Origin: a virus
Lineage: Duplodnaviria > Caudoviricetes
IMG/VR virus record: IMGVR_UViG_3300037067_012088
Coordinates: 127,388-191,387 of that record
Length of the DNA stretch: 64,000 nucleotides
Reading direction: 5' to 3' (one strand)
Each line of letters starts with the position of its first letter. Positions within the stretch are counted from its first letter, which is position 1. The notes under the pieces were generated by a model that was not told where the DNA came from, made no database searches, and saw only the letters and a program-made list of their open reading frames with translations. This document shows, one piece after another, positions 1 through 64,000 of the stretch. The translations under genes were made by a program, and so were the position numbers.

Positions 1-295
1 CAGACCCTTGTCGGTGCGCCGCTTGCCGGAGGAAGAGGATATGAAGCTCACAACGCCCCTCCAATGGGATCAAGCCGCTTTTTGGCCTCCCCGATAAGCG
101 CAAGGACCGTGCGCGCATCCTCCTTACCGAGCATATCATAGAGCTTGTTGCCGCCGCGCCATGAACCCAGTTGCCCCGGGTGCGCGCCGCCAATCTTGGC
201 AGGTAGTCTCATGGAGGCTTCGAGTTGAGCGAGAGACTTGGTCTTGGGCCGCGCCCGTTTGAGCCGGCGAGTCTGGCGGGATGTGGAGAGGGGTT

Positions 296-478
296 TCATG
301 ACTTGATACGACTGACCACCAGACGCCCGGCCACCCAAAGAGGTAGAGACAAATTGACGAATCCAAGAGACAGGATGCGCAGGATGCCGTCGAGCAGTTC
401 AGCCCACCCCAAAGCCCAGCGCCACAGGTAGCAGATGAGGTGGGGTTCGCCTTTGGTGTAGATGGAGAGGATACTCAT
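296..478 (-). CDS. small membrane protein, hypothetical
   Basis: 60-aa hydrophobic ORF with an ATGA overlap to the upstream gene. Confidence 0.5.
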   Translation of the reverse strand: MSILSIYTKGEPHLICYLWRWALGWAELLDGILRILSLGFVNLSLPLWVAGRLVVSRIKS

Positions 479-930
479 GGCACTACAGTAGGCTTATTAG
501 GAGAATCGGGGAGATAGTGGGTGGCGTAACGGACGTAGTCCGGCGCAGACTCGTAACGTTCCCAGTCGTCATCTGCGATGGAGGAGGTGACGAAGAGCCA
601 ACAGGGGTATGGTATCATCGTCTCGGGAGTGATGAGGATGGGAGAGGGAGACTCAATAGGACGACCCCAGTAGCTTTCATAGAAAGCGCGGGCGGCACTG
701 AGACGATTGGTCGTGTTGAAGGGTGAGTCTCCACCGGTCACCAAATCGCCCAGATCGGTGATGTAGACCGAGGCTTCGGTCATGGCTTTCTTGACCCCCG
801 CTTCGTAGGCGTCGTTGAGGAGGGCGGCTGGTTCAACAGCAGCATGGAGATTGTCGATGAGCGTTCCGGGCAGCGACACTTTCATGCCGGCAACGCCTTT
901 GATGCTTTCGCAATGGGCCAGTATCGCCAT
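475..930 (-). CDS. hypothetical protein (start uncertain: 885, 930, or frameshifted from 1007)
   Basis: ORF track; the frame stays open and protein-like upstream of 930. Confidence 0.55.
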   Translation of the reverse strand: MAILAHCESIKGVAGMKVSLPGTLIDNLHAAVEPAALLNDAYEAGVKKAMTEASVYITDLGDLVTGGDSPFNTTNRLSAARAFYESYWGRPIESPSPILITPETMIPYPCWLFVTSSIADDDWERYESAPDYVRYATHYLPDSPNKPTVVP

Positions 931-1003
931 GCGGATGACGCGCCGAAGTTCGGGCTCCGCCTCCTTGGCAATCTCCTCGGCGGTGGGGTGGGTGGGGTTG
1001 GGG

Positions 1004-1999
1004 TCATGGGGTGGCCTCCTGCTTGGCGGCGGCTAATCCGTTCTCGATACGCTCCAGCACTTCGTCGGCACTGAAGTCGTCACTAGCCGAAACGATGGCC
1101 TTGACCTCCTCCAGCACGACAACCGCAGCAAGCAGCTTACGGCGGAACTCCTCTCGCTCGTTCAGGAAGCGCGTCTTTTCTGCCATGTGAAGCTCGATGC
1201 GTTCATGCTGGCAGAGGTAGCAGGGCTGCCCATTGATAACCCATCCGTGCCCCTTGTTGCAAAGGTGGTGGCCCCCAATCCTGCCATCCTCCCCGCCCTG
1301 CTGTGACGTGAAGTGGTGGCGGACGTTCAGCGCAACAATGGCGCTCACTGTCTTTTCGATGGACTCGCCTTCGTGCGCCAAAAGCCAAGCGAGGTCTTTT
1401 TCGTATTGATACGGCCCATTGTGCCGAAGGGCTTCCGTCGCGGTGGCTTCCGGCTTGGAGGGGAGGGCGGCCAACTGGGCGCGAAGGGCGTCGTAATCCT
1501 CAAGACGGCGGGGCGACGGACTTCCCGGCTTGCCCTTGTCCTCGGGAAACTCATGCGAGCACAGCCACGCATATTCATCGTCCGTTATCAGGTCTTCTTG
1601 GTGAAGCCGGGCACGGCAGTTACGAACAAGGTCGAACAGCCGGCGGTGCGTGTTGATCGGTTGCTTCTTCCGCGCCTCCTTCACCTCCTGCTTCGCGGCG
1701 GCGAGCTTGGCCTCGGCCCGTTCGGCTCGCTCTAGCGCGGCTCCGTAAGCCCCGACAATGGAAAGCCCCTCGTCGCTCTTTGTTGCAATCGACCTGAGCG
1801 TGGCGTTGGCTCCTGCCAGTGTCCGCGCCTCCTCCAGCTCGCGCTCAAGGGTGCGGGCAAAGTCGGCTGGGACATACTCGCTCTTTCCGGTGCCCCAATC
1901 GGACAGGTCGGCATTATCAATGCGGGCCTCCTCCGTCCGTGGCGTGTCGTTCGTTGGTGTCATGGGAATGGGTGCCTTCGGGGGCTGCTGGGGGTTCAT
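1004..1999 (-). CDS. hypothetical coiled-coil phage protein
   Basis: Long ORF with heptad-like segments; ATGA-coupled start at 1999. Confidence 0.6.
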   Translation of the reverse strand: MNPQQPPKAPIPMTPTNDTPRTEEARIDNADLSDWGTGKSEYVPADFARTLERELEEARTLAGANATLRSIATKSDEGLSIVGAYGAALERAERAEAKLAAAKQEVKEARKKQPINTHRRLFDLVRNCRARLHQEDLITDDEYAWLCSHEFPEDKGKPGSPSPRRLEDYDALRAQLAALPSKPEATATEALRHNGPYQYEKDLAWLLAHEGESIEKTVSAIVALNVRHHFTSQQGGEDGRIGGHHLCNKGHGWVINGQPCYLCQHERIELHMAEKTRFLNEREEFRRKLLAAVVVLEEVKAIVSASDDFSADEVLERIENGLAAAKQEATP

Positions 2000-2329
2000 G
2001 GGGTGGGGAGATAGAGGTCTATTAGTTCTTCCTCGCGCTTGGCGGGAAGCGTCGGGCACTTGCGATACCAGTTCTCGTTGCTGTTTTCGGTGGCCGGAGA
2101 AATGTCGAGTTCCCAGCCGTCTGCGCGGGCCAGCATTAAAGCGTGCTCTTCGGTGGTCATTTGAGCCCCCTCTCAAAATCTGCCCGCGCTTTGATCTTTT
2201 TGCGGTGCTTGTGGAGCAGGCGATAGAGCTGCAAAGCCTCATCGTCATCGACTCCGCACAGCATCCCGGCGCGGGTGTCGTGAATGTCGATGCCGTCACC
2301 GACGAACTTAACTTTGATGTTATTTCGTT

Positions 2330-2719
2330 TCATAGTCTTAACCTAGTTAGCCCTTGGCGGGCTTGTTTGCGGCAGCCGAATTGCTGGCTGCGGATAGACT
2401 CTAACTCGTCAACGGTTTTTGCGGGTGCGTTGATCGGTTCTCCAGAAAAATTCCGTTGTGCTAATTCATCCAGAATCCGAACCGCAGAATCAATCACTGC
2501 GTCGGCGTCTATCGCGCAAAAGTCCTCCAACGCACTCTCCAAATCCTCCACCCGCTTAAGCAGCGCCGAATGGTCGGAAGCGAGCGAATCATAAGCTGTG
2601 GCAGAAACAACCGTGTCGCCCTCCCACTCTGGGATGGACACGCCGTATTCGTCGCGCTCCCCTCGCCATGTCACGGTGATTCGTTGCGGGCTGGCTGCCT
2701 CGGTGGTAATTGGGTTCAT
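2330..2719 (-). CDS. hypothetical protein
   Basis: ATG lies 7 nt after the promoter -10 box. Confidence 0.55.
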   Translation of the reverse strand: MNPITTEAASPQRITVTWRGERDEYGVSIPEWEGDTVVSATAYDSLASDHSALLKRVEDLESALEDFCAIDADAVIDSAVRILDELAQRNFSGEPINAPAKTVDELESIRSQQFGCRKQARQGLTRLRL

Positions 2720-2726
2720 GGCGGCT

Positions 2727-2755
2727 AGATTGATAGGCTTGATGGGGGATGTCAA
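2727..2755 (-). promoter_or_regulatory. class I promoter TTGACA-N8-CAAG-N5-CAATCT
   Basis: Member of the recurrent motif; 17-nt spacer. Confidence 0.7.
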
Positions 2756-2789
2756 GCGGAAATCTCGAACGGTTCTAATCGCGAGAAAG

Positions 2790-3383
2790 TCACGCCTCGT
2801 AATGCTTGACTACGTCAAGGGTGTCTGCGTCGTTGTATCTGGCTGACAGGCAATCGCTAAGATGCAAGAGCCACGCCAGCCTTGTCTTGGGCGCAACCGG
2901 CGATCCCCACGCGCGTGTTCCGTGGTGCGCGAGAATGTCGTGAAGCACCTCGTCTTCGATGTCACGATAGGCCGGGAACCTGTCCACCGCGCGGGCCCAG
3001 ATGATGCCCGAGCGCGAGATGTGATGGATGAGGCGCTTGTGCGGCGTGCCGGCCCAGTTGCCCGGCGCGACCTCGGTGTAGTCTTCAACCTTCCCGATGT
3101 CGTGATAGAGGCCTGCGAGGAAGACGGCACGCTCGGTAGGCAATGGTGCAGCATCCTTCAGTCCCAGTCTCAGTATGCTCAGCGTCCGACGATTGGCGAG
3201 ACATAAACTGACAACCTCCCACGTGTGCTGCGCGAGCATCCCGGTGCCGTAGTGGTGTTGATAGGGTTGTGAGGAGACGGACCACGTAGAGAAACGCGGG
3301 TCATCGAGCACGACACTGGCGATGTTGGTGACACCAAGGTCGGCGGCAACGTTGCGGAGAGAGTTGGTGGGGGTAGGAGTCAT
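2790..3383 (-). CDS. HD-domain hydrolase, YhaM-like, lacking the OB fold
   Basis: HH..G.L..HT.EV, LYHDIGKV, ILAHHG..WGSPVAPKT and LHLSD motifs. Confidence 0.85.
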   Translation of the reverse strand: MTPTPTNSLRNVAADLGVTNIASVVLDDPRFSTWSVSSQPYQHHYGTGMLAQHTWEVVSLCLANRRTLSILRLGLKDAAPLPTERAVFLAGLYHDIGKVEDYTEVAPGNWAGTPHKRLIHHISRSGIIWARAVDRFPAYRDIEDEVLHDILAHHGTRAWGSPVAPKTRLAWLLHLSDCLSARYNDADTLDVVKHYEA

Positions 3384-4027
3384 AGCTGGACGAGCTGAGG
3401 TGGGTTAACGGGGCAGTATCGTTCATCCATGATAGCAGCGTTCACGTAGAGCACCCCATCGTGAACCTCTTGTTGGCCGCCGTTCAGGTGCAAGTGTCCA
3501 AAGAAGTGCCCCTTGAGCGCGGGCAACGTCTTAATCGTGTCAGCGAGGTTGCGGCAACCCTGACGTTCGCGCGCATCCATTACGCGGTCCAGTCTCCCGT
3601 AGGCCGGTCCATGAGTCACCAACACCTGCGTATCCTTGGGGATCTTGTCCCATTTCACTTGGATAGCGGGACCTCGGTCGGCCATGAAATACCAGTCGAA
3701 GAAGGTCGGCGTGTAGGGGGAAAAGAACCACTTGAGATCGCCCACTTCGATGGACTCCTCTTCGAGGTATTTCGCGCTGGGGGCATACTGTCTCACGAAC
3801 TCACGCGCCTCCTTGGGGAAGCGCTGATAAAGCCCGTCGTGGTTCCCGGCGCAGTAGAGCTTCGTGGGATGGGGTTGAGACTCGAACCACTCAAGGAAAT
3901 CGATCACCTCTTCGCGCGAGTTGCGCCCTACCGTGTCGCCACAATGGACGAGCACCTCAGCGGGTGGGATTGTGATCTCGCGATGCTTGCCGTGGGTATC
4001 GGAGATAACGCAGATGGTCAGACTCAC
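3380..4027 (-). CDS. calcineurin-like metallophosphoesterase
   Basis: ISDTHG, HCGD, AGNHD, THGP and FGHLH motifs. Confidence 0.9.
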   Translation of the reverse strand: MSLTICVISDTHGKHREITIPPAEVLVHCGDTVGRNSREEVIDFLEWFESQPHPTKLYCAGNHDGLYQRFPKEAREFVRQYAPSAKYLEEESIEVGDLKWFFSPYTPTFFDWYFMADRGPAIQVKWDKIPKDTQVLVTHGPAYGRLDRVMDARERQGCRNLADTIKTLPALKGHFFGHLHLNGGQQEVHDGVLYVNAAIMDERYCPVNPPQLVQL

Positions 4028-4242
4028 GTCGCCACCCCCTCATCGCGCCGCTTCATGTGCACCAATCTCTCATCGAGCGCCGTGTTGATGCGCCCTTTGA
4101 TCTTGGCGATCTTGGCATCTCGTTCGGGACCGGTGGCGAGCTTTTCGGCGTCAAGAAGAGCCTCGCGGTTCAAATCGAGGATCTGGTCGATCTGCTCAAT
4201 GGGTGTGGGCGTAGACTTGGGGAAGGGGAGCGGGACAGTCAT
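4024..4242 (-). CDS. hypothetical protein
   Basis: 72-aa helical ORF, ATGA-coupled. Confidence 0.55.
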   Translation of the reverse strand: MTVPLPFPKSTPTPIEQIDQILDLNREALLDAEKLATGPERDAKIAKIKGRINTALDERLVHMKRRDEGVAT

Positions 4243-4249
4243 GGCGTCA

Positions 4250-4648
4250 TCATTGCCTACTTGTCAAACGCATTTCCCGCGCAAGGAGGATTCTCACGTT
4301 CCGCACCCAGTTTGAGTGCCCCACAGGATCACTAACCACGGGACACCAGCGCGCTGCCATATGCACCACAAACGCATCCGGGTTATCGCCGCCCGGGCGC
4401 CCGGCCCGCGTCCAGCGCCGCCAGTTAAGGTGGATGGACTCCAAGGTTATCATGCGTGCATGATCCTGCCCGCGCGTCTTGATTGACTTGACGCCGTAGG
4501 GGTAGTGGGTGTTGGGGCCGCCTTCTGCGATATAGATGGCCTGACTGAGCGGCTCAGCATAGGGACACCGCATATCCGTCACGTTGGGCACATGAAAGGG
4601 TTGAGCGGCAACACAGACCACCAGAACGAGGAAGAGGAGGGTCTTCAT
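4250..4648 (-). CDS. secreted lysozyme-like protein (putative cell-wall hydrolase)
   Basis: Signal peptide MKTLLFLVLVVCVAA; AIYIAEGG (candidate catalytic Glu); RWCP..SDP...NWVRNV tail. Confidence 0.5.
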   Translation of the reverse strand: MKTLLFLVLVVCVAAQPFHVPNVTDMRCPYAEPLSQAIYIAEGGPNTHYPYGVKSIKTRGQDHARMITLESIHLNWRRWTRAGRPGGDNPDAFVVHMAARWCPVVSDPVGHSNWVRNVRILLAREMRLTSRQ

Positions 4649-4766
4649 AGTGTCTTGGGTATCCTCACCGTGAAGCCGGCCGTCATCATGATGCACACCT
4701 CAGAGTGAGTCTCAAAGAGGATGGTGCCCCCAAACGTGAGGTTGCCGAGGTGGTAGACGGTGGGTC

Positions 4767-5150
4767 TCATGGCGAGTGGACGGGACAGGGATGACCCTCA
4801 TAGCCCGAACGCGTGCAGGTGCAAGGGTCGCGGGGCCTACGGGGACTGGGCGACTCAAGCTCGTTGATGTGGTGGATCAACTCGGCACACTCCTGTTTCG
4901 CCGCGTTGAACAGGTTGTTCTGCACCTTAACCTCATCTCTGGTGTCGTATCGTCTCAGCACGGGCTCTATCACCGCCGCGACATCAGCTAACTGCCTACG
5001 ATACGACACTCCCGCCTTCCTAATCGATTCGGTCGCGTCGGGATTGTGGGGATGAGCCGCCACATGCTTCTCACAGTCTAGTGCGCGCGCGAGAATCCCG
5101 GGATTGAGGGTCGCGGCAAGAGAGAGCGCATCTTCGTGGGCGGTGGTCAT
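4767..5150 (-). CDS. hypothetical protein with C-terminal Cys/His cluster
   Basis: CTC...CPVH motif. Confidence 0.5.
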   Translation of the reverse strand: MTTAHEDALSLAATLNPGILARALDCEKHVAAHPHNPDATESIRKAGVSYRRQLADVAAVIEPVLRRYDTRDEVKVQNNLFNAAKQECAELIHHINELESPSPRRPRDPCTCTRSGYEGHPCPVHSP

Positions 5151-5509
5151 ACGGTAGGAAACGCCAACACCTCGCCCGCTTCGTGGTCGATGGCCATGAT
5201 GTGGTCGTAGTCGCCCGAGAAGATGGCCTCAGCAATCTCCTGCTTCTGGCGCTTGAACTGGACCTCGTAATCGTTACCGGGCTCGGGCGGCAAGAGCTGT
5301 AGCTCGAAGAACTCGTTGCGGTCGCGGGCACGAAGGACACTGATGTTCTCGCAGAAGCTGGGGAGCAGCTTGCTCTCGTCTCGGATGCGTCGGAACTCGT
5401 CGTATCGGTGGACTGAGAGCACGTTGTCGATGTCAATCGCTCGTTTGTCGTCACCCTTGAAGAGATGCTGAGCCAGCTTGGTGGCTAGAGAAGAGGGTTT
5501 GTCGCTCAT
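5147..5509 (-). CDS. hypothetical protein
   Basis: ORF track; coupled to neighbours. Confidence 0.55.
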   Translation of the reverse strand: MSDKPSSLATKLAQHLFKGDDKRAIDIDNVLSVHRYDEFRRIRDESKLLPSFCENISVLRARDRNEFFELQLLPPEPGNDYEVQFKRQKQEIAEAIFSGDYDHIMAIDHEAGEVLAFPTV

Positions 5510-5857
5510 GGGATGGTGATGGGTTCGACCGGGTTGATCACCTGTGCGTCGTAGGCTGCTAAGAAGAGAAGCCACTCACGCTTGATGCACACATAGCGCT
5601 CGTAGCACCAGCGGTCGGAGAAATAGGAGAGGTCGGAAGAGAGCTGTTCAAGCAACGCTTCCCATCGGATGCGCTGGTTGCCCGCGTCCACGAGGTTCTT
5701 CTCGGCGTGATTGAGTCAGTAGCATTCGGCGGATTGGCGTTTCTCGGGGGTCGCGACTGAGACGTCGCTGTCACCCATCGTTGAGTCTAGTGGTCATGGG
5801 AGTCATGTCGTTCAGTGAGAATCAATATCGAGAGGAGTGCAAGCACAATCGTGGGAA

Positions 5858-6097
5858 TCAAGGGAAAGAGAGGGTGTTGGTGACCGCCTGTATGAGACCC
5901 ACCACGAGTGGGGGAATGATGATAAGGGCAGCCGATAGGACGGCGAAGACACTCCACCCCGTCGCGCGCGTGAGGAAAGGGGTTTGACTACCCCATAGGC
6001 TGCTGAGCATGTTGAGCCAGAGTGTGGCCCCGCGATAGAAGAGCCAACCGAGCAGGAGGATGAGCAGGCAGGGGACGATGAGGGCGAGAGAGGTCAT
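5858..6097 (-). CDS. two-TM membrane protein
   Basis: Two hydrophobic helices. Confidence 0.55.
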   Translation of the reverse strand: MTSLALIVPCLLILLLGWLFYRGATLWLNMLSSLWGSQTPFLTRATGWSVFAVLSAALIIIPPLVVGLIQAVTNTLSFP

Positions 6098-6588
6098 TTG
6101 TCGCTTGCTGCGCGGCGCGCTTTGGGCACGAACTCCCACGCGGCTTCGAGGGGCACGTTTTTGACGCGCCAGAGATCGCGATGGACGGAATCCACGACGG
6201 CCCAAACGTGATCATGATTCTCCAGCAGGAATCGCCCGCGACGATGATGAGAAGCGAAGTTAACCGGAGTCAGATGAGGGCGCTGAGAATAGCGGTCATC
6301 AAGACCCGTGACCTTGACGCGCTTGAATACACCCCACTTGGTGCTCCCGCGTCGCTTGGTGAGCCAACCACTCAGATCGAATCCATCACAGGTCACGCGA
6401 CCTGCCTTAGCTAGCACGTTGTATACGTCGTCATATTCCGCGCCGGTCAAAATCGCAAGAGAACGCACGGCACAGTCCGCAGTTTGCCCGGGCCTACGGG
6501 ACATATTGCGCCCGCCGTCGTCCAAAACGAGAGTATAGTAGGGAATCACGAGAGAAATAGGTGGGGATTTGGTAGCCGGACTCCCCAA
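6094..6588 (-). CDS. putative papain/C39-like peptidase-fold phage protein
   Basis: DCAVRSLAI...YDDVY motif followed by HVWAVVD (Cys-His-Asp); start uncertain. Confidence 0.5.
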   Translation of the reverse strand: MGSPATKSPPISLVIPYYTLVLDDGGRNMSRRPGQTADCAVRSLAILTGAEYDDVYNVLAKAGRVTCDGFDLSGWLTKRRGSTKWGVFKRVKVTGLDDRYSQRPHLTPVNFASHHRRGRFLLENHDHVWAVVDSVHRDLWRVKNVPLEAAWEFVPKARRAASDK

Positions 6589-6600
6589 CCGGTAGCGAGG

Positions 6601-6687
6601 TTACTGATTGCCCGAAGCCTTGGCGGCTTTAGGAGCAGTGGACTTCGCGGGTTTGGTTGCCTTTGCGGCGGGTTTGGATTTGGCCAT
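6601..6687 (-). CDS. 28-aa Lys/Ala-rich peptide
   Basis: MAKSKPAAKATKPAKSTAPKAAKASGNQ, read by hand. Confidence 0.45.
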   Translation of the reverse strand: MAKSKPAAKATKPAKSTAPKAAKASGNQ

Positions 6688-6762
6688 AGAGAGTAGAATG
6701 GAGGACTTGGTGTCGGAAGGCAAGAGAAATCGTGTGCGAAGCACACCGGGGCGAAAGCCCCA

Positions 6763-7689
6763 CTAGGTCATCTCGCCATATCTCATGCGCGGGACATAGT
6801 TGTCCTCAAACGCGCCTCGGTAATCCTTGGGGTCGAGCCCAAGTTCGCGCAAGAGCCGGCTTATCTCGCGCCACGCCGTGCGCAGGTTGCGGAAAGACTC
6901 GAATTGAGGGAGAGTGAGAGTGAAGGGGACAGTCTCGGCGTTGGTGGCCTTGGCTACGTGGTGGTTGACCCACGCGACAAGGAATCTCACGTTGCGGGCG
7001 ATGTCCTTGGCTGAGTCCCCCATGTCAAAGAACCTGTATTCGTAGGTCGGGTAAGCCGGCTTGTAGCGATAGGAGTAGCGGGCCGCGATGGAGCAACTGG
7101 TGCGCCCCCACTCGTAGGCCTTCTTCTTGAGCTTGGCGCGAGAATGGGTCTTCAGATCCATGGCTCCAAAGGTCACCTGTGAATTGGTCCCGGAATCAAA
7201 CCACTCAGCGAACAGCCACCGGATGTAAGGTCGGTTTGCGAAGTCCGTATACAGGTTTCTCTCGAATAGATACAAGCGCGCCAAATAGAGATGGTCGTCG
7301 GGAAAGAGATCGGCGATACCGATGTGGGCGTGACCTCCACCAGAGGGGTGATGAATCCCATTGCGTCGGATGCGCGGCAGCAGCTTAAGCTTCTTCGCCC
7401 GGTCGAACACCTGCTGGATGAGGGCGACGAACATAGGGTCCTCCCACTGGTAATCCCATGTCGGCTTGTCGCAATTGACCACCTCAATGATCCACGCAGG
7501 GTCGGGCTCAAGACGGAACACGTCCACCTTGACACCAAGGTCGATATCGAACGCTTGAATCCGCTTGCGCAAAGGACGGAGCGCACGAAAGAGGGCGTCG
7601 GCGGCGCGTTGGGCTTCCTTCTTACAGGAGAACTCCTTGGGGCCGCTGGGCCGGTCGGGGATGAAGGTCAGCTCTAGACCTAGACGCAT
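6763..7689 (-). CDS. putative amidoligase (COOH-NH2 ligase fold)
   Basis: LGLELT, IIEVV, GGGHAHIG and TYEYRFF motifs. Confidence 0.7.
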   Translation of the reverse strand: MRLGLELTFIPDRPSGPKEFSCKKEAQRAADALFRALRPLRKRIQAFDIDLGVKVDVFRLEPDPAWIIEVVNCDKPTWDYQWEDPMFVALIQQVFDRAKKLKLLPRIRRNGIHHPSGGGHAHIGIADLFPDDHLYLARLYLFERNLYTDFANRPYIRWLFAEWFDSGTNSQVTFGAMDLKTHSRAKLKKKAYEWGRTSCSIAARYSYRYKPAYPTYEYRFFDMGDSAKDIARNVRFLVAWVNHHVAKATNAETVPFTLTLPQFESFRNLRTAWREISRLLRELGLDPKDYRGAFEDNYVPRMRYGEMT

Positions 7690-8669
7690 CAGCTTGCCCC
7701 ATTCACCGCGTTCACGTAGGCCAACGCCGCATCAACCTGCTCCGTGGTCAATTGGGCTCCCGAATCCAACATCACGGCCTTAATCGTGCGGTTGCCCTTG
7801 GGAGCGACCTTGTTAGCGACACTTGACTTGCCGTGCTCGGCGAAAAGGGTCTGCGCAGACTCAAGCAATCCGACATCAATCTTGGCGCACCCAAAGCATA
7901 CCACCTTGGCATCCTTGGTATAGGACATGGTATAATCCTTGCCATCGCTGCCGCGAACGACGGGCGCGGGCGGGAGGGACGGTTTAGACAACAGATCAAT
8001 CAGTTCGCCCATCTGGGTGCGGGCGTCGAGGCGCGTCTTGCCATCGTGTTCGTTCCCGTATAGGAGCTTCTTATCCGCGCTGAGGTAAAGAACCGTATGC
8101 TGCCCATACTTGTCAGTCGCTGCGTCATCTCGGGTTCCTCCACCATCGCTCCACTTCCATCCCGCTGCATGAGCGATTTCCTGCACGGCATGGCTAAGAG
8201 GTTGAGAGTCACCCACCAGAACACTGACTGGGAAGACTATCTGGACGGATTGAGGAGCAGGAGATGAGGTATTCATAGAGGCGGCAATAGGACGGCGATA
8301 GTAGGCTTGGGAGTGTATCGTGTTGTGAGTTGAAGGAGCGTGTTGCCACGAACAGTTAATGGGCGCCCACATCTCCCACCCCTCGCCTACATGGTCGGCA
8401 GTGTTGGGGGCGACGATTTCCCACCCCGGGATGCTACATTGATGCGGCGGCGGGGCAAACTCGTCATCGACATTGAGGGGGCGGCGGTAGGTGTAACTGA
8501 CATTATGGCCGCTTGGGAAGATAGACGCCCTCTTGACATTCGTCCATCGACCGCCACTCCAAAGCTCATCGTGCTCCTGATTGATTCCTTCGTCCTTCCC
8601 AATATACCGATACCCCAGTGCGGGCGGCGGGAGGGCTTCTGGGTTCCATGGTTCAGGAAACTGCTTCAT
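7689..8669 (-). CDS. hypothetical protein
   Basis: 326-aa ORF; N-terminal half has a duplicated W...Y.RP unit. Confidence 0.65.
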   Translation of the reverse strand: MKQFPEPWNPEALPPPALGYRYIGKDEGINQEHDELWSGGRWTNVKRASIFPSGHNVSYTYRRPLNVDDEFAPPPHQCSIPGWEIVAPNTADHVGEGWEMWAPINCSWQHAPSTHNTIHSQAYYRRPIAASMNTSSPAPQSVQIVFPVSVLVGDSQPLSHAVQEIAHAAGWKWSDGGGTRDDAATDKYGQHTVLYLSADKKLLYGNEHDGKTRLDARTQMGELIDLLSKPSLPPAPVVRGSDGKDYTMSYTKDAKVVCFGCAKIDVGLLESAQTLFAEHGKSSVANKVAPKGNRTIKAVMLDSGAQLTTEQVDAALAYVNAVNGAS

Positions 8670-8938
8670 GAGCGCGTCCTCCGGTCATCCAGCGTCGCCG
8701 CGTCCAAGAAGTAGCGCGGCACCGAGCTATCGAGCCGCAGGGAATCGCGCTTGGTGAACTCCTCCTTGCGCTTGGTGTCACTCTTGGCATCACCCTTGGC
8801 AGCGGCGCGAAAGGCATCCGTGCCGGGGCGCGGAAGGGGCTTCGGGATGCGGGTGAGCAGGGGATACAGATTCTTAAGGCTCTCGATGAGGTTCTTGAGC
8901 CTCTTCTGATAGACGCGGGAATGAGTGTTGGTTGACAT
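8666..8938 (-). CDS. basic hypothetical protein
   Basis: ATG 6 nt after the promoter -10 box. Confidence 0.6.
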   Translation of the reverse strand: MSTNTHSRVYQKRLKNLIESLKNLYPLLTRIPKPLPRPGTDAFRAAAKGDAKSDTKRKEEFTKRDSLRLDSSVPRYFLDAATLDDRRTRS

Positions 8939-8944
8939 GAGAGG

Positions 8945-8973
8945 AGATTGACTGACTTGGGTTACTAGGTCAA
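8945..8973 (-). promoter_or_regulatory. class I promoter TTGACC-N8-CAAG-N5-CAATCT
   Basis: Recurrent motif. Confidence 0.7.
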
Positions 8974-9063
8974 GGAGAATCGCAAGAGATTCGTCACCCC
9001 CAATCGCTCTCGCTCACGCACCAGAGTGTGATAATCGATAGGGTGAGGGTCGCCAGCAACACG

Positions 9064-9618
9064 TTATGCCGTCGCCCGGCTGGCGTAGTCCTCCACCAGA
9101 TTCAGTTCCTCCCGGATGTAGCGGCCCATGGAGTAGGCATCGGCGTGGGGTTTAGGGAGCGAGGGGATGAAGCCAACGGGCTTGATGGTGGTCATGAATG
9201 CATCGGCGCACTCAGCAGCTAAGGTCGCGGCGGCAATCTCGTCGGCCTCATACACGAAATCTCCGTTATCCACCTCCTCGCCATCCTCAATCTCCACCTT
9301 GGGCACCCATGTCTTGGTGGTATTGACATTGCAGTCGCGGATGATGTGGACATGGAAGAAGAGAGTAAGGGTCCGCTTGATGGCGGCGGGATCGGTCAAG
9401 TAGATGTAGGAGACATCGTCCCCGATATCGATTACTTGAGGTGAGGCGGCCCGCTTAGCCGGCTGATAGTAGTTCAAGAACAGGTTCTCCGCGAGGGTCC
9501 GATATTCCTTGGGGCCGCGCCAACCTAGTGCCCACCCTTCGCCGTGGGGCGTAATCATCCATTGGATGGGTTCAGAGAGCAGGGTGGCGAGGCAGCGGGC
9601 ATTGGGTGTGGTGATCAT
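9064..9618 (-). CDS. hypothetical protein
   Basis: 184-aa ORF. Confidence 0.6.
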   Translation of the reverse strand: MITTPNARCLATLLSEPIQWMITPHGEGWALGWRGPKEYRTLAENLFLNYYQPAKRAASPQVIDIGDDVSYIYLTDPAAIKRTLTLFFHVHIIRDCNVNTTKTWVPKVEIEDGEEVDNGDFVYEADEIAAATLAAECADAFMTTIKPVGFIPSLPKPHADAYSMGRYIREELNLVEDYASRATA

Positions 9619-9633
9619 GAGATGGGTTAAGAG

Positions 9634-10692
9634 TTAAACTGAGAGGGCGATCTGAGCAAGAGTGCGAGCATCCTTGGCATCCGCTGTCATCTTGGGCTCG
9701 AATACCAGCGGCGCGAAAGTGGGAATGGCGACTCCATCAACCAGTTCACTGGAGAAGAGGCCATAGAGCATGACGAACTCGCGATTGGTGGTTAGCTCAT
9801 TATACTCGACCTTGGCAATCTGGGGTTCGAAATTGGAGGCATAACGCGGGCCCTTCGGCTGCTTGCGCTGGAGCTTGGTAATCCACCCGTTGACCTCAGT
9901 TTGATGACCGCTACCGCACTTCTTGGCGGCGAAGATGGTGCCGAACCATTCGCGGGCGGCTTCCTTACCGATGTCAGTCTCACCACGCGCGCCGTGCAGG
10001 GCAACAACCAGTTCCTCAAGTACCTTCTGCGCCTGAGCGAAGAACGCCGGGGCTTGGGCGACGAGTAGCTTAGGTAGCTGACGCCACGCTTCGGCTAACC
10101 TGACATAGTCATCGATGGTGCCCAGTATCTTGATGGCCGGAAAACCACACATGAACATGCAGTAGTCGTAGTAGGGAGAGACCGCATCACAGAACGCCGC
10201 ATAGTGCGCGAATCGCGAGTTGAGAGTGGTGGTGGAGAAGGTGGGAAGGTAGCCTTCAATCCCGCCGGGGACGAGACCCTTTAACTGGTCGATAATCAGA
10301 TCGAGCGGAATCACCTCGGGGTCGCCGGTCGGCACGATGATCTTCTGCTTCTCCTTAGAGGTCGAGAACAACTCGCGCACCGCCTCAGGATTGTCGCGGA
10401 TGATGCTGGCGACCTCATTCAGTAGTCCGAACCACAAGATGTCCGGTGACACGACGGGAGTGTAGTGATTGGCCCAGCAGACCTCAAGGTAGGTGAGGTA
10501 GTTTGCGTGATAGAGGGTTCCCGGAAGATGGCCGCGCACCCATGTGTTGGGGTCAATCTTGGCGTCAGCGGCAATGTCTTGGATGGAGCGGACACGGTCG
10601 ATGCAGCTAGGTTTGTAACGGTCATCGGGACCGAAGATGCGCGGGGTGAGAGAGGGGTCGAGGATGATGGTGGTTGACATAAGATAGTTCAC
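9634..10692 (-). CDS. DUF4419-like protein
   Basis: H..VVSPDILW, FSTTT, CGFPAIKILGT.DDY and VNGWI motifs. Confidence 0.7.
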   Translation of the reverse strand: MNYLMSTTIILDPSLTPRIFGPDDRYKPSCIDRVRSIQDIAADAKIDPNTWVRGHLPGTLYHANYLTYLEVCWANHYTPVVSPDILWFGLLNEVASIIRDNPEAVRELFSTSKEKQKIIVPTGDPEVIPLDLIIDQLKGLVPGGIEGYLPTFSTTTLNSRFAHYAAFCDAVSPYYDYCMFMCGFPAIKILGTIDDYVRLAEAWRQLPKLLVAQAPAFFAQAQKVLEELVVALHGARGETDIGKEAAREWFGTIFAAKKCGSGHQTEVNGWITKLQRKQPKGPRYASNFEPQIAKVEYNELTTNREFVMLYGLFSSELVDGVAIPTFAPLVFEPKMTADAKDARTLAQIALSV

Positions 10693-11000
10693 TTGACATT
10701 CCGCGCGACTGGAGTGGCGCTAGCCACGACGAACCACTCCGCTTCCTTGACCTGTTCATCACCATAGCGAATACGGATCTCCACCGGTTCGGGAGCCGCT
10801 TGCACCCGGCGCTTGGAACGGTCAAACGGAGACGAGATGGACGAGACGGTCAGGTCAACGGTAGCCTTGCGTTTGTGGGCCTTAAGGTAGCGAGCGTAGA
10901 GGTCATCGATTGCGGCGATGGCGGCGCCCATGTTGGAGTAGATGCCGAGAGACGCAAGATGCGTCTTGTGGGCTTCGCCCAGTGAGTTAAGATGGGTCAT
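10689..11000 (-). CDS. hypothetical protein
   Basis: ORF track. Confidence 0.55.
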   Translation of the reverse strand: MTHLNSLGEAHKTHLASLGIYSNMGAAIAAIDDLYARYLKAHKRKATVDLTVSSISSPFDRSKRRVQAAPEPVEIRIRYGDEQVKEAEWFVVASATPVARNVK

Positions 11001-11006
11001 AAAGGG

Positions 11007-11300
11007 TTACCAAGAAACGGTGGTATAAGGACCAGAGGCCGGATGACCGGGATCGGGGTCCGGGTGGTGTTTGACGATATAATCCTCTTGCTGGAGCGCG
11101 GCCCAGAGAGCTTCTTGCTCGACATGGGTTGGCCAGCACGAAAGGCCGCCTGTGGTATATCCATGCAGTGGATGATTTATCTCGTAACGGCCTTTAGCGG
11201 CAGCATCTGCGATCTTGTCGTGAACGTGCTTAAGTAGAGGAGCGATGACAGGACCGTGCAGGTTGCGGTAAGTGATGAGGCGGGCTTCGGAGGCTTTCAT
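11007..11300 (-). CDS. hypothetical protein
   Basis: ORF track; internal Met chosen as start. Confidence 0.55.
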   Translation of the reverse strand: MKASEARLITYRNLHGPVIAPLLKHVHDKIADAAAKGRYEINHPLHGYTTGGLSCWPTHVEQEALWAALQQEDYIVKHHPDPDPGHPASGPYTTVSW

Positions 11301-11304
11301 GGAA

Positions 11305-11634
11305 TCAGTAGTCGTAGTTGCCTTCCTTGGCGGCGCAGAACTCGCCCGCCTCACACTCGGTGACGACAAAGGAGAGTTGAAGATGACCCCACTGGTCAAC
11401 GCTGGCCACAAAGCCTCCGGAACTGGAGTAGACGATCCCATTCGTCAGACGCTCAAGGTGGTCGCGCGCGACCTCCTTCATCTCGCGGATGGAGGGAATG
11501 GTAAGAGAGCCGGCCCACGTCCAGTTCATCTGATGCATGGCCTTGGCGACACGGGCGAAATCGAAGGACTTCATGATGTGGTCGATTTGCTCGGCGCGCG
11601 AAACGGTGGTGGGAGTGAAGATGGGCGAATTCAT
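11305..11634 (-). CDS. hypothetical phage protein
   Basis: FDF..V...M...W.W and SSGGF motifs. Confidence 0.6.
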   Translation of the reverse strand: MNSPIFTPTTVSRAEQIDHIMKSFDFARVAKAMHQMNWTWAGSLTIPSIREMKEVARDHLERLTNGIVYSSSGGFVASVDQWGHLQLSFVVTECEAGEFCAAKEGNYDY

Positions 11635-11643
11635 AGAACGGGA

Positions 11644-12243
11644 TTAGGTTGACTTGACTAGCTGATTCCATGCATCCAATACGTAGGGGCGGAGATTGTC
11701 AAGCGGGTTCTCAAGAAAGGTAGGCAACGTGACCACGAGATCGGCCTGTGCCTTGACACGGAAGGTATTCAAACGCTCTTCCTCATTCGCCGGCTCAAGG
11801 ATTGACCCATCAGTCAAGACTCTCTCGACATAGACGACCTTGCCGCCGAGTGACTTGATCCAGTCTGCTTCGTCAGCTTCATGGGTCGCGTATCGGCAGT
11901 CAGTGATAATCTGATGGACCCCCGCTGCAAGACCCGCGCGAACGGAGGCATCGATTTGATTAACCCAATAGGTGCCGTTGGACTCAGTGCGGCGCAACCG
12001 ACCATGCGCGACAAGGTCATCACGGAAGACGGCCTTCTCAGCGCTGACCTGACTCCATACCGACAGGCCATATTTGGCTCGAATGATAGGCTCTAGTTCG
12101 CGCTTCAATTGGTCTGCGAAAGCCCAACGCGCAACTGGTTGACCTAAGAGGGTGAGATGCTCAATGAGCAGGGTAGCGAAGGAGTCTTTGCCAGATCTGG
12201 CAACACCACTGAGGCCGAGGACGAGAGGTTTGAAGGAAGACAT
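11644..12243 (-). CDS. deoxynucleoside monophosphate kinase (T4 gp1-like)
   Basis: P-loop GVARSGKDS; FADQLK; ITDCRY. Confidence 0.8.
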   Translation of the reverse strand: MSSFKPLVLGLSGVARSGKDSFATLLIEHLTLLGQPVARWAFADQLKRELEPIIRAKYGLSVWSQVSAEKAVFRDDLVAHGRLRRTESNGTYWVNQIDASVRAGLAAGVHQIITDCRYATHEADEADWIKSLGGKVVYVERVLTDGSILEPANEEERLNTFRVKAQADLVVTLPTFLENPLDNLRPYVLDAWNQLVKST

Positions 12244-12249
12244 AAGGGG

Positions 12250-12768
12250 TTACTTGAGGGCTTTATGACGCTTCATGAACTCCTCGCGGGCGCGCTCAGG
12301 AGACCACGGTTCAATCTTGATGCCACTGGGAGGAAATGGCAAGTCCCGCCAATCATTGCGACTAGAGAGCGAAATCATCTCGTCAGCCAAGGCAGTCAAA
12401 TCGGCTTGCTTTACGGCAGCAGGCCAAGGGTAGCGTAATCCGAATCGGCGCGCGACCAACTTCTCTAACCGGACCTCGACATCGCGATAGGTGGGCAGAT
12501 AAGCCTTGAGATTCGTAACCACGTCACCGATAAGGCTTTCCACGTCGTCATGATGGAGCGCCTCGGCCTTGCAGTCATCCGGCGCGAGATCGTGAACGTG
12601 GCAAGCATGTTGGGCGACCGAAAGAGGTGCGTTGGTGTGACCAAGGAAGCGATTGATATGAGAGAGTGACCAGACAATGTTGTCAAGTCGGATCATCTTG
12701 ATAGTCGGACGACGGAAATAAAACTTGGTGCCGTCGTGAAGGCGGATATAACGGTGGGTGAGACTCAT
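12250..12768 (-). CDS. HD-domain 5'-deoxynucleotidase-like protein (YfbR-type phage family)
   Basis: LSHINRFLGHT..SVAQH, LHHD..E and VKQAD motifs. Confidence 0.8.
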   Translation of the reverse strand: MSLTHRYIRLHDGTKFYFRRPTIKMIRLDNIVWSLSHINRFLGHTNAPLSVAQHACHVHDLAPDDCKAEALHHDDVESLIGDVVTNLKAYLPTYRDVEVRLEKLVARRFGLRYPWPAAVKQADLTALADEMISLSSRNDWRDLPFPPSGIKIEPWSPERAREEFMKRHKALK

Positions 12769-13091
12769 GTCAACCGACTCCTCACTCTAGCCAACGCCGC
12801 ACGAATCTCAACCAGCACATGGTTGGCGCGCTTACTCGTGACACTGGCATCTGGTGCGCCATCCTCGTATCCCTCCAACATCTCGTATGAAGAGGTCAGC
12901 GCGGGCTCAACACTCGCCGCCAGCTTAGTCATCTCCTCCTCATGCACAATCTCAATCAGCTTGGCTGCATACAGGCAACTGGCCTCCCCGTTCTGCACGC
13001 GGTGAAGGAGGTCAAGCAACCCTCCCGCCACCGAGAGGTCAAGCTTCTGGTCGCGGGGGCCGGCATACTCACTGCGAGGTGGTAGGCTCAC
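12765..13091 (-). CDS. hypothetical protein
   Basis: Coupled ORF. Confidence 0.5.
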   Translation of the reverse strand: MSLPPRSEYAGPRDQKLDLSVAGGLLDLLHRVQNGEASCLYAAKLIEIVHEEEMTKLAASVEPALTSSYEMLEGYEDGAPDASVTSKRANHVLVEIRAALARVRSRLT

Positions 13092-13381
13092 GACAGCGTC
13101 CTCATGTGATATACCGAGTTCAGTGTCGTCAGCACTGTCACGCTGCCCTCGGCCACGATTGACTGGACAGGCGACGTAGAGAAGTCACCCAGTGCCACGA
13201 CCCCATTACGCTCATGACGCTCGACGTTGAAACGCTCCCCTACCTTGGGCGCGACCAGATAGGTGCCCTTCAAGGTATACCCCTCCGTAATCGGCTGCCA
13301 GTTATCGAGGGTATAGAGGTCGCCGTCTGGGCGATCAGGAAGGCGAGTGACCTTAGTCAGCTGAATATGGATTGGGCTCAT
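13088..13381 (-). CDS. hypothetical phage protein
   Basis: FSTSPV..I...T.NSVY motif. Confidence 0.6.
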   Translation of the reverse strand: MSPIHIQLTKVTRLPDRPDGDLYTLDNWQPITEGYTLKGTYLVAPKVGERFNVERHERNGVVALGDFSTSPVQSIVAEGSVTVLTTLNSVYHMRTLS

Positions 13382-13986
13382 AAAGTGGGATTCTCAAAGA
13401 CGTTACCGACCACCTCGAACACATTGAGATGAGCGATAAGCGCGGCCTCGTCAGCCAACCCATATTCACGCAGAAGGTAAGTTAGGTCACCCGTCTCGTC
13501 ATCGCCACCATCAATCCACTGGGACTCGCGGGCGGAGAAGTCTTGGAGTAGATCGTTGTGCTCGGTGACGCTCGGTCGATGAGACTCAAAGGGCCAGACA
13601 AACCCGTTATACGTGATATCCCCGTCTGAATCAAACGTGAAAGCCCCCTTGGCAAAACGCACAACTTGAGTATAGGTCTTGATATAGGGTTCAAGCGGCT
13701 CGGTATACTGACCGTTAGGGATGTTGTCGCCATAGTGGGTTTGATAGCTGCGTTCAGGGGTATGGTAGCGGACGATATCCCCCTCATAGATGTCAACTCC
13801 ATTGGAGTCTTGGAGGCCAGTGAATTGGGTGACGATAACGTCGTTCAGCTCCTCAATGGACACACGACACCACTGGTTGAAGGCCCAGATGGTCTCGCCG
13901 AGAATATGGCAGCCGCCATAGGACTTGTCGTGGAGCCATGTCTTGCGACCACTATGCCATGCGCGAAAGCTGATTGGGCGGTTCAT
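13378..13986 (-). CDS. YopX family protein
   Basis: FRAW, QFTGL.D.NG.DIYEGDIV and EVVGNVFENP motifs. Confidence 0.85.
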   Translation of the reverse strand: MNRPISFRAWHSGRKTWLHDKSYGGCHILGETIWAFNQWCRVSIEELNDVIVTQFTGLQDSNGVDIYEGDIVRYHTPERSYQTHYGDNIPNGQYTEPLEPYIKTYTQVVRFAKGAFTFDSDGDITYNGFVWPFESHRPSVTEHNDLLQDFSARESQWIDGGDDETGDLTYLLREYGLADEAALIAHLNVFEVVGNVFENPTL

Positions 13987-14260
13987 AGGCGTCTTGTTCG
14001 CTTCACTCACGGCGACGCGGTGTCTGACGACACGGTTGAATTGACATCCTTGATCTCGCCCCACTTGGGCGTAGACTCCTTGACCGTGTCCTCAAGCGCG
14101 TCCAGCTTCTCACTCAACACGGCTTCCTGTGATGAGGTAAGGGGCCAACGGGAGTCAAGCACGGCTTGGGCAGCAGACTGGAGCCGATGATACTGGAGTT
14201 CAAAGTGGGCCAGATACAGGATGGCCTGTTGAAAGGGGGTGAGGGTGTCGTTCATGGGCG

Positions 14261-14572
14261 TCAGTTTCTGTCAGCCTGTTCAATCTGGTCATACTCGTCT
14301 TGAGTCAAATCGGGATAGGGACTGATCCCCTTGGCCTCGTCAAACCGCCGAATCATCTCGTCTAGCAAAGCATCCTGTTCGCCGCCCAGATTAAGGGGGC
14401 CCCACACCTTCTCGATTACGGCGGTGGACAAGGCGGCGTCAGAGAGTTTGGCCACGCGATCGGTGAGAGCGAGCATCTTGAGGATGCGGTCGGCAGGCAG
14501 CTCGATATTGAATACGGGCTTCGGAGACGGAGGGGACCAGTCGTCCTTGACTAGGGGTGGCAGTTCGCTCAT
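14261..14572 (-). CDS. hypothetical protein
   Basis: ATG 6 nt after the promoter -10 box. Confidence 0.55.
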   Translation of the reverse strand: MSELPPLVKDDWSPPSPKPVFNIELPADRILKMLALTDRVAKLSDAALSTAVIEKVWGPLNLGGEQDALLDEMIRRFDEAKGISPYPDLTQDEYDQIEQADRN

Positions 14573-14578
14573 GAGAGT

Positions 14579-14607
14579 AGAGTGACCCACTTGGGTCTGG
14601 GTGTCAA
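14579..14607 (-). promoter_or_regulatory. class I promoter TTGACA-N8-CAAG-N5-CACTCT
   Basis: Recurrent motif. Confidence 0.7.
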
Positions 14608-14617
14608 GCATGAATCC

Positions 14618-15127
14618 TCACCACGGAAGCGTTTCCTCGATAGCTGGCTCCACATTCGCCGCCTCGATGAGGAAGTGGTCGCAGTCGAAATCCACCATAC
14701 GCTCGACCTCAAGAATGACATGCGTCTTGACATTACGGAGAGAGGGGCCTTCGCTGTCTTCGGGGTTATCGCACCCTTGTCGATACGTGCCCGTCTTGAC
14801 TACTCGTTTCTCACATACCTTGTAGACCAACCCTTTGATGTCAGGGCGTTCTTGAGTGTGAATGGTGCGTTCGCGCCCGCCAAATCCGCGCGCATGAAGG
14901 AGTCCGTAAGCCAGCGCGTTCACGATCTTGCCGTAGGTGTTCCCGTAGTGAAGGCCGATACCGAAAGAGGTGATGAAGTCGTAGATGGACTTGTCATCCT
15001 GTCTCATCTTGGCGATTTCTTCGCGCGCATCTGCTAGACTCATGGGGTAGCCACAACGCACGAAAACGCGGGGCGTGATGATACGCACCTTGTCGTGACG
15101 GCGATAGATGGGTTTGGAGACCTTCAC
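14618..15127 (-). CDS. hypothetical protein
   Basis: 169-aa ORF. Confidence 0.6.
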   Translation of the reverse strand: MKVSKPIYRRHDKVRIITPRVFVRCGYPMSLADAREEIAKMRQDDKSIYDFITSFGIGLHYGNTYGKIVNALAYGLLHARGFGGRERTIHTQERPDIKGLVYKVCEKRVVKTGTYRQGCDNPEDSEGPSLRNVKTHVILEVERMVDFDCDHFLIEAANVEPAIEETLPW

Positions 15128-15420
15128 TTAGATTCCCCGAACATGGTGTCTTTGGTCTTCCAAGCGGTCTTGAAAGCCTCCCAACGCTCTCTCGCCTCGG
15201 CGATCAGTTTATCATCACGCACGAACCCTCCTCGGGGAAACTGACCATCGCCAGACATCCACCGCTGCGTGTCACCTACCCATATCGTGATAGGTTCACT
15301 GCGGAAAGCACACTGGATATTGCCGATCCCGTAGCTGCGGAAATCAACGGTGACCTCGTCGTCCATTGAGAGGACGTGGTCAAGATCAACCCATGTCTTG
15401 TTGATCTTGTAGGGCTTCAC
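15124..15420 (-). CDS. hypothetical protein
   Basis: Coupled ORF. Confidence 0.55.
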   Translation of the reverse strand: MKPYKINKTWVDLDHVLSMDDEVTVDFRSYGIGNIQCAFRSEPITIWVGDTQRWMSGDGQFPRGGFVRDDKLIAEARERWEAFKTAWKTKDTMFGESK

Positions 15421-16634
15421 AGCTTGGCAGCCTCCGCTTCAACCCACTGTGCGAACTTGGCGGATTGGCTTGCGATCTTCTCGGCCAATGCCTTACCAGT
15501 GGGCGACGAAAGGGTCGGGAGAGGTAGCGCGCGAATGGCCTTGGCGAATGTGGCCAGCTTGGTTTTGTCAGGGGCTTTGGAGGCAGCTTGAATCTTGGCT
15601 TCCGCTTCATCGAGGAGCCTCTTCTGCTCAACCTTGCGTGCGGCTTCTGCGTCAGCTAGCTTCTGCGCCTGTTCACGGGCTTTCTCGGCTTCCTTGGCAA
15701 GGCGATCACGTTCGGCCTTGGCGGCAGCGTCTTTCGCGGCTTGTTCGGCGGCAGCCTTCTTGGCTTCCTCATTCCGTTTGGCTTGCGCGGCCTTCTCGGC
15801 GGCCTCACGTTCGGCGCGGGCTTTGGCCTCTTTCTCGGCGGCGATTCGACGCTCGGCAGCGATTTCAGCTTCCTTAGCGGCGCGTTCAGCGGCCAACTTG
15901 GCTTCGCTCTCCTTGCGGAGGCGTTCAGCTTCAGCAGCAGCCTTCTTGCGCTCCTCCTCAACCTTGGCGCGCTCGGCATCAAGAGCCTTCTGGCGCTCAG
16001 CGGCTTCAGCGGCTAGCTTGCGGTTCTCTTCCGCGAGACGGACGCGCTCGGCTTCCTTGGCGGCTTCAGCGGCGACACGAGCTTCCTCAGCCTGCTTGAT
16101 GGCGAGTTGCTTGGCTTCGGCAGCGGCTTTGGTGGAGTCGCGCAGACTGACATACTGCGCTTCCGGCATGTTGGCGAGGTCATAGAACTCGATCTGTGTG
16201 CCCGTGACAAGCGCGAAGGGAGTAAGCTCGGCAATGCGGGCGGCTTTGAGTGCGTCGGCCCGCTCCTTGGCCGCAATCTCTTCGGCCTTTTCAATCGATT
16301 CCATGCGCTGCTCAACCGGCTTGAGACGGTCTTCGAGGATGTTGTAAACTTGGTCCACAGCCTCCTTGTAGTTCTTGGCTTCGACACCAAGCTCCTTGCG
16401 CGCCTTCTCGGCGGCTACCCGGACCTTGCGCAGGTCGAGACGCATGACGCGGGCTAGCTTGGGACTGTTGACTGCGATCTCGGCCGCCTGCTTCTCCAGC
16501 GCGAGGAAGGCCTCGAAATGGGGCAGGTAAGCGTTCTTGACGGCGAGGGCGGATTCAGGGGTGATCAAGGCCAGCTTGTTGGCCTCAATCCCGGGGATGA
16601 TGGTGAGTTCGGTGGATGTGGATGGAGTAGTCAT
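15417..16634 (-). CDS. Ala/Glu/Lys-rich long coiled-coil protein
   Basis: Low-complexity A/E/K/R helical region of about 200 aa. Confidence 0.75.
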   Translation of the reverse strand: MTTPSTSTELTIIPGIEANKLALITPESALAVKNAYLPHFEAFLALEKQAAEIAVNSPKLARVMRLDLRKVRVAAEKARKELGVEAKNYKEAVDQVYNILEDRLKPVEQRMESIEKAEEIAAKERADALKAARIAELTPFALVTGTQIEFYDLANMPEAQYVSLRDSTKAAAEAKQLAIKQAEEARVAAEAAKEAERVRLAEENRKLAAEAAERQKALDAERAKVEEERKKAAAEAERLRKESEAKLAAERAAKEAEIAAERRIAAEKEAKARAEREAAEKAAQAKRNEEAKKAAAEQAAKDAAAKAERDRLAKEAEKAREQAQKLADAEAARKVEQKRLLDEAEAKIQAASKAPDKTKLATFAKAIRALPLPTLSSPTGKALAEKIASQSAKFAQWVEAEAAKL

Positions 16635-16849
16635 AGGAGAGAAGAAACGATGATAAGGATGGCAAGCCCAAGGAGCCCTAAGGTCGCCCACTCCCACGAG
16701 GTGAGCAGTGCGGTGACGAGGTAACCAACGGCTAGCACGGTGCCCCAACCCCGGATGGCGGTTCGCGCCGTGGAGTCAAGGGAGCGTCCTCCTAGCCAAG
16801 TGAGAGACAGGATGCTGAGGAAGCCGAGGATGGAGAGAAACGTGTTCAT
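16631..16849 (-). CDS. small multi-TM membrane protein
   Basis: Hydrophobic 72-aa ORF. Confidence 0.55.
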   Translation of the reverse strand: MNTFLSILGFLSILSLTWLGGRSLDSTARTAIRGWGTVLAVGYLVTALLTSWEWATLGLLGLAILIIVSSLL

Positions 16850-19800
16850 GTAGTGTGGGGTAAGACGTAGACTCGGATATCCTCTTCGGTCGGGATGCTA
16901 CTGCGGCGAGTGCCGCTCACGATGGTTGAAGAGCTGCGCATCACGGTATAGGCCTGCCCGTCGATGGTGAGGGTGTGCCAGATAGAGGGGGCTACCTCGG
17001 TCTCATAGGCGATGAGACGCTTGTCAGCGTGATAGACGGTGATGAACATGGTCAATAGCTGTTGTAGAATCGAATCACGGTGACGCCTTCGGGCAACTGG
17101 GTCAAATCGACCTCAAAACCCTCACGCATGTCGGCGCTCCATTCGGTGACGGCGTCGGTCTTCTCAATATCGACTTCAACGCCGGCTTCATCGGGTGGTG
17201 CGTAATCGAAGAAACGGGTGACCGAATCGGGCACTTGGGTGCCGGCGTCTTGGCAGGCATCATAGACCGCCTTCATCTTGCGCCATTTGTCGTCGGCAGG
17301 ACGGAAACCGACTATGTGGGTGGACATGCTCATCAGTTGATGGGATAAAGGACTAGAGCCGGCTTTCCACCCTCACCGTCATCCGTAACCTCACCATACC
17401 ATGTGGTCTCAGCATGATAGTAGGCATTGGTCAGTGAATCTAGGGGAGAGTAGCCATTGCCTTCGGCATCCTTTGACAGGATGACGATGCTATTGGGATC
17501 TGATTTGGAGAGCAGATTGATGAGTTTGGCGACGGTCATGGGCGTTCTTGAGTATAGGTGCCAGAGCGTTCCGGCGGGTAAACAGAGGGTTGCGAGTCAC
17601 CATCAAGCACGACGTGTTGGCTACCGCACTCGATGGCTTCATCGGCGGCGATCTGTAGCAGCTTCTGAAGGGGACTATCTCCCTCGTAACGGTCATCCTC
17701 AAGTCTAGATGCCACATCCTTGGCGAACCCCTTGGCGTCCTTGATTCGCGCCCCGAGTAGTTCGGGACCGTTCTGGAGGGCGTAAGCAAGGGTCTCGACG
17801 CCGATGGAGATGACCAGTTGGTTGCCGGTCACCTTGATGGTGAGAGCGCGATTGGCGGGTTTGACGGATTTAGTGGGCATGGGGGTTAGGGAATGAGTCG
17901 TTGGAGTATCTCCAAGACAAGGATGAGGAATCCGGTCACCCCGATTCCGACGACGGGAATCATGAGATAGCCGTGACGGGTGTTGCAGAGACGATTGAAG
18001 GTAGATTCGAGTTTGCTCATGGGTTGGAGTCCTTATTGGTGAGTAGTCCCAGTCCCGCGCAAGTCAGTCCTGCGAGAAAGAACCACGCCCACCCACCGTT
18101 GCCGTGGACCAGCACATAGGCTGATGCCGCAATACAGATGAGGGCTATGACGTTGATTGGTGACCATGTCTTCATGGCTTCGGCTTGTAGACCTCAAACT
18201 GGTCGATGTCATCGAGGGAGTCATCCTGCCAGTCGTTCACATTGATGAGGGAGTTAATCTCTTCCTCGATGCGACGTTCACCGTTGTCGAGTCCCTTGCA
18301 GAGGCGTTTATACTCAGCGGCCGACATCTCCACGATGGAGGTATAGCGAGTTGAGCGAGTAACTGAGATGAGGACCTTCATGGCGGTTAAGCGGTAGGGG
18401 GTTCAGAGAGCTTGTTCGGTCCCGTAATCACCGCGACCGGGATCTTGGTGCAGACCTTGAGGATGCCTGCCTCCTTCATCTGCTTGCGTTTGACCGTCTC
18501 CAATGCCTCAGCTACCGACTTCACGGGGATGAGTTTGCCACGCTTACTGGCGTTAAAGGCATGAGCGGCCTGATTGATGCGGTCGAACACGGTATGGGGA
18601 CCATCCATTTCGGCGATTTGAACCACCCATGCGGTCGAGGGCTCCGTGGATACCACCACATACTGCGTCTTCTGGCGCGGGGTGGGGTCTTCCTTACCGG
18701 CGTCTTCTTGAGCCAGTTTGGCGTTCAGGTCCTCCAGAATGGCGCGAACGTCAGGCGGGGCGACTTTGTGCTGCTTAAGTGTCTCGGCGACAATCGAGAG
18801 GTCAATCTTGTTGGACATGGTATATTGGGTTAGGATTGGGTAACGAGAGTCTCGGCCAGCGCAATCTCGGCGGCCACCTTCTTGAGGTAGGCGGCACGCA
18901 GATTCCGGGGCTGCTTGTTGTAGTCGATTTTCGCTCGACGCCACGCTTGTTTCAGGCGAGCGTCTCCAGCAGGAAACACGTTAAGGCGATTGAAGAGCTT
19001 ACGGAGGATATGGGTCTTGGCTTGGTTCATGAGAGGTTAGCGGTAATCAGCTTGTCGAGAGTCTTGCGGGTCACATTGCCCAAAATGCTCTCGGGGCGCA
19101 TTCCGTTCGGCAGCATCCTCGCCTTGAGTATCGAGAATAGATTGCGTCGTTTGGGGTGAGTGCAAGCCACAAAGGCCGCATGTTGGACGAGGTTCCCGTC
19201 GAGTTGACTGAATTGGTCCACTCCGTTGAGCAGGATGATGGTAGGATATATGGTCATAGGGTTAACTGAGGTTTGCCGCGATATAGCGGTTAAGGGTGGG
19301 CATGCCAATTGGCTTCACAAAATGACTGAGCGTCAAGCCCTCGTGATTGAATCCCTTGGGGTAACGCGCCGTCTTGATGAGCGCGAATTGGGGCTTCTTG
19401 GTCTTGAGACGCACGGCGAACAGGCGCGCCGAGTTGATCTCGCGCTGGGGATACGACTCCCCAATATCGGGGACTATCTTGATGATGGCGTTCATGGTGA
19501 TGGAGGCTTAGGCATGTTCGCGACCAGCAGGAAGACGATCACGATAAGGAAGGCTAGGGCGGCGATGGTGGTCATCAGTTGAGGTATTCGCGCTCGATGG
19601 TTACGGAGCCAGTGAGCCGATCGATGATACGATAGTCCACCCAGTCGCGGCAATAGGTTTGACGCGTCGATTCAAGAGGCAAGCCAGTGAAAGAATCTTG
19701 ATAGGTCTTACTCCAGTTCTCCAAACCGCGCTCCGCCACCTCTTTCCGATAGCGATTAAACAGGCGGTCCCACAGATTGAGTTTTTCAGGTTGGTAGGTC

Positions 19801-21455
19801 ATGGCAGCTTCTTGAATCTCTTGGTTTCGTTCATAGCCTGACTCTGCACCACTTGGTCCATCTTGTCAACTGCTAAATCACGCTTAAGGTAACTCCATCC
19901 CTTCTTCCCAAAAGCCTTGTCTCCCGGATAGCTCTCGGCCGGCGCCACCTTGACGCCCGCGATTTCGTAACCCTCATGAGAGGAGATGATGATGGTCTCG
20001 TAACCGCGAACCTTGTTGGGCTCGCCAGCAGGGGAATAGGAGTAGACGGCTACCATCCCCTCGCGCGCGATTTGGCGATAGGTGACATTCTTGCGGGTGA
20101 GGATGAGAGGGAGGGTCTTCATATAACAGGATCGAAGGCCGTCATGGGGCGTGTGAACTCGCCGCGTTCGTGACCCTCATAGTCGAACTCGTCCCAATGC
20201 TCGCTTGCGTAGGCGTTGCACTCAGGATGCATCTTCATCGTCCATAGACCGTCGTTGTCCGCGCCCGTTCTCTTGTCGTAGGTGTCGCCTATCTCGATGC
20301 GTTCGTTGCAGAACCAGCAGCGATGTGGTTTGGCAGCCTTGAGGGTCGTATCGTGGAAAACGGTGTTCATGTCATCTGCTTAAGTCCCATCTCGGCGAAC
20401 CATGCCTTGGTCTCCTCGTCGCACGCCGCAAAAAGGGCCGGCGTCACGACCTCCGCGACCCACATCTCATATTCCGCCGGATGCTTCGCCGCCAAATCAA
20501 GGGGTGTCGCCGCCATACGGACGGGGCGCTTGGACAGGTCAACGGACAGGGTGAGGGTCTGACCGTCAGGGAACGTGTGCCGAAAGTGATGTAGTTGACT
20601 CATGGTTTGCCCTTGAACATCTGGCTGAATATGTCGGCGTTCTTGCTCAGCCCGCCAAGCGGGTCACCACTACCGTATCCATCTTGTTCTGCCCGCATCT
20701 TCTCCCACGCTTTCCCGTTCTCGAAACCTGCTTCGTGGGCTCGTTCCCACGTGGTGTCGAATAGCTTCTTCAAGCCGCGCGAGGTGAGGGTGATATGAGT
20801 ATCGTCGTTCAGACCCATCTTGGGGTTCTTGGCGACGTAGATGGCCCAGAGGTCAGCGCTATTCAACGCAGCCTCCCATGTTCCACCGCTTCCGAGTTCT
20901 CAAGTGACTCAAGCCGCGCTTCAATCCCCATGAACCGATACTCCACCAGCCACTCGAACACGTGGGGGCGCATCTGGTCACAGAGAGACTCGACATACTC
21001 GATATCCCCCTCGGTCGAAAGCATGGTGCGCGGCTCAAACGGCACGAAAACGCCCCAATACTGGAGCAGATCACTCAGGTGGGCGCGATAGTCCCAGCCG
21101 CGCTTGTCGGTGGGGAAAGCAGTGAGCACCTTGCGCGCGAATTCGAGCTTCTGCTTGTCGGTGTAGGATGGAGTGGTCATCAGTCAGCAAACTGCTGGGT
21201 TACCTCATCGGACTCAAGCTCCTCCGTCTCGATCTCGTCAACATGGATGGCGTGCATCCCGGTGTTGACTACTCCCATCTCGTCTAAGACGTTGCCCGCC
21301 GCCTCATCGAGGGCGGTTTGCAGGCGATTACGGAGCAGATGGAGGGTCTTGGGAGACAGGGGTTCGGGAGAGTCTATCTCGAAGGTGATTGTGGAGGTGA
21401 CGGATTGCATGAGGTGATTAAGGAGTAGTATGAGGGACTTGGGGTGTGGTGTCAA
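16846..21455 (-). other. run of about 17 small, mostly coupled hypothetical genes (e.g. 17052-17333, 17333-17539, 17536-17880, 18172-18381, 18387-18818, 19575-19802, 19799-20122, 20119-20370, 20367-20603, 20600-20866, 20863-21180)
   Basis: ORF track; ATGA/TGATG overlaps; typical phage accessory cluster. Confidence 0.6.
21427..21455 (-). promoter_or_regulatory. class I promoter TTGACA-N8-CAAG-N5-CATACT
   Basis: Recurrent motif. Confidence 0.7.
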
Positions 21456-22570
21456 GTTGATTCTTGGTCCGGCGTCGCCGGACTGGGCGATTCGGTCGGC
21501 TGCGCCAACATATACTCCATCAGCTTGCGCACCGTCTTGTCGTCGAGAGGGCGACTGTCAAAAAGGTGAAACGCGGCGCCCTTCCACACGTCAGCATAGG
21601 TCGCCTGAATCGTCATGGCGGCGTCACGGCGCGGGATAGAACGAAGGGGTGCTACAACGCATTCCATCAGGTTGTAACGGGAGGTGACACGGGTGTGGGT
21701 CTCGCATACACGATCTACCAATGGGCGCGCCTCGCTCATGCATTCGAAGTCAAGTTCACTCTCGATGCGGGCAAGGAATGAGAGCACGTCAGGACGGCCA
21801 TACTCGAAGAACATGTCGAGCATGTTGGGAAGGGTAATACGCTCCTTGAAGCGGTGCCGACGTAAGTAGCTGTCGGCCTTGAGCTTATGTAGTCCGAGTG
21901 GATGATACATGACGCAGCCCTCCATACCCTCCCATGCTTTGATATCGTTTAGAGCGTGGGATATTGAAGCGAACGTGAAGCGGCGAGGACGACGCATGTT
22001 GAGCGAGATAGCGAGATGGTCCAAGGTGGATTGCGGTAGTAGCACGTAGTCATCCTTGACCACGCCGCCAATGAGCACCATGTCAGGCTCGGGGCCATAA
22101 TCAAGGACGATGCGTTGATTTGGCGTCGTGACCTCTGTGAGCAAAGTGATGTGAGGGTGTTCCTTCAACCATTCACCAACACGGGGATAACGAGCGATGC
22201 AGAGACGGAAGTCGTCGGCATTCTCTAGGGTCTCGTAAGAGAAAGTCCCTCGGGTGCGCGCAGACAGTTGACCGTTGACCCAGTCAAACACGCCGCAAGA
22301 ACCGTCCAGCTTTTCGACGAATATGGCGTCGGCGACCGAGTCGGGCATGGGGAAGTGCTCGGGGTTCTCGCCAACGTTCGTGAATTTCATGAACGAGCCA
22401 CTCAGCAACTTGCCTTCAAGCGACCAAATACTCGACCTCAGGTGCTTATTGGCTTGAGTCCATTGGGTGCCCTGAAGCGCGGGAGTAACGAGCGCGGCGG
22501 GAATGCCACAGAATACGCCCTCTTTGACGGAGAACTGTTCCCGGTCTACGGATGATAGGTCAATTCGCAT
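21452..22570 (-). CDS. RNA ligase, T4 Rnl1-like
   Basis: KFTN; motif I EKLDGS; EVTTPNQRIVLDY; EGCV; KLK...Y. Confidence 0.85.
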   Translation of the reverse strand: MRIDLSSVDREQFSVKEGVFCGIPAALVTPALQGTQWTQANKHLRSSIWSLEGKLLSGSFMKFTNVGENPEHFPMPDSVADAIFVEKLDGSCGVFDWVNGQLSARTRGTFSYETLENADDFRLCIARYPRVGEWLKEHPHITLLTEVTTPNQRIVLDYGPEPDMVLIGGVVKDDYVLLPQSTLDHLAISLNMRRPRRFTFASISHALNDIKAWEGMEGCVMYHPLGLHKLKADSYLRRHRFKERITLPNMLDMFFEYGRPDVLSFLARIESELDFECMSEARPLVDRVCETHTRVTSRYNLMECVVAPLRSIPRRDAAMTIQATYADVWKGAAFHLFDSRPLDDKTVRKLMEYMLAQPTESPSPATPDQEST

Positions 22571-23114
22571 CTAGCCTCCTATGCCATTCGCGCACGTCAT
22601 CTTGGATACGCTGGGGTAAGCTGCTAAAATGACCTAGTGTCCCGCCCATCTTCGCGGCCCACTCACGGTAATACCCCTCTACCTTGCCACCGGGCTGAAA
22701 GTGGCGGTCATAGGCGTAGGCTCCTAGCTTGTCGATAACGTCTTGGCGGCGCAGGAAGCGGGCATACACCTGAACGCGGAAGCCATAGGACTCCTCGGAC
22801 CACGCCATCCAATCAGGGATGAGGGTGACAGGCTCGACAACGGGTGGCTTATAGTAGCCGATGTCCTCGTGGTCGCCCCACTCCATCATGCGGAAACCGG
22901 CCCAGTTGCCTATCTCGCAGATGAAGCCGTAGGTCTGGCCGTCAATATCGACGGTCCCGGTGAGCACATGATTCACCGCGTCCTCTTGGTGAACGTCGAG
23001 AAGGGTGACATCGCCGCGGGTGCCCCGTTGCGCGCGGAGAGAACAAAAGGCGTCGCTGATACGCTCGCTAATCTCGTCGGCCTTGGGGTGGAAGGTGTCG
23101 GTGTCAACTCTCAT
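22560..23114 (-). CDS. hypothetical protein
   Basis: 184-aa ORF. Confidence 0.6.
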   Translation of the reverse strand: MRVDTDTFHPKADEISERISDAFCSLRAQRGTRGDVTLLDVHQEDAVNHVLTGTVDIDGQTYGFICEIGNWAGFRMMEWGDHEDIGYYKPPVVEPVTLIPDWMAWSEESYGFRVQVYARFLRRQDVIDKLGAYAYDRHFQPGGKVEGYYREWAAKMGGTLGHFSSLPQRIQDDVREWHRRLDAN

Positions 23115-23346
23115 GACAACACCTCCACCAGTTCGCGAGCATGAACGATAAGCTTGTCTCCCCTACGATGCAGGCGCGCCGCAGGAGGACGCCATGTCTT
23201 ACCCAGTTGGTCCATGAAGTCTTCGGTCAGGACGATCTTGAAGTCGCCACCTTCGACGGGGTTCTCAATCACGGCACCCAAAGCCTGTCCTTCGATGCCG
23301 CCCGCAAAGCGAACGCACACCTTGTCTCCTATCTTGGGATTAGGCT

Positions 23347-23802
23347 TCACAGCTTAACCTCCCTCACCTCATCGATACCCTCATCCAGACTGGGCTCCTG
23401 CCAGCGCGTGAATTGATTATCGATCACTGATTCCGGGACGACTCGACTGCGCCCCGCATTGCGCGCCTTGCACACCTCAATCGGCACCCGCAACACATGC
23501 GCTTCAACCCGGTAACCGCACTCCTTGGCGCGCTCGATGATGCCCTTGCGGTTCTTGCGGCAGTAGTTCGTGGCGTCTAGGACCACATGCTTGCGCTGAA
23601 TCCACGCGCCGTGAATGCGGATGGGGATGATGCGACTGAAGATGAGTCCATTCCATGACTGATCGTTCTCGTCGCCGCTTAACTCACCGCGAATCGAATC
23701 CGGGCAGATGATAAGGGTATCCGGGTTAAGGAGGGTGGCGGCATAGGTCGATTTGCCGGAGCCAGAACAGCCGACCAAGAGGGTCAGGGTAAGCGGGTTC
23801 AT
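23347..23802 (-). CDS. polynucleotide kinase-like P-loop protein (AAA_33)
   Basis: GCSGSGKST, PDSIR, VVLDATN and RN..R...VP motifs. Confidence 0.85.
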   Translation of the reverse strand: MNPLTLTLLVGCSGSGKSTYAATLLNPDTLIICPDSIRGELSGDENDQSWNGLIFSRIIPIRIHGAWIQRKHVVLDATNYCRKNRKGIIERAKECGYRVEAHVLRVPIEVCKARNAGRSRVVPESVIDNQFTRWQEPSLDEGIDEVREVKL

Positions 23803-24614
23803 TTCGCGCGCTCCTTCTCTGCCGTCTCGAATCTCTTCGCCGTCTTCAGTATGTCGATATGCACTGCCATGTCCTCCAGCTTCGTGCTCTCGAACTCGAT
23901 GGCCCCCTCAATGACTAGGAGTCTGGTCTGGTAACCGTTGGGTTTCTCGACATACCAAACAGAGGCATGAGGGAGCGTGACATCATGGATATCAGGTTTG
24001 ATGGCGTAATCGGTGAGGCTGACATCCGGCCACCACTTCGTTTGCTCAGCATTCACGAACGCAGGCTTGGTGGTCCAAACGGGAGTATCGAAAAGGGGAT
24101 TCATCAGGGTAGCTTGGATGACTTGACCTCTGGCGTCAACTGAAATCGGTAGGTCCGCTCGAATTCGCGCTCCTCGCGTCGTAGCGCATCGCGAAACGAC
24201 ATCTCTCCCGTCAACCTCTCTCCCTGCGCCCGCTCAATATACTCGTGCATCTTGACGCTAGCGAACTGAGAGCACAGAGACCTCTCTTCGCGCGTCACGG
24301 GAATGGCGATATTGCCCTTGCGATGGGAGCATACCATCTGGTCATAGTCCTCGGTGACCTTGAGATACTCGCGAGCCAACTCGCGCAGACGGGTATGGGA
24401 GGGCTCCCAGAACTGGCACTCGTATTCACGCTTCGATACCTCGAAGGCTTCCATGTCTTCGTGTCTTATCATGTCGATTCCCTCAGCCACTCTTCGTAGG
24501 CGCGCTGGTCCATCTCGCGGGTTTCCTCGTCGAACTGCCGCATGGCATCAAGATAGTAACTCTGCTCCTGCTGCCAGTAGAGATAGGCGGCCTCGTAGTC
24601 GCGGTCTTCTTGAG

Positions 24615-25058
24615 TCATGGTCTCCATACCCTCCACGCCGCATAAAATCGGTCCATCGTCTCCCGGTCACGCTCAGGATTCGTCAGTTTGTCCCACTGCT
24701 CCTCAATCAGATTGAGCACCCGAACCCGGGTCTCGGAAACACCACGATAGGCAAGCACCTTGCGCAGGTCGCCCCTATCATGCCTCAGCAGAACATAGTC
24801 GCCCAGATTAGCCTCGCACCACTTGGTCGCGGCACCGATCAACGACGGCCAGTCCTCAAATCGGTTAGTGCGTTGAGCTAGAGGCAGACAGTAGAATCGG
24901 TCACTATGGTCGGGGTAGAGGATCTTGGCCTCGGCGCGCGAGATGGGACGCTCCAGTTCGACTCGCTCCCGCTTGTCGAAGGTGAGGTGCGCGGTGAGGT
25001 GTCGTCCACCGTGACCGGACCAATCGAGATAGTCTAGACCGACGTAGGTCAGCTTCAT
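24615..25058 (-). CDS. hypothetical protein
   Basis: 147-aa ORF. Confidence 0.55.
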   Translation of the reverse strand: MKLTYVGLDYLDWSGHGGRHLTAHLTFDKRERVELERPISRAEAKILYPDHSDRFYCLPLAQRTNRFEDWPSLIGAATKWCEANLGDYVLLRHDRGDLRKVLAYRGVSETRVRVLNLIEEQWDKLTNPERDRETMDRFYAAWRVWRP

Positions 25059-25245
25059 GGTAGCTTACTGGCCAACCAATGGACCCACTTCTGTCTGTTG
25101 AGCCAACGGACTACCGGTGGTGCGGCCATCCACATCAGGTTCCAACAGGCCGTCGCGAGGAGGAAGAAGGCTATCCATGAGATGAGGTCGGAGAGGGTCA
25201 TAAATACGAGAAGTCAACACTAATGTTGAGAACGTGCCTTAATGA

Positions 25246-25971
25246 CTACTGACCGACCACGGACCCGTTGTGGTGGTCCTTGATACGCTTGCCCTTGGCA
25301 TTGAGGATACGCTTCACTTCGTCGAAGGTAAAGAAAGGCGTGCCGTTCAGCTTGATAGCGTTGTCGAGGCCAACATCTAGGATGGCTCCTTGACTCTTGT
25401 CGTCGGGATTGAGCGGTTCACATGACGAGTGAGAGTGGCCGCAGGTGCATCCACCTCCGTGTCCAATCTCGGGCCAGATGTAGGGCGCGTAATGCTGCAT
25501 GTAGATGGAGAAGCCGTCTATCCACGCGTGAAGGGACTCGCCGACGAAGGTGAGATTGTTGACGGTGATAGGGTAGACTGAGATGCTCTCGATATTGGTG
25601 CCGTGGACATCCCCGCCCGCCGTCATTTCGAACAGCTTGGTGCGGACGCCCTCACGGTATATCTGGGTCGCGCCACTGCGATGGTTGCCCCAAACGTGAA
25701 GCTGCTTGCCCGGCCACGTCGTGGTCTGACGGAAACGCTCGCCCTTGGGGTCACTGAATACCCGGTCGCCGAGATCGAAAATCACGGTATCCTCGTCAAC
25801 CGTCTTGAACCACTGGTCCTTGATCCATGAATCGTGATCGTCGATGGAGGTGAATCCACGCGACTTCCACAGCGGAGGAGTGTCCTTCCACGAAGGCTGA
25901 TGCTGCTGGTGCTGGTCCGAAATCCAGAGCAGCTTGGTCTTGGCGGAGGAGAACTTGAGAGGCTTGTTCAT
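25246..25971 (-). CDS. calcineurin-like metallophosphoesterase
   Basis: ISDQH, DLGD, WGNH, QHY, CGHSH and LDVGLD motifs. Confidence 0.8.
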   Translation of the reverse strand: MNKPLKFSSAKTKLLWISDQHQQHQPSWKDTPPLWKSRGFTSIDDHDSWIKDQWFKTVDEDTVIFDLGDRVFSDPKGERFRQTTTWPGKQLHVWGNHRSGATQIYREGVRTKLFEMTAGGDVHGTNIESISVYPITVNNLTFVGESLHAWIDGFSIYMQHYAPYIWPEIGHGGGCTCGHSHSSCEPLNPDDKSQGAILDVGLDNAIKLNGTPFFTFDEVKRILNAKGKRIKDHHNGSVVGQ

Positions 25972-26262
25972 TGGGCGATAGGATGAGTCTCTTCGTCGAT
26001 GATCTCCAGCTTGTCAATGGCCGCATGTAGCGCTCGTTTCATATCGAGCATATCGGCGAATGGGAACGGCTTGGGCATCTGGGTAAGGCGAATCGGCGTT
26101 GGGACACCATTGGCGTGAGCGAACGCATGGGGAGAGAAGACGCCGTCTTTGATGCTCCCGATGGCCTGCCCGTTCACATAGGCATTGACCAGCTTCTCCT
26201 TGGGATGAGCACAGAGAAGGAAGCTGAAATAGGGGGATTGGGTGCCAATATCGTTCATACCC

Positions 26263-26733
26263 TCAATCCTTACCCACTTGCCCCGTCTTGTCAACGGGAA
26301 TCTCAAATCGTGGTGCTTTGACTACCGGTATCGCGACAGGAAGGTCCTTGCGCACCCAGCCCACCACGAGGCCCGCATAGCTATCCGCCGTCACAAAGCC
26401 CGGGTCCACGTGCTCGTTATTGTCCCCCTTGGTAACCGCCACACTCCCACCCGACGAGATGGAGTAGATTCGATGACAGATTAAGGCTATCTCGTTGTCC
26501 ACGATGCCCCAGAATAGGATGACCTCACCCACTTTACGCTCCTTGAGCGGGCGCACGGCGGCAGGTTGCCAGATGAGCAGGTAGTTCTCGTCGAATGACG
26601 GCTTCATTGACCCTGTGGCGCGAATTCCTTGGATCACGCTGTCTTCTACGAGGGCTGATACGTAATCGCGGTGGGTGGGCTCGGCTGCCCAAGAAAGGGG
26701 TGCGAGGGAGAGGAGGAGCAGTAAACGTCTCAT
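26263..26733 (-). CDS. signal peptidase I-like serine peptidase (S26)
   Basis: GSMKP, ICHRI and TKGDNN..D motifs; N-terminal signal/anchor. Confidence 0.8.
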   Translation of the reverse strand: MRRLLLLLSLAPLSWAAEPTHRDYVSALVEDSVIQGIRATGSMKPSFDENYLLIWQPAAVRPLKERKVGEVILFWGIVDNEIALICHRIYSISSGGSVAVTKGDNNEHVDPGFVTADSYAGLVVGWVRKDLPVAIPVVKAPRFEIPVDKTGQVGKD

Positions 26734-26866
26734 TCGATTCCCTCCCGTCCGATACCTCTCAACGCGCGTCTGGTGCCCTTGTTGGCCATCTTCTTGCCGG
26801 CGCGACGAAGGTGCTTGTGCCAGCCTGTTAGGGAGCGCGACTTCTTGGTGGTGGGAAGCTGCTTCT

Positions 26867-27256
26867 TCATGCGGCCCCCATGTCCATGACCTTCCCCAAA
26901 TCGAGAGGCTGATAAGAAACGACGTTGACCCACGAACAGGCGCGCTTGATGAGGTGCCCTAGCTGAGCATTCCGGCGGCACTTGTCCTTTCCCCTCATGG
27001 CGTCAAGCATGTGACCGTGTTGGACTCCGCGCCGGTTGTTGCACTTGCGACACGCCAGAACGGTGCGCTGGCCGCTAAAAGAGGTATCGCGCTTACCATC
27101 AATCAGGCGCTCAAAGAGGTGATCCAGAGTGGCGTCGTTATCACGCTTGGGAGAGTATCCAACGGGAGGAATCAAGGTCTCGACCCCGCACCAGTGGCAA
27201 TGCGGGTCTTGGCACCAGAGCCTAAGGCGACGGCGAGCGATATACCTCATCCCCAA
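26867..27256 (-). CDS. HNH endonuclease
   Basis: CHWCG, ATLDHL and ACRKCNNRRG motifs. Confidence 0.85.
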   Translation of the reverse strand: MGMRYIARRRLRLWCQDPHCHWCGVETLIPPVGYSPKRDNDATLDHLFERLIDGKRDTSFSGQRTVLACRKCNNRRGVQHGHMLDAMRGKDKCRRNAQLGHLIKRACSWVNVVSYQPLDLGKVMDMGAA

Positions 27257-27738
27257 TCTCCTTCAATACCTCTTCCGTGAGGTCAACTGCCCGGTGCTCA
27301 GGTTGTCCCGCCGCGCTACCATCGCGCACCCGAGTAACCCGCGCCACATGGTAATCCGAATGCATGACCAGTCCGCCGCGCAAACCCATCGCGTCCTTGC
27401 CATAGGTCACGAGTTCGTGCTTCACGGTCCATGCGCCGAGTAGCTCGTCGGCGTGGTTGAAACAGAGGTAGATGTAAGAGCTGCGGGCCATCAGGAAACA
27501 GACTCAAGGTCAGCACGCGAACATCGTGTCATGGAACCGCTCTTGCGACTGGGGCATATATCAGCGCAGCTACACTGACATAGTCCATCCTTACCTAGTT
27601 GAGTGATATGATTATGAGCGATATCGCGCATGAAGGTGGGGTCGTCCTTGGCGATATCATAGGACCCCTCGGAGGCAAAGAGGCTTTCCCAGTAGGCATC
27701 AACGCGCCTCTGGAGAGCAGGAGAGAAGGTGATATAGC

Positions 27739-27972
27739 TCATGGGACTAAAGGCAACGGCAGCCAATACTTGGGTTCGCCGCCACCATCCGAGTAGTCGT
27801 CATTCGCGTGGTTGACCCACGGAGAGAGGGGGTGGTAATCGGGGTCATACCTGCACACCTCAACGCGTAAGGGAGTGCCAATGTAGCCACTGTCGCCAGC
27901 AACGAGAACATAGGTCTTGTCGCGGGGAGCCGTTTCGATGGGGAGCCAAGTCGGATTCATGCTGCTACTCAA
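27739..27972 (-). CDS. DUF551-like small phage protein
   Basis: WLPIETAPRD ... PKYWLPLP. Confidence 0.65.
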   Translation of the reverse strand: MSSSMNPTWLPIETAPRDKTYVLVAGDSGYIGTPLRVEVCRYDPDYHPLSPWVNHANDDYSDGGGEPKYWLPLPLVP

Positions 27973-27995
27973 TCAGTCTTGTTTCTCCGTGTCAA
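27967..27995 (-). promoter_or_regulatory. class I promoter with weak -10
   Basis: TTGACA-N8-CAAG-N5-TTGAGT. Confidence 0.5.
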
Positions 27996-28242
27996 GCGGG
28001 AAAACTGATTACGTCAACGTCTCCGGTTCCGCCACCCGATGCATGTGACCCACCTCAGCGAGCAGCGCACGGAACTCAGCTTCCGTCATCCGATTCTCGG
28101 GCAGCGCGCCCATGGGGAACAGGTTAAGCTCGGCACACCACTCGGTAGCCAGTTTGCGCTCCGGGAACGGATAGTTGGCGACGTATGCCGCGTGATTGTA
28201 GCCTGCTCTCGGTTTCATTCCTTTTCCTGCCATATACTCTCC

Positions 28243-28271
28243 ATCTTGCCATCCTTGCCACCTTAGGTCAA
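28243..28271 (-). promoter_or_regulatory. class I promoter TTGACC-N8-CAAG-N5-CAAGAT
   Basis: Recurrent motif; divergent from the dps promoter. Confidence 0.65.
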
Positions 28272-28274
28272 GAG

Positions 28275-28301
28275 TAAACGTCCCCGTTTACGGTGTATTA
28301 T
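28275..28301 (+). promoter_or_regulatory. class II promoter-like motif TAAACG-N5-GTTT-N-CGGTGTAT
   Basis: Near-identical copy at 44863-44886 on the minus strand. Confidence 0.55.
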
Positions 28302-28309
28302 ACTCTGCC

Positions 28310-28783
28310 ATGGCCACCTTCGACCTCTCCTCTCTCAAAGCCTCCGCTAACGCTTCCGTCCTCAACGGCTTACAGAAGGCCGTCGCCCAGTCACTGGCCC
28401 TATCCGCGCTCGCCAAAAACGCTCATGTCAACATCGTTGGTCCCGACTTCTTCCAGCTTCACGAGGTTTTTGGCGCCATCTATGACCGCGCCTCGACTGA
28501 CTTGGATGACCTTGCAGAACGGATGCGTTCCCTCGACTCCTACGTGACCCTCTGCCTCACGGAAGCTGACACCATGTCAGGCCTACCCTGCCTCAAAGCC
28601 CCCTTCACCGCGCAAGAGGCAGTCGCAACCGTGATTAAGGCTCAGGACATCATTGTCACTGACTTAACCGCAACCATGAATGTGGCTGACGCGAGCGGAG
28701 ATAAGGTGACGGCCAATAGCCTGCAAGACAAGATCTACGCTACGCAAAAGAGCAACTGGTTCCTCAAGAGCTATCTCAGGTAA
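28310..28783 (+). CDS. dps: Dps / ferritin-like DNA starvation protection protein
   Basis: H.N..GPDFFQLHE.F and DDLAER motifs; C-terminal K..WFLKSY. Confidence 0.9.
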   Translation: MATFDLSSLKASANASVLNGLQKAVAQSLALSALAKNAHVNIVGPDFFQLHEVFGAIYDRASTDLDDLAERMRSLDSYVTLCLTEADTMSGLPCLKAPFTAQEAVATVIKAQDIIVTDLTATMNVADASGDKVTANSLQDKIYATQKSNWFLKSYLR

Positions 28784-28946
28784 TCACCAACTCGGCACCG
28801 CACCCAGTTCACGCGCCCGCTTCAACCACTCCTTCTTGAGCACCGTATTGTAGGGGCTCTCCTTGGTGTCCCATATCTCCATGATCTCGTAGACGCAATC
28901 GAGGAGCGCGACCGCGTCTTGCTTGTCATCTCCGGAGCGAAAAAGG

Positions 28947-29882
28947 TCAGCGGGTTTGGTCATAAGCCTCCAGTATCACGTTGTCGCACCATGATTGATC
29001 AACCTTGTCGGGGAACGTTGACTTGGCTGCCAGTTCCTCGACCTCGGCGATAAGGTCGTTGAGGCGGACATCGAGCCCATCTGTCACGTAGTTGAGTCGG
29101 CCCTCCTTGACCGCGCGAATGAAGGGTGTCTCGGCAAGCGGGAATGAGAAGGTGCCGGTGTTAAAGAGGGTGCGCAACTGGTAACCCACGCGGAAGGAGT
29201 GAGACACAGCCTTGCGATCCTGCCCATCCATCGCATGTGCCGCTTTGACGCGCTCACCATACGAGTCTCTTACCTTCTCCATGATACCGAGAGCATAGGC
29301 GGGGGCGATGCCCGCAGTGAGTCCCTTCCCCACGACAGTGTAAACGCGCTTATCGGCGTTGCGGTCGAGCAGATTCTCACCCTTGGTGGTATGGGGTAGC
29401 TCGGGGAGACGACTCCATTCTTGACCCAACTTGGCCACACCATCCGCTATCATGCCTTCGAGCACCTTGATGACGGCCTCAACGGTGCCCATACGGTCAG
29501 CGCGCAACCCGTATTTTGCGGCCATACTGCGACTAAAGCCGCACATTCCAGACATGCTCTTGGTATAGAATCGATGACGCTCGCGACGAAGGGTATCGAA
29601 GGTGAGAGAGGTCTGATATACCGCCGAATCGGGACTATGTAGCATACAAAGAGCCACATCCTCGCCACGTGAGGCTAGGGCCATGAACTCTTGGAGCGCG
29701 AATGACTCGAACTCAGTCTTGACGGACCCGGACTCGTCCTTGGTGTTAACGTTGCGAGGAGCGCGCAGGAGAAGGCACTCGTGCAGTGCGGGGAGATGGA
29801 TGGCTTTGTGGTCAACGTCCGAGAGCGGATTGTCGAGCCCATACATGCGGGAACCGTGGAGGGTCTTGGCGAGAATGGTCAC
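28947..29882 (-). CDS. Pol-beta superfamily nucleotidyltransferase (RlaP/PF10127-like)
   Basis: HGSRMYGL....SDVD motif; K..SH..R C-terminal helices. Confidence 0.8.
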   Translation of the reverse strand: MTILAKTLHGSRMYGLDNPLSDVDHKAIHLPALHECLLLRAPRNVNTKDESGSVKTEFESFALQEFMALASRGEDVALCMLHSPDSAVYQTSLTFDTLRRERHRFYTKSMSGMCGFSRSMAAKYGLRADRMGTVEAVIKVLEGMIADGVAKLGQEWSRLPELPHTTKGENLLDRNADKRVYTVVGKGLTAGIAPAYALGIMEKVRDSYGERVKAAHAMDGQDRKAVSHSFRVGYQLRTLFNTGTFSFPLAETPFIRAVKEGRLNYVTDGLDVRLNDLIAEVEELAAKSTFPDKVDQSWCDNVILEAYDQTR

Positions 29883-30029
29883 TCCTCATCCTCCTCTATC
29901 TCCTGCATGAAGTGGGCTTCGATGGCGTCCTCCAGCTTGAGACCACAATCCATACAGTAGGTCTCGGAATAGGGACCATCGGATACCCATGAGTGGTCGT
30001 CGAGAGAAGGGCAGATGCGTTTGGGCATG

Positions 30030-30644
30030 TTAGTCGCAGTAGTCCTGTTGCACCACTTCCCTGCTCGGCCAAAGCATCGCAGTCAGCTTCCCATATCCCG
30101 GATACGCCGCTCCCGTGTCGATCATCGCAAAGGTCTCGGTGACGCGAGGCTCCTTCTCCTTGTTGTGCCCCAGAATACGGTATAGTCCGTCCTTGGGATA
30201 GGAGTAGTCGCGACACCACAGGGCGTCTTGAATCGAGTGTTGGGATTCGGATGTGATTAACCCGTGGCCCGTATGGGATATCAGAAGGTCGGGATACTCA
30301 GGCGGGATGATATGAAGAGGAAGGGCCTTCATCCACATCACGACCTCGCGGGGAACGCGCCCGTGCCACGACTTGATGGTCTTGGTGCCGCCGTTCTGCT
30401 TCCACGTGCCCGGGATATACTCCATACCCGAAGTATAGTGGTCAACAAGAAGGTGCTCATGATTCCCCATAACGCACTGGACGCGATTCTTCATCACCCA
30501 CTCAACAACGCTGCGACTGTCGGGGCCGCGATCCACGAGGTCACCAAGAAGGATTGGCGTATGGTCTGGATAACGGGTGACCAGCGCGAACAGGGTCTTG
30601 GCCGCGCCATGAATGTCGCCTATGACGATAAGGGGTTTACTCAT
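30030..30644 (-). CDS. Ser/Thr protein phosphatase (PPP, lambda-PP/ApaH-like)
   Basis: GDIHG, GDLVDRG, GNHE and IDTGA motifs. Confidence 0.9.
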   Translation of the reverse strand: MSKPLIVIGDIHGAAKTLFALVTRYPDHTPILLGDLVDRGPDSRSVVEWVMKNRVQCVMGNHEHLLVDHYTSGMEYIPGTWKQNGGTKTIKSWHGRVPREVVMWMKALPLHIIPPEYPDLLISHTGHGLITSESQHSIQDALWCRDYSYPKDGLYRILGHNKEKEPRVTETFAMIDTGAAYPGYGKLTAMLWPSREVVQQDYCD

Positions 30645-30648
30645 CCTC

Positions 30649-32297
<1,649 letters not shown>

Positions 32298-32367
32298 TCA
32301 CATTCGGTCTTGTTGGGGCGATGAAAGCCGATAGTGAACATGTAGCCGATAAGCCAGATGAGGAATA

Positions 32368-32763
32368 TCATGCGCGTCCCTCCATCTTGACTATCTTGAT
32401 CTCGCGTCCCGAATCCAGCTTGATGGTCCCGCCGGTCGTGTAAGCTCTCTCGCTCTCCTGCCAGAAGCGCAGATAGTGGGCCGCCTCCTGCTCGATATCG
32501 ATGGTCTCCCCCTTGAGGCGCGCGCGAAGGGCCTTGTATATCACCGCGCTTCGATCATCTGCATGGAATAGGTGTCGGTCAGAGAACCAAATCGATAGGG
32601 GTGACGATTCGTCCCAGAGACCGAACCCATTCCGCATAGCAGTTCCCGGCCCATGATGGTATGCGACATCAGAGTTGGCAAGGAAACACGCCTTATCCTC
32701 CTCCGTCATGCGCGCGAGAAGGTGGTCAACGGCCTCGTCGAGGGTGGTGGGGATCATGTTCAA
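32368..32763 (-). CDS. hypothetical protein (DUF6794-like)
   Basis: P.TLDEA, HHG.G..MRN..GLW and HADD.S motifs. Confidence 0.55.
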   Translation of the reverse strand: MNMIPTTLDEAVDHLLARMTEEDKACFLANSDVAYHHGPGTAMRNGFGLWDESSPLSIWFSDRHLFHADDRSAVIYKALRARLKGETIDIEQEAAHYLRFWQESERAYTTGGTIKLDSGREIKIVKMEGRA

Positions 32764-33077
32764 ATCTCGCTCACCGCCAAAACTCCCTCGCCGGCTTCCT
32801 TAGCCCACTTGGCGAACGTCATGGTCTTGGACTCGTCTTCCTTCTCACCAGTATACTCGGCCAGACTCGTGATCGTGAACTTCTTAACCGGGTCACAAAG
32901 GGTAATCGTCGTCTCGGGACAGTCCTTCATATACTGCGCCCGGGTCAACTTGGGATAGGTCTGGTCGGCCAGAAAGAGATTGAAAGCGACACGTTCGGAC
33001 TTGGCGACGTAGTAGTAGCTGTCGGCATTCTCGATATGGTAGACGTGGAGAGGGGTCTTGGGCTTTGGCATAGAGGG

Positions 33078-33106
33078 AATCTAGTGGACTTAGGTGGCCG
33101 TGTCAA
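33078..33106 (-). promoter_or_regulatory. class I promoter TTGACA-N8-TAAG-N5-TAGATT
   Basis: Recurrent motif; ATG 6 nt downstream. Confidence 0.7.
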
Positions 33107-33589
33107 TCACGAAATGACGGTTTCGTCACAATCTCGATGGCCCGGTCTACAGTCTCCACCAACACCTCGTTCTCCGCCAAGATGGGTCGCGCCACCCAGC
33201 GGATGTCTTGGGTGTCAGAGCGGAACTCGTTGACGTTCTCCCATTGTGCCGCGCGCCACATGGGGGCCCCGCCAACCAGCACATAGACCTCGGTATCGTA
33301 GGTGGCGGAGAAACGGTAGTCGCCCAGCTTGGGAGTGAGGGTGCCGTTCATCAGAACTCGGCCTCCAATCCGCGCCGCTCAAGCTCCTCGTTAGCGAAAA
33401 TGGTCAGGTGCTCGATGATGTGTTGGGCATCCTTGTATTCGGGGTGGTGCTCCGGGACGGTTCCACACACCTTGAGGTCATGCCTTACCGCGTAGCATAG
33501 TTGCTCGGTTGTCCAGCCCTCGAACGTCGCGAATAGTGCTGGAACCTCAGTGGGACAGCCAAGCAACATCGATAGGGTCACGTTACCGC

Positions 33590-33796
33590 TCATCTATCTA
33601 CCCTCTCCACCCGCTCCAGTTCCCCCGTATCCAAACGATAGTATCGCGCCTCCACCTTACGGCTCCCCACATAGGTGTAGACATAGATGGTGTGGGTCCG
33701 GGTGCGCACGATATCGAGGTAACTGTCAGGCGAGCGGGTTTGGCAGCCGGCTAGCATAACGCAAAGGAGAGCGATAAGGGGGATGACGAATCTCAT
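33590..33796 (-). CDS. small lipoprotein
   Basis: Signal peptide with lipobox LAGC. Confidence 0.6.
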   Translation of the reverse strand: MRFVIPLIALLCVMLAGCQTRSPDSYLDIVRTRTHTIYVYTYVGSRKVEARYYRLDTGELERVERVDR

Positions 33797-34192
33797 GCGG
33801 TTTCCTTCAGCACGACGCGCAGGAACTCGTTCTCCTCGATAATCGCCTTGCGGTAACCCTCGTTCTCGGACATGTCGGCGACTGGCAAGCCAAGGGTCTT
33901 GGCGGCACCGGGGGTCTGCGCGAGATAGGTTTCGTTGTGGGCGAGACGCTGCTTCAGCATGCGGATAAGGAGGGGTGCTTTGATCATGAGAGGGGACTTT
34001 TGGCGTGACGCATATGTTGCCCGTTAGGACAGATGCAGTAATTGAGGCGACCCGCTCTGATGCCTGCGGGCGAGATGGCTGTCAGACGGGTATCGATAAT
34101 CCCGGTATTCCCACATAGGGTGCAAAGACCCAGTCCGCCGGCCGGATAGTAGGCGAACCAATAGTCGGTAACCTTAGCGCACTTGGGCTTAG

Positions 34193-34732
34193 TCATCGGG
34201 ATGTCTCCCCAGTTTCCTTGACTTTAGCTTCCTCTATTACCTGAGCAAGAGTGCGCTTGTCTTGGACTGCGCCGATAGCAAAGAGTAGTTCTCTCACCGT
34301 CTCCCACTCCTCATTGCGGTAACCTGACTCCACGTAGATGCGGGGTTCGCGCAGGTTATGGCCATTAATCTCAATGTAGCGCTTGGCCCCGGCTTCGGTG
34401 AAAAATGGCTGCACGAATCGGTAAACGTCCCGATAGTAGACCTTGGTATAGTCGTCAAGGATGATGCCGGTAGGATGATTGCCCGTGTCGTGATTCCACT
34501 CGTCCGCCGCATCAAGTTCCTTAGCCTTCTCTTCGTCTACCTCATTCCAGTCGTCGTCTACCCAGTAGTAGGGGTCGTCGGCATCCGGGTCTCCGGGGAA
34601 CTGGCGCTCCTTCTGCTGGACCACGAACATAGGTAAATGGGTCATTCTACCGTCCTGTGTCGCCAGATTGGCCGCGATGGTGAAGATATCGTTCATGATT
34701 GGTCTCCCTTGGCTAGCGACCAACCGGCCCAA
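34193..34732 (-). CDS. hypothetical phage protein
   Basis: TQD.R.T..P.FVVQ and FTE.GA..YI..NGHNL..PRIYV.S.YRN.E motifs. Confidence 0.65.
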   Translation of the reverse strand: MGRLVASQGRPIMNDIFTIAANLATQDGRMTHLPMFVVQQKERQFPGDPDADDPYYWVDDDWNEVDEEKAKELDAADEWNHDTGNHPTGIILDDYTKVYYRDVYRFVQPFFTEAGAKRYIEINGHNLREPRIYVESGYRNEEWETVRELLFAIGAVQDKRTLAQVIEEAKVKETGETSR

Positions 34733-35326
34733 AAGCCTCCAACATGGGCGAAAGCCGCTCGGTTCTTGAGGGTGGCACGGAGAGCCTTGTAGGACATCTT
34801 GATTTGGCCGTGCTCGTCGGGTTCAGGGATGCTGTGACTCGCCAACTCGTTCCACGCGCGGTCGTGCATCTCGTGAATCTGCGCGATTTGGGAGTCGATA
34901 TAGCGGGAAGATAGCTTGCGCGGCTTCATTTGGCGCGCTTCTCCAGTCTCATGTCAACATAGCCGCCGTCACAGTAGCAGTATTCACCCTCTGGGTGTCC
35001 AGAGCATCCGCTACTGTAGTCACCGTTAACGACCACCTTGCTCAAGTCCGTCCATCCTTCATCCGCGACCTGATTGAGGAGGTCTTGGAGGGTTTGGCCG
35101 CAGGTTAGATAGACAGCTCGTTTCATACCACCCTCCAATCCTCAACCACTCGCGTCTTCCCGGTAAGGGACCGTTGGTAAATGGCGTAAACATCCCAATG
35201 GGTGTAACCGAACCAGTCGCACTCGATGGTCTTCTCGTGGCGCAGGAAGTCGGCGGACTCAGTCTTCCAGATCTCGCGAGGCGGGAAGAGGAGGGTGCGA
35301 AGGCGGGTGAGCAGGTTCATGAGGTG

Positions 35327-35355
35327 AATATGGAAGGCTTGATGCTGGAGGTCAA
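35327..35355 (-). promoter_or_regulatory. class I promoter TTGACC-N8-CAAG-N5-CATATT
   Basis: Recurrent motif; ATG 6 nt downstream. Confidence 0.7.
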
Positions 35356-37466
35356 GCCGGAATCAGCGTCTTGAGGTTGTCGAGCGTATAGAACGTGCCC
35401 GTCAGCTTCTCTGGCCGGTCAAGGCCGATATAGGTCACGTCACGCGCAGGGGCCTTGTCAACCGAGTAGGTCTTCTTGGCCTTCTTGCGGTATAGGTCGG
35501 TCAACCGACCCATGGTCAGATACTGGCGAGCAATCATCGTCTGCGCGAGGAGAGCAGTCGAGAAACGATTCTGCTCAACCCGGTTACCCCACGGCATACC
35601 CTTGGAGTAGATATCGAGCCACTTAGCTTGCCAGCCATTCTCGCCCTTCATGAACACCATGGGAACACCCACACCATTCTTGTCGCCGCGCAGGGCAAAC
35701 TTGGTCTGGACACTCTTGGCCTCGAAAGGCGCGCCCCTGTTGGATTCCTTGCGCATCATGAAGCCCATAAAGGCCTCCTTACAGGTCGCGAACGGTTCAC
35801 CCGAGTATGCGTTGATGGTCGGGAGCAAATAGACGATGTCAGAGGATAACTGGTTGAGCCGCACATCGATGAACTCGGTCGCGCCGTTGGTCGCGTCCGT
35901 GATATCACCCGAGTGGGTAATAGCACCCGTGCGGAGATGGGTGAATGAAACCTGACCTTTGAACTCAAAGTCCTCATCGAACATGGCGACGGACAGGTCG
36001 TAATCAGTCCGCTCACTGGTCTGATGCCAGTAGATGAAGAACCGCAGAATGTCTTGGGTGTTGTCGAGGGGCAGCACCGATCCGCGAGGAAGCACACGAA
36101 AGCCCTCGCTCTTGGTCTTGTCGGAGAGCGGCACAGCGACTGTTGAGATATCGTCATTGATGACCAGAGTCTCGACGGCGGGAACTCGCTTCTCGATCTC
36201 CTTCCAGATGACGTTCGACAGCGTCTTGATGCGCTTAGGAGACAGGGTATCGACCTTGTTCTCGGTCACATAGCCCTTGCCGGCGCGGTTCACGAAGATG
36301 CGTGAGGCGGGCTTACTGGCGCGATTGTCGAGGTGCTCAGCGAGACTCAGGAGCACACGGCCAGACACGCGACCAACCGTGTCCTTGAGACCAGCGGTGA
36401 CCTTGGTGAACTGAATATCGGTGGCATCCCGGGCCAGCTTGTCGATAGAGCGGACGAAGTAGCCCGGCTTGTCGACGAGGAGATTGACCGCCTTGGTGAC
36501 GCGACCGTTGGACACGGCATCATGGACCTTGGAACCCCACGTGATGTGGTCGGAATTACCGCCCGCGAAATCGAACAGTGCGATGGCCCCTGCAAACTTG
36601 AACTCGCGCGGATGGAGGGATCGAGCCAGCCGCTTGAATCGCTCGCGGTAACGATTGATATCGTCTACCTTATCGGCGACGCCGTTCAGCGCGGCGAGGA
36701 GTTGGCGGCGGATAGGGCGAGAGAAACTCTTGAACTTGGTGTTTTCGAGGAGGGTCACATCACCACCAGACAGGTAGGCAGCAAGACGGAGCACATCAAC
36801 AGGGGTATCCACATCGAGAGGTTGGCCACCCTTCGTGAGACGCAGGGCGTTGATAATAGCCTTGTTCTCTCGGACGGCAATCTTGATATCGGTCACTTCG
36901 TAATCGATATACAGGGCGGCGATGAGCTTTCGGTCATCCTCGTTAAGAGGTATCTTGGAGCCAGCTAGGTCAACGTAAAGCGCCTCAAGCTCCTGACGGA
37001 GTGAGCCACCAAGATTGAGCACCTTCAGCTTGGTCTTGCCGCGCCACGTATCATGGCCCGCGAGCATGTCCTCGTAGATATGCTGGTAGGTCCCGTAGGT
37101 GGCGAAATCGAGCAGGTTGGTAGTTAACTCACCCGTCTCCTCAAAATGCTGCGCGAGAAGGCCACCCCAGAACTCAAGCGTGTCGGGCACATTCTTGGGG
37201 AAGTCCTTGAAGTAGGTATTGTGCTTGACGTGTGCGCCGACCAGTCCCTTGACGGCGGTCAAGATGACGTTGGACACTTCGATGGCTGATTCGAAGGAGG
37301 CACCACCGATGGCCTTGAGTAGCTTACTCGACAGCTTGAAGCCGTTGTCCATCAGGACTGAATCAAGTTGGCGCGCGATAACACGGGAGTCACCCGCGCC
37401 GGCCGGGACCGGAACGACGAGGCGCTTCTGAATGAGCTTGATGACGAGGTGGGTTTGGGTGTTCAT
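35352..37466 (-). CDS. large helical protein with C-terminal TerD domain (possible Ro60/TROVE-like RNA-binding protein)
   Basis: C-terminal TDYDLS..., HSGDITDA.NGATEFIDV and N.YSG..F TerD motifs; about 450-aa alpha-helical N-terminal region with PG.F.R.ID.L.R. Confidence 0.75.
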   Translation of the reverse strand: MNTQTHLVIKLIQKRLVVPVPAGAGDSRVIARQLDSVLMDNGFKLSSKLLKAIGGASFESAIEVSNVILTAVKGLVGAHVKHNTYFKDFPKNVPDTLEFWGGLLAQHFEETGELTTNLLDFATYGTYQHIYEDMLAGHDTWRGKTKLKVLNLGGSLRQELEALYVDLAGSKIPLNEDDRKLIAALYIDYEVTDIKIAVRENKAIINALRLTKGGQPLDVDTPVDVLRLAAYLSGGDVTLLENTKFKSFSRPIRRQLLAALNGVADKVDDINRYRERFKRLARSLHPREFKFAGAIALFDFAGGNSDHITWGSKVHDAVSNGRVTKAVNLLVDKPGYFVRSIDKLARDATDIQFTKVTAGLKDTVGRVSGRVLLSLAEHLDNRASKPASRIFVNRAGKGYVTENKVDTLSPKRIKTLSNVIWKEIEKRVPAVETLVINDDISTVAVPLSDKTKSEGFRVLPRGSVLPLDNTQDILRFFIYWHQTSERTDYDLSVAMFDEDFEFKGQVSFTHLRTGAITHSGDITDATNGATEFIDVRLNQLSSDIVYLLPTINAYSGEPFATCKEAFMGFMMRKESNRGAPFEAKSVQTKFALRGDKNGVGVPMVFMKGENGWQAKWLDIYSKGMPWGNRVEQNRFSTALLAQTMIARQYLTMGRLTDLYRKKAKKTYSVDKAPARDVTYIGLDRPEKLTGTFYTLDNLKTLIPA

Positions 37467-37474
37467 AGATTAAG

Positions 37475-37534
37475 TCGCGGGAGGCACCGATTCTAGGGTT
37501 GCAAAGATAGAAGGAAGAATCGATATGGCCGCGA
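37475..37534 (-). ncRNA. structured repeat RNA, unit 3 (gene-proximal)
   Basis: Closing stem UCGCGG/CCGCGA, inner stem CGAUUC/GAAUCG, CUUCCUUCUA core. Confidence 0.7.
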
Positions 37535-37551
37535 AAGGGTTTGGAAAGGGG

Positions 37552-37626
37552 TCTCCGGTAGGCGCGCAACCTAATATGCAATCCGCCGAAGCGGGTTTAG
37601 AAGGAAGGTCGAGCATGAGCCGGAGA
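37552..37626 (-). ncRNA. structured repeat RNA, unit 2
   Basis: Closing stem UCUCCGG/CCGGAGA, CUUCCUUCUA core, extra UUCG hairpin. Confidence 0.7.
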
Positions 37627-37631
37627 TTATC

Positions 37632-37698
37632 GTGACGGAAGGCGAGATAGCTAGGTTCAGGTAAAGAGTAGAAGGAAGCGGTATCTCATGGCCGTCAC
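37632..37698 (-). ncRNA. structured repeat RNA, unit 1
   Basis: Closing stem GUGACGG/CCGUCAC, inner stem GAGAUA/UAUCUC, CUUCCUUCUA core. Confidence 0.7.
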
Positions 37699-37789
37699 AA
37701 AGTGGAGACTCGTGCGCCGGAGCTTTCCCGGCGCGGAGTAACGAGTCGCAAGAGGATGAAAAGAACAGTGACCTTAATCACTGGAATCG

Positions 37790-37818
37790 ATTGTGCGGGA
37801 CTTGGGGCGACAAGTCAA
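37790..37818 (-). promoter_or_regulatory. class I promoter TTGACT-N8-CAAG-N5-CACAAT, followed by boxA-like GTTCTTT
   Basis: Recurrent motif; positioned to drive the repeat RNAs and the TerD gene. Confidence 0.7.
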
Positions 37819-37839
37819 CACTAAATCGCAAGCGATTTC

Positions 37840-38472
37840 TCAGTTCACGAAATGAAGCTGGCTCGGATGCCTGACATCATTGGCCGTGAGCACTACCTTG
37901 GTGGGCTTGGGCTTCTTGAGCTTGATGTCCCACCCCATCTCGGCAAAGGTGCGCGTTCCCTGAAGTCGATTGAGATCAAGTCTTAACGGAGCGATATTGT
38001 CCCAGTTGCGCCGCCCGCCGTGATGGCGCGCTACGTTATGCCCCATGTCCAACTCCTCGGGCGAAAGACGCTGCTTGGTCGCCTGACAGGTATAGTCGTA
38101 GAGCTTCTTGACGTTGTCGGACGAGAAACGCGGCACCTTGGATGGGATGTCAGCATAAGACGAGGCCACGATGATGGTGGGCAACCGAATCTCGCCGCGC
38201 CCCGTGGTGATGCCCCAGTCGCAGGACCTGACCGGGAGCGTAATCCAAGTGTCGATATCGACCGGGCGCGCGCTAATCAGGACATCGAGATTGTAGGTGC
38301 CGTCTGCATTCTGCTCGAAATCGAGATCGAGCGGCAGGAAGGGCGGCTTACCGGTCTCGGGATTGGCGGAGAAAATATCCTCAAGCGATTTCTTTGGACT
38401 GCGCACATCATAAGCGAACCAGTTCTTGTTAAGAGCCAATACGGTAACGGATTTGTTGAGGATATCAGACAT
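37840..38472 (-). CDS. HNH endonuclease-like protein at the 3' end of the tRNA array
   Basis: VLALNKNW N-terminus; LP.II; LDMGH..ARHHGG..NWDN.......N..QG (degenerate HNH). Confidence 0.7.
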   Translation of the reverse strand: MSDILNKSVTVLALNKNWFAYDVRSPKKSLEDIFSANPETGKPPFLPLDLDFEQNADGTYNLDVLISARPVDIDTWITLPVRSCDWGITTGRGEIRLPTIIVASSYADIPSKVPRFSSDNVKKLYDYTCQATKQRLSPEELDMGHNVARHHGGRRNWDNIAPLRLDLNRLQGTRTFAEMGWDIKLKKPKPTKVVLTANDVRHPSQLHFVN

Positions 38473-38546
38473 GGGAAAGGGAGGTTGAGAACATAACGAG
38501 TTGGGCAAGCCCAGTGGGGGACCTATGCTAGGGTCAAGGGGGAAAA

Positions 38547-38640
38547 TGGACGAGAGAGCGAGATTTGAACTCGCGAACCGGGATGAACCGATTTCTTGCT
38601 TAGCATGCAAGCGCTTTAGGCCAGACTCAGCCATCTCTCG
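38547..38640 (-). tRNA. tRNA-Ser(GCU)
   Basis: Cloverleaf; CUUGC-AU GCU AA-GCAAG; long variable arm; CCA. Confidence 0.85.
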
Positions 38641-38730
38641 GGCGGATAGCAGAGGGCACGATCCCCAGCCGATTTAACGACCCCTTGTTTTCAAGACAAG
38701 TCCCCGCCCATCGCAGGTGCTTTACTATCC
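38641..38730 (-). tRNA. tRNA-Ser(UGA)
   Basis: CUUGU-CU UGA AA-ACAAG; long variable arm. Confidence 0.8.
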
Positions 38731-38734
38731 AAAG

Positions 38735-38814
38735 TGGTGCGAACGAGAGGGGATGATCCTCCATGTGTCCAATTACCCTTTCGCCGGTTTAGGAAACCGA
38801 GGGGATACGTCCGC
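38735..38814 (-). tRNA. non-canonical tRNA-Arg(CCU) with no D-arm before the anticodon arm
   Basis: 7-bp acceptor + ACCA; UCGGU-UU CCU AA-ACCGG; AUCCC/GGGU helix encloses the anticodon arm. Confidence 0.65.
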
Positions 38815-38815
38815 G

Positions 38816-38891
38816 TGGTAGGAGTGGCCGGGTTCTCGCCGACCCTAAGGCGTCCGAAGCGCCCTGTGCGAATACAATACACTACACTCCC
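38816..38891 (-). tRNA. tRNA-Arg(UCG)
   Basis: GGGCG-CU UCG GA-CGCCU; CCA. Confidence 0.8.
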
Positions 38892-38897
38892 ATAAAG

Positions 38898-38971
38898 CAC
38901 CCGTCCTCAGGTTCGAACTGAGACTAATGAGAGGTAGAAGCTCTCGTGACTTTCCAATTGCCGAGACGGGT
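38898..38971 (-). tRNA. tRNA-Arg(UCU)
   Basis: GAGAG-CU UCU AC-CUCUC; canonical T-loop; no CCA. Confidence 0.85.
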
Positions 38972-38975
38972 AAAG

Positions 38976-39051
38976 TGGCGCATGTGGAGGAAGTCGAATC
39001 CTCAACCTCTCGATTCGTAATCGAGCGCTCATCCAGTTGAGCTTCACACGC
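38976..39051 (-). tRNA. tRNA-Arg(ACG)
   Basis: CUCGA-UU ACG AA-UCGAG; CCA. Confidence 0.9.
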
Positions 39052-39055
39052 AAAT

Positions 39056-39130
39056 TGGGGTAAGTAGCGAATTCTGCCATCGCGTTCTGCGCGCCACAAG
39101 CGCATGTCTTCCTTCTAGACGATACCTACC
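39056..39130 (-). tRNA. tRNA-His(GUG)
   Basis: G-1:C73; UGCGC-UU GUG GC-GCGCA; CCA. Confidence 0.85.
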
Positions 39131-39138
39131 ATGAAATG

Positions 39139-39221
39139 AGCAGTAAGAGGGACTCGCACCCCCGATGAGCTTTCGCTGCGTGCTTACAAAACACGTCCTG
39201 TCGCTTCTGAGGCATTACTGC
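39139..39221 (-). tRNA. tRNA-Thr(UGU) with long variable arm
   Basis: CGUGU-UU UGU AA-GCACG; extra arm AGC-GAAA-GCU. Confidence 0.75.
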
Positions 39222-39229
39222 ATGAAATG

Positions 39230-39298
39230 AGCCAACTGCCGGTGCGGCCCCGGCTTCCTACTCATTACGGGTGAGTGGGGATTGCTGAATCAGTTGGC
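39230..39298 (-). tRNA. tRNA-Thr(CGU) with truncated D-arm
   Basis: ACUCA-CC CGU AA-UGAGU. Confidence 0.7.
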
Positions 39299-39299
39299 A

Positions 39300-39390
39300 T
39301 GGTCGTCCCGCTCGGTGCTGCCCCGAGTCACGGCCCAAATCTAGGACACAAGGAGGTATAAGCTCCTCAGGGAGGCTGCTCCACGAGACG
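39300..39390 (-). tRNA. non-canonical tRNA-Ile(UAU)
   Basis: GAGGAG-CU UAU AC-CUCCUU; mini D hairpin; long extra arm; ACCA. Confidence 0.65.
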
Positions 39391-39396
39391 ACAAAA

Positions 39397-39487
39397 TGGT
39401 GCAAGAGGTGGGCCACGATCCCACACGGGGCTTTCGCCACCCAACGATTTTGAATCGTCGCTGTATGCCAATTCCAAGCACTCTTGC
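39397..39487 (-). tRNA. tRNA-Leu(CAA)
   Basis: GACGA-UU CAA AA-UCGUU; long variable arm; CCA. Confidence 0.85.
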
Positions 39488-39493
39488 GTAAAA

Positions 39494-39578
39494 TCGACGC
39501 GGTGGGGTATGCTCCCACAATCCCTCTCGGGCCAACAGGTTTAAGCTGCTGCTGTATTCTGGTTCCAAGCACGCGTCG
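39494..39578 (-). tRNA. tRNA-Leu(UAA)
   Basis: AGCAG-CU UAA AC-CUGUU; long variable arm. Confidence 0.8.
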
Positions 39579-39583
39579 GAAAT

Positions 39584-39658
39584 TGGCGGCCCCACGGAGA
39601 GTTTCGCTCGCGATGTCCAACTTGAGAGGTTGGCAGACTAATCTTATCTGATGGGGCC
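39584..39658 (-). tRNA. tRNA-Glu(CUC)
   Basis: CCAAC-CU CUC AA-GUUGG; irregular T-stem; CCA. Confidence 0.75.
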
Positions 39659-39660
39659 AT

Positions 39661-39744
39661 TGCGTTCGGTGGGCAACGATCCCACATGAGCTTTCGCCCC
39701 TTGGTTTCTAAGACCAAGCTGTAAGCCAATTCCAGCACGAACGC
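39661..39744 (-). tRNA. tRNA-Leu(UAG)
   Basis: UUGGU-CU UAG AA-ACCAA; long variable arm. Confidence 0.85.
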
Positions 39745-39750
39745 GTAAAA

Positions 39751-39833
39751 TGGTGGGAGCGGCGAGCCACGACCTCGCAATCCTTGCGGCGGCAGACTCT
39801 CGATCTGCTGGGTATACATTCCCCCACGCTCCC
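39751..39833 (-). tRNA. tRNA-Leu(GAG)
   Basis: GCAGA-UC GAG AG-UCUGC (C33); CCA. Confidence 0.8.
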
Positions 39834-39835
39834 CT

Positions 39836-39908
39836 AGCCTGAGACGGGGCTCGAACCCGTTACCCTCCCCTTACCAAGGGGTAATTCAACCACATGAACT
39901 TCACAGGC
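39836..39908 (-). tRNA. tRNA-Thr(GGU)
   Basis: CCCC-UU GGU AA-GGGG; canonical T-loop. Confidence 0.8.
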
Positions 39909-39912
39909 AAAA

Positions 39913-39985
39913 TGGAAGTAGATCCCGGTGCTGCCCCGGGCTAGTGGTCCTTATGAGAGACTACTGATCGGCTGGATCATCTACC
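39913..39985 (-). tRNA. tRNA-Met/Ile2(CAU) with short D-arm
   Basis: GUCU-CU CAU AA-GGAC; CCA. Confidence 0.7.
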
Positions 39986-39986
39986 G

Positions 39987-40061
39987 TGGTGGTCCCGTAG
40001 GAAATCGCATCCTCCTCATCCGATTAAGAGTCGGAGTCCTCGCTATCTAGGAGTCGAGACC
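39987..40061 (-). tRNA. tRNA-Lys(CUU)
   Basis: UCCGA-CU CUU AA-UCGGA; CCA. Confidence 0.8.
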
Positions 40062-40068
40062 ATAAAAT

Positions 40069-40140
40069 CTGCCCCACCCCGATTTGCACGAGGACCTAAC
40101 ACTTTCAGAGAGTGTCGGACTGCTATTATCCCATGAGGCA
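40069..40140 (-). tRNA. tRNA-Gln(CUG)
   Basis: ACACU-CU CUG AA-AGUGU; U1-A72. Confidence 0.8.
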
Positions 40141-40149
40141 TCAACAAAG

Positions 40150-40234
40150 CCGGGGCGACACGGTTCGAACGTGCAAAGTCTTGCGACCGGTAGGGTCAAA
40201 GCCTACTGCGTTTATCCAGTTCCGCCACACCCCA
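40150..40234 (-). tRNA. tRNA-Gln(UUG) with long variable arm
   Basis: GUAGG-CU UUG AC-CCUAC; extra arm GGUC-GCAA-GACU; Leu/Ser-like D-arm. Confidence 0.8.
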
Positions 40235-40242
40235 AAAATCGC

Positions 40243-40890
40243 TCAACACGGCACCGGCGTCCATCCCTCAAACACGACCCGCACCACGCCGCCCGGTGAA
40301 CTCGCGGGTCTCTGCACATTGCAGATGGGTGAATCATTGGCATACTCAGGATGGGTTCCTACGCACTCGGGGGGCGAAACTGACGCCGTGCAGTTGTCGC
40401 ATCCATATGGATAGACGCCGACCAAATCCGTGTTCTCATATCGCGTGCTGTTGCGTATCTTCTTCACCGCAATCACGCCGCCGTTTGCGGTCCAGTCGTC
40501 CGAACTCAAATCAAACCCGAGATAAGCATTCGCACCGCAAACGCAGCTGATGTCTACCGTCTCCTGTCCGCCTGATTGGAATCCGTTGTTGAGGATAAAC
40601 TCGGCCAGCGCGACGCCCTCGGGCCAATCGGGACACGGGCAATTCAGAGGAGGAGTGCCAAAGGAGAGGTTACCGTTGAAGCCCAGTCCCGCAGGAGCGT
40701 CAATCGAGACCGTCGTGGTCGCCGGTAAAGTGAAGTTGCCCATGAGCGGGTAGAGCTTGTTGATGACGATGCCGTCACTGACTGTGATATCGGATACGTC
40801 TTGCACGCAACCGGGCGTGGCGCCAAGAGTGATGTAAGCGAGAACGGGGGAAGCGGAGTTGTTGCGGAGAGCGAGTTTGGTGGTAGGCAT
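40243..40890 (-). CDS. thaumatin-like (PR-5 fold) Cys-rich protein
   Basis: GVALAEFILNN....ETVDISCVCGAN resembles the thaumatin TLAEFTL...YDVSLVDG.N signature; about 10 Cys. Confidence 0.6.
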   Translation of the reverse strand: MPTTKLALRNNSASPVLAYITLGATPGCVQDVSDITVSDGIVINKLYPLMGNFTLPATTTVSIDAPAGLGFNGNLSFGTPPLNCPCPDWPEGVALAEFILNNGFQSGGQETVDISCVCGANAYLGFDLSSDDWTANGGVIAVKKIRNSTRYENTDLVGVYPYGCDNCTASVSPPECVGTHPEYANDSPICNVQRPASSPGGVVRVVFEGWTPVPC

Positions 40891-40895
40891 AGTAG

Positions 40896-40906
40896 AGGAT
40901 ACACCG
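40896..40906 (-). promoter_or_regulatory. class II promoter-like motif CGGTGTATCCT
   Basis: 5 nt upstream of the ATG; shared GGTGTAT core. Confidence 0.45.
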
Positions 40907-40957
40907 GGAAGAAGCCCCCTTCCTCTCTGTAACACAAATCGTTGACACTCAACAAAA

Positions 40958-41033
40958 TGGCTGCCGCCCACAGGATCGAACTGTGCTCATCGGATTAACA
41001 GTCCGACCGGGTCTCCCTGACTCGCTGACGGCA
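40958..41033 (-). tRNA. tRNA-Asn(GUU)
   Basis: UCGGA-CU GUU AA-UCCGA; CCA. Confidence 0.85.
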
Positions 41034-41039
41034 ATAAAG

Positions 41040-41117
41040 TGGTGGAAAAGGCTGGCTTCGATCCAGCGACCTTCGTGGTGTAGGCACGTTGCTCTAACCT
41101 GACTGAGCTACTTTTCC
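41040..41117 (-). tRNA. tRNA-Val(UAC)
   Basis: CGUG-CC UAC AC-CACG; CCA. Confidence 0.85.
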
Positions 41118-41118
41118 A

Positions 41119-41193
41119 TGGCGGTGCTACGGAGTATCGCGCTCCGATCACGAGATCGACAATCTCGCGCTCTCCTACTTGAGCTATAGCACC
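41119..41193 (-). tRNA. tRNA-Asp(GUC)
   Basis: CGAGA-UU GUC GA-UCUCG; CCA. Confidence 0.85.
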
Positions 41194-41199
41194 AAAGTG

Positions 41200-41281
41200 T
41201 CCGAGCGACACGACTTGCACGTGCAGAGGTTGCCCACTGAGTCCCAAACTCAGCCCGCTCCTATTTACGGTATACGCTCGG
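41200..41281 (-). tRNA. tRNA-Pro(UGG) with enlarged variable arm
   Basis: CUGAG-UU UGG GA-CUCAG; C1-G72, A73. Confidence 0.75.
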
Positions 41282-41299
41282 ATAGCGCTAACTAAACTG

Positions 41300-41370
41300 A
41301 TGCAGAGGTGGGATTTGCACGCCACTAACGGCGACGGGTATGAGCCGCGCTTGGTTCTAACCTCCCTGCG
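41300..41370 (-). tRNA. initiator-type tRNA-Met(CAU) with minimal D-arm
   Basis: C1:A72 mismatch; GCGG-CU CAU AC-CCGU. Confidence 0.7.
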
Positions 41371-41375
41371 TAAAA

Positions 41376-41454
41376 TGGCCCTGACTCCCGTGGCTTGCAC
41401 CGGGCACCTCCGAGTCTTCAGCTCGGCGCTCTACATCTAATGAGCTAAGTCAGG
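41376..41454 (-). tRNA. tRNA-Phe(GAA)
   Basis: CCGAG-CU GAA GA-CUCGG; CCA. Confidence 0.8.
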
Positions 41455-41455
41455 A

Positions 41456-41596
41456 TGAAGAGGCCTTTCACCTCATGGGTCGCTTTGGGCGACTCTGCCT
41501 CTCTGGGATGGTGACTCCGTGTCAGTCATTCATCTTGGGAGGACCTTGCTTGAGATATCCCACTCGTTTGACACGACGGTCAGGAGATATCTTAAA
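41456..41596 (-). ncRNA. unassigned structured RNA between tRNA-Trp and tRNA-Phe
   Basis: Several nested hairpins in a 141-nt spacer; most other spacers are under 10 nt. Confidence 0.45.
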
Positions 41597-41671
41597 TGGC
41601 CCCGGGTGCTGGGAGCGCGCCAGCCCGACAACTTTTGGAGAGTCGTCCGAACACTAGATCGTCTACCCGGG
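41597..41671 (-). tRNA. tRNA-Trp(CCA)
   Basis: CGACU-CU CCA AA-AGUUG; G73; CCA. Confidence 0.8.
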
Positions 41672-41676
41672 AAAAT

Positions 41677-41747
41677 TCCTCCTATCTGGTGCTGCCCCAG
41701 AGTCTCACGCCTATCAAGCGCGCTATCTACTGTTGATATATAGGAGG
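41677..41747 (-). tRNA. tRNA-Ile(GAU)
   Basis: CGCGC-UU GAU AG-GCGUG; acceptor CCUCCUA/UAGGAGG. Confidence 0.8.
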
Positions 41748-41753
41748 GTAAAA

Positions 41754-41842
41754 TGGGGGAGCCCGCTGGAATCGCGCCAGTTGCTAGCTTCTCGTCTTTG
41801 GGTTAGCGGTGAGGTTACAACTCACTGACGAGGACGGTCTCC
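41754..41842 (-). tRNA. non-canonical tRNA-Tyr(GUA) with no D-arm before the anticodon arm
   Basis: GUGAG-UU GUA AC-CUCAC enclosed by a CUCGUC/GACGAG helix; T-arm; CCA. Confidence 0.65.
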
Positions 41843-41844
41843 AT

Positions 41845-41918
41845 TGCACCATGAGAGACGTGCGCTCTCCCCTCCGAGGTGGAAGCTCGGCATGCTCGCT
41901 ATTGGACACTAATGGTGC
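41845..41918 (-). tRNA. tRNA-Gly(UCC)
   Basis: CCGAG-CU UCC AC-CUCGG. Confidence 0.8.
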
Positions 41919-41924
41919 GAAAAT

Positions 41925-41996
41925 TGGAGGATGCCGTAATCGAAACGGCGACTGTCGGGTGCAGGCCGACCGTGTTACCACTAGCACCAATCCCCC
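41925..41996 (-). tRNA. tRNA-Ala(UGC)
   Basis: G3:U70; GUCGG-CC UGC AC-CCGAC. Confidence 0.85.
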
Positions 41997-42003
41997 TGAA
42001 AAA

Positions 42004-42079
42004 TGGACACGCGTGTGGAACTCGAATCCACGACCTAGTGCTTTGCAGACACCGCTCTTAGCCGCTTGAGTAACGCGTG
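42004..42079 (-). tRNA. tRNA-Cys(GCA)
   Basis: GGUGU-CU GCA AA-GCACU; U73; CCA. Confidence 0.9.
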
Positions 42080-42088
42080 AGGTGAAAA

Positions 42089-42164
42089 TGGTGGTCCCAG
42101 CGGAAGTCGAATCCGCAACTCGCGACTTAAAAGGACGCTACTCTACCAATTGAGTTATGAGACC
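42089..42164 (-). tRNA. tRNA-Lys(UUU)
   Basis: Canonical D and T arms; CU UUU AA loop; CCA. Confidence 0.9.
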
Positions 42165-42171
42165 GTAAAAT

Positions 42172-42243
42172 CGCCCGCACGGAGAATCGAACTCCGGTTT
42201 CAACCTTGAAAGGGTTTTGTCACTACCACTAGACGATGCGGGC
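42172..42243 (-). tRNA. tRNA-Glu(UUC)
   Basis: AACC-CU UUC AA-GGUU; canonical T-loop. Confidence 0.9.
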
Positions 42244-42250
42244 ACAAATA

Positions 42251-42386
42251 TGCGGGAGGTTGGTTCGGGTTCTCGTGGCCTACGATTCCCGGCTCACGGT
42301 GGTTCCTCCCCCACCGACCGGGTTTACGTTATCCCGGTAACGTCCAGCCTCACTGGATAGAATGGCGGCCCGTTGACTTACCCGCG
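42251..42386 (-). ncRNA. multi-hairpin structured RNA, unassigned
   Basis: Closing GCGGG/CCCGC; internal stems UCCAG/CUGGA, CGUUA/UAACG, CGGUGG/CCACCG. Confidence 0.45.
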
Positions 42387-42495
42387 CTTTGGAGGCTTGG
42401 GTCCCCTCTGGTTGGAAACCCCACACGGGCCAAGGTGGGTTAGGGCGGAGGGTATTGTATTTGACATGGTGCCGGACTGATCCGGTCCAAATGAA

Positions 42496-42615
42496 TTGCG
42501 GGTCAGGCTTGATTCTGACTATGGCATACTGCGGAGTCGAACCGACAGAGGCATTCCCGGCTGCCACGCCACCTCTCTGCTTTCAGTATCGCGTGTCCAA
42601 TCCACGCCGCCGCAA
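42496..42615 (-). ncRNA. tRNA-elbow-like ncRNA, copy B
   Basis: 5' GCGGCGUGGAUUGGACACG ... 3' AGUCAGAAUCAAGCCUGACC, shared with 43497-43653. Confidence 0.65.
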
Positions 42616-42829
42616 ATTGAATCACTCGGTGGCTCGGGGAACACCACTACTTGGCCTAGGGGCCGTGCTTTTTGCACCCGATAGCCCTAATCACAATGTC
42701 AGGGCCTACATAAGCTACGAGCAGAGTGAATCCCTCAAGACAGTTGCCATCGCTGGCCTCGCAGTGCATCCCGAGTCGCCTCGGGGGCGTCCAGATTGGT
42801 TACTGGATATCCTGTTCCATATTGGGAAT

Positions 42830-42947
42830 TGGTCGCTCTCAAGGATTTTCACCTCATCTCGGCTTTATCGGTGCCTCGCTTTCGGGTCCTCGTGAACCGG
42901 GCCGTTCATGACACGAGTCACTACTTGGCTCCTTAAGCTATCGAGCG
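42830..42947 (-). ncRNA. CCA-ended tRNA-like RNA with a large insert replacing the anticodon arm
   Basis: CGCUC/GAGCG + ACCA; UAGCUUAAGGAGC D-like arm; GAGG-UGAAAAU-CCUU T-like arm. Confidence 0.5.
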
Positions 42948-42953
42948 GTAAAT

Positions 42954-43049
42954 TGGTCCGGGCGGAGACTTTAGATCCCTCTCTCGGCTACACCCACACA
43001 CGGTTCCTCTAGAGTCTTGTGTGTGGTATCTGGCCTGCTTCTTGCCCGA
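42954..43049 (-). ncRNA. CCA-ended tRNA-like RNA with a long central helix
   Basis: UCGGGC/GCCCGG + ACCA; CCACACAC/GUGUGUGG stem. Confidence 0.45.
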
Positions 43050-43302
43050 CAAAAGTGTCCGAGGCGCACGCCCTCGGGCGCCCGCGTTTACGGGGTTGAC
43101 CGAAATGAATCACCGTCGTCCGAACTACGACATATCGGACTCTTGTATCCCATTTGTAACTGTCAGCGCTGGGAGGTTGTGGCATGTCCGCTGCCCCTTA
43201 CTTGAACACCCCGAGCTTGCGACCCCGGGTGGTCTTTCGACCCATCGCTAAACGAGTCAATTTGTGGGACGGACTAACGGTAAAGTGAAAGAACTGATAC
43301 CC

Positions 43303-43331
43303 ATCTTGCTCGACTTGGGTTCCAACGTCAA
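43303..43331 (-). promoter_or_regulatory. class I promoter TTGACG-N8-CAAG-N5-CAAGAT, followed by boxA-like GTTCTTT
   Basis: Recurrent motif; internal promoter of the RNA operon. Confidence 0.7.
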
Positions 43332-43496
43332 GCGAAATCTGTGCCCACCCGGGAGCGTCCGATTCTTTGGACAACTCAACCGGGTGGGTCTTAACGAACT
43401 AACTACCTCATCTTAGCGTCCGCGCGGGCTTGAGCCCGACTTGCATATCATCTACTAGCCTCTACCCTAGCATCCCGGCATGTGGTCCGGGAAAGT

Positions 43497-43653
43497 GATG
43501 GGGAAGACCGGATTTGATTCCGACTCTGTGCTTCCTGACGGGCTCGACCCGCATGGCCCAACGTGATGCTGCTAACTCACGCCGCTATGCACAAACGCGG
43601 TTGGGTTGTTGCGCCTGCCCCGAAACGTGTCCTTCCACGCCGCTTCCTCCATC
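43497..43653 (-). ncRNA. tRNA-elbow-like ncRNA, copy A
   Basis: 5' GCGGCGUGGAAGGACACG ... 3' AGUCGGAAUCAAAUCCGGUC; closing GAUGG-AGGAAG/CUUCC-CCAUC. Confidence 0.65.
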
Positions 43654-43860
43654 AAGGTCATAAAGTGATTAAGCTGGCCGCGAGCGTTAGCTCATCGGTT
43701 ACGCCGTTTAGGGCCGCCAGCTTTGGTGAGGGATACTCACCGTATTTCCTCTCAAACCGTCGATGTCTCCACCAACGTAAAGTCGCACCGAGTTAGCGGG
43801 GCCGTGCTCGCCCTGTTCCTGCCTACTTGATATGCCGCCGGGGTCATTGGCGGTTTTCGT

Positions 43861-43874
43861 TATGTCAAAGATCG
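43861..43874 (-). promoter_or_regulatory. boxA-like antitermination element CGATCTTTGACATA
   Basis: Resembles boxA of stable-RNA operon leaders; sits at the head of the ncRNA cluster. Confidence 0.45.
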
Positions 43875-43981
43875 TCTCCGAAATCGGGGGTTCGGCATTT
43901 AAGCCTACTGACCTCTGGAGAAAGTGTAATCATTCTGCTGTATGTCCTCGAAACCACCTTAGAAACGGTGTATTCTAAGAC

Positions 43982-44506
43982 ATGGAATGTCGTATTTGTC
44001 ACGAAGAAAAAGAACTCACTGAATTCAAGAAAAAGTCGGGAGGATATGACACGATATGCAAGGTTTGCTATGCTCCCTTGAACAGGGAATACAATCGTCA
44101 ATACCACAAAACGTTCAAGGGGTGGATAAGAGTTTCTTGGTCGAGAATGAACATCCGTGCTGGAAATCGGGGTAATAAATATCCAACCTATACTCATGTA
44201 AAGGTCTTAATGACCAGAGAAGAATTTGTAGCGTGGGCTCAACCCCAAGAGCCAATATGGCGCGGTATTAAAGAATCTAATGATTCCCCAACCATCGACA
44301 GAATAGACCCTGATGGACACTATGAAATATCGAACATTCAGATCCTAAGCCTACGAGAAAATTCCTCCAGAAACACCGGAAGACATCTGCGAACTCCTGA
44401 GGCTCTGGTTAGACACATAGTGGCTATGGCCAAAAAACTAAACATTTCACTATCTACCGTAGCAGAATTGATTATCAAAGAACAAGTGGATTGCTCCACA
44501 AAATGA
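43982..44506 (+). mobile_element. free-standing HNH homing endonuclease gene
   Basis: CRIC..K....F...CKVC zinc finger; PTIDRIDPDGHYEISNIQ....EN..N; AT-rich and on the opposite strand. Confidence 0.8.
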
Positions 44507-44540
44507 TAAGGCCGACCTCGTTTTTGGGAGAGCCGGCCTA
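44500..44540 (-). terminator. attenuator/terminator hairpin
   Basis: AGGCCGGCUCUC...GAGGUCGGCCU followed by UAUCAUUUU; may also terminate the convergent HNH gene. Confidence 0.6.
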
Positions 44541-44565
44541 AGGTTAACTAACTGACTTAAATCCC

Positions 44566-44694
44566 TTAGATGGGCTCTCCTGTTTGGGTTTCGGGATTAC
44601 GTCCAAACCACATGGACACGCAATACCGTAAACCCGCGACTTGCGCTTTGGCGCTTGTCAGGATATCTGATATTGGATGAATGGATCTGGACAT
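44566..44694 (-). CDS. putative 42-aa attenuator leader peptide
   Basis: MSRSIHPISDILTSAKAQVAGLRYCVSMWFGRNPETQTGEPI; GGAGAGCC in its last codons is complementary to the terminator 5' arm. Confidence 0.55.
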   Translation of the reverse strand: MSRSIHPISDILTSAKAQVAGLRYCVSMWFGRNPETQTGEPI

Positions 44695-44712
44695 GGAAGA
44701 GAGGGAAGGGGG

Positions 44713-44838
44713 TTAGAGAACTAGGCCTAGGATTAGGCCACCTAATCCCGCAGCAACAACCCAAACGGCGCTAACTTGCTTGGCCTTGAGGGTGGCATAG
44801 ACGGCGGAAATGGAGGCTTTGATGGATGAGGTGGACAT
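44713..44838 (-). CDS. 41-aa single-TM peptide
   Basis: MSTSSIKASISAVYATLKAKQVSAVWVVAAGLGGLILGLVL, read by hand. Confidence 0.5.
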   Translation of the reverse strand: MSTSSIKASISAVYATLKAKQVSAVWVVAAGLGGLILGLVL

Positions 44839-44859
44839 GATGGAAAGGTGGTTCAAGAG

Positions 44860-44886
44860 ACGATACACCGGAAACGAGGGCGTTTA
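44860..44886 (-). promoter_or_regulatory. class II promoter-like motif TAAACG-N5-GTTT-N-CGGTGTAT
   Basis: Near-identical to the dps upstream motif. Confidence 0.55.
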
Positions 44887-44896
44887 CCAATGAATC

Positions 44897-47800
44897 TTAC
44901 TCTACCCCTATCATACCCGACTTGGATTCAATGTCAACTGCTTTCTTGAGGTATCTCACATTATTCTTCTCCCACATCCTTAGATACCTCTCTTTATCCT
45001 CTCTCCCCATTCCCGTATACGCCATCATGGCATCCACGAAGCCGTTCTCCCGTATCGAATTGCGTATCTTGAACAGTGCTCTCAGGTAAACCCGACTACA
45101 CCGTGAGTCGCGCCCATGAAAAGGACCCCAGTAAGAGGTTACGATGGTGTGACGGAGCGGCAAAAACCACCCCATGCCCATGGACCAGTATTCGGCCATC
45201 TCTTGCCAAAGGGATTGAATCGTTATCTCGTATCCCCACTTCGCGCCGAAAAGGGGCTCGGCCAGCACCGACTCCGCCTCACTCAACTTGGCCTTCCCAT
45301 AGGTCTCGCTTTTCTTGAAGGCTTTCCATGCGGCGTCAGTCAACACGTAGTTGGGCCAGCGGGCATCGCGGTCGATGAACTGGTCGAAATGGGCTCGAAG
45401 CTGGTCGTTCTTCTTCACCCCTTCCTCCACTTCGTCCGCCACAATATCAGGAACACTACCGCGAGCAGAATCACGCCATAACTGGCGGGTTCGGGGACTT
45501 TTGGCCCATGCCCCTTGGACTCGTAAGACTGGAAGGCGTCGGTTTGGGCTAAAGTCACAGCGGGTTCTCCCCCAAGAACTCGCTCAACTCCTCCAGCGTG
45601 AACGAATCAACCCAAGTGGCGCCGGTATTGGTCAGATAGATGGCCTCTACGTTCCGGCTATCAAATCTCAGGGCGAGGATCGCGTTTCCGCGACAGAACC
45701 GCTTCTCAAACGCCTCGCTCCGCGCCCAGATGGCATCCTCTACCTTGCGCAGGTCAACGGATAGGGTGGCGAGAGCTTGGTTCACATAACCTCCACGCGT
45801 TTAACCCATTTGGTTCCGTTGAACTGATAGGGTGATCCTCTGAACGTGAGAGCGGCCATCAAGGCGTTCGTTATCTCCGCTTCTGTCACCGAACTGAGAG
45901 ACCACCATTTTCTCTTAGTAACCTCCTTCACTTCTCCGAACGCCCCATGTCGCGCCCAAATGGTCAAGACATACTCGCCAAGAGAATCACTGGTCGCAGA
46001 CTTGGGAGAAACGATACCGAATCCCCACCGAATGGCTCGTTCGGGGCCGGCTCCCTGACGCCCGGTATAGTATGCGTGGGGCTTCTCGGGGAGATAGCGG
46101 TCCATGATACTCTTGATTAGGGATAGCGTCTGCTCGATGGTAATAGGCTGAGGAGCCTTTACTTGGTTGGGGGATCTCATGTCGGACAAGGCTAAGGGGC
46201 TTTGGCAAGATAGTCAACCACAGACTGCATGATACGCCGATAAAGGGTCTGCCCCTTCTCGCGGATCGCCGGATTGCGGCTAAAGGAAGCTTTGAGCACC
46301 AGAACGTGGTCGCGCGATTTGGTGACGTGCGGCTGAGCTAACATGCGATCACACTCGGATTCGAGGACCTCGTCGGTGAGGGTATCAGGTAATGGCTCCA
46401 CGGGTCTTCCTTAGGGACTTGAATAGCACTCGGGCATATCGCTTGAGTAACACCTCGGCGCGCGGCAAATCGCACCACGACCAACCGGGATAGGATTCGT
46501 CACCTCGTTCGCTGGGATACTTCTTCTTGATTCGCGCCCTAGCCTCGCCAACACACGCGGCTCGCTTACTGAGGTAGTGTCGGCGTGCCGTGGGCGCATA
46601 CCAGACCAGATGAGTGCGGGGCTCGATGTGACTCATGAAATCTGCCCTCGATATAGATGGAGATTGGTCTCCTTAAGATAGGCGTCTCGCTCGGTGTCGG
46701 ACAACCCCATGAGCCACCCCAACCACTCGTGAACCTGTCTCTTCAGCTCGGCGTCAATGGGGCCGAAATCGATGCCGCCATATTCGTTGTGCGGGGCTAA
46801 GAAGGGAGCCGTCCAGCTGGTCTGCCAGATCGTGCGGTTCTGATAGTAGGCGCGTAACATGCCGATATAGGCATTGGACAGTCCGATATCATGTTTCTTG
46901 AGAAAGGTCCATTGCGCAGGCGTAACCTCGTGGGTCTCGATAATCATCTCCTCCATTGTAGGCCACTTCATGGTTCGTTCTCCCACTCATACTCCCACAT
47001 CTCCTCACGTCCATCGTCCTGAATGTCGTCACATATCCCGCCCGCTAACACGCCATCGCATGGTCGGCATCCTGCGCAGTGGCAGAAGGCCAGCATGCTC
47101 TCCACGAAAGCCTCATATTGGATGGACTCGGAGGGGTCTAGCGGTTCAGGGTCTGGGTTCACGGTGGATTCGCTCATCAATGATGTGGATTAAGGTGTCG
47201 GCGTCGATATACTTCTCGTCTTCGGGTTTGAGGTCAGAAAGGGGTCCGGCATCGCTCCACTTCATGTCGTGGAACTGCTTGGTCAACCAATTGAGTCGCG
47301 TCTCCATCTCCTCCGCCCGCTCGCGCCACGAAATGCTCACATTCCCGTTGTCGCTCTTCTCGGTCTGATACCAGATGTCGGACTCCTTGTCGCGGTTCTC
47401 GGCAAAGAGGCGGAGATGGTCGGCCAGCAGCCACTTGATATCCTCGATGGCCTGCGTAACACCACCGTTGATGGCGTAACCATCGCACCACGTCTTGAGT
47501 CGCTCAGTCACCTGCATCGTCTTCATGAACTCATGGTCGTCGGCGCGCTTGAGGGGCTGCGGCAGGTTGTGGTAGGGGTTGTCGCGGATGTGAGCGACGA
47601 TCTCAGAGAGGCTCATGGTAGATTCAACGGATGAGGTTTATTGTCGCGTTCATGGCGCGGCAGAATGGGAACCCACGTCTTAGCAGCCTTGTCCCACGCC
47701 AGATTGATGATAGTAGGCATGGCATCGAGATCGCGCAGATTCAGGAGGCGACGTTCCTCCACGGGATAGGATAATCCACCATAGGCCTTCATCCACGCAT

Positions 47801-50410
47801 CGTTGGTCTGCTGGTTGTGGTGACGGTCGTAGAGGATGATCTCAAGTCCATCATCGGACCCAACGCTGACCGCGCGCACCGTGAAGAGGTCGCCCTTGGA
47901 GTCAGCAATGACCTCGTTAGCGAAGGCGTTGAGAAAGGCCTGCTCGATGAAACGGTTGACGGTGTAGCTCATGTCTCGTTGGCCTGTTCGGTATCCTCGT
48001 TCATCTCCATGTCTATCTGCTCCATCATCTTGAGATAGGCCTCTTCACCCATCTCGCGGCGACAACGCTCCTCGGTCTCGGCCATAGCAAGGTTAATCTC
48101 GTGAACGAGAGCCAGATTCGGTTCCGTGCGTAAGGTGTGACCGGGAGTGGCCATTAGGGGATCAGTCATAAGCCAAGGGGCGACGGGTCGCGCATAGTGG
48201 TGCCCTCAAGGAAGGTCATGTAATCACCCTCGTCGCGTTTCATGAATCGTTCGCAGATGCAACACCGGGGTGGCCATTCGCCCGCTCCGTGAACGGGGCA
48301 CTTCTCATCGGGTTCGTCGGCGGTGATGCCGCAAACACAGGTCTTGGACTCGACACAGATGTGAGGCTTCATGTCAGTAGTAGACCCGCACGGTCGCCGG
48401 TTTGCGCGGCGGGAAGGAATAGGAGAGCGTGATACTCAGCTTAAGCCATTTGGCGGTGACATCCCAACTCGCGCCGTAATGGACCACGTCAGGTTGGTCA
48501 GGAAGCGAAATGCCTCTCTTGGCAATCCCCGGCTCCCGATACTCGACGCGCAGATAGGGGATGACATCCCAATGTGGGTAATCCGACAGATAGGAACTGA
48601 GTCTCCAGCGTGAATCGGGTTTCATGTTACCTCCTCGTCGGTAACGGCATTAAGTCGCTCCATCAACTCGTCTACCGTCACCCCCGATTGGTAGAGCAAG
48701 TCCGTTGTGTGGCCACACGGGTCCGCTTCCCCCGTGATCTTGTAGGCCTCTTCTTCGAGGTCTTCGATACGCTCAAACAGAGTGCGGGCCTCGCGGCGGA
48801 TGGCTTCGAGACGCAGGAGTTGGGTGTCGGTGAGGGTGATCATTGAGAGAATGGGACAATCGCTTTGTGGGCATACGCCTCAGCACTCCCGAGTCTGCGA
48901 CCCGCGAGGAAAGCCTTCTTGAGCAGCCGGTCCATCTGGGCGGACTGCCACTGGCTTAGATGACGGATGCCTTCTTGGCGACGATACCATTTGGCGAAAG
49001 ACTGTGAGGGAGGCGTCATTGGCGACTCCTCATCGCGGCGCGAATGGCCTCACGCGCATCATGATAGCACTTCTGTGGGTAGCCTTCCGCTGGCACGGCA
49101 CCGTTGCTATCGTCATCGAGATCGTGCGCGAACCACACATTGCACACCTCTCCATCGCGACTGTGAGACAGGTAGGCACTGTGGGCGATAAGCCAATTGA
49201 GGAGGTCGGTGTCAGTGGGGATAGACATAGGAAGGCTCAGTCTAGATAACAGGGCAACGTCTTTTCGTGTGCTCTCACTTCGACGCGGAACGCTTCGTCA
49301 TTCTGACGCCCAAGACGCTGAGCAATGGCGTCAAGGGCTCTTCCATAAAGCTCGGGTGAAATAGCGAGAACCCCACCGAGATGGGTTTCGTATGCCTTGG
49401 CGAGCGAATCAATGTGAGTGAGCATAAATCAGTCTCTCCACATATCATGCGGACCAGCCCGGTCGCGCCGATCAAGTTCCTCCATGCGCGCGTCATAACG
49501 GGCACGGGAATCTTCTTCGCGGAGGGTGGAGGCTTCGTTCAGGTCGCGGTCAAACTCGGGGTCGGCAGTCATGTCGATTCCTCATCGATAATGATCAACT
49601 CGTCATTGGGCTCCCACGGACACACACTGCGCAGCCAAATGTGATGGGTTCCGTCCAGCGGCACCCAACCCTCTTCGTCGCACGGTGCTTTCCCGTTGAG
49701 AATGATATAACGCGTCAACATGATAAGCCAAGCGGTCAGATGGCTACCTTGGGCCTGCTCCAATCGACTTTCCCAGCCCGACCAGAACTCGACCATGTCC
49801 GTGAGCGCAACCTGCGAGGTGATGGTGTCGGTAATCTCGACGCGCGCGATAACGATATCGTCGTAGGAGAGGTTGTAGATCATGGCTTCAAGAACTCTTC
49901 GGTGTTGACGACCATCTTGGCCGGGCAACCCAGCGCCTCAATCTGCTTGAGTGACGAGGCGCGAGAGGCTTCCTGTTTGGCGTAAACTGCCTGACGAGAC
50001 CGAAGTTGCGGATAGGGATGGGATTCGATGGCTTGCTTGAGATGACGGCTATCTTGTAGCCCATTCATTGGGATTCGTGAACCTTGGATGACAACGACAA
50101 TATCGGACACCTGAGGTTTGATGTCTGACACGCCAGTCTTGGGGCAACAAGACTCTTGAAGGCTAATTGAGACGCCAAGGTCACGATGGGTCAATGTGAC
50201 GGACCACGAAAAATACTCTCGGGTCCCCCAACTGGCCTCTGCCTTGCGCGTCCGACTCACCTTCCACCCCTTCCCGTCAATCCATGCTTGGGCGATTCCC
50301 TTGATGAGACAGGAGGGTTCGGACGGCGGAAGAGGTGCCTCTACCTTGGTCTCTGGAAGACCGGAGGGGTTCGGCGAGAACAGGGACTTGAGCCATTTGA
50401 TGGGATTCAT
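44897..50410 (-). other. run of about 18 small hypothetical genes (e.g. 44897-45442, 45782-46189, 46633-46986, 47146-47616, 47613-47972, 48622-48843, 49569-49928, 49880-50410)
   Basis: ORF track; coupled minus-strand ORFs. Confidence 0.6.
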
Positions 50411-50416
50411 GAGGGT

Positions 50417-50445
50417 AATATGACAGGCTTAACTCGCCGAGTCAA
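50417..50445 (-). promoter_or_regulatory. class I promoter TTGACT-N8-TAAG-N5-CATATT
   Basis: Recurrent motif; ATG 6 nt downstream. Confidence 0.7.
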
Positions 50446-51218
50446 GCGGATTCGTTGGGGTCCCACCGGTAAGACTTGTCGCCCTCGGCCATGTCGGTGA
50501 CCATCCATCCGCGTCCGACCACGTCGAGACAGTCGACTGACCAGTAACCGGGCACTGCGGCGCTGACACGAAGAGCCAACCCCTCCACCTTGGCACGCTC
50601 TTCTGGGGTGATGCTATTGAGTTGGCTGGCTAGTTCACGCCAGTTGGGTTCCTCGGTTTGACCTTCAAGAGCATGCAGTGGCCAATATGGTTGCCAATGC
50701 TCGATGACGCTGTCTCGCACGAAAACCCTGAACTCGCGCACGATGGGCATGTCACGGAACGCGTGGAACACGGGTTTGGTGGGAAGTAACTCGCGCACCA
50801 CCCAACGGTCAATCGGGAGACCCATCAGGTCAGCCATGATGCTGTATTCAGCGATGGACTGGATGCTCTCCTTAATCTGCGTCGCACTGGCAAGGAAGCA
50901 AGATTTGGACCAGCTATGCTTGGCGCTCGAATAGTCGGTGCGCAGGAAGCAGGGGTAGCCAAACGCGATTGCCGCTTGATTGATGTCACCGATAAGATAG
51001 GGCAAACCATCATACGAACCCTCTCCTGCCGCCCAATCACATAGCTCACCCTCTTCCTTAGGCGTGAGCGTGGGCAGAATGATTGTCTTGGGGGCGGGAA
51101 TCCCAGCTGCCTCAATCAGAGGGAACCAGTAGGAGAGACGTGTCTTGTCTTCGCGCGTGCGGGAGCGCATCTGAGCGAGTTCGTTATCGAGATGGGCGCG
51201 AGCTTCTTCGGGTGTCAT
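50442..51218 (-). CDS. ATP-grasp domain protein (R2K/Cdc123-like)
   Basis: FLRTDYSSAKHSW, VVRELL, REFRVFV, WSVD and WMVTD motifs. Confidence 0.7.
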   Translation of the reverse strand: MTPEEARAHLDNELAQMRSRTREDKTRLSYWFPLIEAAGIPAPKTIILPTLTPKEEGELCDWAAGEGSYDGLPYLIGDINQAAIAFGYPCFLRTDYSSAKHSWSKSCFLASATQIKESIQSIAEYSIMADLMGLPIDRWVVRELLPTKPVFHAFRDMPIVREFRVFVRDSVIEHWQPYWPLHALEGQTEEPNWRELASQLNSITPEERAKVEGLALRVSAAVPGYWSVDCLDVVGRGWMVTDMAEGDKSYRWDPNESA

Positions 51219-51226
51219 ATCGCGCT

Positions 51227-51255
51227 ATCCTACCCCACTTGGCTTACCATGTCAA
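51227..51255 (-). promoter_or_regulatory. class I promoter TTGACA-N8-CAAG-N5-TAGGAT
   Basis: Recurrent motif. Confidence 0.7.
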
Positions 51256-52018
51256 GCGGATTCCCGCTCAAAACTGCCGGCCCCTGTCCCGCGACGCCAA
51301 GTCTGCCTTCATGCCCCGATTCTCCTTCATCAGCCATCGCACCGCGACCTCAAGCTCGTAATGGTGCCGCGCAAATTCGGCATTCGCCCGATAAAGACCG
51401 TTCATTCGATACTCGTGAGCGAGGTCCTTCTCGGCGGCAAGACCCGTCTGCCGACACATCAGCGCCGCACCAAGAGTCGTGATGAGGGCGACTACCATCC
51501 AGAAGCGGTTTGCTCGCACGGATGGGATACACCAGAATGGCGCTAGATTGACTTAGAAGCCGTCAAACTCAGGCAGCGCTTCCAACTCCGCTGTGGTCAG
51601 GTCAACCCGCTTGAAGGTGAGCGTCTCGCCCGCGCGCATGTCAGGGAAAAGCTCACTGGCCTCCGCCAGCACGGAATCGGCGTCCGCGATATAGGAGCGA
51701 CCGTCGTAAGTGAGCTTGACGAGGGGGATGCGAATAGAGGACATTAGAATGGCTTCCCCAGCACCACGCGCCGCCACACCTTGGGCGTCGCCATTAAGGC
51801 CGCCTTAACGTAGGCAAACCAACTAACCGGCTTGCGATAATTCATGCGCCCCTGATTCGTAATCCTGTCTCCACTCATGATGGCTCCGTCAACCCACACC
51901 TCACGATGGGGTAGGTAGGACTGGGTGAGCGTAGTAAGGGGTTCCTCGGCGTAGACTTCACGCCAGCCGCGACCGTATTGGGAGGGATTGAGAGCGATGG
52001 GCATGGGTTGATTAGGCT

Positions 52019-52046
52019 ATCCTAACAGGCTTGAGAGTGGTGTCAA
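52019..52046 (-). promoter_or_regulatory. class I promoter, 16-nt spacer variant
   Basis: TTGACA-N7-CAAG-N5-TAGGAT. Confidence 0.6.
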
Positions 52047-54619
52047 GTGGAAACCATCTCCAACTGACCCTTTTTGAGTCGGATTGGCATGACTTGCTTC
52101 ACCAAGCTGTTGACAAACGCCAGCCCGTCGCCCGAAGAAGAGCCATGAATGACCACGACGTCACCTTCACCCACAGGCCCATTGAACTGCTCGCACGCAT
52201 CCATCTTGTTCTGGCCGCTAATGAGCGCCTTGATGGAGCCGGACTCATCGGACAGGTAGAATCGCGCGTAGGGTTTCTTGGATTCCTTGCCCACCGATTT
52301 CTTGACCTCGTCCACGAACGCCACAAAGCTGACTTGCACGTCCTTGGGCTCCTTGGCCGCGATATCAACGGGCACCAGATCCGGCACCTTGGCGGAGTAG
52401 AGGTTGTGGAGGGTGTTGGAAAAGGAGAATCCCAGCAGGGCGCGCTCAGCCATATACACGAACAATTCCTCATACTTGACGTTGCGCTGATAAAGGGTCC
52501 AGTAGGGTGAGAAGTTGCGCCGGAAGGTATCGAGTTGGGTCGGCGGCAGAAGAGGCTTGCCCTTCTCGTTCGTCTTCTCCTTGAGCGCGCGAATGGTCTC
52601 CATCAGGTCGTTGTCGTAGTCCGCCGCGAAGGCCACTACAGACCGCTGAAGGGTCTTGCTCATCTCATTGTAGCCGCGCGCCTCCATCGCGAGCTTGAGG
52701 CGAGGAGTGTTGTCGATGCTTAGCGCGCCGGACCAAAATAGGGTCTCCAAGATGTTGATGGAAACGCCAAGGGTGGATGCGAATTCGAAGACCTCCCACT
52801 TGCTCTTGAAGTCACGGCGGAACGAAGAAACCTTGGCCAGATTGGCGGCGGCGATACCCTTGATGTGACCGAGACCAAAGCGGATAGCATCGCCTTCGAA
52901 TATGAAGTCTACCTCGGAGTGAATGATGGAGGGAGGAAGAACCTTGACTCCGAGTTGCTGGGCCTCGGAGATGATGGCGGGCATCTCCTCCTTCTTGGCG
53001 AACTTGAGGGTCGCGAGATAAAACTCCTTGGGGTGATTGGCCTTGAGGTAGGTGGTCTGCGCACAAATGATCGAGTAGGCCGCAGAATGGCCCAAGTTGA
53101 AAAGGTAGTCGGCCGAGGCATTACAGGTATCCCAGAAATGCTGAGTAACTCCCTTGGGGACTCCAAGCTTGTCACCCTGCGCGAAGAGAATGGGCTCCCA
53201 CTTCTTGATGTCCTCACGCTTCTTCTTACCGATGGCGCGGCGCACCTCATCAGCGTCCACCGCCGTCATGCCATATACCTTTTGGCAGATGTCGTTGATG
53301 GACTCCTGATAGATGATGATGTTGCCCGTGCTCTTGAGCAGCGCGTCAATGGGGGAATAGATGGACTCAATCTCGCCGGTCTCGAAGTAACGCACCAGTT
53401 TGGGGATTTCCTTGAGCGCGCCGGGGCGGGCGATGGCAAGCACGGCGCTGAGTTGCATCAGGTCTCGTGGCTTGGCTTTGTGAGCGGTATCACCGGCCAG
53501 ACCGGTTTCAATCTGAAAGAGTCCGTAGTAGAGACGGGACTTGGCGATGAACTCGTAGATAGAAGGATGCTCGATATCAATCTCGTCAGGGTCCAACTGC
53601 GCCAGTCGCGCCGCCTCTTGAATCACGTCAAGGGTCTTGAGCCCGAGGTTATCCAGCTTGACACCAATCTCTGCCACACGATCCATATCGTAGGAGGTCG
53701 TGATGTAGTCCTCCTTGTCCTTGTCGGTGGTCAGCTCAACGGGGAGAGTGTTGTCGAGGATGTCATAAGACATGAAGAGACCGGATGCATGAACTCCCTT
53801 GTGCGTCGCAAGGCCCTGAAGGGAGAGGGCCAGCTTGTGCGCCTCCATGTTGCGCGAGTCTTCCGTAAGCCACTCCTTATACTCCTTGTTCTTCTCGGCG
53901 GCATCTTGGAGCTTGTCAGCCTTACCGAAATGGGCTTCCAAACGATTGGTCACAATCATCGCCTCAGAATCTCCCCACTCAAAATAGACCTTGAGCACGT
54001 CCTTCAGCGCCGTCTTACCGGTCAAACAAGTGACGTTACTGATCTTGGCCACGCGATTAGGATACTTGGAATCGATGTAACCTTGGATTTCCTTGCGGCG
54101 CGCAATACTGAAGTCGCTGTCGATATCGCACATGGAGCGACCATCGGCGTAAGCGATGCCGTCGATGATCTGGGGCTTGACACGCGCCTCGGATAGAAAG
54201 CGGGTGAAGTTGAGGGAGTATCGAAGACTGTTTACCTTGGTGACCCCCGCGAGATAGCACACGAGAGACCCACACACCGATCCACGACCGGGCCCTCGCG
54301 GGATACCCTGTTTGTCGCACCATCGACAGATGTCCCACACCATGAGGATGTAGTCGACCGTGCCCGTCTTGTCGAGCACTCCGCACTCGAACTTGAGGCG
54401 CTCAATAACGTCGGTCTCCTTGATATCGTCGAACTTGCCCGCCGCGCGCAAGGAGAGATAGCGCTTCCATGCCAACGTCTTCAAGAATATCAGATTGCTC
54501 GCATTCGGCTTCAAACCGAGTTCAGCCTTGTCGGCGTCACTGATTACGATGGATGGAAGGCGCACTAACCCCATCAGGGGGAAATCGTAGGGCTCGAATT
54601 GGGAGAGGAAAGGGGTCAT
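52043..54619 (-). CDS. dnaE: DNA polymerase III alpha-like catalytic subunit, lacking the PHP domain
   Basis: GPGRGS, F.RFL, DIDSDF, HASG, KLD.LGL, YQE, FN..HS.AY, IRFGL..IKG motifs; C-terminal OB fold. Confidence 0.95.
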   Translation of the reverse strand: MTPFLSQFEPYDFPLMGLVRLPSIVISDADKAELGLKPNASNLIFLKTLAWKRYLSLRAAGKFDDIKETDVIERLKFECGVLDKTGTVDYILMVWDICRWCDKQGIPRGPGRGSVCGSLVCYLAGVTKVNSLRYSLNFTRFLSEARVKPQIIDGIAYADGRSMCDIDSDFSIARRKEIQGYIDSKYPNRVAKISNVTCLTGKTALKDVLKVYFEWGDSEAMIVTNRLEAHFGKADKLQDAAEKNKEYKEWLTEDSRNMEAHKLALSLQGLATHKGVHASGLFMSYDILDNTLPVELTTDKDKEDYITTSYDMDRVAEIGVKLDNLGLKTLDVIQEAARLAQLDPDEIDIEHPSIYEFIAKSRLYYGLFQIETGLAGDTAHKAKPRDLMQLSAVLAIARPGALKEIPKLVRYFETGEIESIYSPIDALLKSTGNIIIYQESINDICQKVYGMTAVDADEVRRAIGKKKREDIKKWEPILFAQGDKLGVPKGVTQHFWDTCNASADYLFNLGHSAAYSIICAQTTYLKANHPKEFYLATLKFAKKEEMPAIISEAQQLGVKVLPPSIIHSEVDFIFEGDAIRFGLGHIKGIAAANLAKVSSFRRDFKSKWEVFEFASTLGVSINILETLFWSGALSIDNTPRLKLAMEARGYNEMSKTLQRSVVAFAADYDNDLMETIRALKEKTNEKGKPLLPPTQLDTFRRNFSPYWTLYQRNVKYEELFVYMAERALLGFSFSNTLHNLYSAKVPDLVPVDIAAKEPKDVQVSFVAFVDEVKKSVGKESKKPYARFYLSDESGSIKALISGQNKMDACEQFNGPVGEGDVVVIHGSSSGDGLAFVNSLVKQVMPIRLKKGQLEMVST

Positions 54620-55281
54620 CAGATTTCGAGTTTCCAGACAAGCTGATTGAGGAGCAGGTGGGTCCTAGTCGTGTCGTATTCTGAGCCATGCGCCTTCATT
54701 GGGTCATACTCAATACCGAATTCCCGGCACATCGCGCCCAAGCTCACGCCGCCGCCCTTCTTGGGGTCCGTAGCGTCCTTCTTCTTCGACATGCGCTCAT
54801 GCAGCAACTGATACTGCCACGCACGTCGATCTTGTCCGGGCGGGAAGTTACCGCGATAAGCCTTGGAGAGACACATGGTGTCAAGAGTGCGGGGAAGATA
54901 GGACCAGTCGGGGTCAAGTCCACATCCGCGCCGCCAGTTCTTGTGCTGGTCGATATCAAATCCAAACAGGTTGTGGCCTCCATTAAGGGTATTGGGTTCC
55001 AGCAGGACGTTCTCGAAATCACGTAACACCACATCGGCGGGTTCAGCGAGTCTCTTATATTCGTCCCAATTGAAGCGCGTAATCTCGATGGCGGCAGCAC
55101 TCATCTGGAGGTCCTTCCACCATATCCATCTTGTGACGATGCGTTCGATATGCTTGAGAGTGCCAATAGTATAGGAGACCTGCCATGGACGAGAGTAAAA
55201 GAGATTGAGCGACTCGGTTTCAGTGTCCCAGATTGAACACGGAGTATCAAGACGATACCTAAGTAGATTAGACCCAATCAT
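54619..55281 (-). CDS. DEDD 3'-5' exonuclease (DnaQ/epsilon-like)
   Basis: WDTETE, GHN..GFD, LDTM and AH...YD motifs. Confidence 0.85.
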   Translation of the reverse strand: MIGSNLLRYRLDTPCSIWDTETESLNLFYSRPWQVSYTIGTLKHIERIVTRWIWWKDLQMSAAAIEITRFNWDEYKRLAEPADVVLRDFENVLLEPNTLNGGHNLFGFDIDQHKNWRRGCGLDPDWSYLPRTLDTMCLSKAYRGNFPPGQDRRAWQYQLLHERMSKKKDATDPKKGGGVSLGAMCREFGIEYDPMKAHGSEYDTTRTHLLLNQLVWKLEI

Positions 55282-55883
55282 GTGAACCACTTCTCCTCGA
55301 ATGGCCAGCACTCATGCTTACCGTTGTAGGGCTTCTCGCGAAGACCGTCGGAATCTAACATGTAACGGTCGATCAATCTTTGGACGAGGAGGTCTCCCAC
55401 TGCTGAGCTGCCAGTGTGACCGTCGTCATGGCTGGGGGTCTCGCGGACCAGTTCTTTTTCTAGGGCCGTCGTGAACCGTTTCCAATTCTTGACCATGAGC
55501 CCGCGCTCTCCTAGAGAGGTGGCTAATTCGCCCCGACACAGCTTGATGGTGATGATGTCGTCGTGATATATCATAGGTTGCCTCTCCTCAGATACTCGCG
55601 ATACGAATCTTGGCGGCGGCCACCCGGATAGCGCATGCCTTCGCGGCGACCGGCAAGCCATGCCCACTTGAGCGTCGCCTTCTTCTCGATTCCGCCGGGC
55701 TCCATCCACGAAGGATGGGTCACGATATAGTGGTGTGCGAACCACTTATCGAAGAGTTGATTGACGGTGAATGACTTCATAGTGGATACTTCGGTAGCAA
55801 TCCCTTCGCTCGCATATCCTCTATCATCTTGGTTATCATGGGGAGATAGTAGCGTTCGTGAAATAGATGCCAGTAGTAGGGAC

Positions 55884-56999
55884 TCATGCTTCCCCCTTGG
55901 TTAGCTGGCAATACCGCGCCCACGAAAACCGGTCGCTGCTCAAATGGTCCACCTGCGGTTTGCTGAACGTGCCGCCGCTGTCGATGGCGCGCAGAATCAT
56001 GTAGGAGCGAAATCTCTCGGAGGTGGCGTAATAGATGCTCTTGACCTTCTGTATCTGTGCTCCCGTGTCCGCCGCGAACTGGTCAATGGCCGCATCGATG
56101 ATAGGCGCGAAAGGAAGGTCACTATCCACCTCGCGGAACATGGTCACTTCGCGCGCCGGAATGGGGAACTCGGGCACCGCAGAGGAGAACTTGAGTTGGT
56201 TGACCGCCGTGAAGCCGCTGAAAAAGGGAATCGCGAGCGCGAGATTCGAGGTCCACAAGTCCTTCAGGCGGCGCCATGAGGTGCGGTGACGATGGTAGAA
56301 GTCGGTGGTCGCGGCCAGATTATGGATCTTCAATAGGTCATAGTAGCCTTGTCGATTTTTGATGAAGATGATGATCTTGGATTCTGTGCGAAAGGACGCG
56401 TCGGTCTTGTCCTCATGATCGGCGCAACAGACCGTCTTGAGCCCGAAGACAAGCTGTGCGAGGCCGGTCTTCTGGATGTTCTTGACGGCCTCCATGTAAG
56501 CGTCCAACTTGTCATCCACTATCACAACCTGTTTGAGCCCATGAGTCTTGGCTATATCACAGATGGACGTAGGCTCATCGGGGTGGGCTTTCCCCGCTTC
56601 CTCAAGGGTTAATACGCTCGCCCCACCTAGGCTCTTGTCGGTGCTGAAGAGGGGTATGATATCGGTCTCGGGCAAGCCACCAACGATAGTGGGCTTGGTG
56701 TCGGATGTCAAGGGTGGAATAGAAGTCTCGCCGTCAATCAGTCGCGCCAAAACGTCGCCGTGACATCGATGTTCCGGTTTGCACCAACACCCTAGCACCT
56801 TATCCTTCAGCTCCGGTAATGCCCCCATGAGTTCGGGCCGCGTCTTAATCCACTCCTCATACTTGGCGATGACCTCATCTCGCGTGCCATCCTTGCCTAT
56901 CACCCAAGGATTCGCCCACTTAGATTGGGGAAGGTCACCATTGGCGCGGCCAATGTAGGTATCATAGCTCGAACGGCGGCAGTGAACAACGGTGACCAT
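55884..56999 (-). CDS. DUF4326 domain fused to a DnaE PHP-like domain
   Basis: YIGR..SKWANP..IGKDGTRDEVI...LGCWCKP..CHGDVL, then PLFSTDKSL...GL..V.IVDD...FGL...F.KN..GY.DL.KI. Confidence 0.75.
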   Translation of the reverse strand: MVTVVHCRRSSYDTYIGRANGDLPQSKWANPWVIGKDGTRDEVIAKYEEWIKTRPELMGALPELKDKVLGCWCKPEHRCHGDVLARLIDGETSIPPLTSDTKPTIVGGLPETDIIPLFSTDKSLGGASVLTLEEAGKAHPDEPTSICDIAKTHGLKQVVIVDDKLDAYMEAVKNIQKTGLAQLVFGLKTVCCADHEDKTDASFRTESKIIIFIKNRQGYYDLLKIHNLAATTDFYHRHRTSWRRLKDLWTSNLALAIPFFSGFTAVNQLKFSSAVPEFPIPAREVTMFREVDSDLPFAPIIDAAIDQFAADTGAQIQKVKSIYYATSERFRSYMILRAIDSGGTFSKPQVDHLSSDRFSWARYCQLTKGEA

Positions 57000-57006
57000 T
57001 CAGTCA

Positions 57007-57035
57007 ATCCTACTCCCCTTGCTCCCGCTTGTCAA
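57007..57035 (-). promoter_or_regulatory. class I promoter TTGACA-N8-CAAG-N5-TAGGAT
   Basis: Recurrent motif; ATG 7 nt downstream. Confidence 0.7.
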
Positions 57036-58034
57036 GCAAATCACTCATTAAACTGATATGCCCTCTGATGCTCAGGTGGCAAGGTGTTCATGATATCGCC
57101 CGTATCACATAGCTCTTCAATGGCCTTGAGATTGAATACTCGATACTCTCTGGCTTTGGCTCTCAACCAGTCTTCGGGCTCCAACCCCTTCTTGGGGCAA
57201 TTGTATCGCTCTATCACCGTCGTCTTCCACGCGAAAGAGGTCAGATCCTTGGCGTAACCTACCATCTCCTTGGCATCCTTCTTGCCGGGCGAGACCCCTT
57301 CGGCGCGCTCTGCCAATTCAGCCTCAATATCGGTCTCTACGATCTCGGGCCAAAAATACTTGGTGCGCCAGCCGTTGGAGTTGGCGCGCGACTCATAGTT
57401 GACTATGGCGAAGAGACGCTTCATGACAGTTCGTAAGGAATGGTCTCGGTCTGCGCTTTGATGCCAAACTCCCGTTCAATAAGCGGAAGCAGTTTGTTGT
57501 CGAAGCATTCGTGACAGATATCAAGGGTTACGTGAGTATATTGCCCTCCCCATATGCTGCCCACTTCGCTTCGATGACGAATAATGGTATCGTGAATCGG
57601 TTGCGGTCGATTCATCTCGGGCGCTCCATCCGGATTGGGCATCTTCCCATGACAAATGTCGCAAGAGATAGACTCTATCTTGCGTTTCTTCATCTCCCAC
57701 GTCTTGGTCTGATAGTCTCTCATCCCGTATACCTCTCCCACTTGGTCTCCACCGTCTCTTCCTCTCGCTCCCAATGCATCGCGTCCGGATTCCAGCGCCA
57801 ATCAAAGCCCTTCTTGGTGGCGCGACTCATTCCGTCCTTGGCATACCACTTGACCTCGCCGTCTTCTCGCTTCCAGTGAGCGAGTCCTTTGGACTGCAAA
57901 ATCGTGGGACTGTGACCCGTCGCTTCCTTGACTTGCTCGTTTGTGGAACCGGGGTGGGCCACAAGATAATCGCGCACCCTCTTCGCGTGAAGGGTGTAGG
58001 TAGCGTGAATAGAGGGGGAGAGGATCATCGGCGG

Positions 58035-59051
58035 CTAAAAAATCTTGTCGATAATCGAAACGAGGTGATTCTCATCCACCGGAACCGGATTACCTTCCGC
58101 ATCGACCTGTTCTCGAAGCTTGGCAATGACGTGCGAGAAATACGCCGAATCCACCCCGACCAACTGCTCCTCCAACACCGCCGCGTCAGTCAAATCGAGC
58201 TTACTCACTTGGAACAACATCTTCAAATACTGACCTGCGTTAATGGTCCAGCCGCGCGTGATGAACTTGCGACTGCGTATGACGCTCGCCAGAGGGAAGA
58301 GAGATCCCTGATACTTGAGTTCTCGCGACATGCAACAAATGAGAGACTCAGGATTGAGAACCAATTCTCGATTCTTGCTTGTCCAATACGAGAGACAATG
58401 CATGTAGTCGAAGTTCTTGTGAACCTCATTTGCCTCGCCGAAAAACCTGAGGACGATCTGAATAGAATCGCTAAGAGTAATGGCGTTGGCCGTCACGAAC
58501 ATCACGCGATACTTGCCGCGCTTCTTCTCATCGGCATCTTGGGTGACTTTCTTTGTGTCGATGTCATCGAGGGCCTCGGTGTTCTCCCCATAGGTCGCAC
58601 CGGGCTCCGTATCATCGGTAACCTGACCTGTCGCGAACTCAGAGGCTTCGTGACTCGCGACAATGGACTCGCCACGCAAGGCTTTCGCACCAAAGAGAAT
58701 CTTGACGCGCGCCGGACGAGCCTCGGTAGCCTCTTCCATGGTGGCCGCAATCTTGTCTTTGTAGGCGGCAAACGCGGCGGGAGGGTTCTCCTTCAGCTTC
58801 TTGACGTAATACTCGGCCACGGCGAGTGCCGTCTCGGAGTTCTTGAAGTAGATGTCGAAGTCATTTACCTTCTCACCCATCAGCATACTCGCAATCGCGC
58901 CACCCGTGATGATGGTGTTCTCCTCAACCAGCTTGCGGACGTTCTCATCGGTGATCGACTTGGACCACGCGAGGAACTTGCCGGTGAGGATCTTGTTAAT
59001 GGTCTTGCTTTTCATGCCCCTCGTGGGGGCGGGAATAGATGGAGTGCTCAT
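58035..59051 (-). CDS. nucleotidyltransferase-like phage protein (poly(A) polymerase/CCA-enzyme head-like motif)
   Basis: ITGGAIASML...VNDFDIYF; IQIV; NFDYMHC; R..KF..RGW. Confidence 0.65.
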   Translation of the reverse strand: MSTPSIPAPTRGMKSKTINKILTGKFLAWSKSITDENVRKLVEENTIITGGAIASMLMGEKVNDFDIYFKNSETALAVAEYYVKKLKENPPAAFAAYKDKIAATMEEATEARPARVKILFGAKALRGESIVASHEASEFATGQVTDDTEPGATYGENTEALDDIDTKKVTQDADEKKRGKYRVMFVTANAITLSDSIQIVLRFFGEANEVHKNFDYMHCLSYWTSKNRELVLNPESLICCMSRELKYQGSLFPLASVIRSRKFITRGWTINAGQYLKMLFQVSKLDLTDAAVLEEQLVGVDSAYFSHVIAKLREQVDAEGNPVPVDENHLVSIIDKIF

Positions 59052-59059
59052 GTTAGGTT

Positions 59060-59088
59060 AGTGTGCTCGGCTTGCCTTGTTAGGTCAA
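59060..59088 (-). promoter_or_regulatory. class I promoter TTGACC-N8-CAAG-N5-CACACT
   Basis: Recurrent motif; ATG 8 nt downstream. Confidence 0.7.
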
Positions 59089-59094
59089 GCTAAA

Positions 59095-60021
59095 TCACAC
59101 CCGATTGTAGCGCGGACAACCGGCATGATGCAGCGTCTCCGCATACTCATCTTCCTTGAGCGCGGGTTCCGTGCCCGGCATGTAGTTGCCTACGAGGGCG
59201 TTGGTGTCGCGCTTCTTGATGGAGGTGTAAGAGGTGGCGCGGAAATAGGTGCAGACGTTTTGACACCATCTCTTGTCGTCCTTGAAGTTGACATAGGCGT
59301 CCTTGAGACCGAACTCCACCACGCGCTCATACATGTGCTCCAGATATAGCTCAAAGCCTTCAAGCTGAGCCGGTGTCGCGGGCATCGTGATCTGAATATG
59401 CTTGGACGGTTCCTTCTTGGTGGGCGGATGACGGAGCATTACATACCTTATCTCGGCGGGTATTCCATAGGTCTTCCATATGTGCCACTGGTAAACGAGT
59501 GACTGGTAGGACCTTTCGACCTCCTCCGATTCGAAGCGGTCTCGCTGACTCTTATAGTCCCACACGATAGCGTAATCACCATAGAATGCCATCCTGTCGA
59601 TAAACCCCTTGACGGTCCCACCGTTCCGCAGAGTCATATTGAACTCGTATTCTGGCTCAAATCGCCGCGTCGCCCCGGTATCGAGGAAGTCAGTATGATT
59701 GAGAACGAGCATCACCATGGGATCGATATCCGCCATGAGGGAATCGATGACCTTGGTGTTGTATTGCCACGCACGGACCAAGCGCCCTAAAGGAGGGTAG
59801 ACGTAAATGGTGCCCGCCTTCTTGACCGTGTCGTAAACGTGACGGTGTCTATCGCGGTAGAGCACTTCGAGGATTCCGTGAGCTATCGAGCCGAGCTTCG
59901 TGCGCGGCCAGACCTTCTCCGGCACCTTGAGATACTCGCTCGCGTAGAACTTGTAGGTGCAGTCATCGATGGCTTTGAGGCGACTGGCCGAAATGCGACG
60001 TGCTGGTTTGACTTCACTCAT
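59095..60021 (-). CDS. PD-(D/E)XK RecB/Cas4-like exonuclease
   Basis: ISASR...C, GS.AH..LE, E..F, GFIDR, WDYKS, Q...Y and C..VC motifs. Confidence 0.85.
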   Translation of the reverse strand: MSEVKPARRISASRLKAIDDCTYKFYASEYLKVPEKVWPRTKLGSIAHGILEVLYRDRHRHVYDTVKKAGTIYVYPPLGRLVRAWQYNTKVIDSLMADIDPMVMLVLNHTDFLDTGATRRFEPEYEFNMTLRNGGTVKGFIDRMAFYGDYAIVWDYKSQRDRFESEEVERSYQSLVYQWHIWKTYGIPAEIRYVMLRHPPTKKEPSKHIQITMPATPAQLEGFELYLEHMYERVVEFGLKDAYVNFKDDKRWCQNVCTYFRATSYTSIKKRDTNALVGNYMPGTEPALKEDEYAETLHHAGCPRYNRV

Positions 60022-60319
60022 GGTCCCACATGCCTCCCCACCTCTCCATTCGGTCCCACAACAGGCTCGGGGTTCTTCAACCTGTAATCCGCATATTCGT
60101 CACTCAGTTCCACGTATCGCCGCATGTAAAACGCCGCCAAGGTCTTGAGGCGCTCTTCCTCAGTGAGACCGAGCATCTCGTTCTCCTTGGTGATCAGGTT
60201 CCACAGAGGCTGGTTCTCGAAGGCCCAGCGGTCTACCTCTTCCCAGTTGGCGAGTTTGCGCGCGGACAGGCCCGATCTGTTAACGGCACTGATGAGATTG
60301 AGAGTAGGCGGCGTTCGCT

Positions 60320-61243
60320 TCATCCTACCTCCTCCTTGAAGCGCGCCAGTTCGGCCGCACCGGCTTCACCACCCTGCACACAAGCCCCCCAATCATTGAA
60401 TCCCTGCGGGTGCCTGATTCGGACCTTATCGGGATTGAAGAAGTTGTCGAGCTTGGCCTTGATGTCCAGCGCGCGCAGCTTTCCCTTCCTTTGCACTCGC
60501 CCATTCACCATCTTACCGTCGTCGGGATCGTCATTGGTCGCGATATCGATGTTCTCCACGCCTGCACCGATGAGTTGCCCTATCATCACGTCGCTCAGGT
60601 TCAGGCCGAACAGGCTAAGGGTGTTCCATATCCCCCCATTCGCTAACGCCATCCATTCAGACCACCCTTCATTGAGCACGGCACGCTTAGTCTTGATGAT
60701 ATGCGGTCCCGAGATGTGCCACGGCCAGCAGACCCGGCTTGATTTGAACAGATGCTTGTATTTCGGCGCAAAGGTAGAATGGGTCAAGATACGCCCGCTG
60801 AAGCCGTTAATCTGGCCGGTCAGCCCGCGAATGGGGATGATGTAGCGGTTACTCAGCTTGTTCTTCTCGTCGATGGGCGAAACACCCCCCTCCAGCATCT
60901 CGATTATCTCACGACGAATCCCACGATTGAGCCAATAGCTATGGTCCTTAACGAGCCGCCCAAGGATGCCCTCGGGATAGACGGGGTCCACGACTATCTT
61001 GGGCTCGGGATCGATATACTCGATGTCGCCGACTACTCCATTCTTCAGCAGCGCGCGAATCTGGCTATTGTGCCCGGGTTCACCGGAGCCTACGATACAG
61101 TTGAACTGACCTGAGGGTAGGATGGAGAGGTGATTGCCGGTTTTGTCGGACCCGGCCATACGGCAGATCGGACACGCAGCTTGTATCGCGCCCGAAGGCT
61201 GGCGTTTGACGCACTGGAGCTTGGTTATGTCGTAGCCGGTCAT
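60320..61243 (-). CDS. DNA primase (DnaG-like, Toprim)
   Basis: CPIC zinc-binding region; NRYIIPI...GFSGR; PKYKH; LNEG; ATNDD. Confidence 0.85.
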   Translation of the reverse strand: MTGYDITKLQCVKRQPSGAIQAACPICRMAGSDKTGNHLSILPSGQFNCIVGSGEPGHNSQIRALLKNGVVGDIEYIDPEPKIVVDPVYPEGILGRLVKDHSYWLNRGIRREIIEMLEGGVSPIDEKNKLSNRYIIPIRGLTGQINGFSGRILTHSTFAPKYKHLFKSSRVCWPWHISGPHIIKTKRAVLNEGWSEWMALANGGIWNTLSLFGLNLSDVMIGQLIGAGVENIDIATNDDPDDGKMVNGRVQRKGKLRALDIKAKLDNFFNPDKVRIRHPQGFNDWGACVQGGEAGAAELARFKEEVG

Positions 61244-62739
61244 GGCAGTGGTTCATCCCCCTCACGTTTCCCCAAGTCAATCGCCACGTATCCCAGCTTC
61301 TTTTGGATCTCGCTGAACAGCCCCATGTCCCGATAGTGGAACCCATGATAGTCCAGATTGAAGTAGTCTTCCGCGAAGGAGCCGTCCGACATCTTGATAG
61401 GCTGAGCAAAGGAGGCGTAGTCCCGTCCGCGCGCCTGACGAATCTTGAGATTCTTGAGCACCACATTACCGAACGAGTTTTTCTCTCTAGCCAGCTCCTC
61501 GGTGACTTTGTAGCGCATCAAAAAGTTGGCGGTGCAGTTGTCCTTGATGCGGTCGGACACCGAGATGACAGAGTCGTTATCCACGATGTCCGTGATCTTC
61601 TTGCCCTTGGAAATACCAAATCGATTCGACTGAGTAAACGTCATGAAACCCGCATCAATCTCCGTGGTCACGAGACTCTTCATGTCCGAAGTGTAATAAC
61701 CGACTGCCTGATACTCCTTAGTCTCCTTACCCATTGATTCTATGGCCTTCAAGTAGTCATCCACTATGATCAAGAAGTTACCGCGCCCAATCTTGTTGTA
61801 GTAGAACCGGCGCACGAAGGCCGTCTTCTCCTTGGCAGTCATACCAGACACGTTCTTGTAGTGGAATCGTCCAATGAGCTTCTCGGCGCGCGGAAACACT
61901 TCGCCGCGCATGAGATCCGTCCACTCCTTGTTGCGCCGCCAACCATTTCCCACCGCCGCCCAAAGGGGGATCTTACCCTTGGAGAAACAGCATATGGCGC
62001 GGTCCTCCAATTCCTCATCCGTCATCTCTCCGGCGTCAAGCCAGAGAATTGGCAGGTTGTGCGCCTCAGCCGTCGAGACCGCATAGTAGAAGCCAAACGA
62101 CGACTTACCGCCGCCACTGCGCGATGAGATATTGGTGAAGCTACCCTTGCGGAACAAAGGTCCCAAAGTGCGATCCATAGAGGGAATCACTCCAACATAG
62201 CCCAAGTCTTCCTTTTCGGCGGCACCGCTAGCCTCGATTCGCGCACGCATATTCTTGAACAGCTGAGTAGTATTACCCTCATGATAGTAGCTCGTGCCAA
62301 TGTCGGTGATGGTCTGCGTAACCGCATTCGACATGTCCTCAACCGTATCCGCCTTCATCACCTTCTGCTTCGCCTCATCACACTTGTCGATCAACTCGCG
62401 CTTGACCGTCATCTTCTTCAGTTCCTTGGCCAGCGGCACAATCTGCTCCTTGTCCAACATGCGCCCGCGATTGGAGAGACCGTCCAGATACGTGAACATG
62501 TCCACGCCCTCGATGGCCGTGATACCGTAGCTCTTCAGCTTCTCGGTCAGGATGATCGGCGCGACAGAGGCGGCGGGAACCTGCTCAAGCTGCTGACGGA
62601 TGACAGAGTAGATACGTTGACGGACAGTGCCGAAGTCCTTCTCGGCGATAAAGGAGATGTCGGCGAAGAGATCCGGGTAACGGAGGATAAGGCCAAGGCA
62701 GTGCTGTTCAATCTCGGGTGAATAGAGGGAAATGGCCAT
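61240..62739 (-). CDS. dnaB: replicative DNA helicase, DnaB-like
   Basis: S.E.EQ..LG N-terminus; Walker A SRSGGGKS; EM; DDYLK; QSNR. Confidence 0.85.
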   Translation of the reverse strand: MAISLYSPEIEQHCLGLILRYPDLFADISFIAEKDFGTVRQRIYSVIRQQLEQVPAASVAPIILTEKLKSYGITAIEGVDMFTYLDGLSNRGRMLDKEQIVPLAKELKKMTVKRELIDKCDEAKQKVMKADTVEDMSNAVTQTITDIGTSYYHEGNTTQLFKNMRARIEASGAAEKEDLGYVGVIPSMDRTLGPLFRKGSFTNISSRSGGGKSSFGFYYAVSTAEAHNLPILWLDAGEMTDEELEDRAICCFSKGKIPLWAAVGNGWRRNKEWTDLMRGEVFPRAEKLIGRFHYKNVSGMTAKEKTAFVRRFYYNKIGRGNFLIIVDDYLKAIESMGKETKEYQAVGYYTSDMKSLVTTEIDAGFMTFTQSNRFGISKGKKITDIVDNDSVISVSDRIKDNCTANFLMRYKVTEELAREKNSFGNVVLKNLKIRQARGRDYASFAQPIKMSDGSFAEDYFNLDYHGFHYRDMGLFSEIQKKLGYVAIDLGKREGDEPLP

Positions 62740-62740
62740 G

Positions 62741-63508
62741 TTAAATCAGTTCACCGCTCATGCGTTTGCGCGCAATCTCAACATTGGTTACAGACAACTC
62801 GAATCCCAACCATTGCCGACCAAGGTTCTTGGCGGCCAATGTGGTCGTCCCGCTACCCACAAAGGGATCAAGCACTACTCCGCCAACTGGCGACCAGCAC
62901 TTGACAACTCTTTCCGCCAACTCAATGGGGAAAGCCGCCACATGGAATTTGCGCTTGCCCGCTACCCGATACGCCGGGATGTCCCACACGTTACCGGGGC
63001 ACTTACCATTGACATTCCACTTCCATTTGCGCTTGTCCTTCGCGGCATAGTGGGAGTGAGGTTCCCGCACAGGGTCCTTGTCGAAGAAGTAGTCGTCCGT
63101 CTTGGCCAAATGAATCAACCACTCGTGCTTGTTACAGAAGCGACGCTTGCTGGCCACCGGCATCTTGTTACGGATATACCAGACGATACGCTCGATATAG
63201 CACAGAGATGACCCGGCAATCAACTTATCCGCCAACGGCAATGGGTGACCTTCGCGAACCAAATCCATGATATTGATAACGAGGTTGCCTGTTGGCTTCA
63301 ACACTCGCGCACACTCAGCGTTCAGTTGATTCATCGAGTCAAGGAAAGTATCGAGGGTCTGCCCGCGACCAATCTCGCCCGCTTCCGTGGCATACTTGTG
63401 CAAGTCGTAATAGGGAGGAGAGTAAAAGATCAGGTCAACCGAATTATCGGGAACGGGCTTGATGAGCGCGAGACAATCTCCTTGACGGATCTGGTTCAAG
63501 TCAAACAT
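62741..63508 (-). CDS. DNA methyltransferase, N4/N6 family, beta-class (SPPY suggests m4C)
   Basis: GDCL, VDLI..SPPY, H.A.FP and VLDPFVGSGTT motifs. Confidence 0.9.
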   Translation of the reverse strand: MFDLNQIRQGDCLALIKPVPDNSVDLIFYSPPYYDLHKYATEAGEIGRGQTLDTFLDSMNQLNAECARVLKPTGNLVINIMDLVREGHPLPLADKLIAGSSLCYIERIVWYIRNKMPVASKRRFCNKHEWLIHLAKTDDYFFDKDPVREPHSHYAAKDKRKWKWNVNGKCPGNVWDIPAYRVAGKRKFHVAAFPIELAERVVKCWSPVGGVVLDPFVGSGTTTLAAKNLGRQWLGFELSVTNVEIARKRMSGELI

Positions 63509-63936
63509 GGTTAGGTGGCCGAAACACCACTACGGCGGACGGAAAGGGCGCCGAATTCTTGTGGCCACCGAACTTGAGTCGCCCACGCACGAAACGCACC
63601 TCCCCCTTGAGACAGTAATCTTGGAACCACTGGGTATCCGTCCTCGCCGGGACCAGACATACCACCGTTGCCCCCCCCCTGTGCGGACTCGTAGGCCTTC
63701 TTGACCCAAGCCTTGATTGCGCGCCCGTAAGGCGGATTCATGAACGCGATATCCTTGGTCCAATCTTGCGTCAACCCGTCTTCGGCTTCCGTGTAGTGCT
63801 TGGGGCACTTGGCGCTTTCATGGGTGCAGCAGGGGTCCAAGGTAAAACCGAACTCGGCATTGAGCTTGTCGTAGAAGTCTTGAGGGGTCGGCCACTCAGG
63901 GGTAGCCGAGGAGAAGTGCAGCGAAGTGTTCAGCAT
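63501..63936 (-). pseudogene. phage DNA N6-adenine methyltransferase (Dam-like), frameshifted at a G9 tract
   Basis: W.TP, FTLDPC, DGL, NPPY in the first frame; VVCLVPARTDT.WF...RGRLKF...APFPS continues in another frame after 63671-63679. Confidence 0.85.
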
Positions 63937-63964
63937 AGGTCAAGTATCTGTCACGGGGACAGAC

Positions 63965-63993
63965 ATACTAGGGGGCTTGGAGGGGGATGTCAA
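63965..63993 (-). promoter_or_regulatory. class I promoter TTGACA-N8-CAAG-N5-TAGTAT
   Basis: Recurrent motif. Confidence 0.7.
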
Positions 63994-64000
63994 GCCTCGA

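What the first reader, a model, noticed from the sequence alone, without database searches (positions are those of the whole stretch)
35352..44886. Integrated hypothesis: a translation-stress RNA restoration island
Seen together on one strand: sensor leader and attenuator, boxA-like sites, tRNA-mimic ncRNAs, a full tRNA set with atypical loops, and a TerD/TROVE-like protein with its own repeat RNAs. Elsewhere in the window are Rnl1, Pnk, phosphoesterases and two nucleotidyltransferases. Inference: a coordinated counter-defence that senses, decoys, replaces and repairs damaged tRNA.
Basis: inference. Interest (0 to 1): 0.8.

Follow-up and report, generated by a model that had tools for sequence, protein, structure and literature searches.

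The report
Phage tRNA operon with Ro60-like particle
A large phage carries about 34 tRNA genes, many with a rebuilt "elbow", next to a Ro60-shaped protein and three copies of its own small RNA. This protein-RNA pair recurs in many phages and actinobacteria, but the proposed "sensing" leader is not supported.

Summary
Most listed components exist; the integrated "sense-decoy-replace-repair island" is only partly supported.

**Confirmed**
- A minus-strand array of about 34 tRNA genes (38547-42244) covers all 20 amino acids. Met and Tyr rest on weaker calls. About half have non-canonical T-loops.
- The 704-aa protein has a TerD C-terminal domain. Its helical part best matches Ro60 structures, with no sequence-level TROVE match.
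- Three tandem ~70-nt RNAs lie just upstream of it.
- Rnl1-like, kinase, RlaP and Metallophos genes lie 5-14 kb away.

**New here**
- A covariance model of the RNA finds it beside this protein family in about half of 84 viral loci and in 78 of 80 actinobacterial loci, on the gene's strand. It has no Rfam match. This looks like a Ro60/Y-RNA-like particle with TerD in place of vWA.
- In phages the gene lies within 2 kb of same-strand tRNA genes in 45 of 84 loci.
- T-loop U55C56 co-varies with D-loop GG (p = 4e-8), so the odd loops are a concerted change, not decay.

**Not supported**
- The leader/attenuator is not conserved and its "all 20 amino acids" property fits chance.
- The boxA-like sites are only weakly enriched.
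- The repair genes are dispersed.

This scan already found the same protein-RNA pair in at least 7 other genomes.

The parts
44910..44937 (-). Sigma-70-like promoter TTGACA-16-TATGAT (11 of 12 matches)
44862..44888 (-). Phage-type promoter-like motif GGTAAAC-N11-CGGTGTATC. CGGTGTAT occurs 18 times on the minus strand genome-wide, often after terminator-like hairpins.
44713..44838 (-). Small ORF of 41 aa with a hydrophobic C-terminus. It has no homologue in the related loci.
44566..44694 (-). It contains all 20 amino acids and is not conserved.
44509..44539 (.). Hairpin AGGCCG...CGGCCT between convergent genes, followed by a short T-run. GGAGAGCC (44573-44580) can pair with GGCUCUCC (44527-44534).
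44476..44499 (-). Hairpin GTGGAGCAATCCAC followed by TGTTCTTTG (boxA-like). It lies antisense to the 3' end of the HNH gene.
43982..44506 (+). HNH / endonuclease VII-like gene on the opposite strand, in the region with the window's lowest GC. Probably a mobile homing endonuclease.
   Evidence: phrog_1035, E 5.7e-17
42245..43869 (-). ORF-free stretch with no Rfam, DNA or protein match. Folding z-scores are -3.4 (5' half) and -1.2 (3' half). It holds a tRNA-like minihelix at 42367-42431, followed by GCCA, that is conserved in L004.
38547..42244 (-). Array of about 34 tRNA genes. Many are separated by CCA-TTTT spacers. Gene order matches the array of related phage L006. About half have the non-canonical elbow.
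40243..40890 (-). Cys-rich ORF of 215 aa inside the array, preceded by a CCGGTGTATC motif. It matches no family and is absent from the related loci.
37840..38472 (-). 210-aa gene conserved between the array and the RNA modules. It is 47% identical in L005 and 33% in L006/L007, where the called product carries weak HNH hits.
37790..37818 (-). Promoter-like TTGACT-17-CACAAT, conserved in L005.
37760..37783 (-). Hairpin CAGTGATTAAGGTCACTG followed by TGTTCTTT (boxA-like). The exact motif sits at the same place in L006, and within one mismatch in L004 and L005.
37631..37699 (-). RNA module 1: outer helix, CCAU, inner helix, CUUCCUUCUA ... CCUAG apical region, inner helix, GCCUU, outer helix.
   Evidence: 62.3 bits
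37552..37626 (-). RNA module 2, a more divergent copy (CUCAU instead of CCAU).
   Evidence: 52.9 bits
37474..37535 (-). RNA module 3. It ends 7 nt before the start codon of the protein gene.
   Evidence: 59 bits
35352..37466 (-). 704-aa protein P0001. Its N-terminal helical-repeat part is Ro60-like, followed by a TerD beta-sandwich (about residues 466-641) and C-terminal helices. It matches NCBIfam NF041916 but lacks the RING domain.
28947..30680 (-). RlaP-family nucleotidyltransferase (28947-29882) and Metallophos phosphoesterase (30030-30680).
21452..23802 (-). Rnl1-like RNA ligase (21452-22570) and AAA_33 P-loop kinase (23347-23802).

Best explanation
The stretch is one co-oriented block of a ~191-kb phage. 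It makes (a) a near-complete private tRNA set and (b) a Ro60-like ribonucleoprotein.

Shown:
- About 34 tRNA genes lie in one array. Roughly half carry a concerted change of the D-loop/T-loop elbow: GG with U55C56 is replaced by AG with G55C56.
- Downstream lie a conserved HNH-like gene, a promoter, and three tandem copies of a ~70-nt two-helix RNA with invariant loop nucleotides.
- Next comes the gene for a protein with a Ro60-like helical part and a TerD domain where Ro60 has vWA.
- The RNA and the protein gene are a conserved pair in phages and in Actinomycetota.
- In phages the pair usually sits in or beside same-strand tRNA arrays.

Inferred:
- The protein binds the conserved internal loop ('handle') of the RNA, as Ro60 binds Y RNA.
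- The particle acts on structured RNAs made from the same operon. Quality control or protection of the phage tRNAs, or tethering of a host exoribonuclease, are the likeliest roles.
- The phage tRNAs replace host tRNAs lost to tRNA-targeting defences.
- The Rnl1, kinase, phosphoesterase and RlaP genes elsewhere are the usual dispersed jumbo-phage RNA-repair kit.
- The promoter-proximal small ORFs and hairpin are ordinary lineage-specific genes and a terminator between convergent genes, not a sensor.
For: tRNA array and elbow:
- Array.
- Gene order is shared with L006.
- In the window plus L006, U55C56 goes with GG in the D-loop in 18 of 19 tRNAs, against 7 of 37 for other T-loops (Fisher p = 3.6e-8). 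C56 is kept in 25 of 27 and 22 of 29. Three other phage arrays are canonical.

Protein:
- Model pLDDT is 87.
- TerD fold: Z 17.1. Ro60 chains 1yvp, 9l5y and 2nvo score Z 10.7-11.5 over 303-317 residues and are the best non-TerD matches among 48,161 chains. They are again ranks 1-2 for the N-terminal domain alone.

RNA:
- 12 modules from 4 phages give a covariation score of 0.73, against 0.21 in shuffles (0 of 500 as high) and at most 0.23 when partners are slid.
- 78 homologues are 91.5% paired with score 0.87.
- 135 of 136 viral hits are on the gene's strand, most within about 0.7 kb of the gene.
- 78 of 80 actinobacterial loci have a hit directly after the stop codon.
- In whole genomes there are 3 hits in this phage, all here. 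Four of five 6-14 Mb actinobacterial genomes gave 5 hits in all, and the fifth gave none. Each hit lies 17-320 nt downstream of a family gene.
- No Rfam family matches.

tRNA linkage:
- 55 of 84 viral loci have a tRNA within the held flank, and 45 within 2 kb, nearly all on the same strand.
- 34 of 37 large records carry tRNAs.

Precedent: Thermus phage phiLo Ro60 has two Y-like RNAs directly upstream of its gene (PMC12135203). Bacterial YrlA RNAs lie within 4 kb of Ro60 on the same strand (PMC4201824).
Against: - There is no sequence-level TROVE signal.
- The domain-only Z of 8.7-8.9 barely exceeds that of generic HEAT proteins (8.1, 7.7). Ro60 homology is therefore not established.
- The RNA has no YrlA hallmark, neither the tRNA-like domain nor the GNCGAA motif, in this window.
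- No binding or expression data exist.
- The RNA always lies directly next to the gene and on its strand, which also fits a cis-regulatory element.
- Counts over viral loci include near-identical contigs, and no matched control set of phages without the family was available.
- The alignment behind one search was fitted to the model's structure.
Confidence: 0.6

Rival explanations
1. One reading: one coordinated system in which a leader peptide and attenuator sense the tRNA pool, boxA sites enforce read-through, tRNA mimics act as decoys, the tRNA set replaces damaged tRNAs, and the Ro-like particle plus ligase, kinase and phosphoesterases repair them.
For: - All parts are on one strand of one region.
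- Hairpin-plus-TGTTCTTT elements sit at the head of two ORF-free stretches here and of a third elsewhere in the genome.
- The RNP gene and tRNA arrays are linked across phages.
- Rnl1 is present in 20 and RlaP in 21 of the 37 other large records that carry the family.
Against: - The leader ORFs have no homologue in L004 or L006.
- The all-20-amino-acid property occurs in 2 of 204 comparable ORFs.
- An opposite-strand gene and 1.6 kb lie between the 'attenuator' and the first tRNA.
- TGTTCTTT is only about 2-fold enriched. Upstream of the RNA modules it is exact in 3 of 48 sources.
- Repair genes lie from about 5 kb to more than 50 kb from the RNP gene (5-59 kb in the six records checked), with no conserved order.
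- Rnl1 and RlaP presence are only weakly associated with each other (14 both, 6 and 7 singly, 10 neither).
Confidence: 0.1
2. The ~70-nt modules are cis-regulatory elements of the protein's own mRNA rather than separate partner RNAs. Examples would be autoregulatory binding sites, stabilisers or processing signals.
For: - The modules are always on the gene's strand and immediately adjacent to it.
- Module 3 ends 7 nt before the ATG, with no Shine-Dalgarno sequence between.
- In bacteria the RNA starts 17-26 nt after the stop codon.
Against: - The position switches between 5' and 3' of the gene, and copy number varies from 1 to 3 or more.
- In some phages copies lie about 10 kb or further from the gene, near tRNA genes (records G006, G007 and G036).
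- Loop nucleotides are invariant across GC contents of 23-71%. This suggests a specific macromolecular partner.
- This rival is compatible with protein binding, so it is not exclusive of the best explanation.
Confidence: 0.2
3. Nothing is functionally linked. The tRNA array only supplements codon usage. The TerD protein is a stand-alone Ter-type stress or superinfection-exclusion protein. Adjacency reflects shared placement in the auxiliary-gene region of related phages. The odd tRNAs are decaying copies.
For: - Stand-alone TerD genes in actinobacterial jumbo phages were read as Ter-system parts (PMC7824862).
- The viral loci are partly related to one another.
Against: - Adjacency persists down to 24-30% protein identity and across GC contents of 23-71%.
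- Stems are kept and the D-loop and T-loop change together, which argues against decay.
- The gene has a dedicated conserved RNA. No other conserved neighbour was found in 80 bacterial loci.
Confidence: 0.1

Closest known systems
Ro60 (Rsr, TROVE + vWA) with Y RNAs, including bacterial and phage YrlA and Thermus phage phiLo Ro60 with Yrl1/Yrl2 (PMC4201824, PMC12135203)
   Same: - The helical-repeat part gives its best structural matches to Ro60.
- It is followed by a domain from a divalent-cation-binding family.
- One to three small structured RNA genes lie on the same strand, directly beside the protein gene, in bacteria and phages.
- The RNA has a terminal stem with a conserved internal loop.
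   Different: - There is no TROVE sequence signature.
- TerD replaces vWA/MIDAS.
- The RNA has other conserved nucleotides (GGCCAUG, CUUCCUUCU, CUAG, CGCUUUCC), no tRNA-like domain in this window, and no Rfam hit.
- In bacteria the family is found mainly in Actinomycetota.
Phage tRNA arrays as replacement for host tRNAs cut by defence nucleases (PMC10264068; PMC7824862)
   Same: A large same-strand tRNA array in a big phage that covers nearly all amino acids. Some anticodon loops deviate (C33 in Ala, Val and Leu-GAG).
   Different: The main deviation here is in the elbow: T-loop position 55 and the D-loop GG change together, and the change is shared with one related phage (L006). It is not in the anticodon loop. 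I found no description of this in the library searched.
T4 Rnl1 / Pnkp tRNA repair against PrrC
   Same: An Rnl1-family ligase with a P-loop kinase 0.8 kb away, and calcineurin-type phosphoesterases in the same 10-kb region.
   Different: - Kinase and phosphatase are separate small proteins rather than one Pnkp.
- The ligase match is weak (TIGR02308 33.8 bits against a cut-off of 242).
- An RlaP nucleotidyltransferase is present.
- Activity is untested.
TerD proteins of the tellurite-resistance (Ter) stress system
   Same: The C-terminal beta-sandwich superposes on TerD structures (Z 14.9-17.1). The SGD...G..E loop is partly kept.
   Different: - The Pfam score is below the cut-off (17.9 against 25.3 bits).
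- The domain is fused to a 460-residue helical domain.
- No other Ter genes lie nearby.
- It is paired with an RNA.

Membership tests
Ro60 / TROVE proteins | TROVE domain recognisable by sequence (Pfam PF05731) | tested here: not met
   No hit at E <= 0.01. The family profile finds no Ro60 among PDB sequences at E <= 10. PF05731 gives no hit at the family gene in any of 38 records at E <= 1; its single hit, in G029, lies elsewhere.
Ro60 / TROVE proteins | HEAT-repeat ring fold like solved Ro60 structures | tested here: inconclusive
   Whole model: 1yvp Z 11.5 (309 aligned, rmsd 3.9), 9l5y Z 11.5, 2nvo Z 10.7, against at most 8.3 for unrelated HEAT proteins. Domain alone: 9l5y Z 8.9 (234 aligned) and 2nvo Z 8.7, against 8.1 and 7.7 for the next hits. 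Foldseek did not list Ro60.
Ro60 / TROVE proteins | C-terminal vWA domain with MIDAS | tested here: not met
   The C-terminal domain is a TerD beta-sandwich.
Ro60 / TROVE proteins | Partner small RNA genes within a few kb on the same strand | tested here: met
   The RNA itself is not a known Y RNA.
Y RNA / YrlA | Match to Rfam Y RNA models; GNCGAA motif and tRNA-like domain (PMC4201824) | tested here: not met
   No Rfam hit at E <= 5 in 34000-46000, none in 8 viral loci, and none in 5 bacterial loci at E <= 1. The modules have two helices and a short apical region.
TerD domain (PF02342) | TerD fold and sequence profile | tested here: met
   The fold is met: 2qz7 Z 17.1, rmsd 2.3, 156 aligned, and Foldseek E 3.6e-9 to 1.5e-6. 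The sequence is sub-threshold: 17.9 bits against a cut-off of 25.3.
NCBIfam NF041916 MXAN_6230/SCO0854 RING-domain family | Full-length match above the cut-off, including the N-terminal RING | tested here: not met
   349 bits against a cut-off of 600. The best stretch covers profile positions 380-732 of 842. No RING domain by Pfam. The protein is a RING-less relative; the ESM Atlas lists RING-bearing clusters as structural neighbours.
Leader-peptide transcription attenuator | Leader ORF enriched in regulatory codons, alternative terminator/antiterminator pairings, placed directly before the regulated genes, and conserved | tested here: not met
   An alternative 8-bp pairing exists. However, the composition fits chance (2 of 204 comparable ORFs), there is no homologue in the relatives, and the first tRNA lies 2.3 kb further on, past an opposite-strand gene.
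rrn-type boxA antitermination site | boxA-like sequence shortly after a promoter of a long untranslated transcript, conserved among relatives, and bound by NusB/NusE | tested here: inconclusive
   TGTTCTTT follows a hairpin at 37760 and 44477. There are 4 copies per strand against about 2 expected. The exact motif sits at the same place in L006 and L034, 3 of 48 sources against 0.23% of background windows. The comparison with a boxA consensus rests on my own knowledge. Binding is not testable here.
T4-type Rnl1/Pnkp repair pair | Rnl1 ligase together with a bifunctional kinase-phosphatase | tested here: inconclusive
   Rnl1-like: phrog_562 E 1.2e-31, TIGR02308 E 1.9e-8 (below its cut-off), Pfam E 1.6e-4. 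The kinase is a separate 151-aa AAA_33 protein and the phosphoesterases are separate Metallophos proteins.

The most novel reading that the evidence does not exclude
The phage runs a parallel, partly 'orthogonal' tRNA system. Its tRNAs carry a re-engineered elbow (A18/G55 instead of G18/U55), so they escape host enzymes or defence nucleases that read the canonical elbow. The co-transcribed Ro60-like/TerD particle, with its handle RNA, is the dedicated guardian of these RNAs, acting in folding control, protection or recruitment of an exonuclease. The same particle would serve structured-RNA surveillance in Actinomycetota.
Probability: 0.15. Interest if true: 0.9.

Novelty: new variant of a known kind. 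Interest (0 to 1): 0.68.

Why it matters
**A second Ro60-like particle.** If the pair is a real particle, Ro60/Y RNA is not the only ring-protein/small-RNA surveillance system in bacteria and phages. This second one has a TerD domain and a different RNA handle. At least 559 species-representative bacterial genomes, the best 80 almost all Actinomycetota, encode a relative of the protein. It also occurs in many tRNA-rich phages. That gives a genetically tractable entry (Streptomyces, Micromonospora) to what Ro-like particles do.

**Link to tRNA arrays.** Its tight placement in phage tRNA arrays ties it to tRNA supply during infection. That makes the idea of tRNA-centred counter-defence testable with defined parts.

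**Elbow switch.** The concerted D-loop/T-loop switch in two related phage tRNA sets would be a rare natural case of bacterial-type tRNAs working without the near-universal G18-U55 contact (background: PMC4810234, PMC7912444). It bears on how RNase P, modification enzymes and the ribosome read the elbow.

Tried and rejected
- **Phage records, DNA level.** Megablast of the whole stretch gave no match. Distant blastn of 42245-43869 and tblastn of its 168-aa plus-strand ORF also gave no match.
- **Solved structures by sequence.** phmmer of P0001 found none. The family profile found only a weak TerD hit.
- **ESM Atlas.** Searches by features and by shape returned only the family's own clusters, no TROVE cluster.
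- **Rfam.** No Y RNA, tmRNA or other family fell on the ORF-free regions or on the modules. ARAGORN's tmRNA mode found none.
- **Conserved bacterial neighbours.** Clustering ORFs of 80 loci found no second conserved gene.
- **Small ORFs.** tblastn of the leader ORFs, the Cys-rich protein and the 181-aa upstream protein against all loci held at that point (L001-L085) gave no hits.
- **tRNA-like units in 42245-43869.** A search for more found one convincing case plus an imperfect one near 42520-42600 that I could not classify.
- **146-nt gap between tRNA-Trp and tRNA-Phe (41455-41600).** It stays unexplained.
- **Sequencing runs.** No reads were laid.
- **Literature.** No paper in the library links TerD with Ro60/Y RNA or names SCO0854. 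Burroughs and Aravind 2016 (PMC5062991) is not held.
- **Anti-Shine-Dalgarno mimic.** I considered that the CUUCCUUCU loop mimics the 3' end of 16S rRNA. The resemblance is recalled from memory only and was not tested.

Full report
**Setting**

The window is the last 64 kb of a 191,387-bp linear IMG/VR virus record that CheckV rates 92% complete. GC is about 57% and almost all genes are on the minus strand. It holds a replication block: Pol III alpha, a DnaB-like helicase, a PHP protein and methylases. No GenBank phage record is similar at the DNA level.

**tRNA array**

- ARAGORN finds 17 tRNA genes, all on the minus strand between 38547 and 42244, and 20 at its lower threshold.
- Rfam's tRNA model passes 9 with default filters and 13 at or above its gathering score with lax filters.
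- All tRNA hits in the whole genome lie in this array.
- Many units ended with an acceptor-like stem plus CCA-TTTT yet were missed by these tools, so I wrote a sequence-blind cloverleaf scan.
  - The strict version finds 22 units, with none on the plus strand and none in five shuffles.
  - The relaxed version finds 28, with 4 on the plus strand and 0-1 in shuffles.
  - Folding of the remaining gaps and a still looser scan add about six more: two CAT units, Thr-CGT, Ser-TGA, probably Arg-CCT, and an odd 94-nt Tyr-GTA unit.
- The total is therefore about 34 units. All 20 amino acids are covered if the weaker Met and Tyr calls are accepted.
- Nine of the twelve minus-strand CCATTTT copies in the genome are spacers in this array.

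**Atypical loops**

- Only 14 of 27 scored tRNAs keep U55-C56 in the T-loop. The others mostly read xGCRAxx.
- The related phage L006 has a partner protein 53% identical and the same tRNA gene order. There the figure is 5 of 29.
- The arrays of L005, L019 and L063 are canonical.
- The change is concerted. In the window plus L006, U55C56 goes with GG in the D-loop in 18 of 19 tRNAs. Other T-loops go with GG in only 7 of 37 (Fisher p = 3.6e-8) and typically have AG instead. C56 is retained.
- Stems are intact. This is therefore a remodelled elbow, not decay.
- Reading it as a G18-Psi55 to A18-G55 switch is my inference.
- Ala-TGC, Val-TAC and Leu-GAG have C33 instead of U33.
- The importance of the elbow for RNase P, the ribosome and modification enzymes is established knowledge (PMC4810234, PMC7912444).

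**The 704-aa protein**

- Pfam gives only a sub-threshold TerD hit.
- NCBIfam places it in the MXAN_6230/SCO0854 family, at 349 bits against a cut-off of 600 and without the RING domain.
- Homologues are numerous. Phage contigs share 53-77% identity, and actinobacterial chromosomes about 42%.
- At least 81 viral stretches and at least 559 species-representative bacterial genomes encode a relative.
- An AlphaFold model built on 55 sequences has pLDDT 87 and pTM 0.83.
- Foldseek and VIA-align place residues 466-641 on TerD structures (E 3.6e-9; Z 17.1).
- The next best chains among 48,161 are the three Ro60 representatives: Xenopus 1yvp at Z 11.5, Thermus phage phiLo 9l5y at Z 11.5 and Deinococcus 2nvo at Z 10.7. 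They align over 303-317 residues. Unrelated HEAT proteins reach at most 8.3 over about 95 residues.
- The N-terminal 462 residues, modelled alone from 53 sequences (pLDDT 87), again rank phiLo Ro60 and Rsr first (Z 8.9 and 8.7; 234 and 257 aligned). The margin over generic HEAT proteins (8.1, 7.7) is small.
- No sequence method sees TROVE.
- I therefore treat "Ro60-like" as a supported resemblance, not as family membership.

**The repeat RNAs**

- The 290 nt upstream of the gene are 80% identical to L005. That is about as conserved as the protein itself, which is 75% identical at the amino-acid level.
- They hold three modules of one plan, also present three times in each of L004, L005 and L006. 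The L004 gene start had been called too far upstream.
- The plan is: outer helix, CCAU, inner helix, CUUCCUUCU..., CCUAG, inner helix, GCCUU, outer helix.
- On the 12 modules both helices co-vary. 81.9% of cells are paired against 54% in shuffles. The covariation score is 0.73 against 0.21 (0 of 500 shuffles as high) and at most 0.23 when partners are slid. 11 of 13 pairs show changes on both sides.
- A covariance model built from them gave 136 hits at E <= 1 in 1.42 Mb from 85 sources.
  - 135 hits are on the strand of the protein gene.
  - Most lie within about 0.7 kb upstream or downstream of it, often in two or three tandem copies.
  - 43 sources have hits at E <= 1e-3. These include the three large records that have no tRNAs at all.
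- In 80 actinobacterial loci, 78 have a hit that starts a few tens of nucleotides after the stop codon.
- Whole-genome searches are equally specific.
  - This phage has three hits, all here.
  - Four of five 6-14 Mb actinobacterial genomes gave five hits in all; the fifth gave none. Each hit lies 17-320 nt downstream of a family gene.
- Across 78 homologues with GC contents of 23-71%, the nucleotides GG-CCAU, CUUCCUUCU, UAG and GCU.UCC are 85-100% conserved and the helices are 91.5% paired. This alignment was fitted to the model.
- No Rfam family matches. No paper in the library links TerD proteins with such an RNA.
- The placement rule is the one used to define bacterial YrlA RNAs: within 4 kb of the gene and on the same strand (PMC4201824). 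Thermus phage phiLo has two Y-like RNAs directly upstream of its Ro60 gene (PMC12135203).
- Earlier reports of this scan reached the same reading on at least seven other genomes.

**Co-occurrence**

- Of 84 viral loci with the family, 55 hold a tRNA within the flank kept (up to 8-15 kb). 50 hold three or more, 45 have one within 2 kb and 33 within 1 kb. Nearly all are on the gene's strand.
- Some loci are near-identical contigs, so these are not independent counts.
- 34 of 37 large records have between 6 and 71 tRNA matches.
- In some phages, copies of the RNA lie about 10 kb or further from the gene, near tRNA genes (G006, G007, G036).
- By my rough estimate a random gene in such genomes would lie within 2 kb of a tRNA in under 10% of cases. 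I could not run a matched control.
- Rnl1 occurs in 20 and RlaP in 21 of the 37 other records. Distances from the RNP gene range from about 5 kb to more than 50 kb, and the order is not conserved.
- A canonical TROVE match occurs in only 1 of 38 records.
- In bacteria the gene has no other conserved neighbour.
- In summary, protein and RNA do not assort independently at all. Protein and tRNA arrays are strongly linked in phages. The repair enzymes are at most loosely linked.

**Leader, attenuator and boxA**

- A strong sigma-70-like promoter (44937-44910) and a phage-type motif (GGTAAAC-N11-CGGTGTATC) precede two small ORFs of 41 and 42 codons.
- The 42-codon ORF does contain all 20 amino acids, but so do 2 of 204 ORFs of 38-46 codons in this genome.
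- Neither small ORF has a homologue in L004 or L006.
- The hairpin at 44509-44539 lies between convergent genes. Behind it comes an HNH/endonuclease VII-like gene on the other strand. Then come 1.6 kb without an ORF, homology or Rfam match, with only moderate folding z-scores.
- TGTTCTTT occurs four times per strand against about two expected. Three of the four minus-strand copies head ORF-free stretches.
- The copy at 37760 is conserved exactly in L006 and within one mismatch in L004 and L005, but is rare elsewhere.
- An antitermination role is plausible for long untranslated transcripts but is not shown.

**Verdict**

The grand interpretation is only partly supported.

The best-supported reading is a phage tRNA operon with a remodelled-elbow tRNA set, coupled to a Ro60/Y-RNA-like particle of an undescribed type. 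The usual jumbo-phage RNA-repair genes lie nearby but are not part of one conserved system (background: PMC7824862, PMC10264068).

Noticed in passing
window 38547-42244; L006:4300-9000: Concerted tRNA elbow switch. T-loops reading xG55C56RAxx go with AG instead of GG in the D-loop in about half of this phage's tRNAs and in most tRNAs of the syntenic array of L006. Three other phage arrays are canonical (Fisher p = 3.6e-8).
   Followed up: partly
window 39140-39221 and 40151-40234: tRNA-Thr(TGT) and tRNA-Gln(TTG) carry 15-nt variable arms, a feature normally seen in class II tRNAs (Leu, Ser, Tyr).
   Followed up: no
window 40243-40890 (-): A 215-aa cysteine-rich ORF sits inside the tRNA array, with its own CCGGTGTATC motif upstream. 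It matches no family in Pfam, NCBIfam or PHROGs and is absent from the related loci.
   Followed up: partly
whole genome G000, minus strand; in the window at 44862 and 40898: The motif GGTAAAC-N11-CGGTGTATC recurs: CGGTGTAT occurs 18 times on the minus strand and 8 on the plus. Copies mostly follow terminator-like hairpins and precede genes in the structural part of the genome. It is probably a phage-specific middle or late promoter.
   Followed up: partly
window 42367-42431 and about 42520-42600 (-): Two tRNA-like minihelices lie in the 1.6-kb ORF-free stretch. The first has a 7-bp acceptor-like stem followed by GCCA, conserved in L004:7081-7162. The second has a canonical GGTTCGACTCC T-arm but no anticodon arm.
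   Followed up: partly
window 41455-41600 (-): A 146-nt structured spacer between tRNA-Trp and tRNA-Phe could not be assigned to any tRNA or family.
   Followed up: no
L004:10001-10165: The called start of the homologous gene in the Logan contig is too far upstream. The 765-aa product swallows two RNA modules. The true ATG is near 10166.
   Followed up: yes
L016:4591-4916 and 14356-14610: A related phage has a tmRNA gene and a group I intron in the tRNA region beside its Ro-like/TerD gene. RNA modules lie next to the tmRNA, at 3803-4167.
   Followed up: no
G000, about 12.9 kb before the window's start (window coordinate -12933), minus strand: A promoter-like TCGACC-17-CATTCT is followed directly by TGTTCTTTGG and, according to first-reader notes, a long ORF-free structured stretch. 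This is the same promoter/boxA-like arrangement as at 37760.
   Followed up: no
window 9634-10692, 55884-56999, 31149-32261 (-): Other genes of note are a DUF4419 protein, a DUF4326 + PHP fusion, and a 370-aa protein with a C-terminal BRCT domain whose N-terminal part has no Pfam match.
   Followed up: no

What the first reader, a model, noticed from the sequence alone, without database searches (positions are those of the whole stretch)
38735..41842. Topologically rearranged tRNAs (Arg-CCU, Tyr-GUA; related Ile-UAU) without a normal D-arm
Seen: 38735-38814 and 41754-41842 have acceptor stems with CCA, 7-nt anticodon loops and T-arms, but no D hairpin. Instead a helix (AUCCC/GGGU; CUCGUC/GACGAG) encloses the anticodon arm, and a D-loop-like segment (AAUUGG; AAGCUAGC) lies 3' of it. 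39300-39390 likewise has an AGAUUUGG-containing arm after the anticodon. The rearranged Tyr gene is the only Tyr tRNA in an otherwise complete set, which argues for function. Inference: an alternative way to build the L-shape, possibly evading tRNA-targeting nucleases.
Basis: partly seen in the sequence, partly recalled or inferred. Interest (0 to 1): 0.75.

Follow-up and report, generated by a model that had tools for sequence, protein, structure and literature searches.

The report
Rewired arginine and tyrosine phage tRNAs
Two genes in this phage's 36-gene tRNA cluster are real, conserved tRNAs (Arg-CCU, Tyr-GUA) whose D arm is not a hairpin but is split and paired around the anticodon arm; gene finders miss this design, I found it in no paper, and this scan has met both designs before in other phages.

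Summary
The window is the end of a 191-kb phage record. A tRNA array on the minus strand (42244..38547) covers all 20 amino acids.

- **Arg-CCU (38814..38735).** It belongs to a widespread phage family of exactly 77 nt. A 3-bp helix (columns 11-13 with 37-39) encloses the anticodon arm. It is 100% paired in 46 sequences, with double changes at all three pairs. A D-loop-like stretch with an invariant GG follows and runs straight into the T stem. ARAGORN finds none of 47 copies.
- **Tyr-GUA (41842..41754).** It is the only Tyr gene. A 6-bp helix encloses the anticodon arm, and its 3' strand lies in the loop of a 4-bp variable-arm stem, giving a pseudoknot. One relative of the same geometry changes 5 of 6 and 2 of 4 pairs on both sides. 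Phage crAss001 carries an unannotated gene of the same design.
- **Ile-UAU (39390..39300).** This one is different: a cloverleaf with a 4-bp D stem, a tetraloop and a long variable arm.

Charging, expression and nuclease evasion are untested. This scan found both rewired designs before on other DNA. I found no paper describing them.

The parts
38735..38814 (-). tRNA-Arg(CCU) gene, rewired core, 77 nt plus encoded CCA (38737-38735)
   Evidence: Covariance model R1 scores it 84.9 bits, while ordinary tRNAs score 36 bits or less. It is the first row of alignments A1 and A4.
38802..38804 (-). Arg helix X, 5' strand (columns 11-13, CCC)
   Evidence: Pairs with 38776-38778. 100% paired in 46 sequences, with double changes at all 3 pairs.
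38776..38778 (-). Arg helix X, 3' strand (columns 37-39, GGG), preceded by the invariant GAAA (38779-38782)
38785..38799 (-). Arg anticodon arm (4-bp stem, 7-nt loop; anticodon CCU at 38793-38791)
   Evidence: All 4 stem pairs show double changes across the family.
38763..38775 (-). Arg D-loop-like stretch (columns 40-52) with invariant GG (columns 45-46) and A at column 47. It runs directly into the T stem.
   Evidence: Invariant columns. Columns 42-52 are A-U in 42 and G-C in 4 sequences. Column 47 is A in all 44 Arg members of A4 and U in both Ile members.
38746..38762 (-). Arg T arm. The loop is AUCAUCC instead of the family's UUCGAAU.
   Evidence: Alignment A4. Only this window and its relative G001 carry this loop. 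Positions 54 and 58 are swapped, while U55 and C56 are kept.
41754..41842 (-). tRNA-Tyr(GUA) gene, pseudoknotted, 86 nt plus encoded CCA (41756-41754). It is the only Tyr gene of the array.
41827..41832 (-). Tyr helix X, 5' strand (CUCGUC)
   Evidence: Pairs with 41791-41796. 5 of 6 pairs are changed on both sides in L212.
41791..41796 (-). Tyr helix X, 3' strand (GACGAG), lying inside the loop of the variable arm
41809..41825 (-). Tyr anticodon arm (5 bp; anticodon GUA at 41818-41816)
   Evidence: 3 compensatory pairs against L177, with the anticodon kept.
41783..41807 (-). Tyr variable arm: stem GCUA (41807-41804) with UAGC (41786-41783), and a 17-nt loop that holds the 3' strand of helix X
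   Evidence: 100% paired in 3 sequences, with 2 double changes and 1 single change. My scan did not demand this helix.
41766..41780 (-). Tyr T arm (4-bp stem, loop CGCGAUU), next to an 8-bp acceptor stem (41842-41835 with 41765-41758)
   Evidence: The G8-C pair is kept in all 3 sequences. A fifth T-stem pair would be A.C or C.C.
39300..39390 (-). tRNA-Ile(UAU): a cloverleaf with a 4-bp D stem plus CAGC tetraloop (39382-39371), a 6-bp anticodon stem, a variable arm (39347-39333) and the T loop GGCAGCA. Its topology is not rearranged.
   Evidence: 12 of 26 pairs are compensatory against L177:2892-2979.

Best explanation
Both genes encode working tRNAs that keep the outer shape of a tRNA but wire the core differently.

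In Arg-CCU, the strand after U8-A9-U10 pairs over 3 bp with a strand that lies after the anticodon arm. This helix X stands in for the D stem and stacks on the anticodon stem. The chain then runs through a D-loop-like stretch. Its GG docks on U55-C56 of the T loop. Its purine at column 42 pairs with the pyrimidine at column 52 like the 15-48 Levitt pair. Its A at column 47 presents the A20 identity mark to ArgRS. The chain then enters the T stem directly, without a variable loop.

In Tyr-GUA the same trick is combined with the long variable arm of bacterial tRNA-Tyr. The 3' strand of a 6-bp helix X sits in the loop of the variable arm, so the RNA is a pseudoknot. The acceptor and T stems are 8 and 4 bp.

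Shown here: the helices, their conservation and their covariation. Inferred: the L-shape, charging by host ArgRS and TyrRS, and decoding of AGG and UAY codons. Guessed: that the design is kept because it escapes host enzymes that recognise or cut ordinary tRNAs.
For: Arg family:
- About 45 members turned up in IMG/VR from one pattern scan, all exactly 77 nt without indels.
- In alignment A4 (46 distinct sequences), 98.8% of cells are paired and all 20 pairs show double changes. No shuffle out of 500 reaches this, and slid registers give 46% at most.
- Model R1 separates members (60-99 bits) from ordinary tRNAs (36 bits or less).
- Anticodons are Arg only (UCU, CCU, ACG, UCG) with A at column 47. 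The exceptions are two Ile members (UAU, GAU), which have U there. A20, C35 and A/G73 define arginine identity (PMC9976931).
- Discriminators are G in 27, A in 16 and U in 3.
- The window copy differs from its relative G001 by two compensatory acceptor pairs.

Tyr:
- The L177 copy is identical except for 3 compensatory anticodon-stem pairs, 2 anticodon-loop bases, 2 T-loop bases and the discriminator.
- It is the best-kept gene between the two arrays, at 88% identity against 49-78% for 25 other orthologous pairs.
- L212 has the same anticodon and the same segment lengths apart from one extra base before the T stem, an ACCA end, and sits at the head of an array.
- The two-sequence model R2 scores L212 at 35.6 bits (E 5e-7); the next best hit scores 17.6.
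- In L212, helix X has 5 of 6 and the variable-arm stem 2 of 4 pairs changed on both sides.
- crAss001 positions 4141-4235 hold an unannotated Tyr gene with the same pseudoknot plan.

Codons: the phage uses AGG (156) and Tyr codons (1386) in 122 long ORFs.
Against: - There is no evidence of transcription, processing or charging.
- The window's Arg copy has an unusual T loop.
- The window's Tyr copy has C73 where the three relatives have A73, no GG after helix X, and a non-standard T loop. It could be a weaker or specialised copy.
- L212 was found by a script that required helix X, so that pairing is not independent evidence. Only its other features and its variable-arm stem are.
- Alignment A9 was fitted to the model's structure.
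- Only three sequences share the exact Tyr geometry.
- Single-sequence folding z-scores are unremarkable (-0.6 and -1.1).
Confidence: 0.8

Rival explanations
1. They are decaying tRNA pseudogenes, and the enclosing helices are chance complementarity.
For: Many genes of this array have degenerate D and T loops, and ARAGORN finds them only in mitochondrial mode. A helix of 6 or more pairs arises in 2.5% of shuffled Tyr linkers.
Against: The Arg design is fixed in length and covaries across 46 sequences from unrelated phages. Tyr is the most conserved gene between two diverged arrays, and its stems change by compensation.
Confidence: 0.03
2. They are tRNA-like RNAs that are not used in translation. 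They could be decoys that soak up anticodon nucleases or other tRNA-binding host factors, or regulatory RNAs.
For: The anticodon loop is the best-kept feature, and the non-standard core could block normal use. In Tyr, the anticodon arm alone has diverged between the window and L177 while everything else is frozen.
Against: Acceptor stems, discriminators, encoded CCA, the A20-like base that tracks Arg against Ile and the kept variable arm of Tyr are features needed for charging, not for a decoy. In the window and in L177, the rewired Tyr is the only Tyr gene of a set that otherwise covers the amino acids.
Confidence: 0.1
3. They are truly D-armless, flexible tRNAs like mitochondrial tRNA-Ser(AGY). 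Helix X does not form in the working molecule, and the long 3' stretch is just an enlarged variable region, which is how the Rfam tRNA model aligns it.
For: The Rfam tRNA model aligns a family member by deleting the D arm and inserting 18 nt in the variable region. E. coli translation tolerates an engineered D-armless tRNA (PMC11551756).
Against: Helix X pairs change on both sides while staying paired. The GG, the 42-52 pair and the GAAA are invariant or covary, which a loose linker would not require.
Confidence: 0.05
4. The genes are processed (cut, rejoined or permuted) into ordinary cloverleaf tRNAs.
For: Permuted tRNA genes matured through circular intermediates are known in the red alga Cyanidioschyzon merolae (my own knowledge, not checked here).
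Against: The order of segments is not a circular permutation of the cloverleaf. An internal block would have to be moved, and no such pathway is known. Acceptor 5' and 3' strands and the CCA are already at the ends.
Confidence: 0.02

Closest known systems
Canonical bacterial and phage tRNA-Arg and class II tRNA-Tyr (Rfam RF00005)
   Same: 7-8 bp acceptor stem, discriminator, CCA, anticodon arm, T arm, GG...UC elbow bases, the A20-like base (Arg) and the long variable arm (Tyr). They sit in tRNA arrays at the place where related phages carry ordinary versions: G001 has a cloverleaf Tyr and L177 a cloverleaf Arg-CCU.
   Different: There is no D hairpin. The D-stem substitute is made of one strand before and one strand after the anticodon arm. 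In Tyr this gives a pseudoknot. In the window, Rfam gives no hit to either gene at E<=10.
Mitochondrial D-armless tRNAs, e.g. mt-tRNA-Ser(AGY) (reviewed in PMC7609411)
   Same: No D hairpin, yet taken to be functional adaptors.
   Different: The mitochondrial tRNAs are shortened and flexible, with a short connector. These phage tRNAs are longer than normal (77 and 86 nt before the CCA), keep D-loop-like bases and rebuild the helix. They are also not organellar.
allo-tRNAs and (8/4) tRNA-Ser and tRNA-His of bacteria and phages (Mukai et al., PMC5389517)
   Same: The window-type Tyr has an 8-bp acceptor stem and a 4-bp T stem plus a long variable arm. The Ile-UAU has a D stem with a tetraloop, a 6-bp anticodon stem and a long variable arm.
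   Different: allo-tRNAs are nested cloverleaves with a D hairpin. The Tyr has none and is pseudoknotted. The Ile-UAU has a 7/5 acceptor branch. The crAss001 Tyr is 7/5.
Engineered D-armless 'mini HisT' used by evolved E. coli (PMC11551756)
   Same: It shows that bacterial synthetase, EF-Tu and ribosome can use a tRNA without a D hairpin.
   Different: It is artificial, and its D arm is simply deleted. That paper states that all known bacterial tRNAs are cloverleaves.

Membership tests
Canonical tRNA (Rfam RF00005) | Score at or above the gathering cut-off (29 bits) | tested here: not met
   No hit at E<=10 for 38735-38814 or 41754-41842. Some family members with a standard T loop reach 29-33 bits, but only by deleting the D arm.
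Canonical tRNA (Rfam RF00005) | D arm as a local hairpin between the acceptor and anticodon arms | tested here: not met
   Only 8 nt (Arg) or 9-10 nt (Tyr) separate the acceptor from the anticodon stem.
Canonical tRNA (Rfam RF00005) | Acceptor stem, anticodon arm and T arm with covariation | tested here: met
Canonical tRNA (Rfam RF00005) | Aminoacylation and use by the ribosome | not testable with these tools
Rewired phage tRNA-Arg/Ile family (model R1, built here) | 77 nt, with helix 11-13/37-39 around a 4-bp anticodon stem, GAAA before the 3' strand, and a UA..GG..CA stretch leading into the T stem | tested here: met
   The window gene scores 84.9 bits over the full length with no indels.
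Rewired phage tRNA-Arg/Ile family (model R1, built here) | Standard T loop UUCGAAU | tested here: not met
   The window and G001 have AUCAU(C/U)C. U55 and C56 are kept, and positions 54 and 58 are swapped.
Pseudoknotted phage tRNA-Tyr class | Anticodon GUA, with a helix formed between the 5' linker and the loop of the variable arm | tested here: met
   The same plan occurs in crAss001 4141-4235.
Pseudoknotted phage tRNA-Tyr class | A73 discriminator and GG after the 3' strand of helix X | tested here: not met
   The window has C73 and AAGC. L177 has A73 and AAGC. L212 has A73 and UGGC. crAss001 has A73 and AAUGGA.
Mitochondrial-type D-armless tRNA | Short connector in place of the D arm, with no substitute helix | tested here: not met
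   A covarying substitute helix is present.
(8/4) tRNAs and allo-tRNAs (PMC5389517) | 12-bp acceptor branch split 8/4 | tested here: met
   Tyr only: the G8-C pair is kept in 3 of 3 sequences, and a fifth T-stem pair would be a mismatch. Arg and Ile-UAU are 7/5.
(8/4) tRNAs and allo-tRNAs (PMC5389517) | Nested cloverleaf with a long D stem and tetraloop | tested here: not met
   Tyr has no D hairpin. The Ile-UAU does have a D stem with a tetraloop, but on a 7/5 branch.

The most novel reading that the evidence does not exclude
Phages have evolved at least two non-cloverleaf tRNA architectures: a 7/5 Arg/Ile type with a 3-bp split D stem, and a pseudoknotted Tyr type. Both still fold into an L-shape and are charged by host synthetases. 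They are kept because the altered core makes them poor substrates for host tRNA-directed defence nucleases or tRNA quality control. If so, they are natural 'hardened' tRNAs and ready-made scaffolds for orthogonal translation.
Probability: 0.25. Interest if true: 0.92.

Novelty: new variant of a known kind. Interest (0 to 1): 0.8.

Why it matters
The cloverleaf is treated as universal outside mitochondria. A 2024 paper states that all known bacterial tRNAs adopt it (PMC11551756).

These conserved, covarying phage genes suggest that the same outer shape can be built with a different strand order, and in one case with a pseudoknot.

Practically, tRNA finders miss or mislabel these genes. Three examples from cultured phages:
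- an unannotated Tyr gene in crAss001;
- a 'tRNA-Phe' in Streptomyces phage Mildred21 that is really Arg-UCG;
- an unannotated gap in Microbacterium phage Zooman.

Phage tRNA repertoires and codon-supply analyses are therefore incomplete.

If these tRNAs are charged, they show which core contacts ArgRS, TyrRS, EF-Tu and the ribosome really need. They would also offer natural scaffolds for engineered tRNAs and a test case for the idea that phage tRNAs are shaped by host tRNA-cutting defences.

Tried and rejected
- **Scans that found no true Tyr relative.** Three pattern scans of IMG/VR for Tyr relatives returned nothing or only chance hits. A first Arg pattern was too loose and gave mostly chance hits.
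- **blastn searches.** The window's Arg and Tyr genes found nothing in cultured phages. L212's Tyr matched only a T arm. An Arg family member found nothing in E. coli genomes.
- **Model R3 on whole records.** A search of 15 whole records or genomes found no further Tyr of the window's geometry. R3 also did not pick out the crAss001 gene (11.4 bits); I read that gene by eye and checked the pairings by script.
- **Neighbouring proteins as anchors.** They gave only one close relative (G001) and two distant ones. The 704-aa protein has no match in the genome that holds L212.
- **MAFFT** misaligned the three Tyr genes, so I used a model-guided alignment instead.
- **Register-shifted Arg helix.** The pairing from the energy-minimum fold was rejected on covariation.
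- **Pairs 10-40 and 15-31 of Arg** are not supported.
- **My first Tyr model** was a nested long hairpin with a 12-nt bulge.


Full report
**Setting**

The window is the last 64 kb of a 191,387-bp IMG/VR virus record, linear and 92% complete. GC content is about 56% and most genes are short and on the minus strand.

On the minus strand, 42244..38547 holds a dense tRNA array.
- ARAGORN in standard mode genes.
- Its mitochondrial mode adds 12 more in the gaps.
- Reading the remaining gaps by hand gives about 36 genes covering all 20 amino acids. Most end in an encoded CCA followed by a run of T.

Neither ARAGORN nor Rfam (E<=10) reports anything at 38735-38814 or 41754-41842.

**Arg-CCU (38814..38735)**

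Read 5' to 3', the gene has:
- a 7-bp acceptor stem;
- UAU, then CCC, then CU;
- a 4-bp anticodon stem with the loop UUCCUAA;
- GC and GAAA, then GGG;
- a 13-nt stretch that contains UUGGA;
- a 5-bp T stem and the 3' acceptor strand;
- discriminator A and CCA.

A related phage, G001 (190,671 bp), carries the same gene at 87% identity with two compensatory changes in the acceptor stem.

*Finding the family.*
- An 18-nt pattern from the anticodon arm found five more viral contigs, one of them with a UCU paralogue next to it.
- A second pattern, which left the middle base of the 3' strand and the whole 5' strand free, found about 45 true members.
- All are exactly 77 nt up to the discriminator, with no insertion or deletion.
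- ARAGORN calls none of 47 copies.
- The Rfam tRNA model reaches 29-33 bits on some members, but only by deleting the D arm and inserting 18 nt in the variable region.

*Covariation.* On 46 distinct sequences (A4), the proposed structure is paired in 98.8% of cells, and all 20 pairs have changes on both sides. None of 500 shuffles reaches this, and slid registers give 46% at most.

Helix X (columns 11-13 with 37-39) is paired in every sequence:

| Pair | C-G | U-A | A-U | G-C |
|---|---|---|---|---|
| 11-39 | 43 | 1 | 2 | - |
| 12-38 | 30 | 13 | - | 3 |
| 13-37 | 44 | - | 1 | 1 |

Streptomyces phage Mildred21 adds a CCG/CGG version.

*Elbow and identity bases.*
- Columns 42 and 52 covary: A-U in 42 sequences and G-C in 4. 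This is how the 15-48 Levitt pair behaves.
- G45 and G46, and the U and C at T-loop positions 55-56, are invariant.
- Column 47 is A in all 44 Arg members of A4 and U in the two members that carry Ile anticodons (L141 UAU, L168 GAU).
- A20, C35 and A/G73 define arginine identity (PMC9976931). So the stretch after helix X behaves as a displaced D loop.

*Strand topology.* The 5' strand of helix X runs on into the 5' strand of the anticodon stem. It therefore takes the place of D-stem residues 22-25. The 3' strand takes the place of 10-13 and is followed by the 'D loop', which then enters the T stem (inference).

*Distribution.*
- Model R1 separates members (60-99 bits) from ordinary tRNAs (36 bits or less). 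It finds exactly one member in the window, at 84.9 bits.
- The window and G001 copies differ from the rest in the T loop. Positions 54 and 58 are swapped, while U55 and C56 are kept.
- The design occurs in cultured phages of Vibrio, Streptomyces and Microbacterium and in a crAss-like phage, almost always unannotated.
- Among 185,579 species-representative prokaryote genomes, the same pattern gave only 5 true hits, all in metagenome-assembled genomes.

**Tyr-GUA (41842..41754)**

The gene has an 8-bp acceptor stem with one A.G mismatch. After it come:
- UC, then CUCGUC, then A;
- a 5-bp anticodon arm with anticodon GUA;
- 12 nt, then GACGAG, then 10 nt;
- a 4-bp T stem with the loop CGCGAUU;
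- discriminator C and CCA.

With the acceptor, anticodon and T arms enforced, the 6-bp helix is the best completion (-25.9 against -22.3 kcal/mol). Shuffled linkers give such a helix in 2.5% of trials.

*L177.* A metagenome scan found L177, a 3.5-kb contig with an array in the same gene order.
- Its Tyr gene is identical to the window's except for three compensatory pairs in the anticodon stem, two anticodon-loop bases, two T-loop bases and the discriminator (A instead of C).
- It is the most conserved of 26 orthologous pairs, at 88% against 49-78%.

*L212.* My own architecture scan over all fetched loci found a third gene, L212:7539-7628. It heads a tRNA array on a 198-kb contig of a Planctomycetaceae metagenome-assembled genome.
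- It has the same anticodon, an ACCA end and a standard T loop. Its segment lengths are the same, apart from one extra base before the T stem.
- Its helix X differs at 5 of 6 pairs on both sides.
- The scan demanded that helix, so the pairing itself is not independent evidence. The coincidence of the other features is.
- The two-sequence model R2 also scores it at 35.6 bits (E 5e-7), against 17.6 for the next best hit.

*The pseudoknot.* Earlier notes of this scan describe a 'pseudoknotted phage tyrosine tRNA' in other genomes. Testing that idea here gave the following.
- A 4-bp stem, GCUA with UAGC (columns 36-39 with 57-60), is paired in all three sequences, with two double changes and one single change. 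My scan had not asked for it.
- Its 17-nt loop holds the 3' strand of helix X. The RNA is therefore a pseudoknot: the variable arm of a class II tRNA-Tyr is kept, and half of the D stem sits in its loop.
- I then read Bacteroides phage crAss001 (MH675552). No Tyr gene is annotated in its array.
- Positions 4141-4235 hold a gene with a 7-bp acceptor stem, UA, a 5-bp helix X to the variable-arm loop, a GUA anticodon arm, a 4-bp variable-arm stem, AAUGGA after helix X, a standard T arm and A73.

The window's Tyr is thus a member of a broader class. Its own sub-type (8/4 acceptor branch, 6-bp helix) is rare in what I could search.

**Ile-UAU (39390..39300)**

This gene is not rearranged.
- It has a 4-bp D stem with a CAGC tetraloop, a 6-bp anticodon stem, a variable arm (4 bp with a 7-nt loop) and the T loop GGCAGCA.
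- Against L177:2892-2979, 12 of 26 pairs change on both sides.
- It resembles allo-tRNAs in the D tetraloop, long anticodon stem and variable arm (PMC5389517), but its acceptor branch is 7/5.

**What is shown and what is not**

- Shown: the genes, their helices and strong purifying and compensatory evolution.
- Inferred: an L-shaped fold, charging by host synthetases and decoding. The phage uses AGG 156 times and Tyr codons 1386 times in 122 long ORFs.

**Known or new**

- The 2020 review of non-canonical tRNAs lists D-armless tRNAs only in mitochondria and does not mention phages.
- A 2024 paper states that all known bacterial tRNAs are cloverleaves.
- Four full-text searches found no description of either design.
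- This scan has reported both designs before on other DNA. Those notes are not independent evidence, and the tests above are my own.

Noticed in passing
window 38547-42244 (minus strand): By my reading, about two thirds of the ~36 array genes have non-standard T loops (GGCAGCA in Ile-GAU, Met and Ile-UAU, with GGCCGCA in Thr-CGU; CGCGAUU/CGCGCUC; UGCAAGY) and D loops without GG. Among all fetched loci, GGCAGCA and CGCGAUA T loops occur almost only in this phage lineage (window, L177, G001).
   Followed up: partly
window 41455-41596 (minus strand): A 142-nt stretch between Trp and Phe has no assignable tRNA. It starts with a hairpin closed by AGAUAUC/GAUAUCU.
   Followed up: no
L141:3566-3642 and L168:4482-4558: Two genes have the Arg-type rewired architecture but Ile anticodons (UAU, GAU) and U instead of A at column 47. 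The design is therefore not limited to arginine.
   Followed up: partly
L173:1495-1570 (Streptomyces phage Mildred21, MF155946 91367-91442): The gene is annotated tRNA-Phe(gaa). It is a rewired-family member whose anticodon loop reads CUUCGAA, that is Arg(UCG). The annotation is a register error.
   Followed up: partly
L174:1501-1576 (Microbacterium phage Zooman, OK040793): An unannotated gap between two annotated tRNA-Arg genes holds a rewired-family member with anticodon ACG.
   Followed up: partly
L222:4141-4235 (Bacteroides phage crAss001, MH675552): An unannotated pseudoknotted tRNA-Tyr(GUA) lies between tRNA-Lys and tRNA-Phe. The record annotates no Tyr tRNA in the stretch examined (positions 1-50,000), which contains this array.
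   Followed up: yes
window 41754-41842 compared with L177:1320-1408: The two Tyr genes are identical outside the anticodon arm, two T-loop bases and the discriminator, while the neighbouring tRNAs are only 49-78% identical. This looks like either extreme constraint on the core or replacement of the anticodon arm alone.
   Followed up: partly
window 40243-40890 (minus strand): A 215-aa cysteine-rich ORF interrupts the array and has no Pfam match. Its 70%-identical homologue in G001 lies just outside that phage's array.
   Followed up: partly
L002 (G001:44500-54500), minus strand: Several 70-170-nt gaps in G001's array end in CCA followed by a run of T but contain no recognisable tRNA. They may be further unusual CCA-ended RNAs.
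   Followed up: no
L212 (G002:C1, 198-kb contig of a Planctomycetaceae MAG): The same contig carries both a rewired Arg-UCU (4893-4969) and the pseudoknotted Tyr (7539-7628), as the window does. The contig may be a binned phage.
   Followed up: no

Follow-up and report, generated by a model that had tools for sequence, protein, structure and literature searches.

Phages can carry large sets of tRNA genes, and the locus studied here raises the question of whether such a set can be placed under the control of translation itself, through a leader peptide that draws on every amino acid. The window, by which we mean the whole stretch of 64,000 nt that was analysed, is the final 64 kb of a 191,387-bp IMG/VR virus record and has a GC content of about 56%. 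The genes surrounding the leader are carried on the minus strand, with a block of small protein genes on one flank. The initial annotation, made from the sequence alone, had described an open reading frame (ORF) of 42 codons at 44694-44566 that encodes all 20 amino acids by means of 33 distinct codons, among them ATT, ATA, ATC, AGA, CGG, TTA and GGA, and had read it as the leader of a pan-amino-acid attenuator. The ORF, its residue set and its codons all held. The attenuator reading was also supported, in that its testable predictions at the level of sequence held in 10 homologous loci. Our conclusion, for which the evidence is favourable without being decisive, is that a ribosome-mediated pan-amino-acid attenuator heads a phage ncRNA and tRNA operon; that the leader is translated and the terminator read through is inferred. 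The features of the locus are collected in Table 1.

Table 1. Features of the leader cassette and of the region downstream, in window coordinates.
Feature	Position	Strand	Remarks
Sigma-70-type promoter heading the cassette, TTGACA-16-TATGAT	44910..44937	-	11/12 matches
GTGTATC motif in the 5' untranslated region, about 25 nt 5' of the first ORF of the cassette	44862..44868	-	8/10 loci
ORF for a small tail-anchored membrane peptide, 41 codons, end ...GLVL*	44713..44838	-	Between promoter and leader
Leader ORF, ATG...TAA, 42 sense codons, all 20 amino acids	44566..44694	-	Homologues in 9 more loci
Antiterminator 5' strand: GGAGAGCC (44580-44573) and CUAAGG (44569-44564, stop codon inside)	44564..44580	-	Free-RNA MFE fold
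Antiterminator 3' strand: CCUUAG (44543-44538) and GGCUCUCC (44534-44527)	44527..44543	-	Overlaps the terminator 5' arm
Intrinsic terminator: hairpin 44539-44509 (AGGCCGG.../...UCGGCCU, -17.6 kcal/mol) and tail UAUCAUUUU	44500..44539	-	
boxB-like hairpin GUGGAGCAAUCCAC and boxA-like UGUUCUUUGA (resembling an rrn-type antitermination site)	44475..44499	-	
HNH/endonuclease VII-type gene, convergent with the leader transcript	43982..44506	+	PHROG endonuclease VII E 6e-17, HNH E 3e-9
First conserved domain of the ORF-free structured RNA	43740..43926	-	Conserved in 7 loci
tRNA array, presumed regulated product, first gene tRNA-Glu(UUC)	38547..42244	-	

Searches of phage databases for near and distant relatives gave no match to the window phage. 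Ten distinct cassette loci were compared, namely the window and nine more from metagenome contigs. The relatives were contigs carrying homologues (57-78% identical) of the 181-aa gene that adjoins the cassette, one match to an ncRNA pattern and one match to a peptide profile; amino-acid content played no part in the choice of any of the 10 loci. A related-locus search with the 181-aa neighbour and a three-leader alignment as queries returned none, and the peptides are too short for tblastn. Scans with DNA patterns gave one genuine extra locus, L012. The remaining pattern matches (L020-L027) were chance occurrences, with no leader there.

An ATG-started leader ORF of 41-54 codons was present at all ten loci. 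When the window was aligned with L004, every indel within the leader ORF was a multiple of three, and dN/dS in the leaders was mostly 0.3-0.6, indicating purifying selection on the frame. Identity among the leader peptides ranged from 15 to 74%, with L002 and L007 at 15-30% and L012 at 15-47%.

In a single genome, the presence of all 20 amino acids in a peptide of this length is not significant. Among 42-aa windows taken from this genome's long ORFs, 0.8% have all 20 residues; the figure for random peptides is about 1%, and 6 of 934 six-frame ORFs of 35-60 aa hold the full set. Across the ten loci, nine leaders had all 20 residues, also when the initiator Met was excluded; the L002 leader lacks only Asp and has the other 19. 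About eight residue types are single-copy in the leader, and there are no runs of one codon type. Because the ten leaders are related, the leader statistics depend on a short alignment and on a tree that is only approximate, a maximum-identity spanning tree. In the null model, leaders were joined by this tree, residues shared with the neighbour were kept and differing positions were redrawn. Between 3.4 and 3.6 complete leaders of 9 were expected under the null, and the probability of at least 8 of 9 being complete was 7e-5 with a proteome background, 2e-5 when redrawing was BLOSUM-conditioned and 8e-6 with the composition of the family. Not one of 20,000 within-column shuffles, a control that ignores relatedness, gave 9 complete leaders (maximum 7).

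The alignment revealed how completeness is preserved. The residues C, W, H, Y, F, N and D mostly occur once per leader, and one that is lost from its usual place is present elsewhere in the same leader. The positions of W, D, H, Y and the internal M differ between leaders: relocated W residues are found in HTWDS (L012), ALWSY (L002) and GSWAF (L007), a relocated D is found in ISDIL in the window leader, and the internal Met of the window leader precedes WF, not NPE. The set is thus kept complete despite divergence because single-copy residues relocate rather than vanish. Furthermore, in eight of nine leaders the set is completed 9-25 nt 5' of the strand that we describe below as the antiterminator 5' strand. 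The gap is usually 12-15 nt, which is about the distance of one ribosome leading edge. We conclude that selection maintains a complete amino-acid set in the leaders; this is shown by sequence and comparison, within the limits of the approximate tree.

As regards codon diversity, the 33 distinct codons of the window leader place it in the top 2% of coding windows, yet this is what the peptide predicts (32.4 expected). Summed over the ten leaders, there were 372 distinct codons against 338 +/- 6 expected from the peptides; in this test the codon usage of the window was applied to all loci, and the leaders are related.

The leader is followed by an intrinsic terminator and can pair with it. The initial annotation had placed a hairpin about 26 nt 3' of the stop codon, and had noted complementary octamers, GGAGAGCC at 44580-44573 and GGCTCTCC at 44534-44527, together with a weak U-tract; all three claims held, the hairpin at 44539-44509 and the tail as TATCATTTT. 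Terminators were present at all ten loci, with stabilities of -12 to -18.5 kcal/mol, at least 7 uninterrupted stem pairs (counted by a base-anchored script) and a T-rich tail. Only in the window genome was the U-tract weak. Across the ten loci, compensatory changes were found at stem positions 2, 3, 5, 6, 7 and 8, and the distance from stop codon to stem was held at 26-31 nt.

The free leader RNA of the window folds with a z-score of -5.15, and this fold includes the antiterminator helix. The antiterminator duplex has a stability of -26.2 kcal/mol as compared with -11.2 +/- 2.9 kcal/mol for shuffled sequences, and none of 2000 shuffles was as strong. The duplex spans the entire 7-nt 5' arm of the terminator, of which 5 nt are paired in the fold. 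Among the loci, pairing of the last part of the ORF with the 5' arm of the terminator takes two clearly distinct forms in sequence: class A, in which GGAGAG... pairs with ...CUCUCC and CUAAGG with CCUUAG, and class B, in which GUCGAGAAG pairs with CUUCUCGAC. Cognate and within-class duplexes had stabilities of -20 to -30 kcal/mol, and duplexes of class A with class B only -8 to -17 kcal/mol. The duplex was stronger than shuffled controls in nine of the ten loci (p <= 0.013); L007 carries a third pairing sequence with a marginal duplex (p 0.06). MAFFT leaves the three helix classes out of register, and RNAalifold applied to the entire element therefore gave no usable consensus. No convincing conserved 1:2 helix (anti-antiterminator or pause helix) was found; the only candidate from RNAalifold is a weak helix of 4 bp, CUUC/GGAG, that joins the antiterminator strand to the start region. 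The AGGAG at the end of the ORF was also considered as a Shine-Dalgarno sequence for a gene downstream. This was rejected, as no start codon follows, class B lacks AGGAG and the genes of this phage have no Shine-Dalgarno signal.

Both conformers were examined by folding the leaders through the end of the terminator with ribosome-covered bases masked (constrained MFE), and the predicted fold flipped with the position of the ribosome. With the ribosome absent, or stalled at codon 10, the antiterminator formed in nine of ten leaders, with zero terminator pairs. With the ribosome at the set-completing codon, it formed in seven of nine. With the ribosome at the stop codon, the full terminator formed in all ten. 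At L003, the MFE favours the terminator in every ribosome state. Mutual exclusion of terminator and antiterminator, conserved among the loci, is therefore shown by sequence and comparison, as a thermodynamic prediction only. Since no convincing conserved 1:2 helix was found, untranslated RNA is predicted to read through, unlike that of trp.

This behaviour admits a more general interpretation. The element could be a translation-status attenuator, in which any slowing of the ribosome opens the antiterminator and the 20-residue set is incidental or secondary; its triggers would include fewer ribosomes, blocked initiation or elongation, or shut-off by phage or host. In its favour, the switch needs merely a delayed or absent ribosome, with free RNA predicted to read through, and leader-ORF attenuators that sense translation inhibitors are known, as in vmlR and tylosin-induced yxjB (PMC9226507, PMC6851288). 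We regard this as possible. It leaves unexplained, however, the presence of all 20 residues in nine of ten leaders at 15-74% identity (P about 1e-5 to 7e-5), the relocation of single-copy residues and the completion of the set just 5' of the antiterminator strand.

A second alternative is that the leader encodes a nascent peptide that arrests its own ribosome, as in TnaC or SecM, with ligand- or factor-dependent stalling setting the switch. Most leaders do have a W-F-x-x-M-N-P-E core just 5' of the antiterminator strand. This core is nevertheless lost in L002, L007 and L012 (in which W has moved) while the switch is retained. The conserved C-terminal GEPI/GESV is found because the RNA helix is encoded there, and to our knowledge the leader peptides contain no recognised arrest motif. 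We consider peptide arrest very unlikely.

Immediately 3' of the terminator, the initial annotation had noted a boxA-like element. This held, with TGTTCTTTGA at 44484-44475 and a small hairpin just ahead of it at 44499-44486. At every one of the ten loci the terminator is followed by GTTCTTT, which in four of them has a covarying hairpin on its 5' side. On the basis of its resemblance to rrn leaders and the boxA consensus, UGUUCUUUGA is what we take to be boxA; there are no Nus-factor binding data. The pattern YGTTCTTTGR has 3 copies in the whole 191-kb genome. The other two lie outside the window, at genome positions 114452-114461 (minus strand) and 116365-116374 (plus strand), and one of these outside copies is at an ORF-free transcript that the initial annotation had called antiterminated.

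Directly 3' of the boxA-like site is an HNH gene that runs antisense to the transcript leading from leader to tRNAs, and its final 10 or so codons overlap the boxA and boxB-like hairpin on the opposite strand. The hairpin that we assign to the attenuator might then serve only to terminate this convergent gene, a possibility that would have refuted the attenuator reading. It was checked against L004, and was not borne out. In L004 the gene is missing, and leader, terminator, boxA and ncRNA follow one another without a break. This shows the HNH gene to be a later insertion, and terminating it is not the hairpin's sole role. The GC content of the gene is 45%, as compared with 56%.

Past the HNH gene, the transcript would enter an ORF-free structured RNA that reaches to about 42250 and resembles the large phage RNAs found beside tRNA arrays (PMC12286853). 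RNAalifold gave 22 pairs in its first conserved domain, 14 of them with compensatory changes. This domain has an invariant UCUUUGACAU and a GGAGAC hairpin loop, and more conserved blocks lie at 43495-43375 and 43099-43058. Rfam gave no family match for the ORF-free RNA, which matched neither GOLLD nor ROOL. At L008, an ORF-free segment (2997-3095) matched the Rfam DUF3800-VII RNA with a score of 38.1, just over the gathering score of 36.2. A permuted tmRNA at about 43486-43858, suggested by ARAGORN in relaxed mode, was rejected: it has no Rfam match, its tag region is unconserved and the standard tmRNA of relatives is elsewhere. That standard tmRNA lies 5' of the cassette in L003 (3310-3703) and L005 (285-679; Rfam, 62-77 bits). 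An Rfam search of window positions 30000-50000 for tmRNA found none.

The presumed product of the switch is the tRNA array. The initial annotation had counted 34 tRNAs and called the set complete, and neither claim was confirmed by ARAGORN or Rfam. ARAGORN found 17 tRNAs by default, and with a relaxed threshold the minus-strand count was about 24, covering 15 amino acids; Rfam found about 15. Seven or eight window tRNAs were detected only at the relaxed ARAGORN threshold. Over-long tRNAs were seen in the window, L003, L005 and L013 (Thr 84 nt, Gln 86, Lys 85-93, Trp 86-87, Ala 86). Arrays on the same strand as the leader were found in every locus that extends far enough. Those of L003, L004, L005 and L013 open with Glu-Gly-Lys at 750-1500 nt past the leaders, and Cys is fourth in L003, L005 and L013. 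In the window, the distance from leader to first tRNA is 2.3 kb, a span taken up by the convergent endonuclease gene and by about 1.7 kb that lacks ORFs, and a conserved terminator-like hairpin at 43077-43059 lies between switch and tRNAs. It is possible that this hairpin, together with internal promoters if they exist, uncouples the switch from the tRNAs.

At the other end of the cassette, a TTGAC[AG]-N16-18-TAnnnT site was found 88-260 nt 5' of the leader ATG in eight of ten loci. The ORF for the membrane peptide (41-60 aa) was present in six (the window, L002, L003, L004, L007/L006 and L011), and was missing from L008/L009, L012 and L013. It was considered as a second all-20 leader and rejected, having only 14-15 residue types. 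Searches of Pfam and PHROGs gave no match for leader, membrane peptide or neighbouring genes. In the window, the stop codon of the membrane peptide is 18 nt 5' of the leader ATG, so that reinitiation could supply the leader with ribosomes. Over the whole genome, Shine-Dalgarno sequences are not enriched where long ORFs begin, and positions -1 to -3 there are rich in C; the host therefore probably initiates without Shine-Dalgarno pairing.

These flanking features bear on a third alternative, in which the leader is an ordinary small-protein gene with its terminator, the pairing is a 3'-end structure that affects mRNA stability, and the RNAs downstream have promoters of their own. Several observations could be read in this way. 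The frame is under purifying selection and one segment of the peptide, YSCPVWFRSMNPE, shows good conservation at five loci; the membrane-peptide ORF precedes the leader in 6 loci; and the sequence TTGACG-N17-CAAGAT, which the initial annotation had claimed as an internal promoter at 43331-43303, is present, although it was not picked up by our promoter scan. Against this, peptide identity falls to 15-30% (L002, L007) while the ORF, its length, the spacing from stop to terminator and the switch are all retained, and no protein family matches the leader peptide. Pairing that abolishes the terminator whenever no ribosome is there is a design for regulation, not for stabilisation, and the all-20 statistics also oppose this alternative. 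We consider it unlikely. In our weighing, none of the three rivals, whether translation status, peptide arrest or a small-protein gene, explains the conserved completeness of the amino-acid set.

We return to the pan-amino-acid attenuator, which we propose would work as follows. A transcript would start at the sigma-70-type promoter and, in this phage, would encode the membrane peptide first and the leader next. The last codons and stop codon of the leader would form the antiterminator 5' strand, and the 3' strand would hold the terminator 5' arm. When translation proceeds smoothly to the stop codon, the ribosome would hide the 5' strand, the terminator would fold and transcription would end. 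When the ribosome is delayed upstream or is absent, the antiterminator would form first and RNA polymerase would read on, past the boxB/boxA-like site and the structured ncRNA and into the tRNA genes. Given that at least one codon for each amino acid, internal Met included, lies 5' of the antiterminator, any shortage of a charged tRNA should delay the ribosome and raise the supply of tRNAs. The predicted net effect is a loop in which supply follows demand across the whole tRNA pool.

Parts of this model remain inferred. Translation of the leader has only indirect support, from conservation of the frame and a dN/dS below 1, and an adequate delay at single hungry codons and readthrough as far as the tRNAs are inferences. 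Since there is mostly one codon per amino acid, as compared with the runs found in classic attenuators, the response to a mild shortage may be weak. The physiological trigger is likewise inferred, the candidates being starvation, a mismatch in codon usage and cleavage of tRNA by host nucleases. The connection with anticodon-nuclease defence drawn in the initial annotation is pure inference. A bolder version of the model holds that the leader is a 20-valent sensor of charged tRNAs that also samples isoacceptors, repeated residues being encoded by different synonymous codons. Loss of a single tRNA, for example to an anticodon nuclease, would then call up replacement tRNAs and, with boxA and the structured RNA, the whole would form a translation-repair operon. 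We consider this version less likely than not.

The rationale for phage tRNA sets and the manner of their expression are debated, with codon compensation and escape from tRNA-cutting defences both proposed (PMC10264068, PMC11555353). A full-text search, within the library that it covered, found no paper linking leader peptides to tRNA arrays. If the model is correct, a leader that reports on 20 aminoacyl-tRNAs would make phage tRNA supply a regulated, demand-driven process, would widen the reach of attenuation, classically one to three amino acids, to all 20, and would constitute a compact natural sensor of translation stress.

The general model of ribosome-mediated attenuation (PMC1183508) provides the closest comparison. 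Like trpL, hisL, pheL, leuL, thrL and the multivalent ilvGMEDA leader (Ile/Leu/Val), the phage element has a short leader ORF and an intrinsic terminator. As in these attenuators of amino-acid operons, the last part of the ORF supplies the antiterminator 5' strand, which would be masked by a ribosome that has reached the stop codon, and a stall upstream is predicted to give readthrough. Unlike them, the phage leader has no run of codons for a single amino acid and instead has about one codon for each of the 20. It is also longer (41-54 codons), no conserved 1:2 helix was found, its presumed targets are phage tRNA and ncRNA genes rather than biosynthetic enzymes, and its terminator is followed by an rrn-like boxB/boxA site. 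In the boxB-boxA elements of rRNA operon leaders, which load NusB/NusE, a long untranslated operon likewise opens with a hairpin and then (U)GUUCUUUGA; the phage site, at which Nus-factor binding is only conjectured, differs in lying 3' of the attenuator and not directly after the promoter. A further likeness is to vmlR and yxjB of B. subtilis and to attenuation of the ermK type, where slowed translation leads to readthrough into a gene that restores translation (PMC9226507, PMC6851288). In those systems drug-bound ribosomes stall at specific peptide contexts and resistance proteins are controlled, whereas in the phage leader the feature under selection is the complete amino-acid set and the product would be the tRNA pool.
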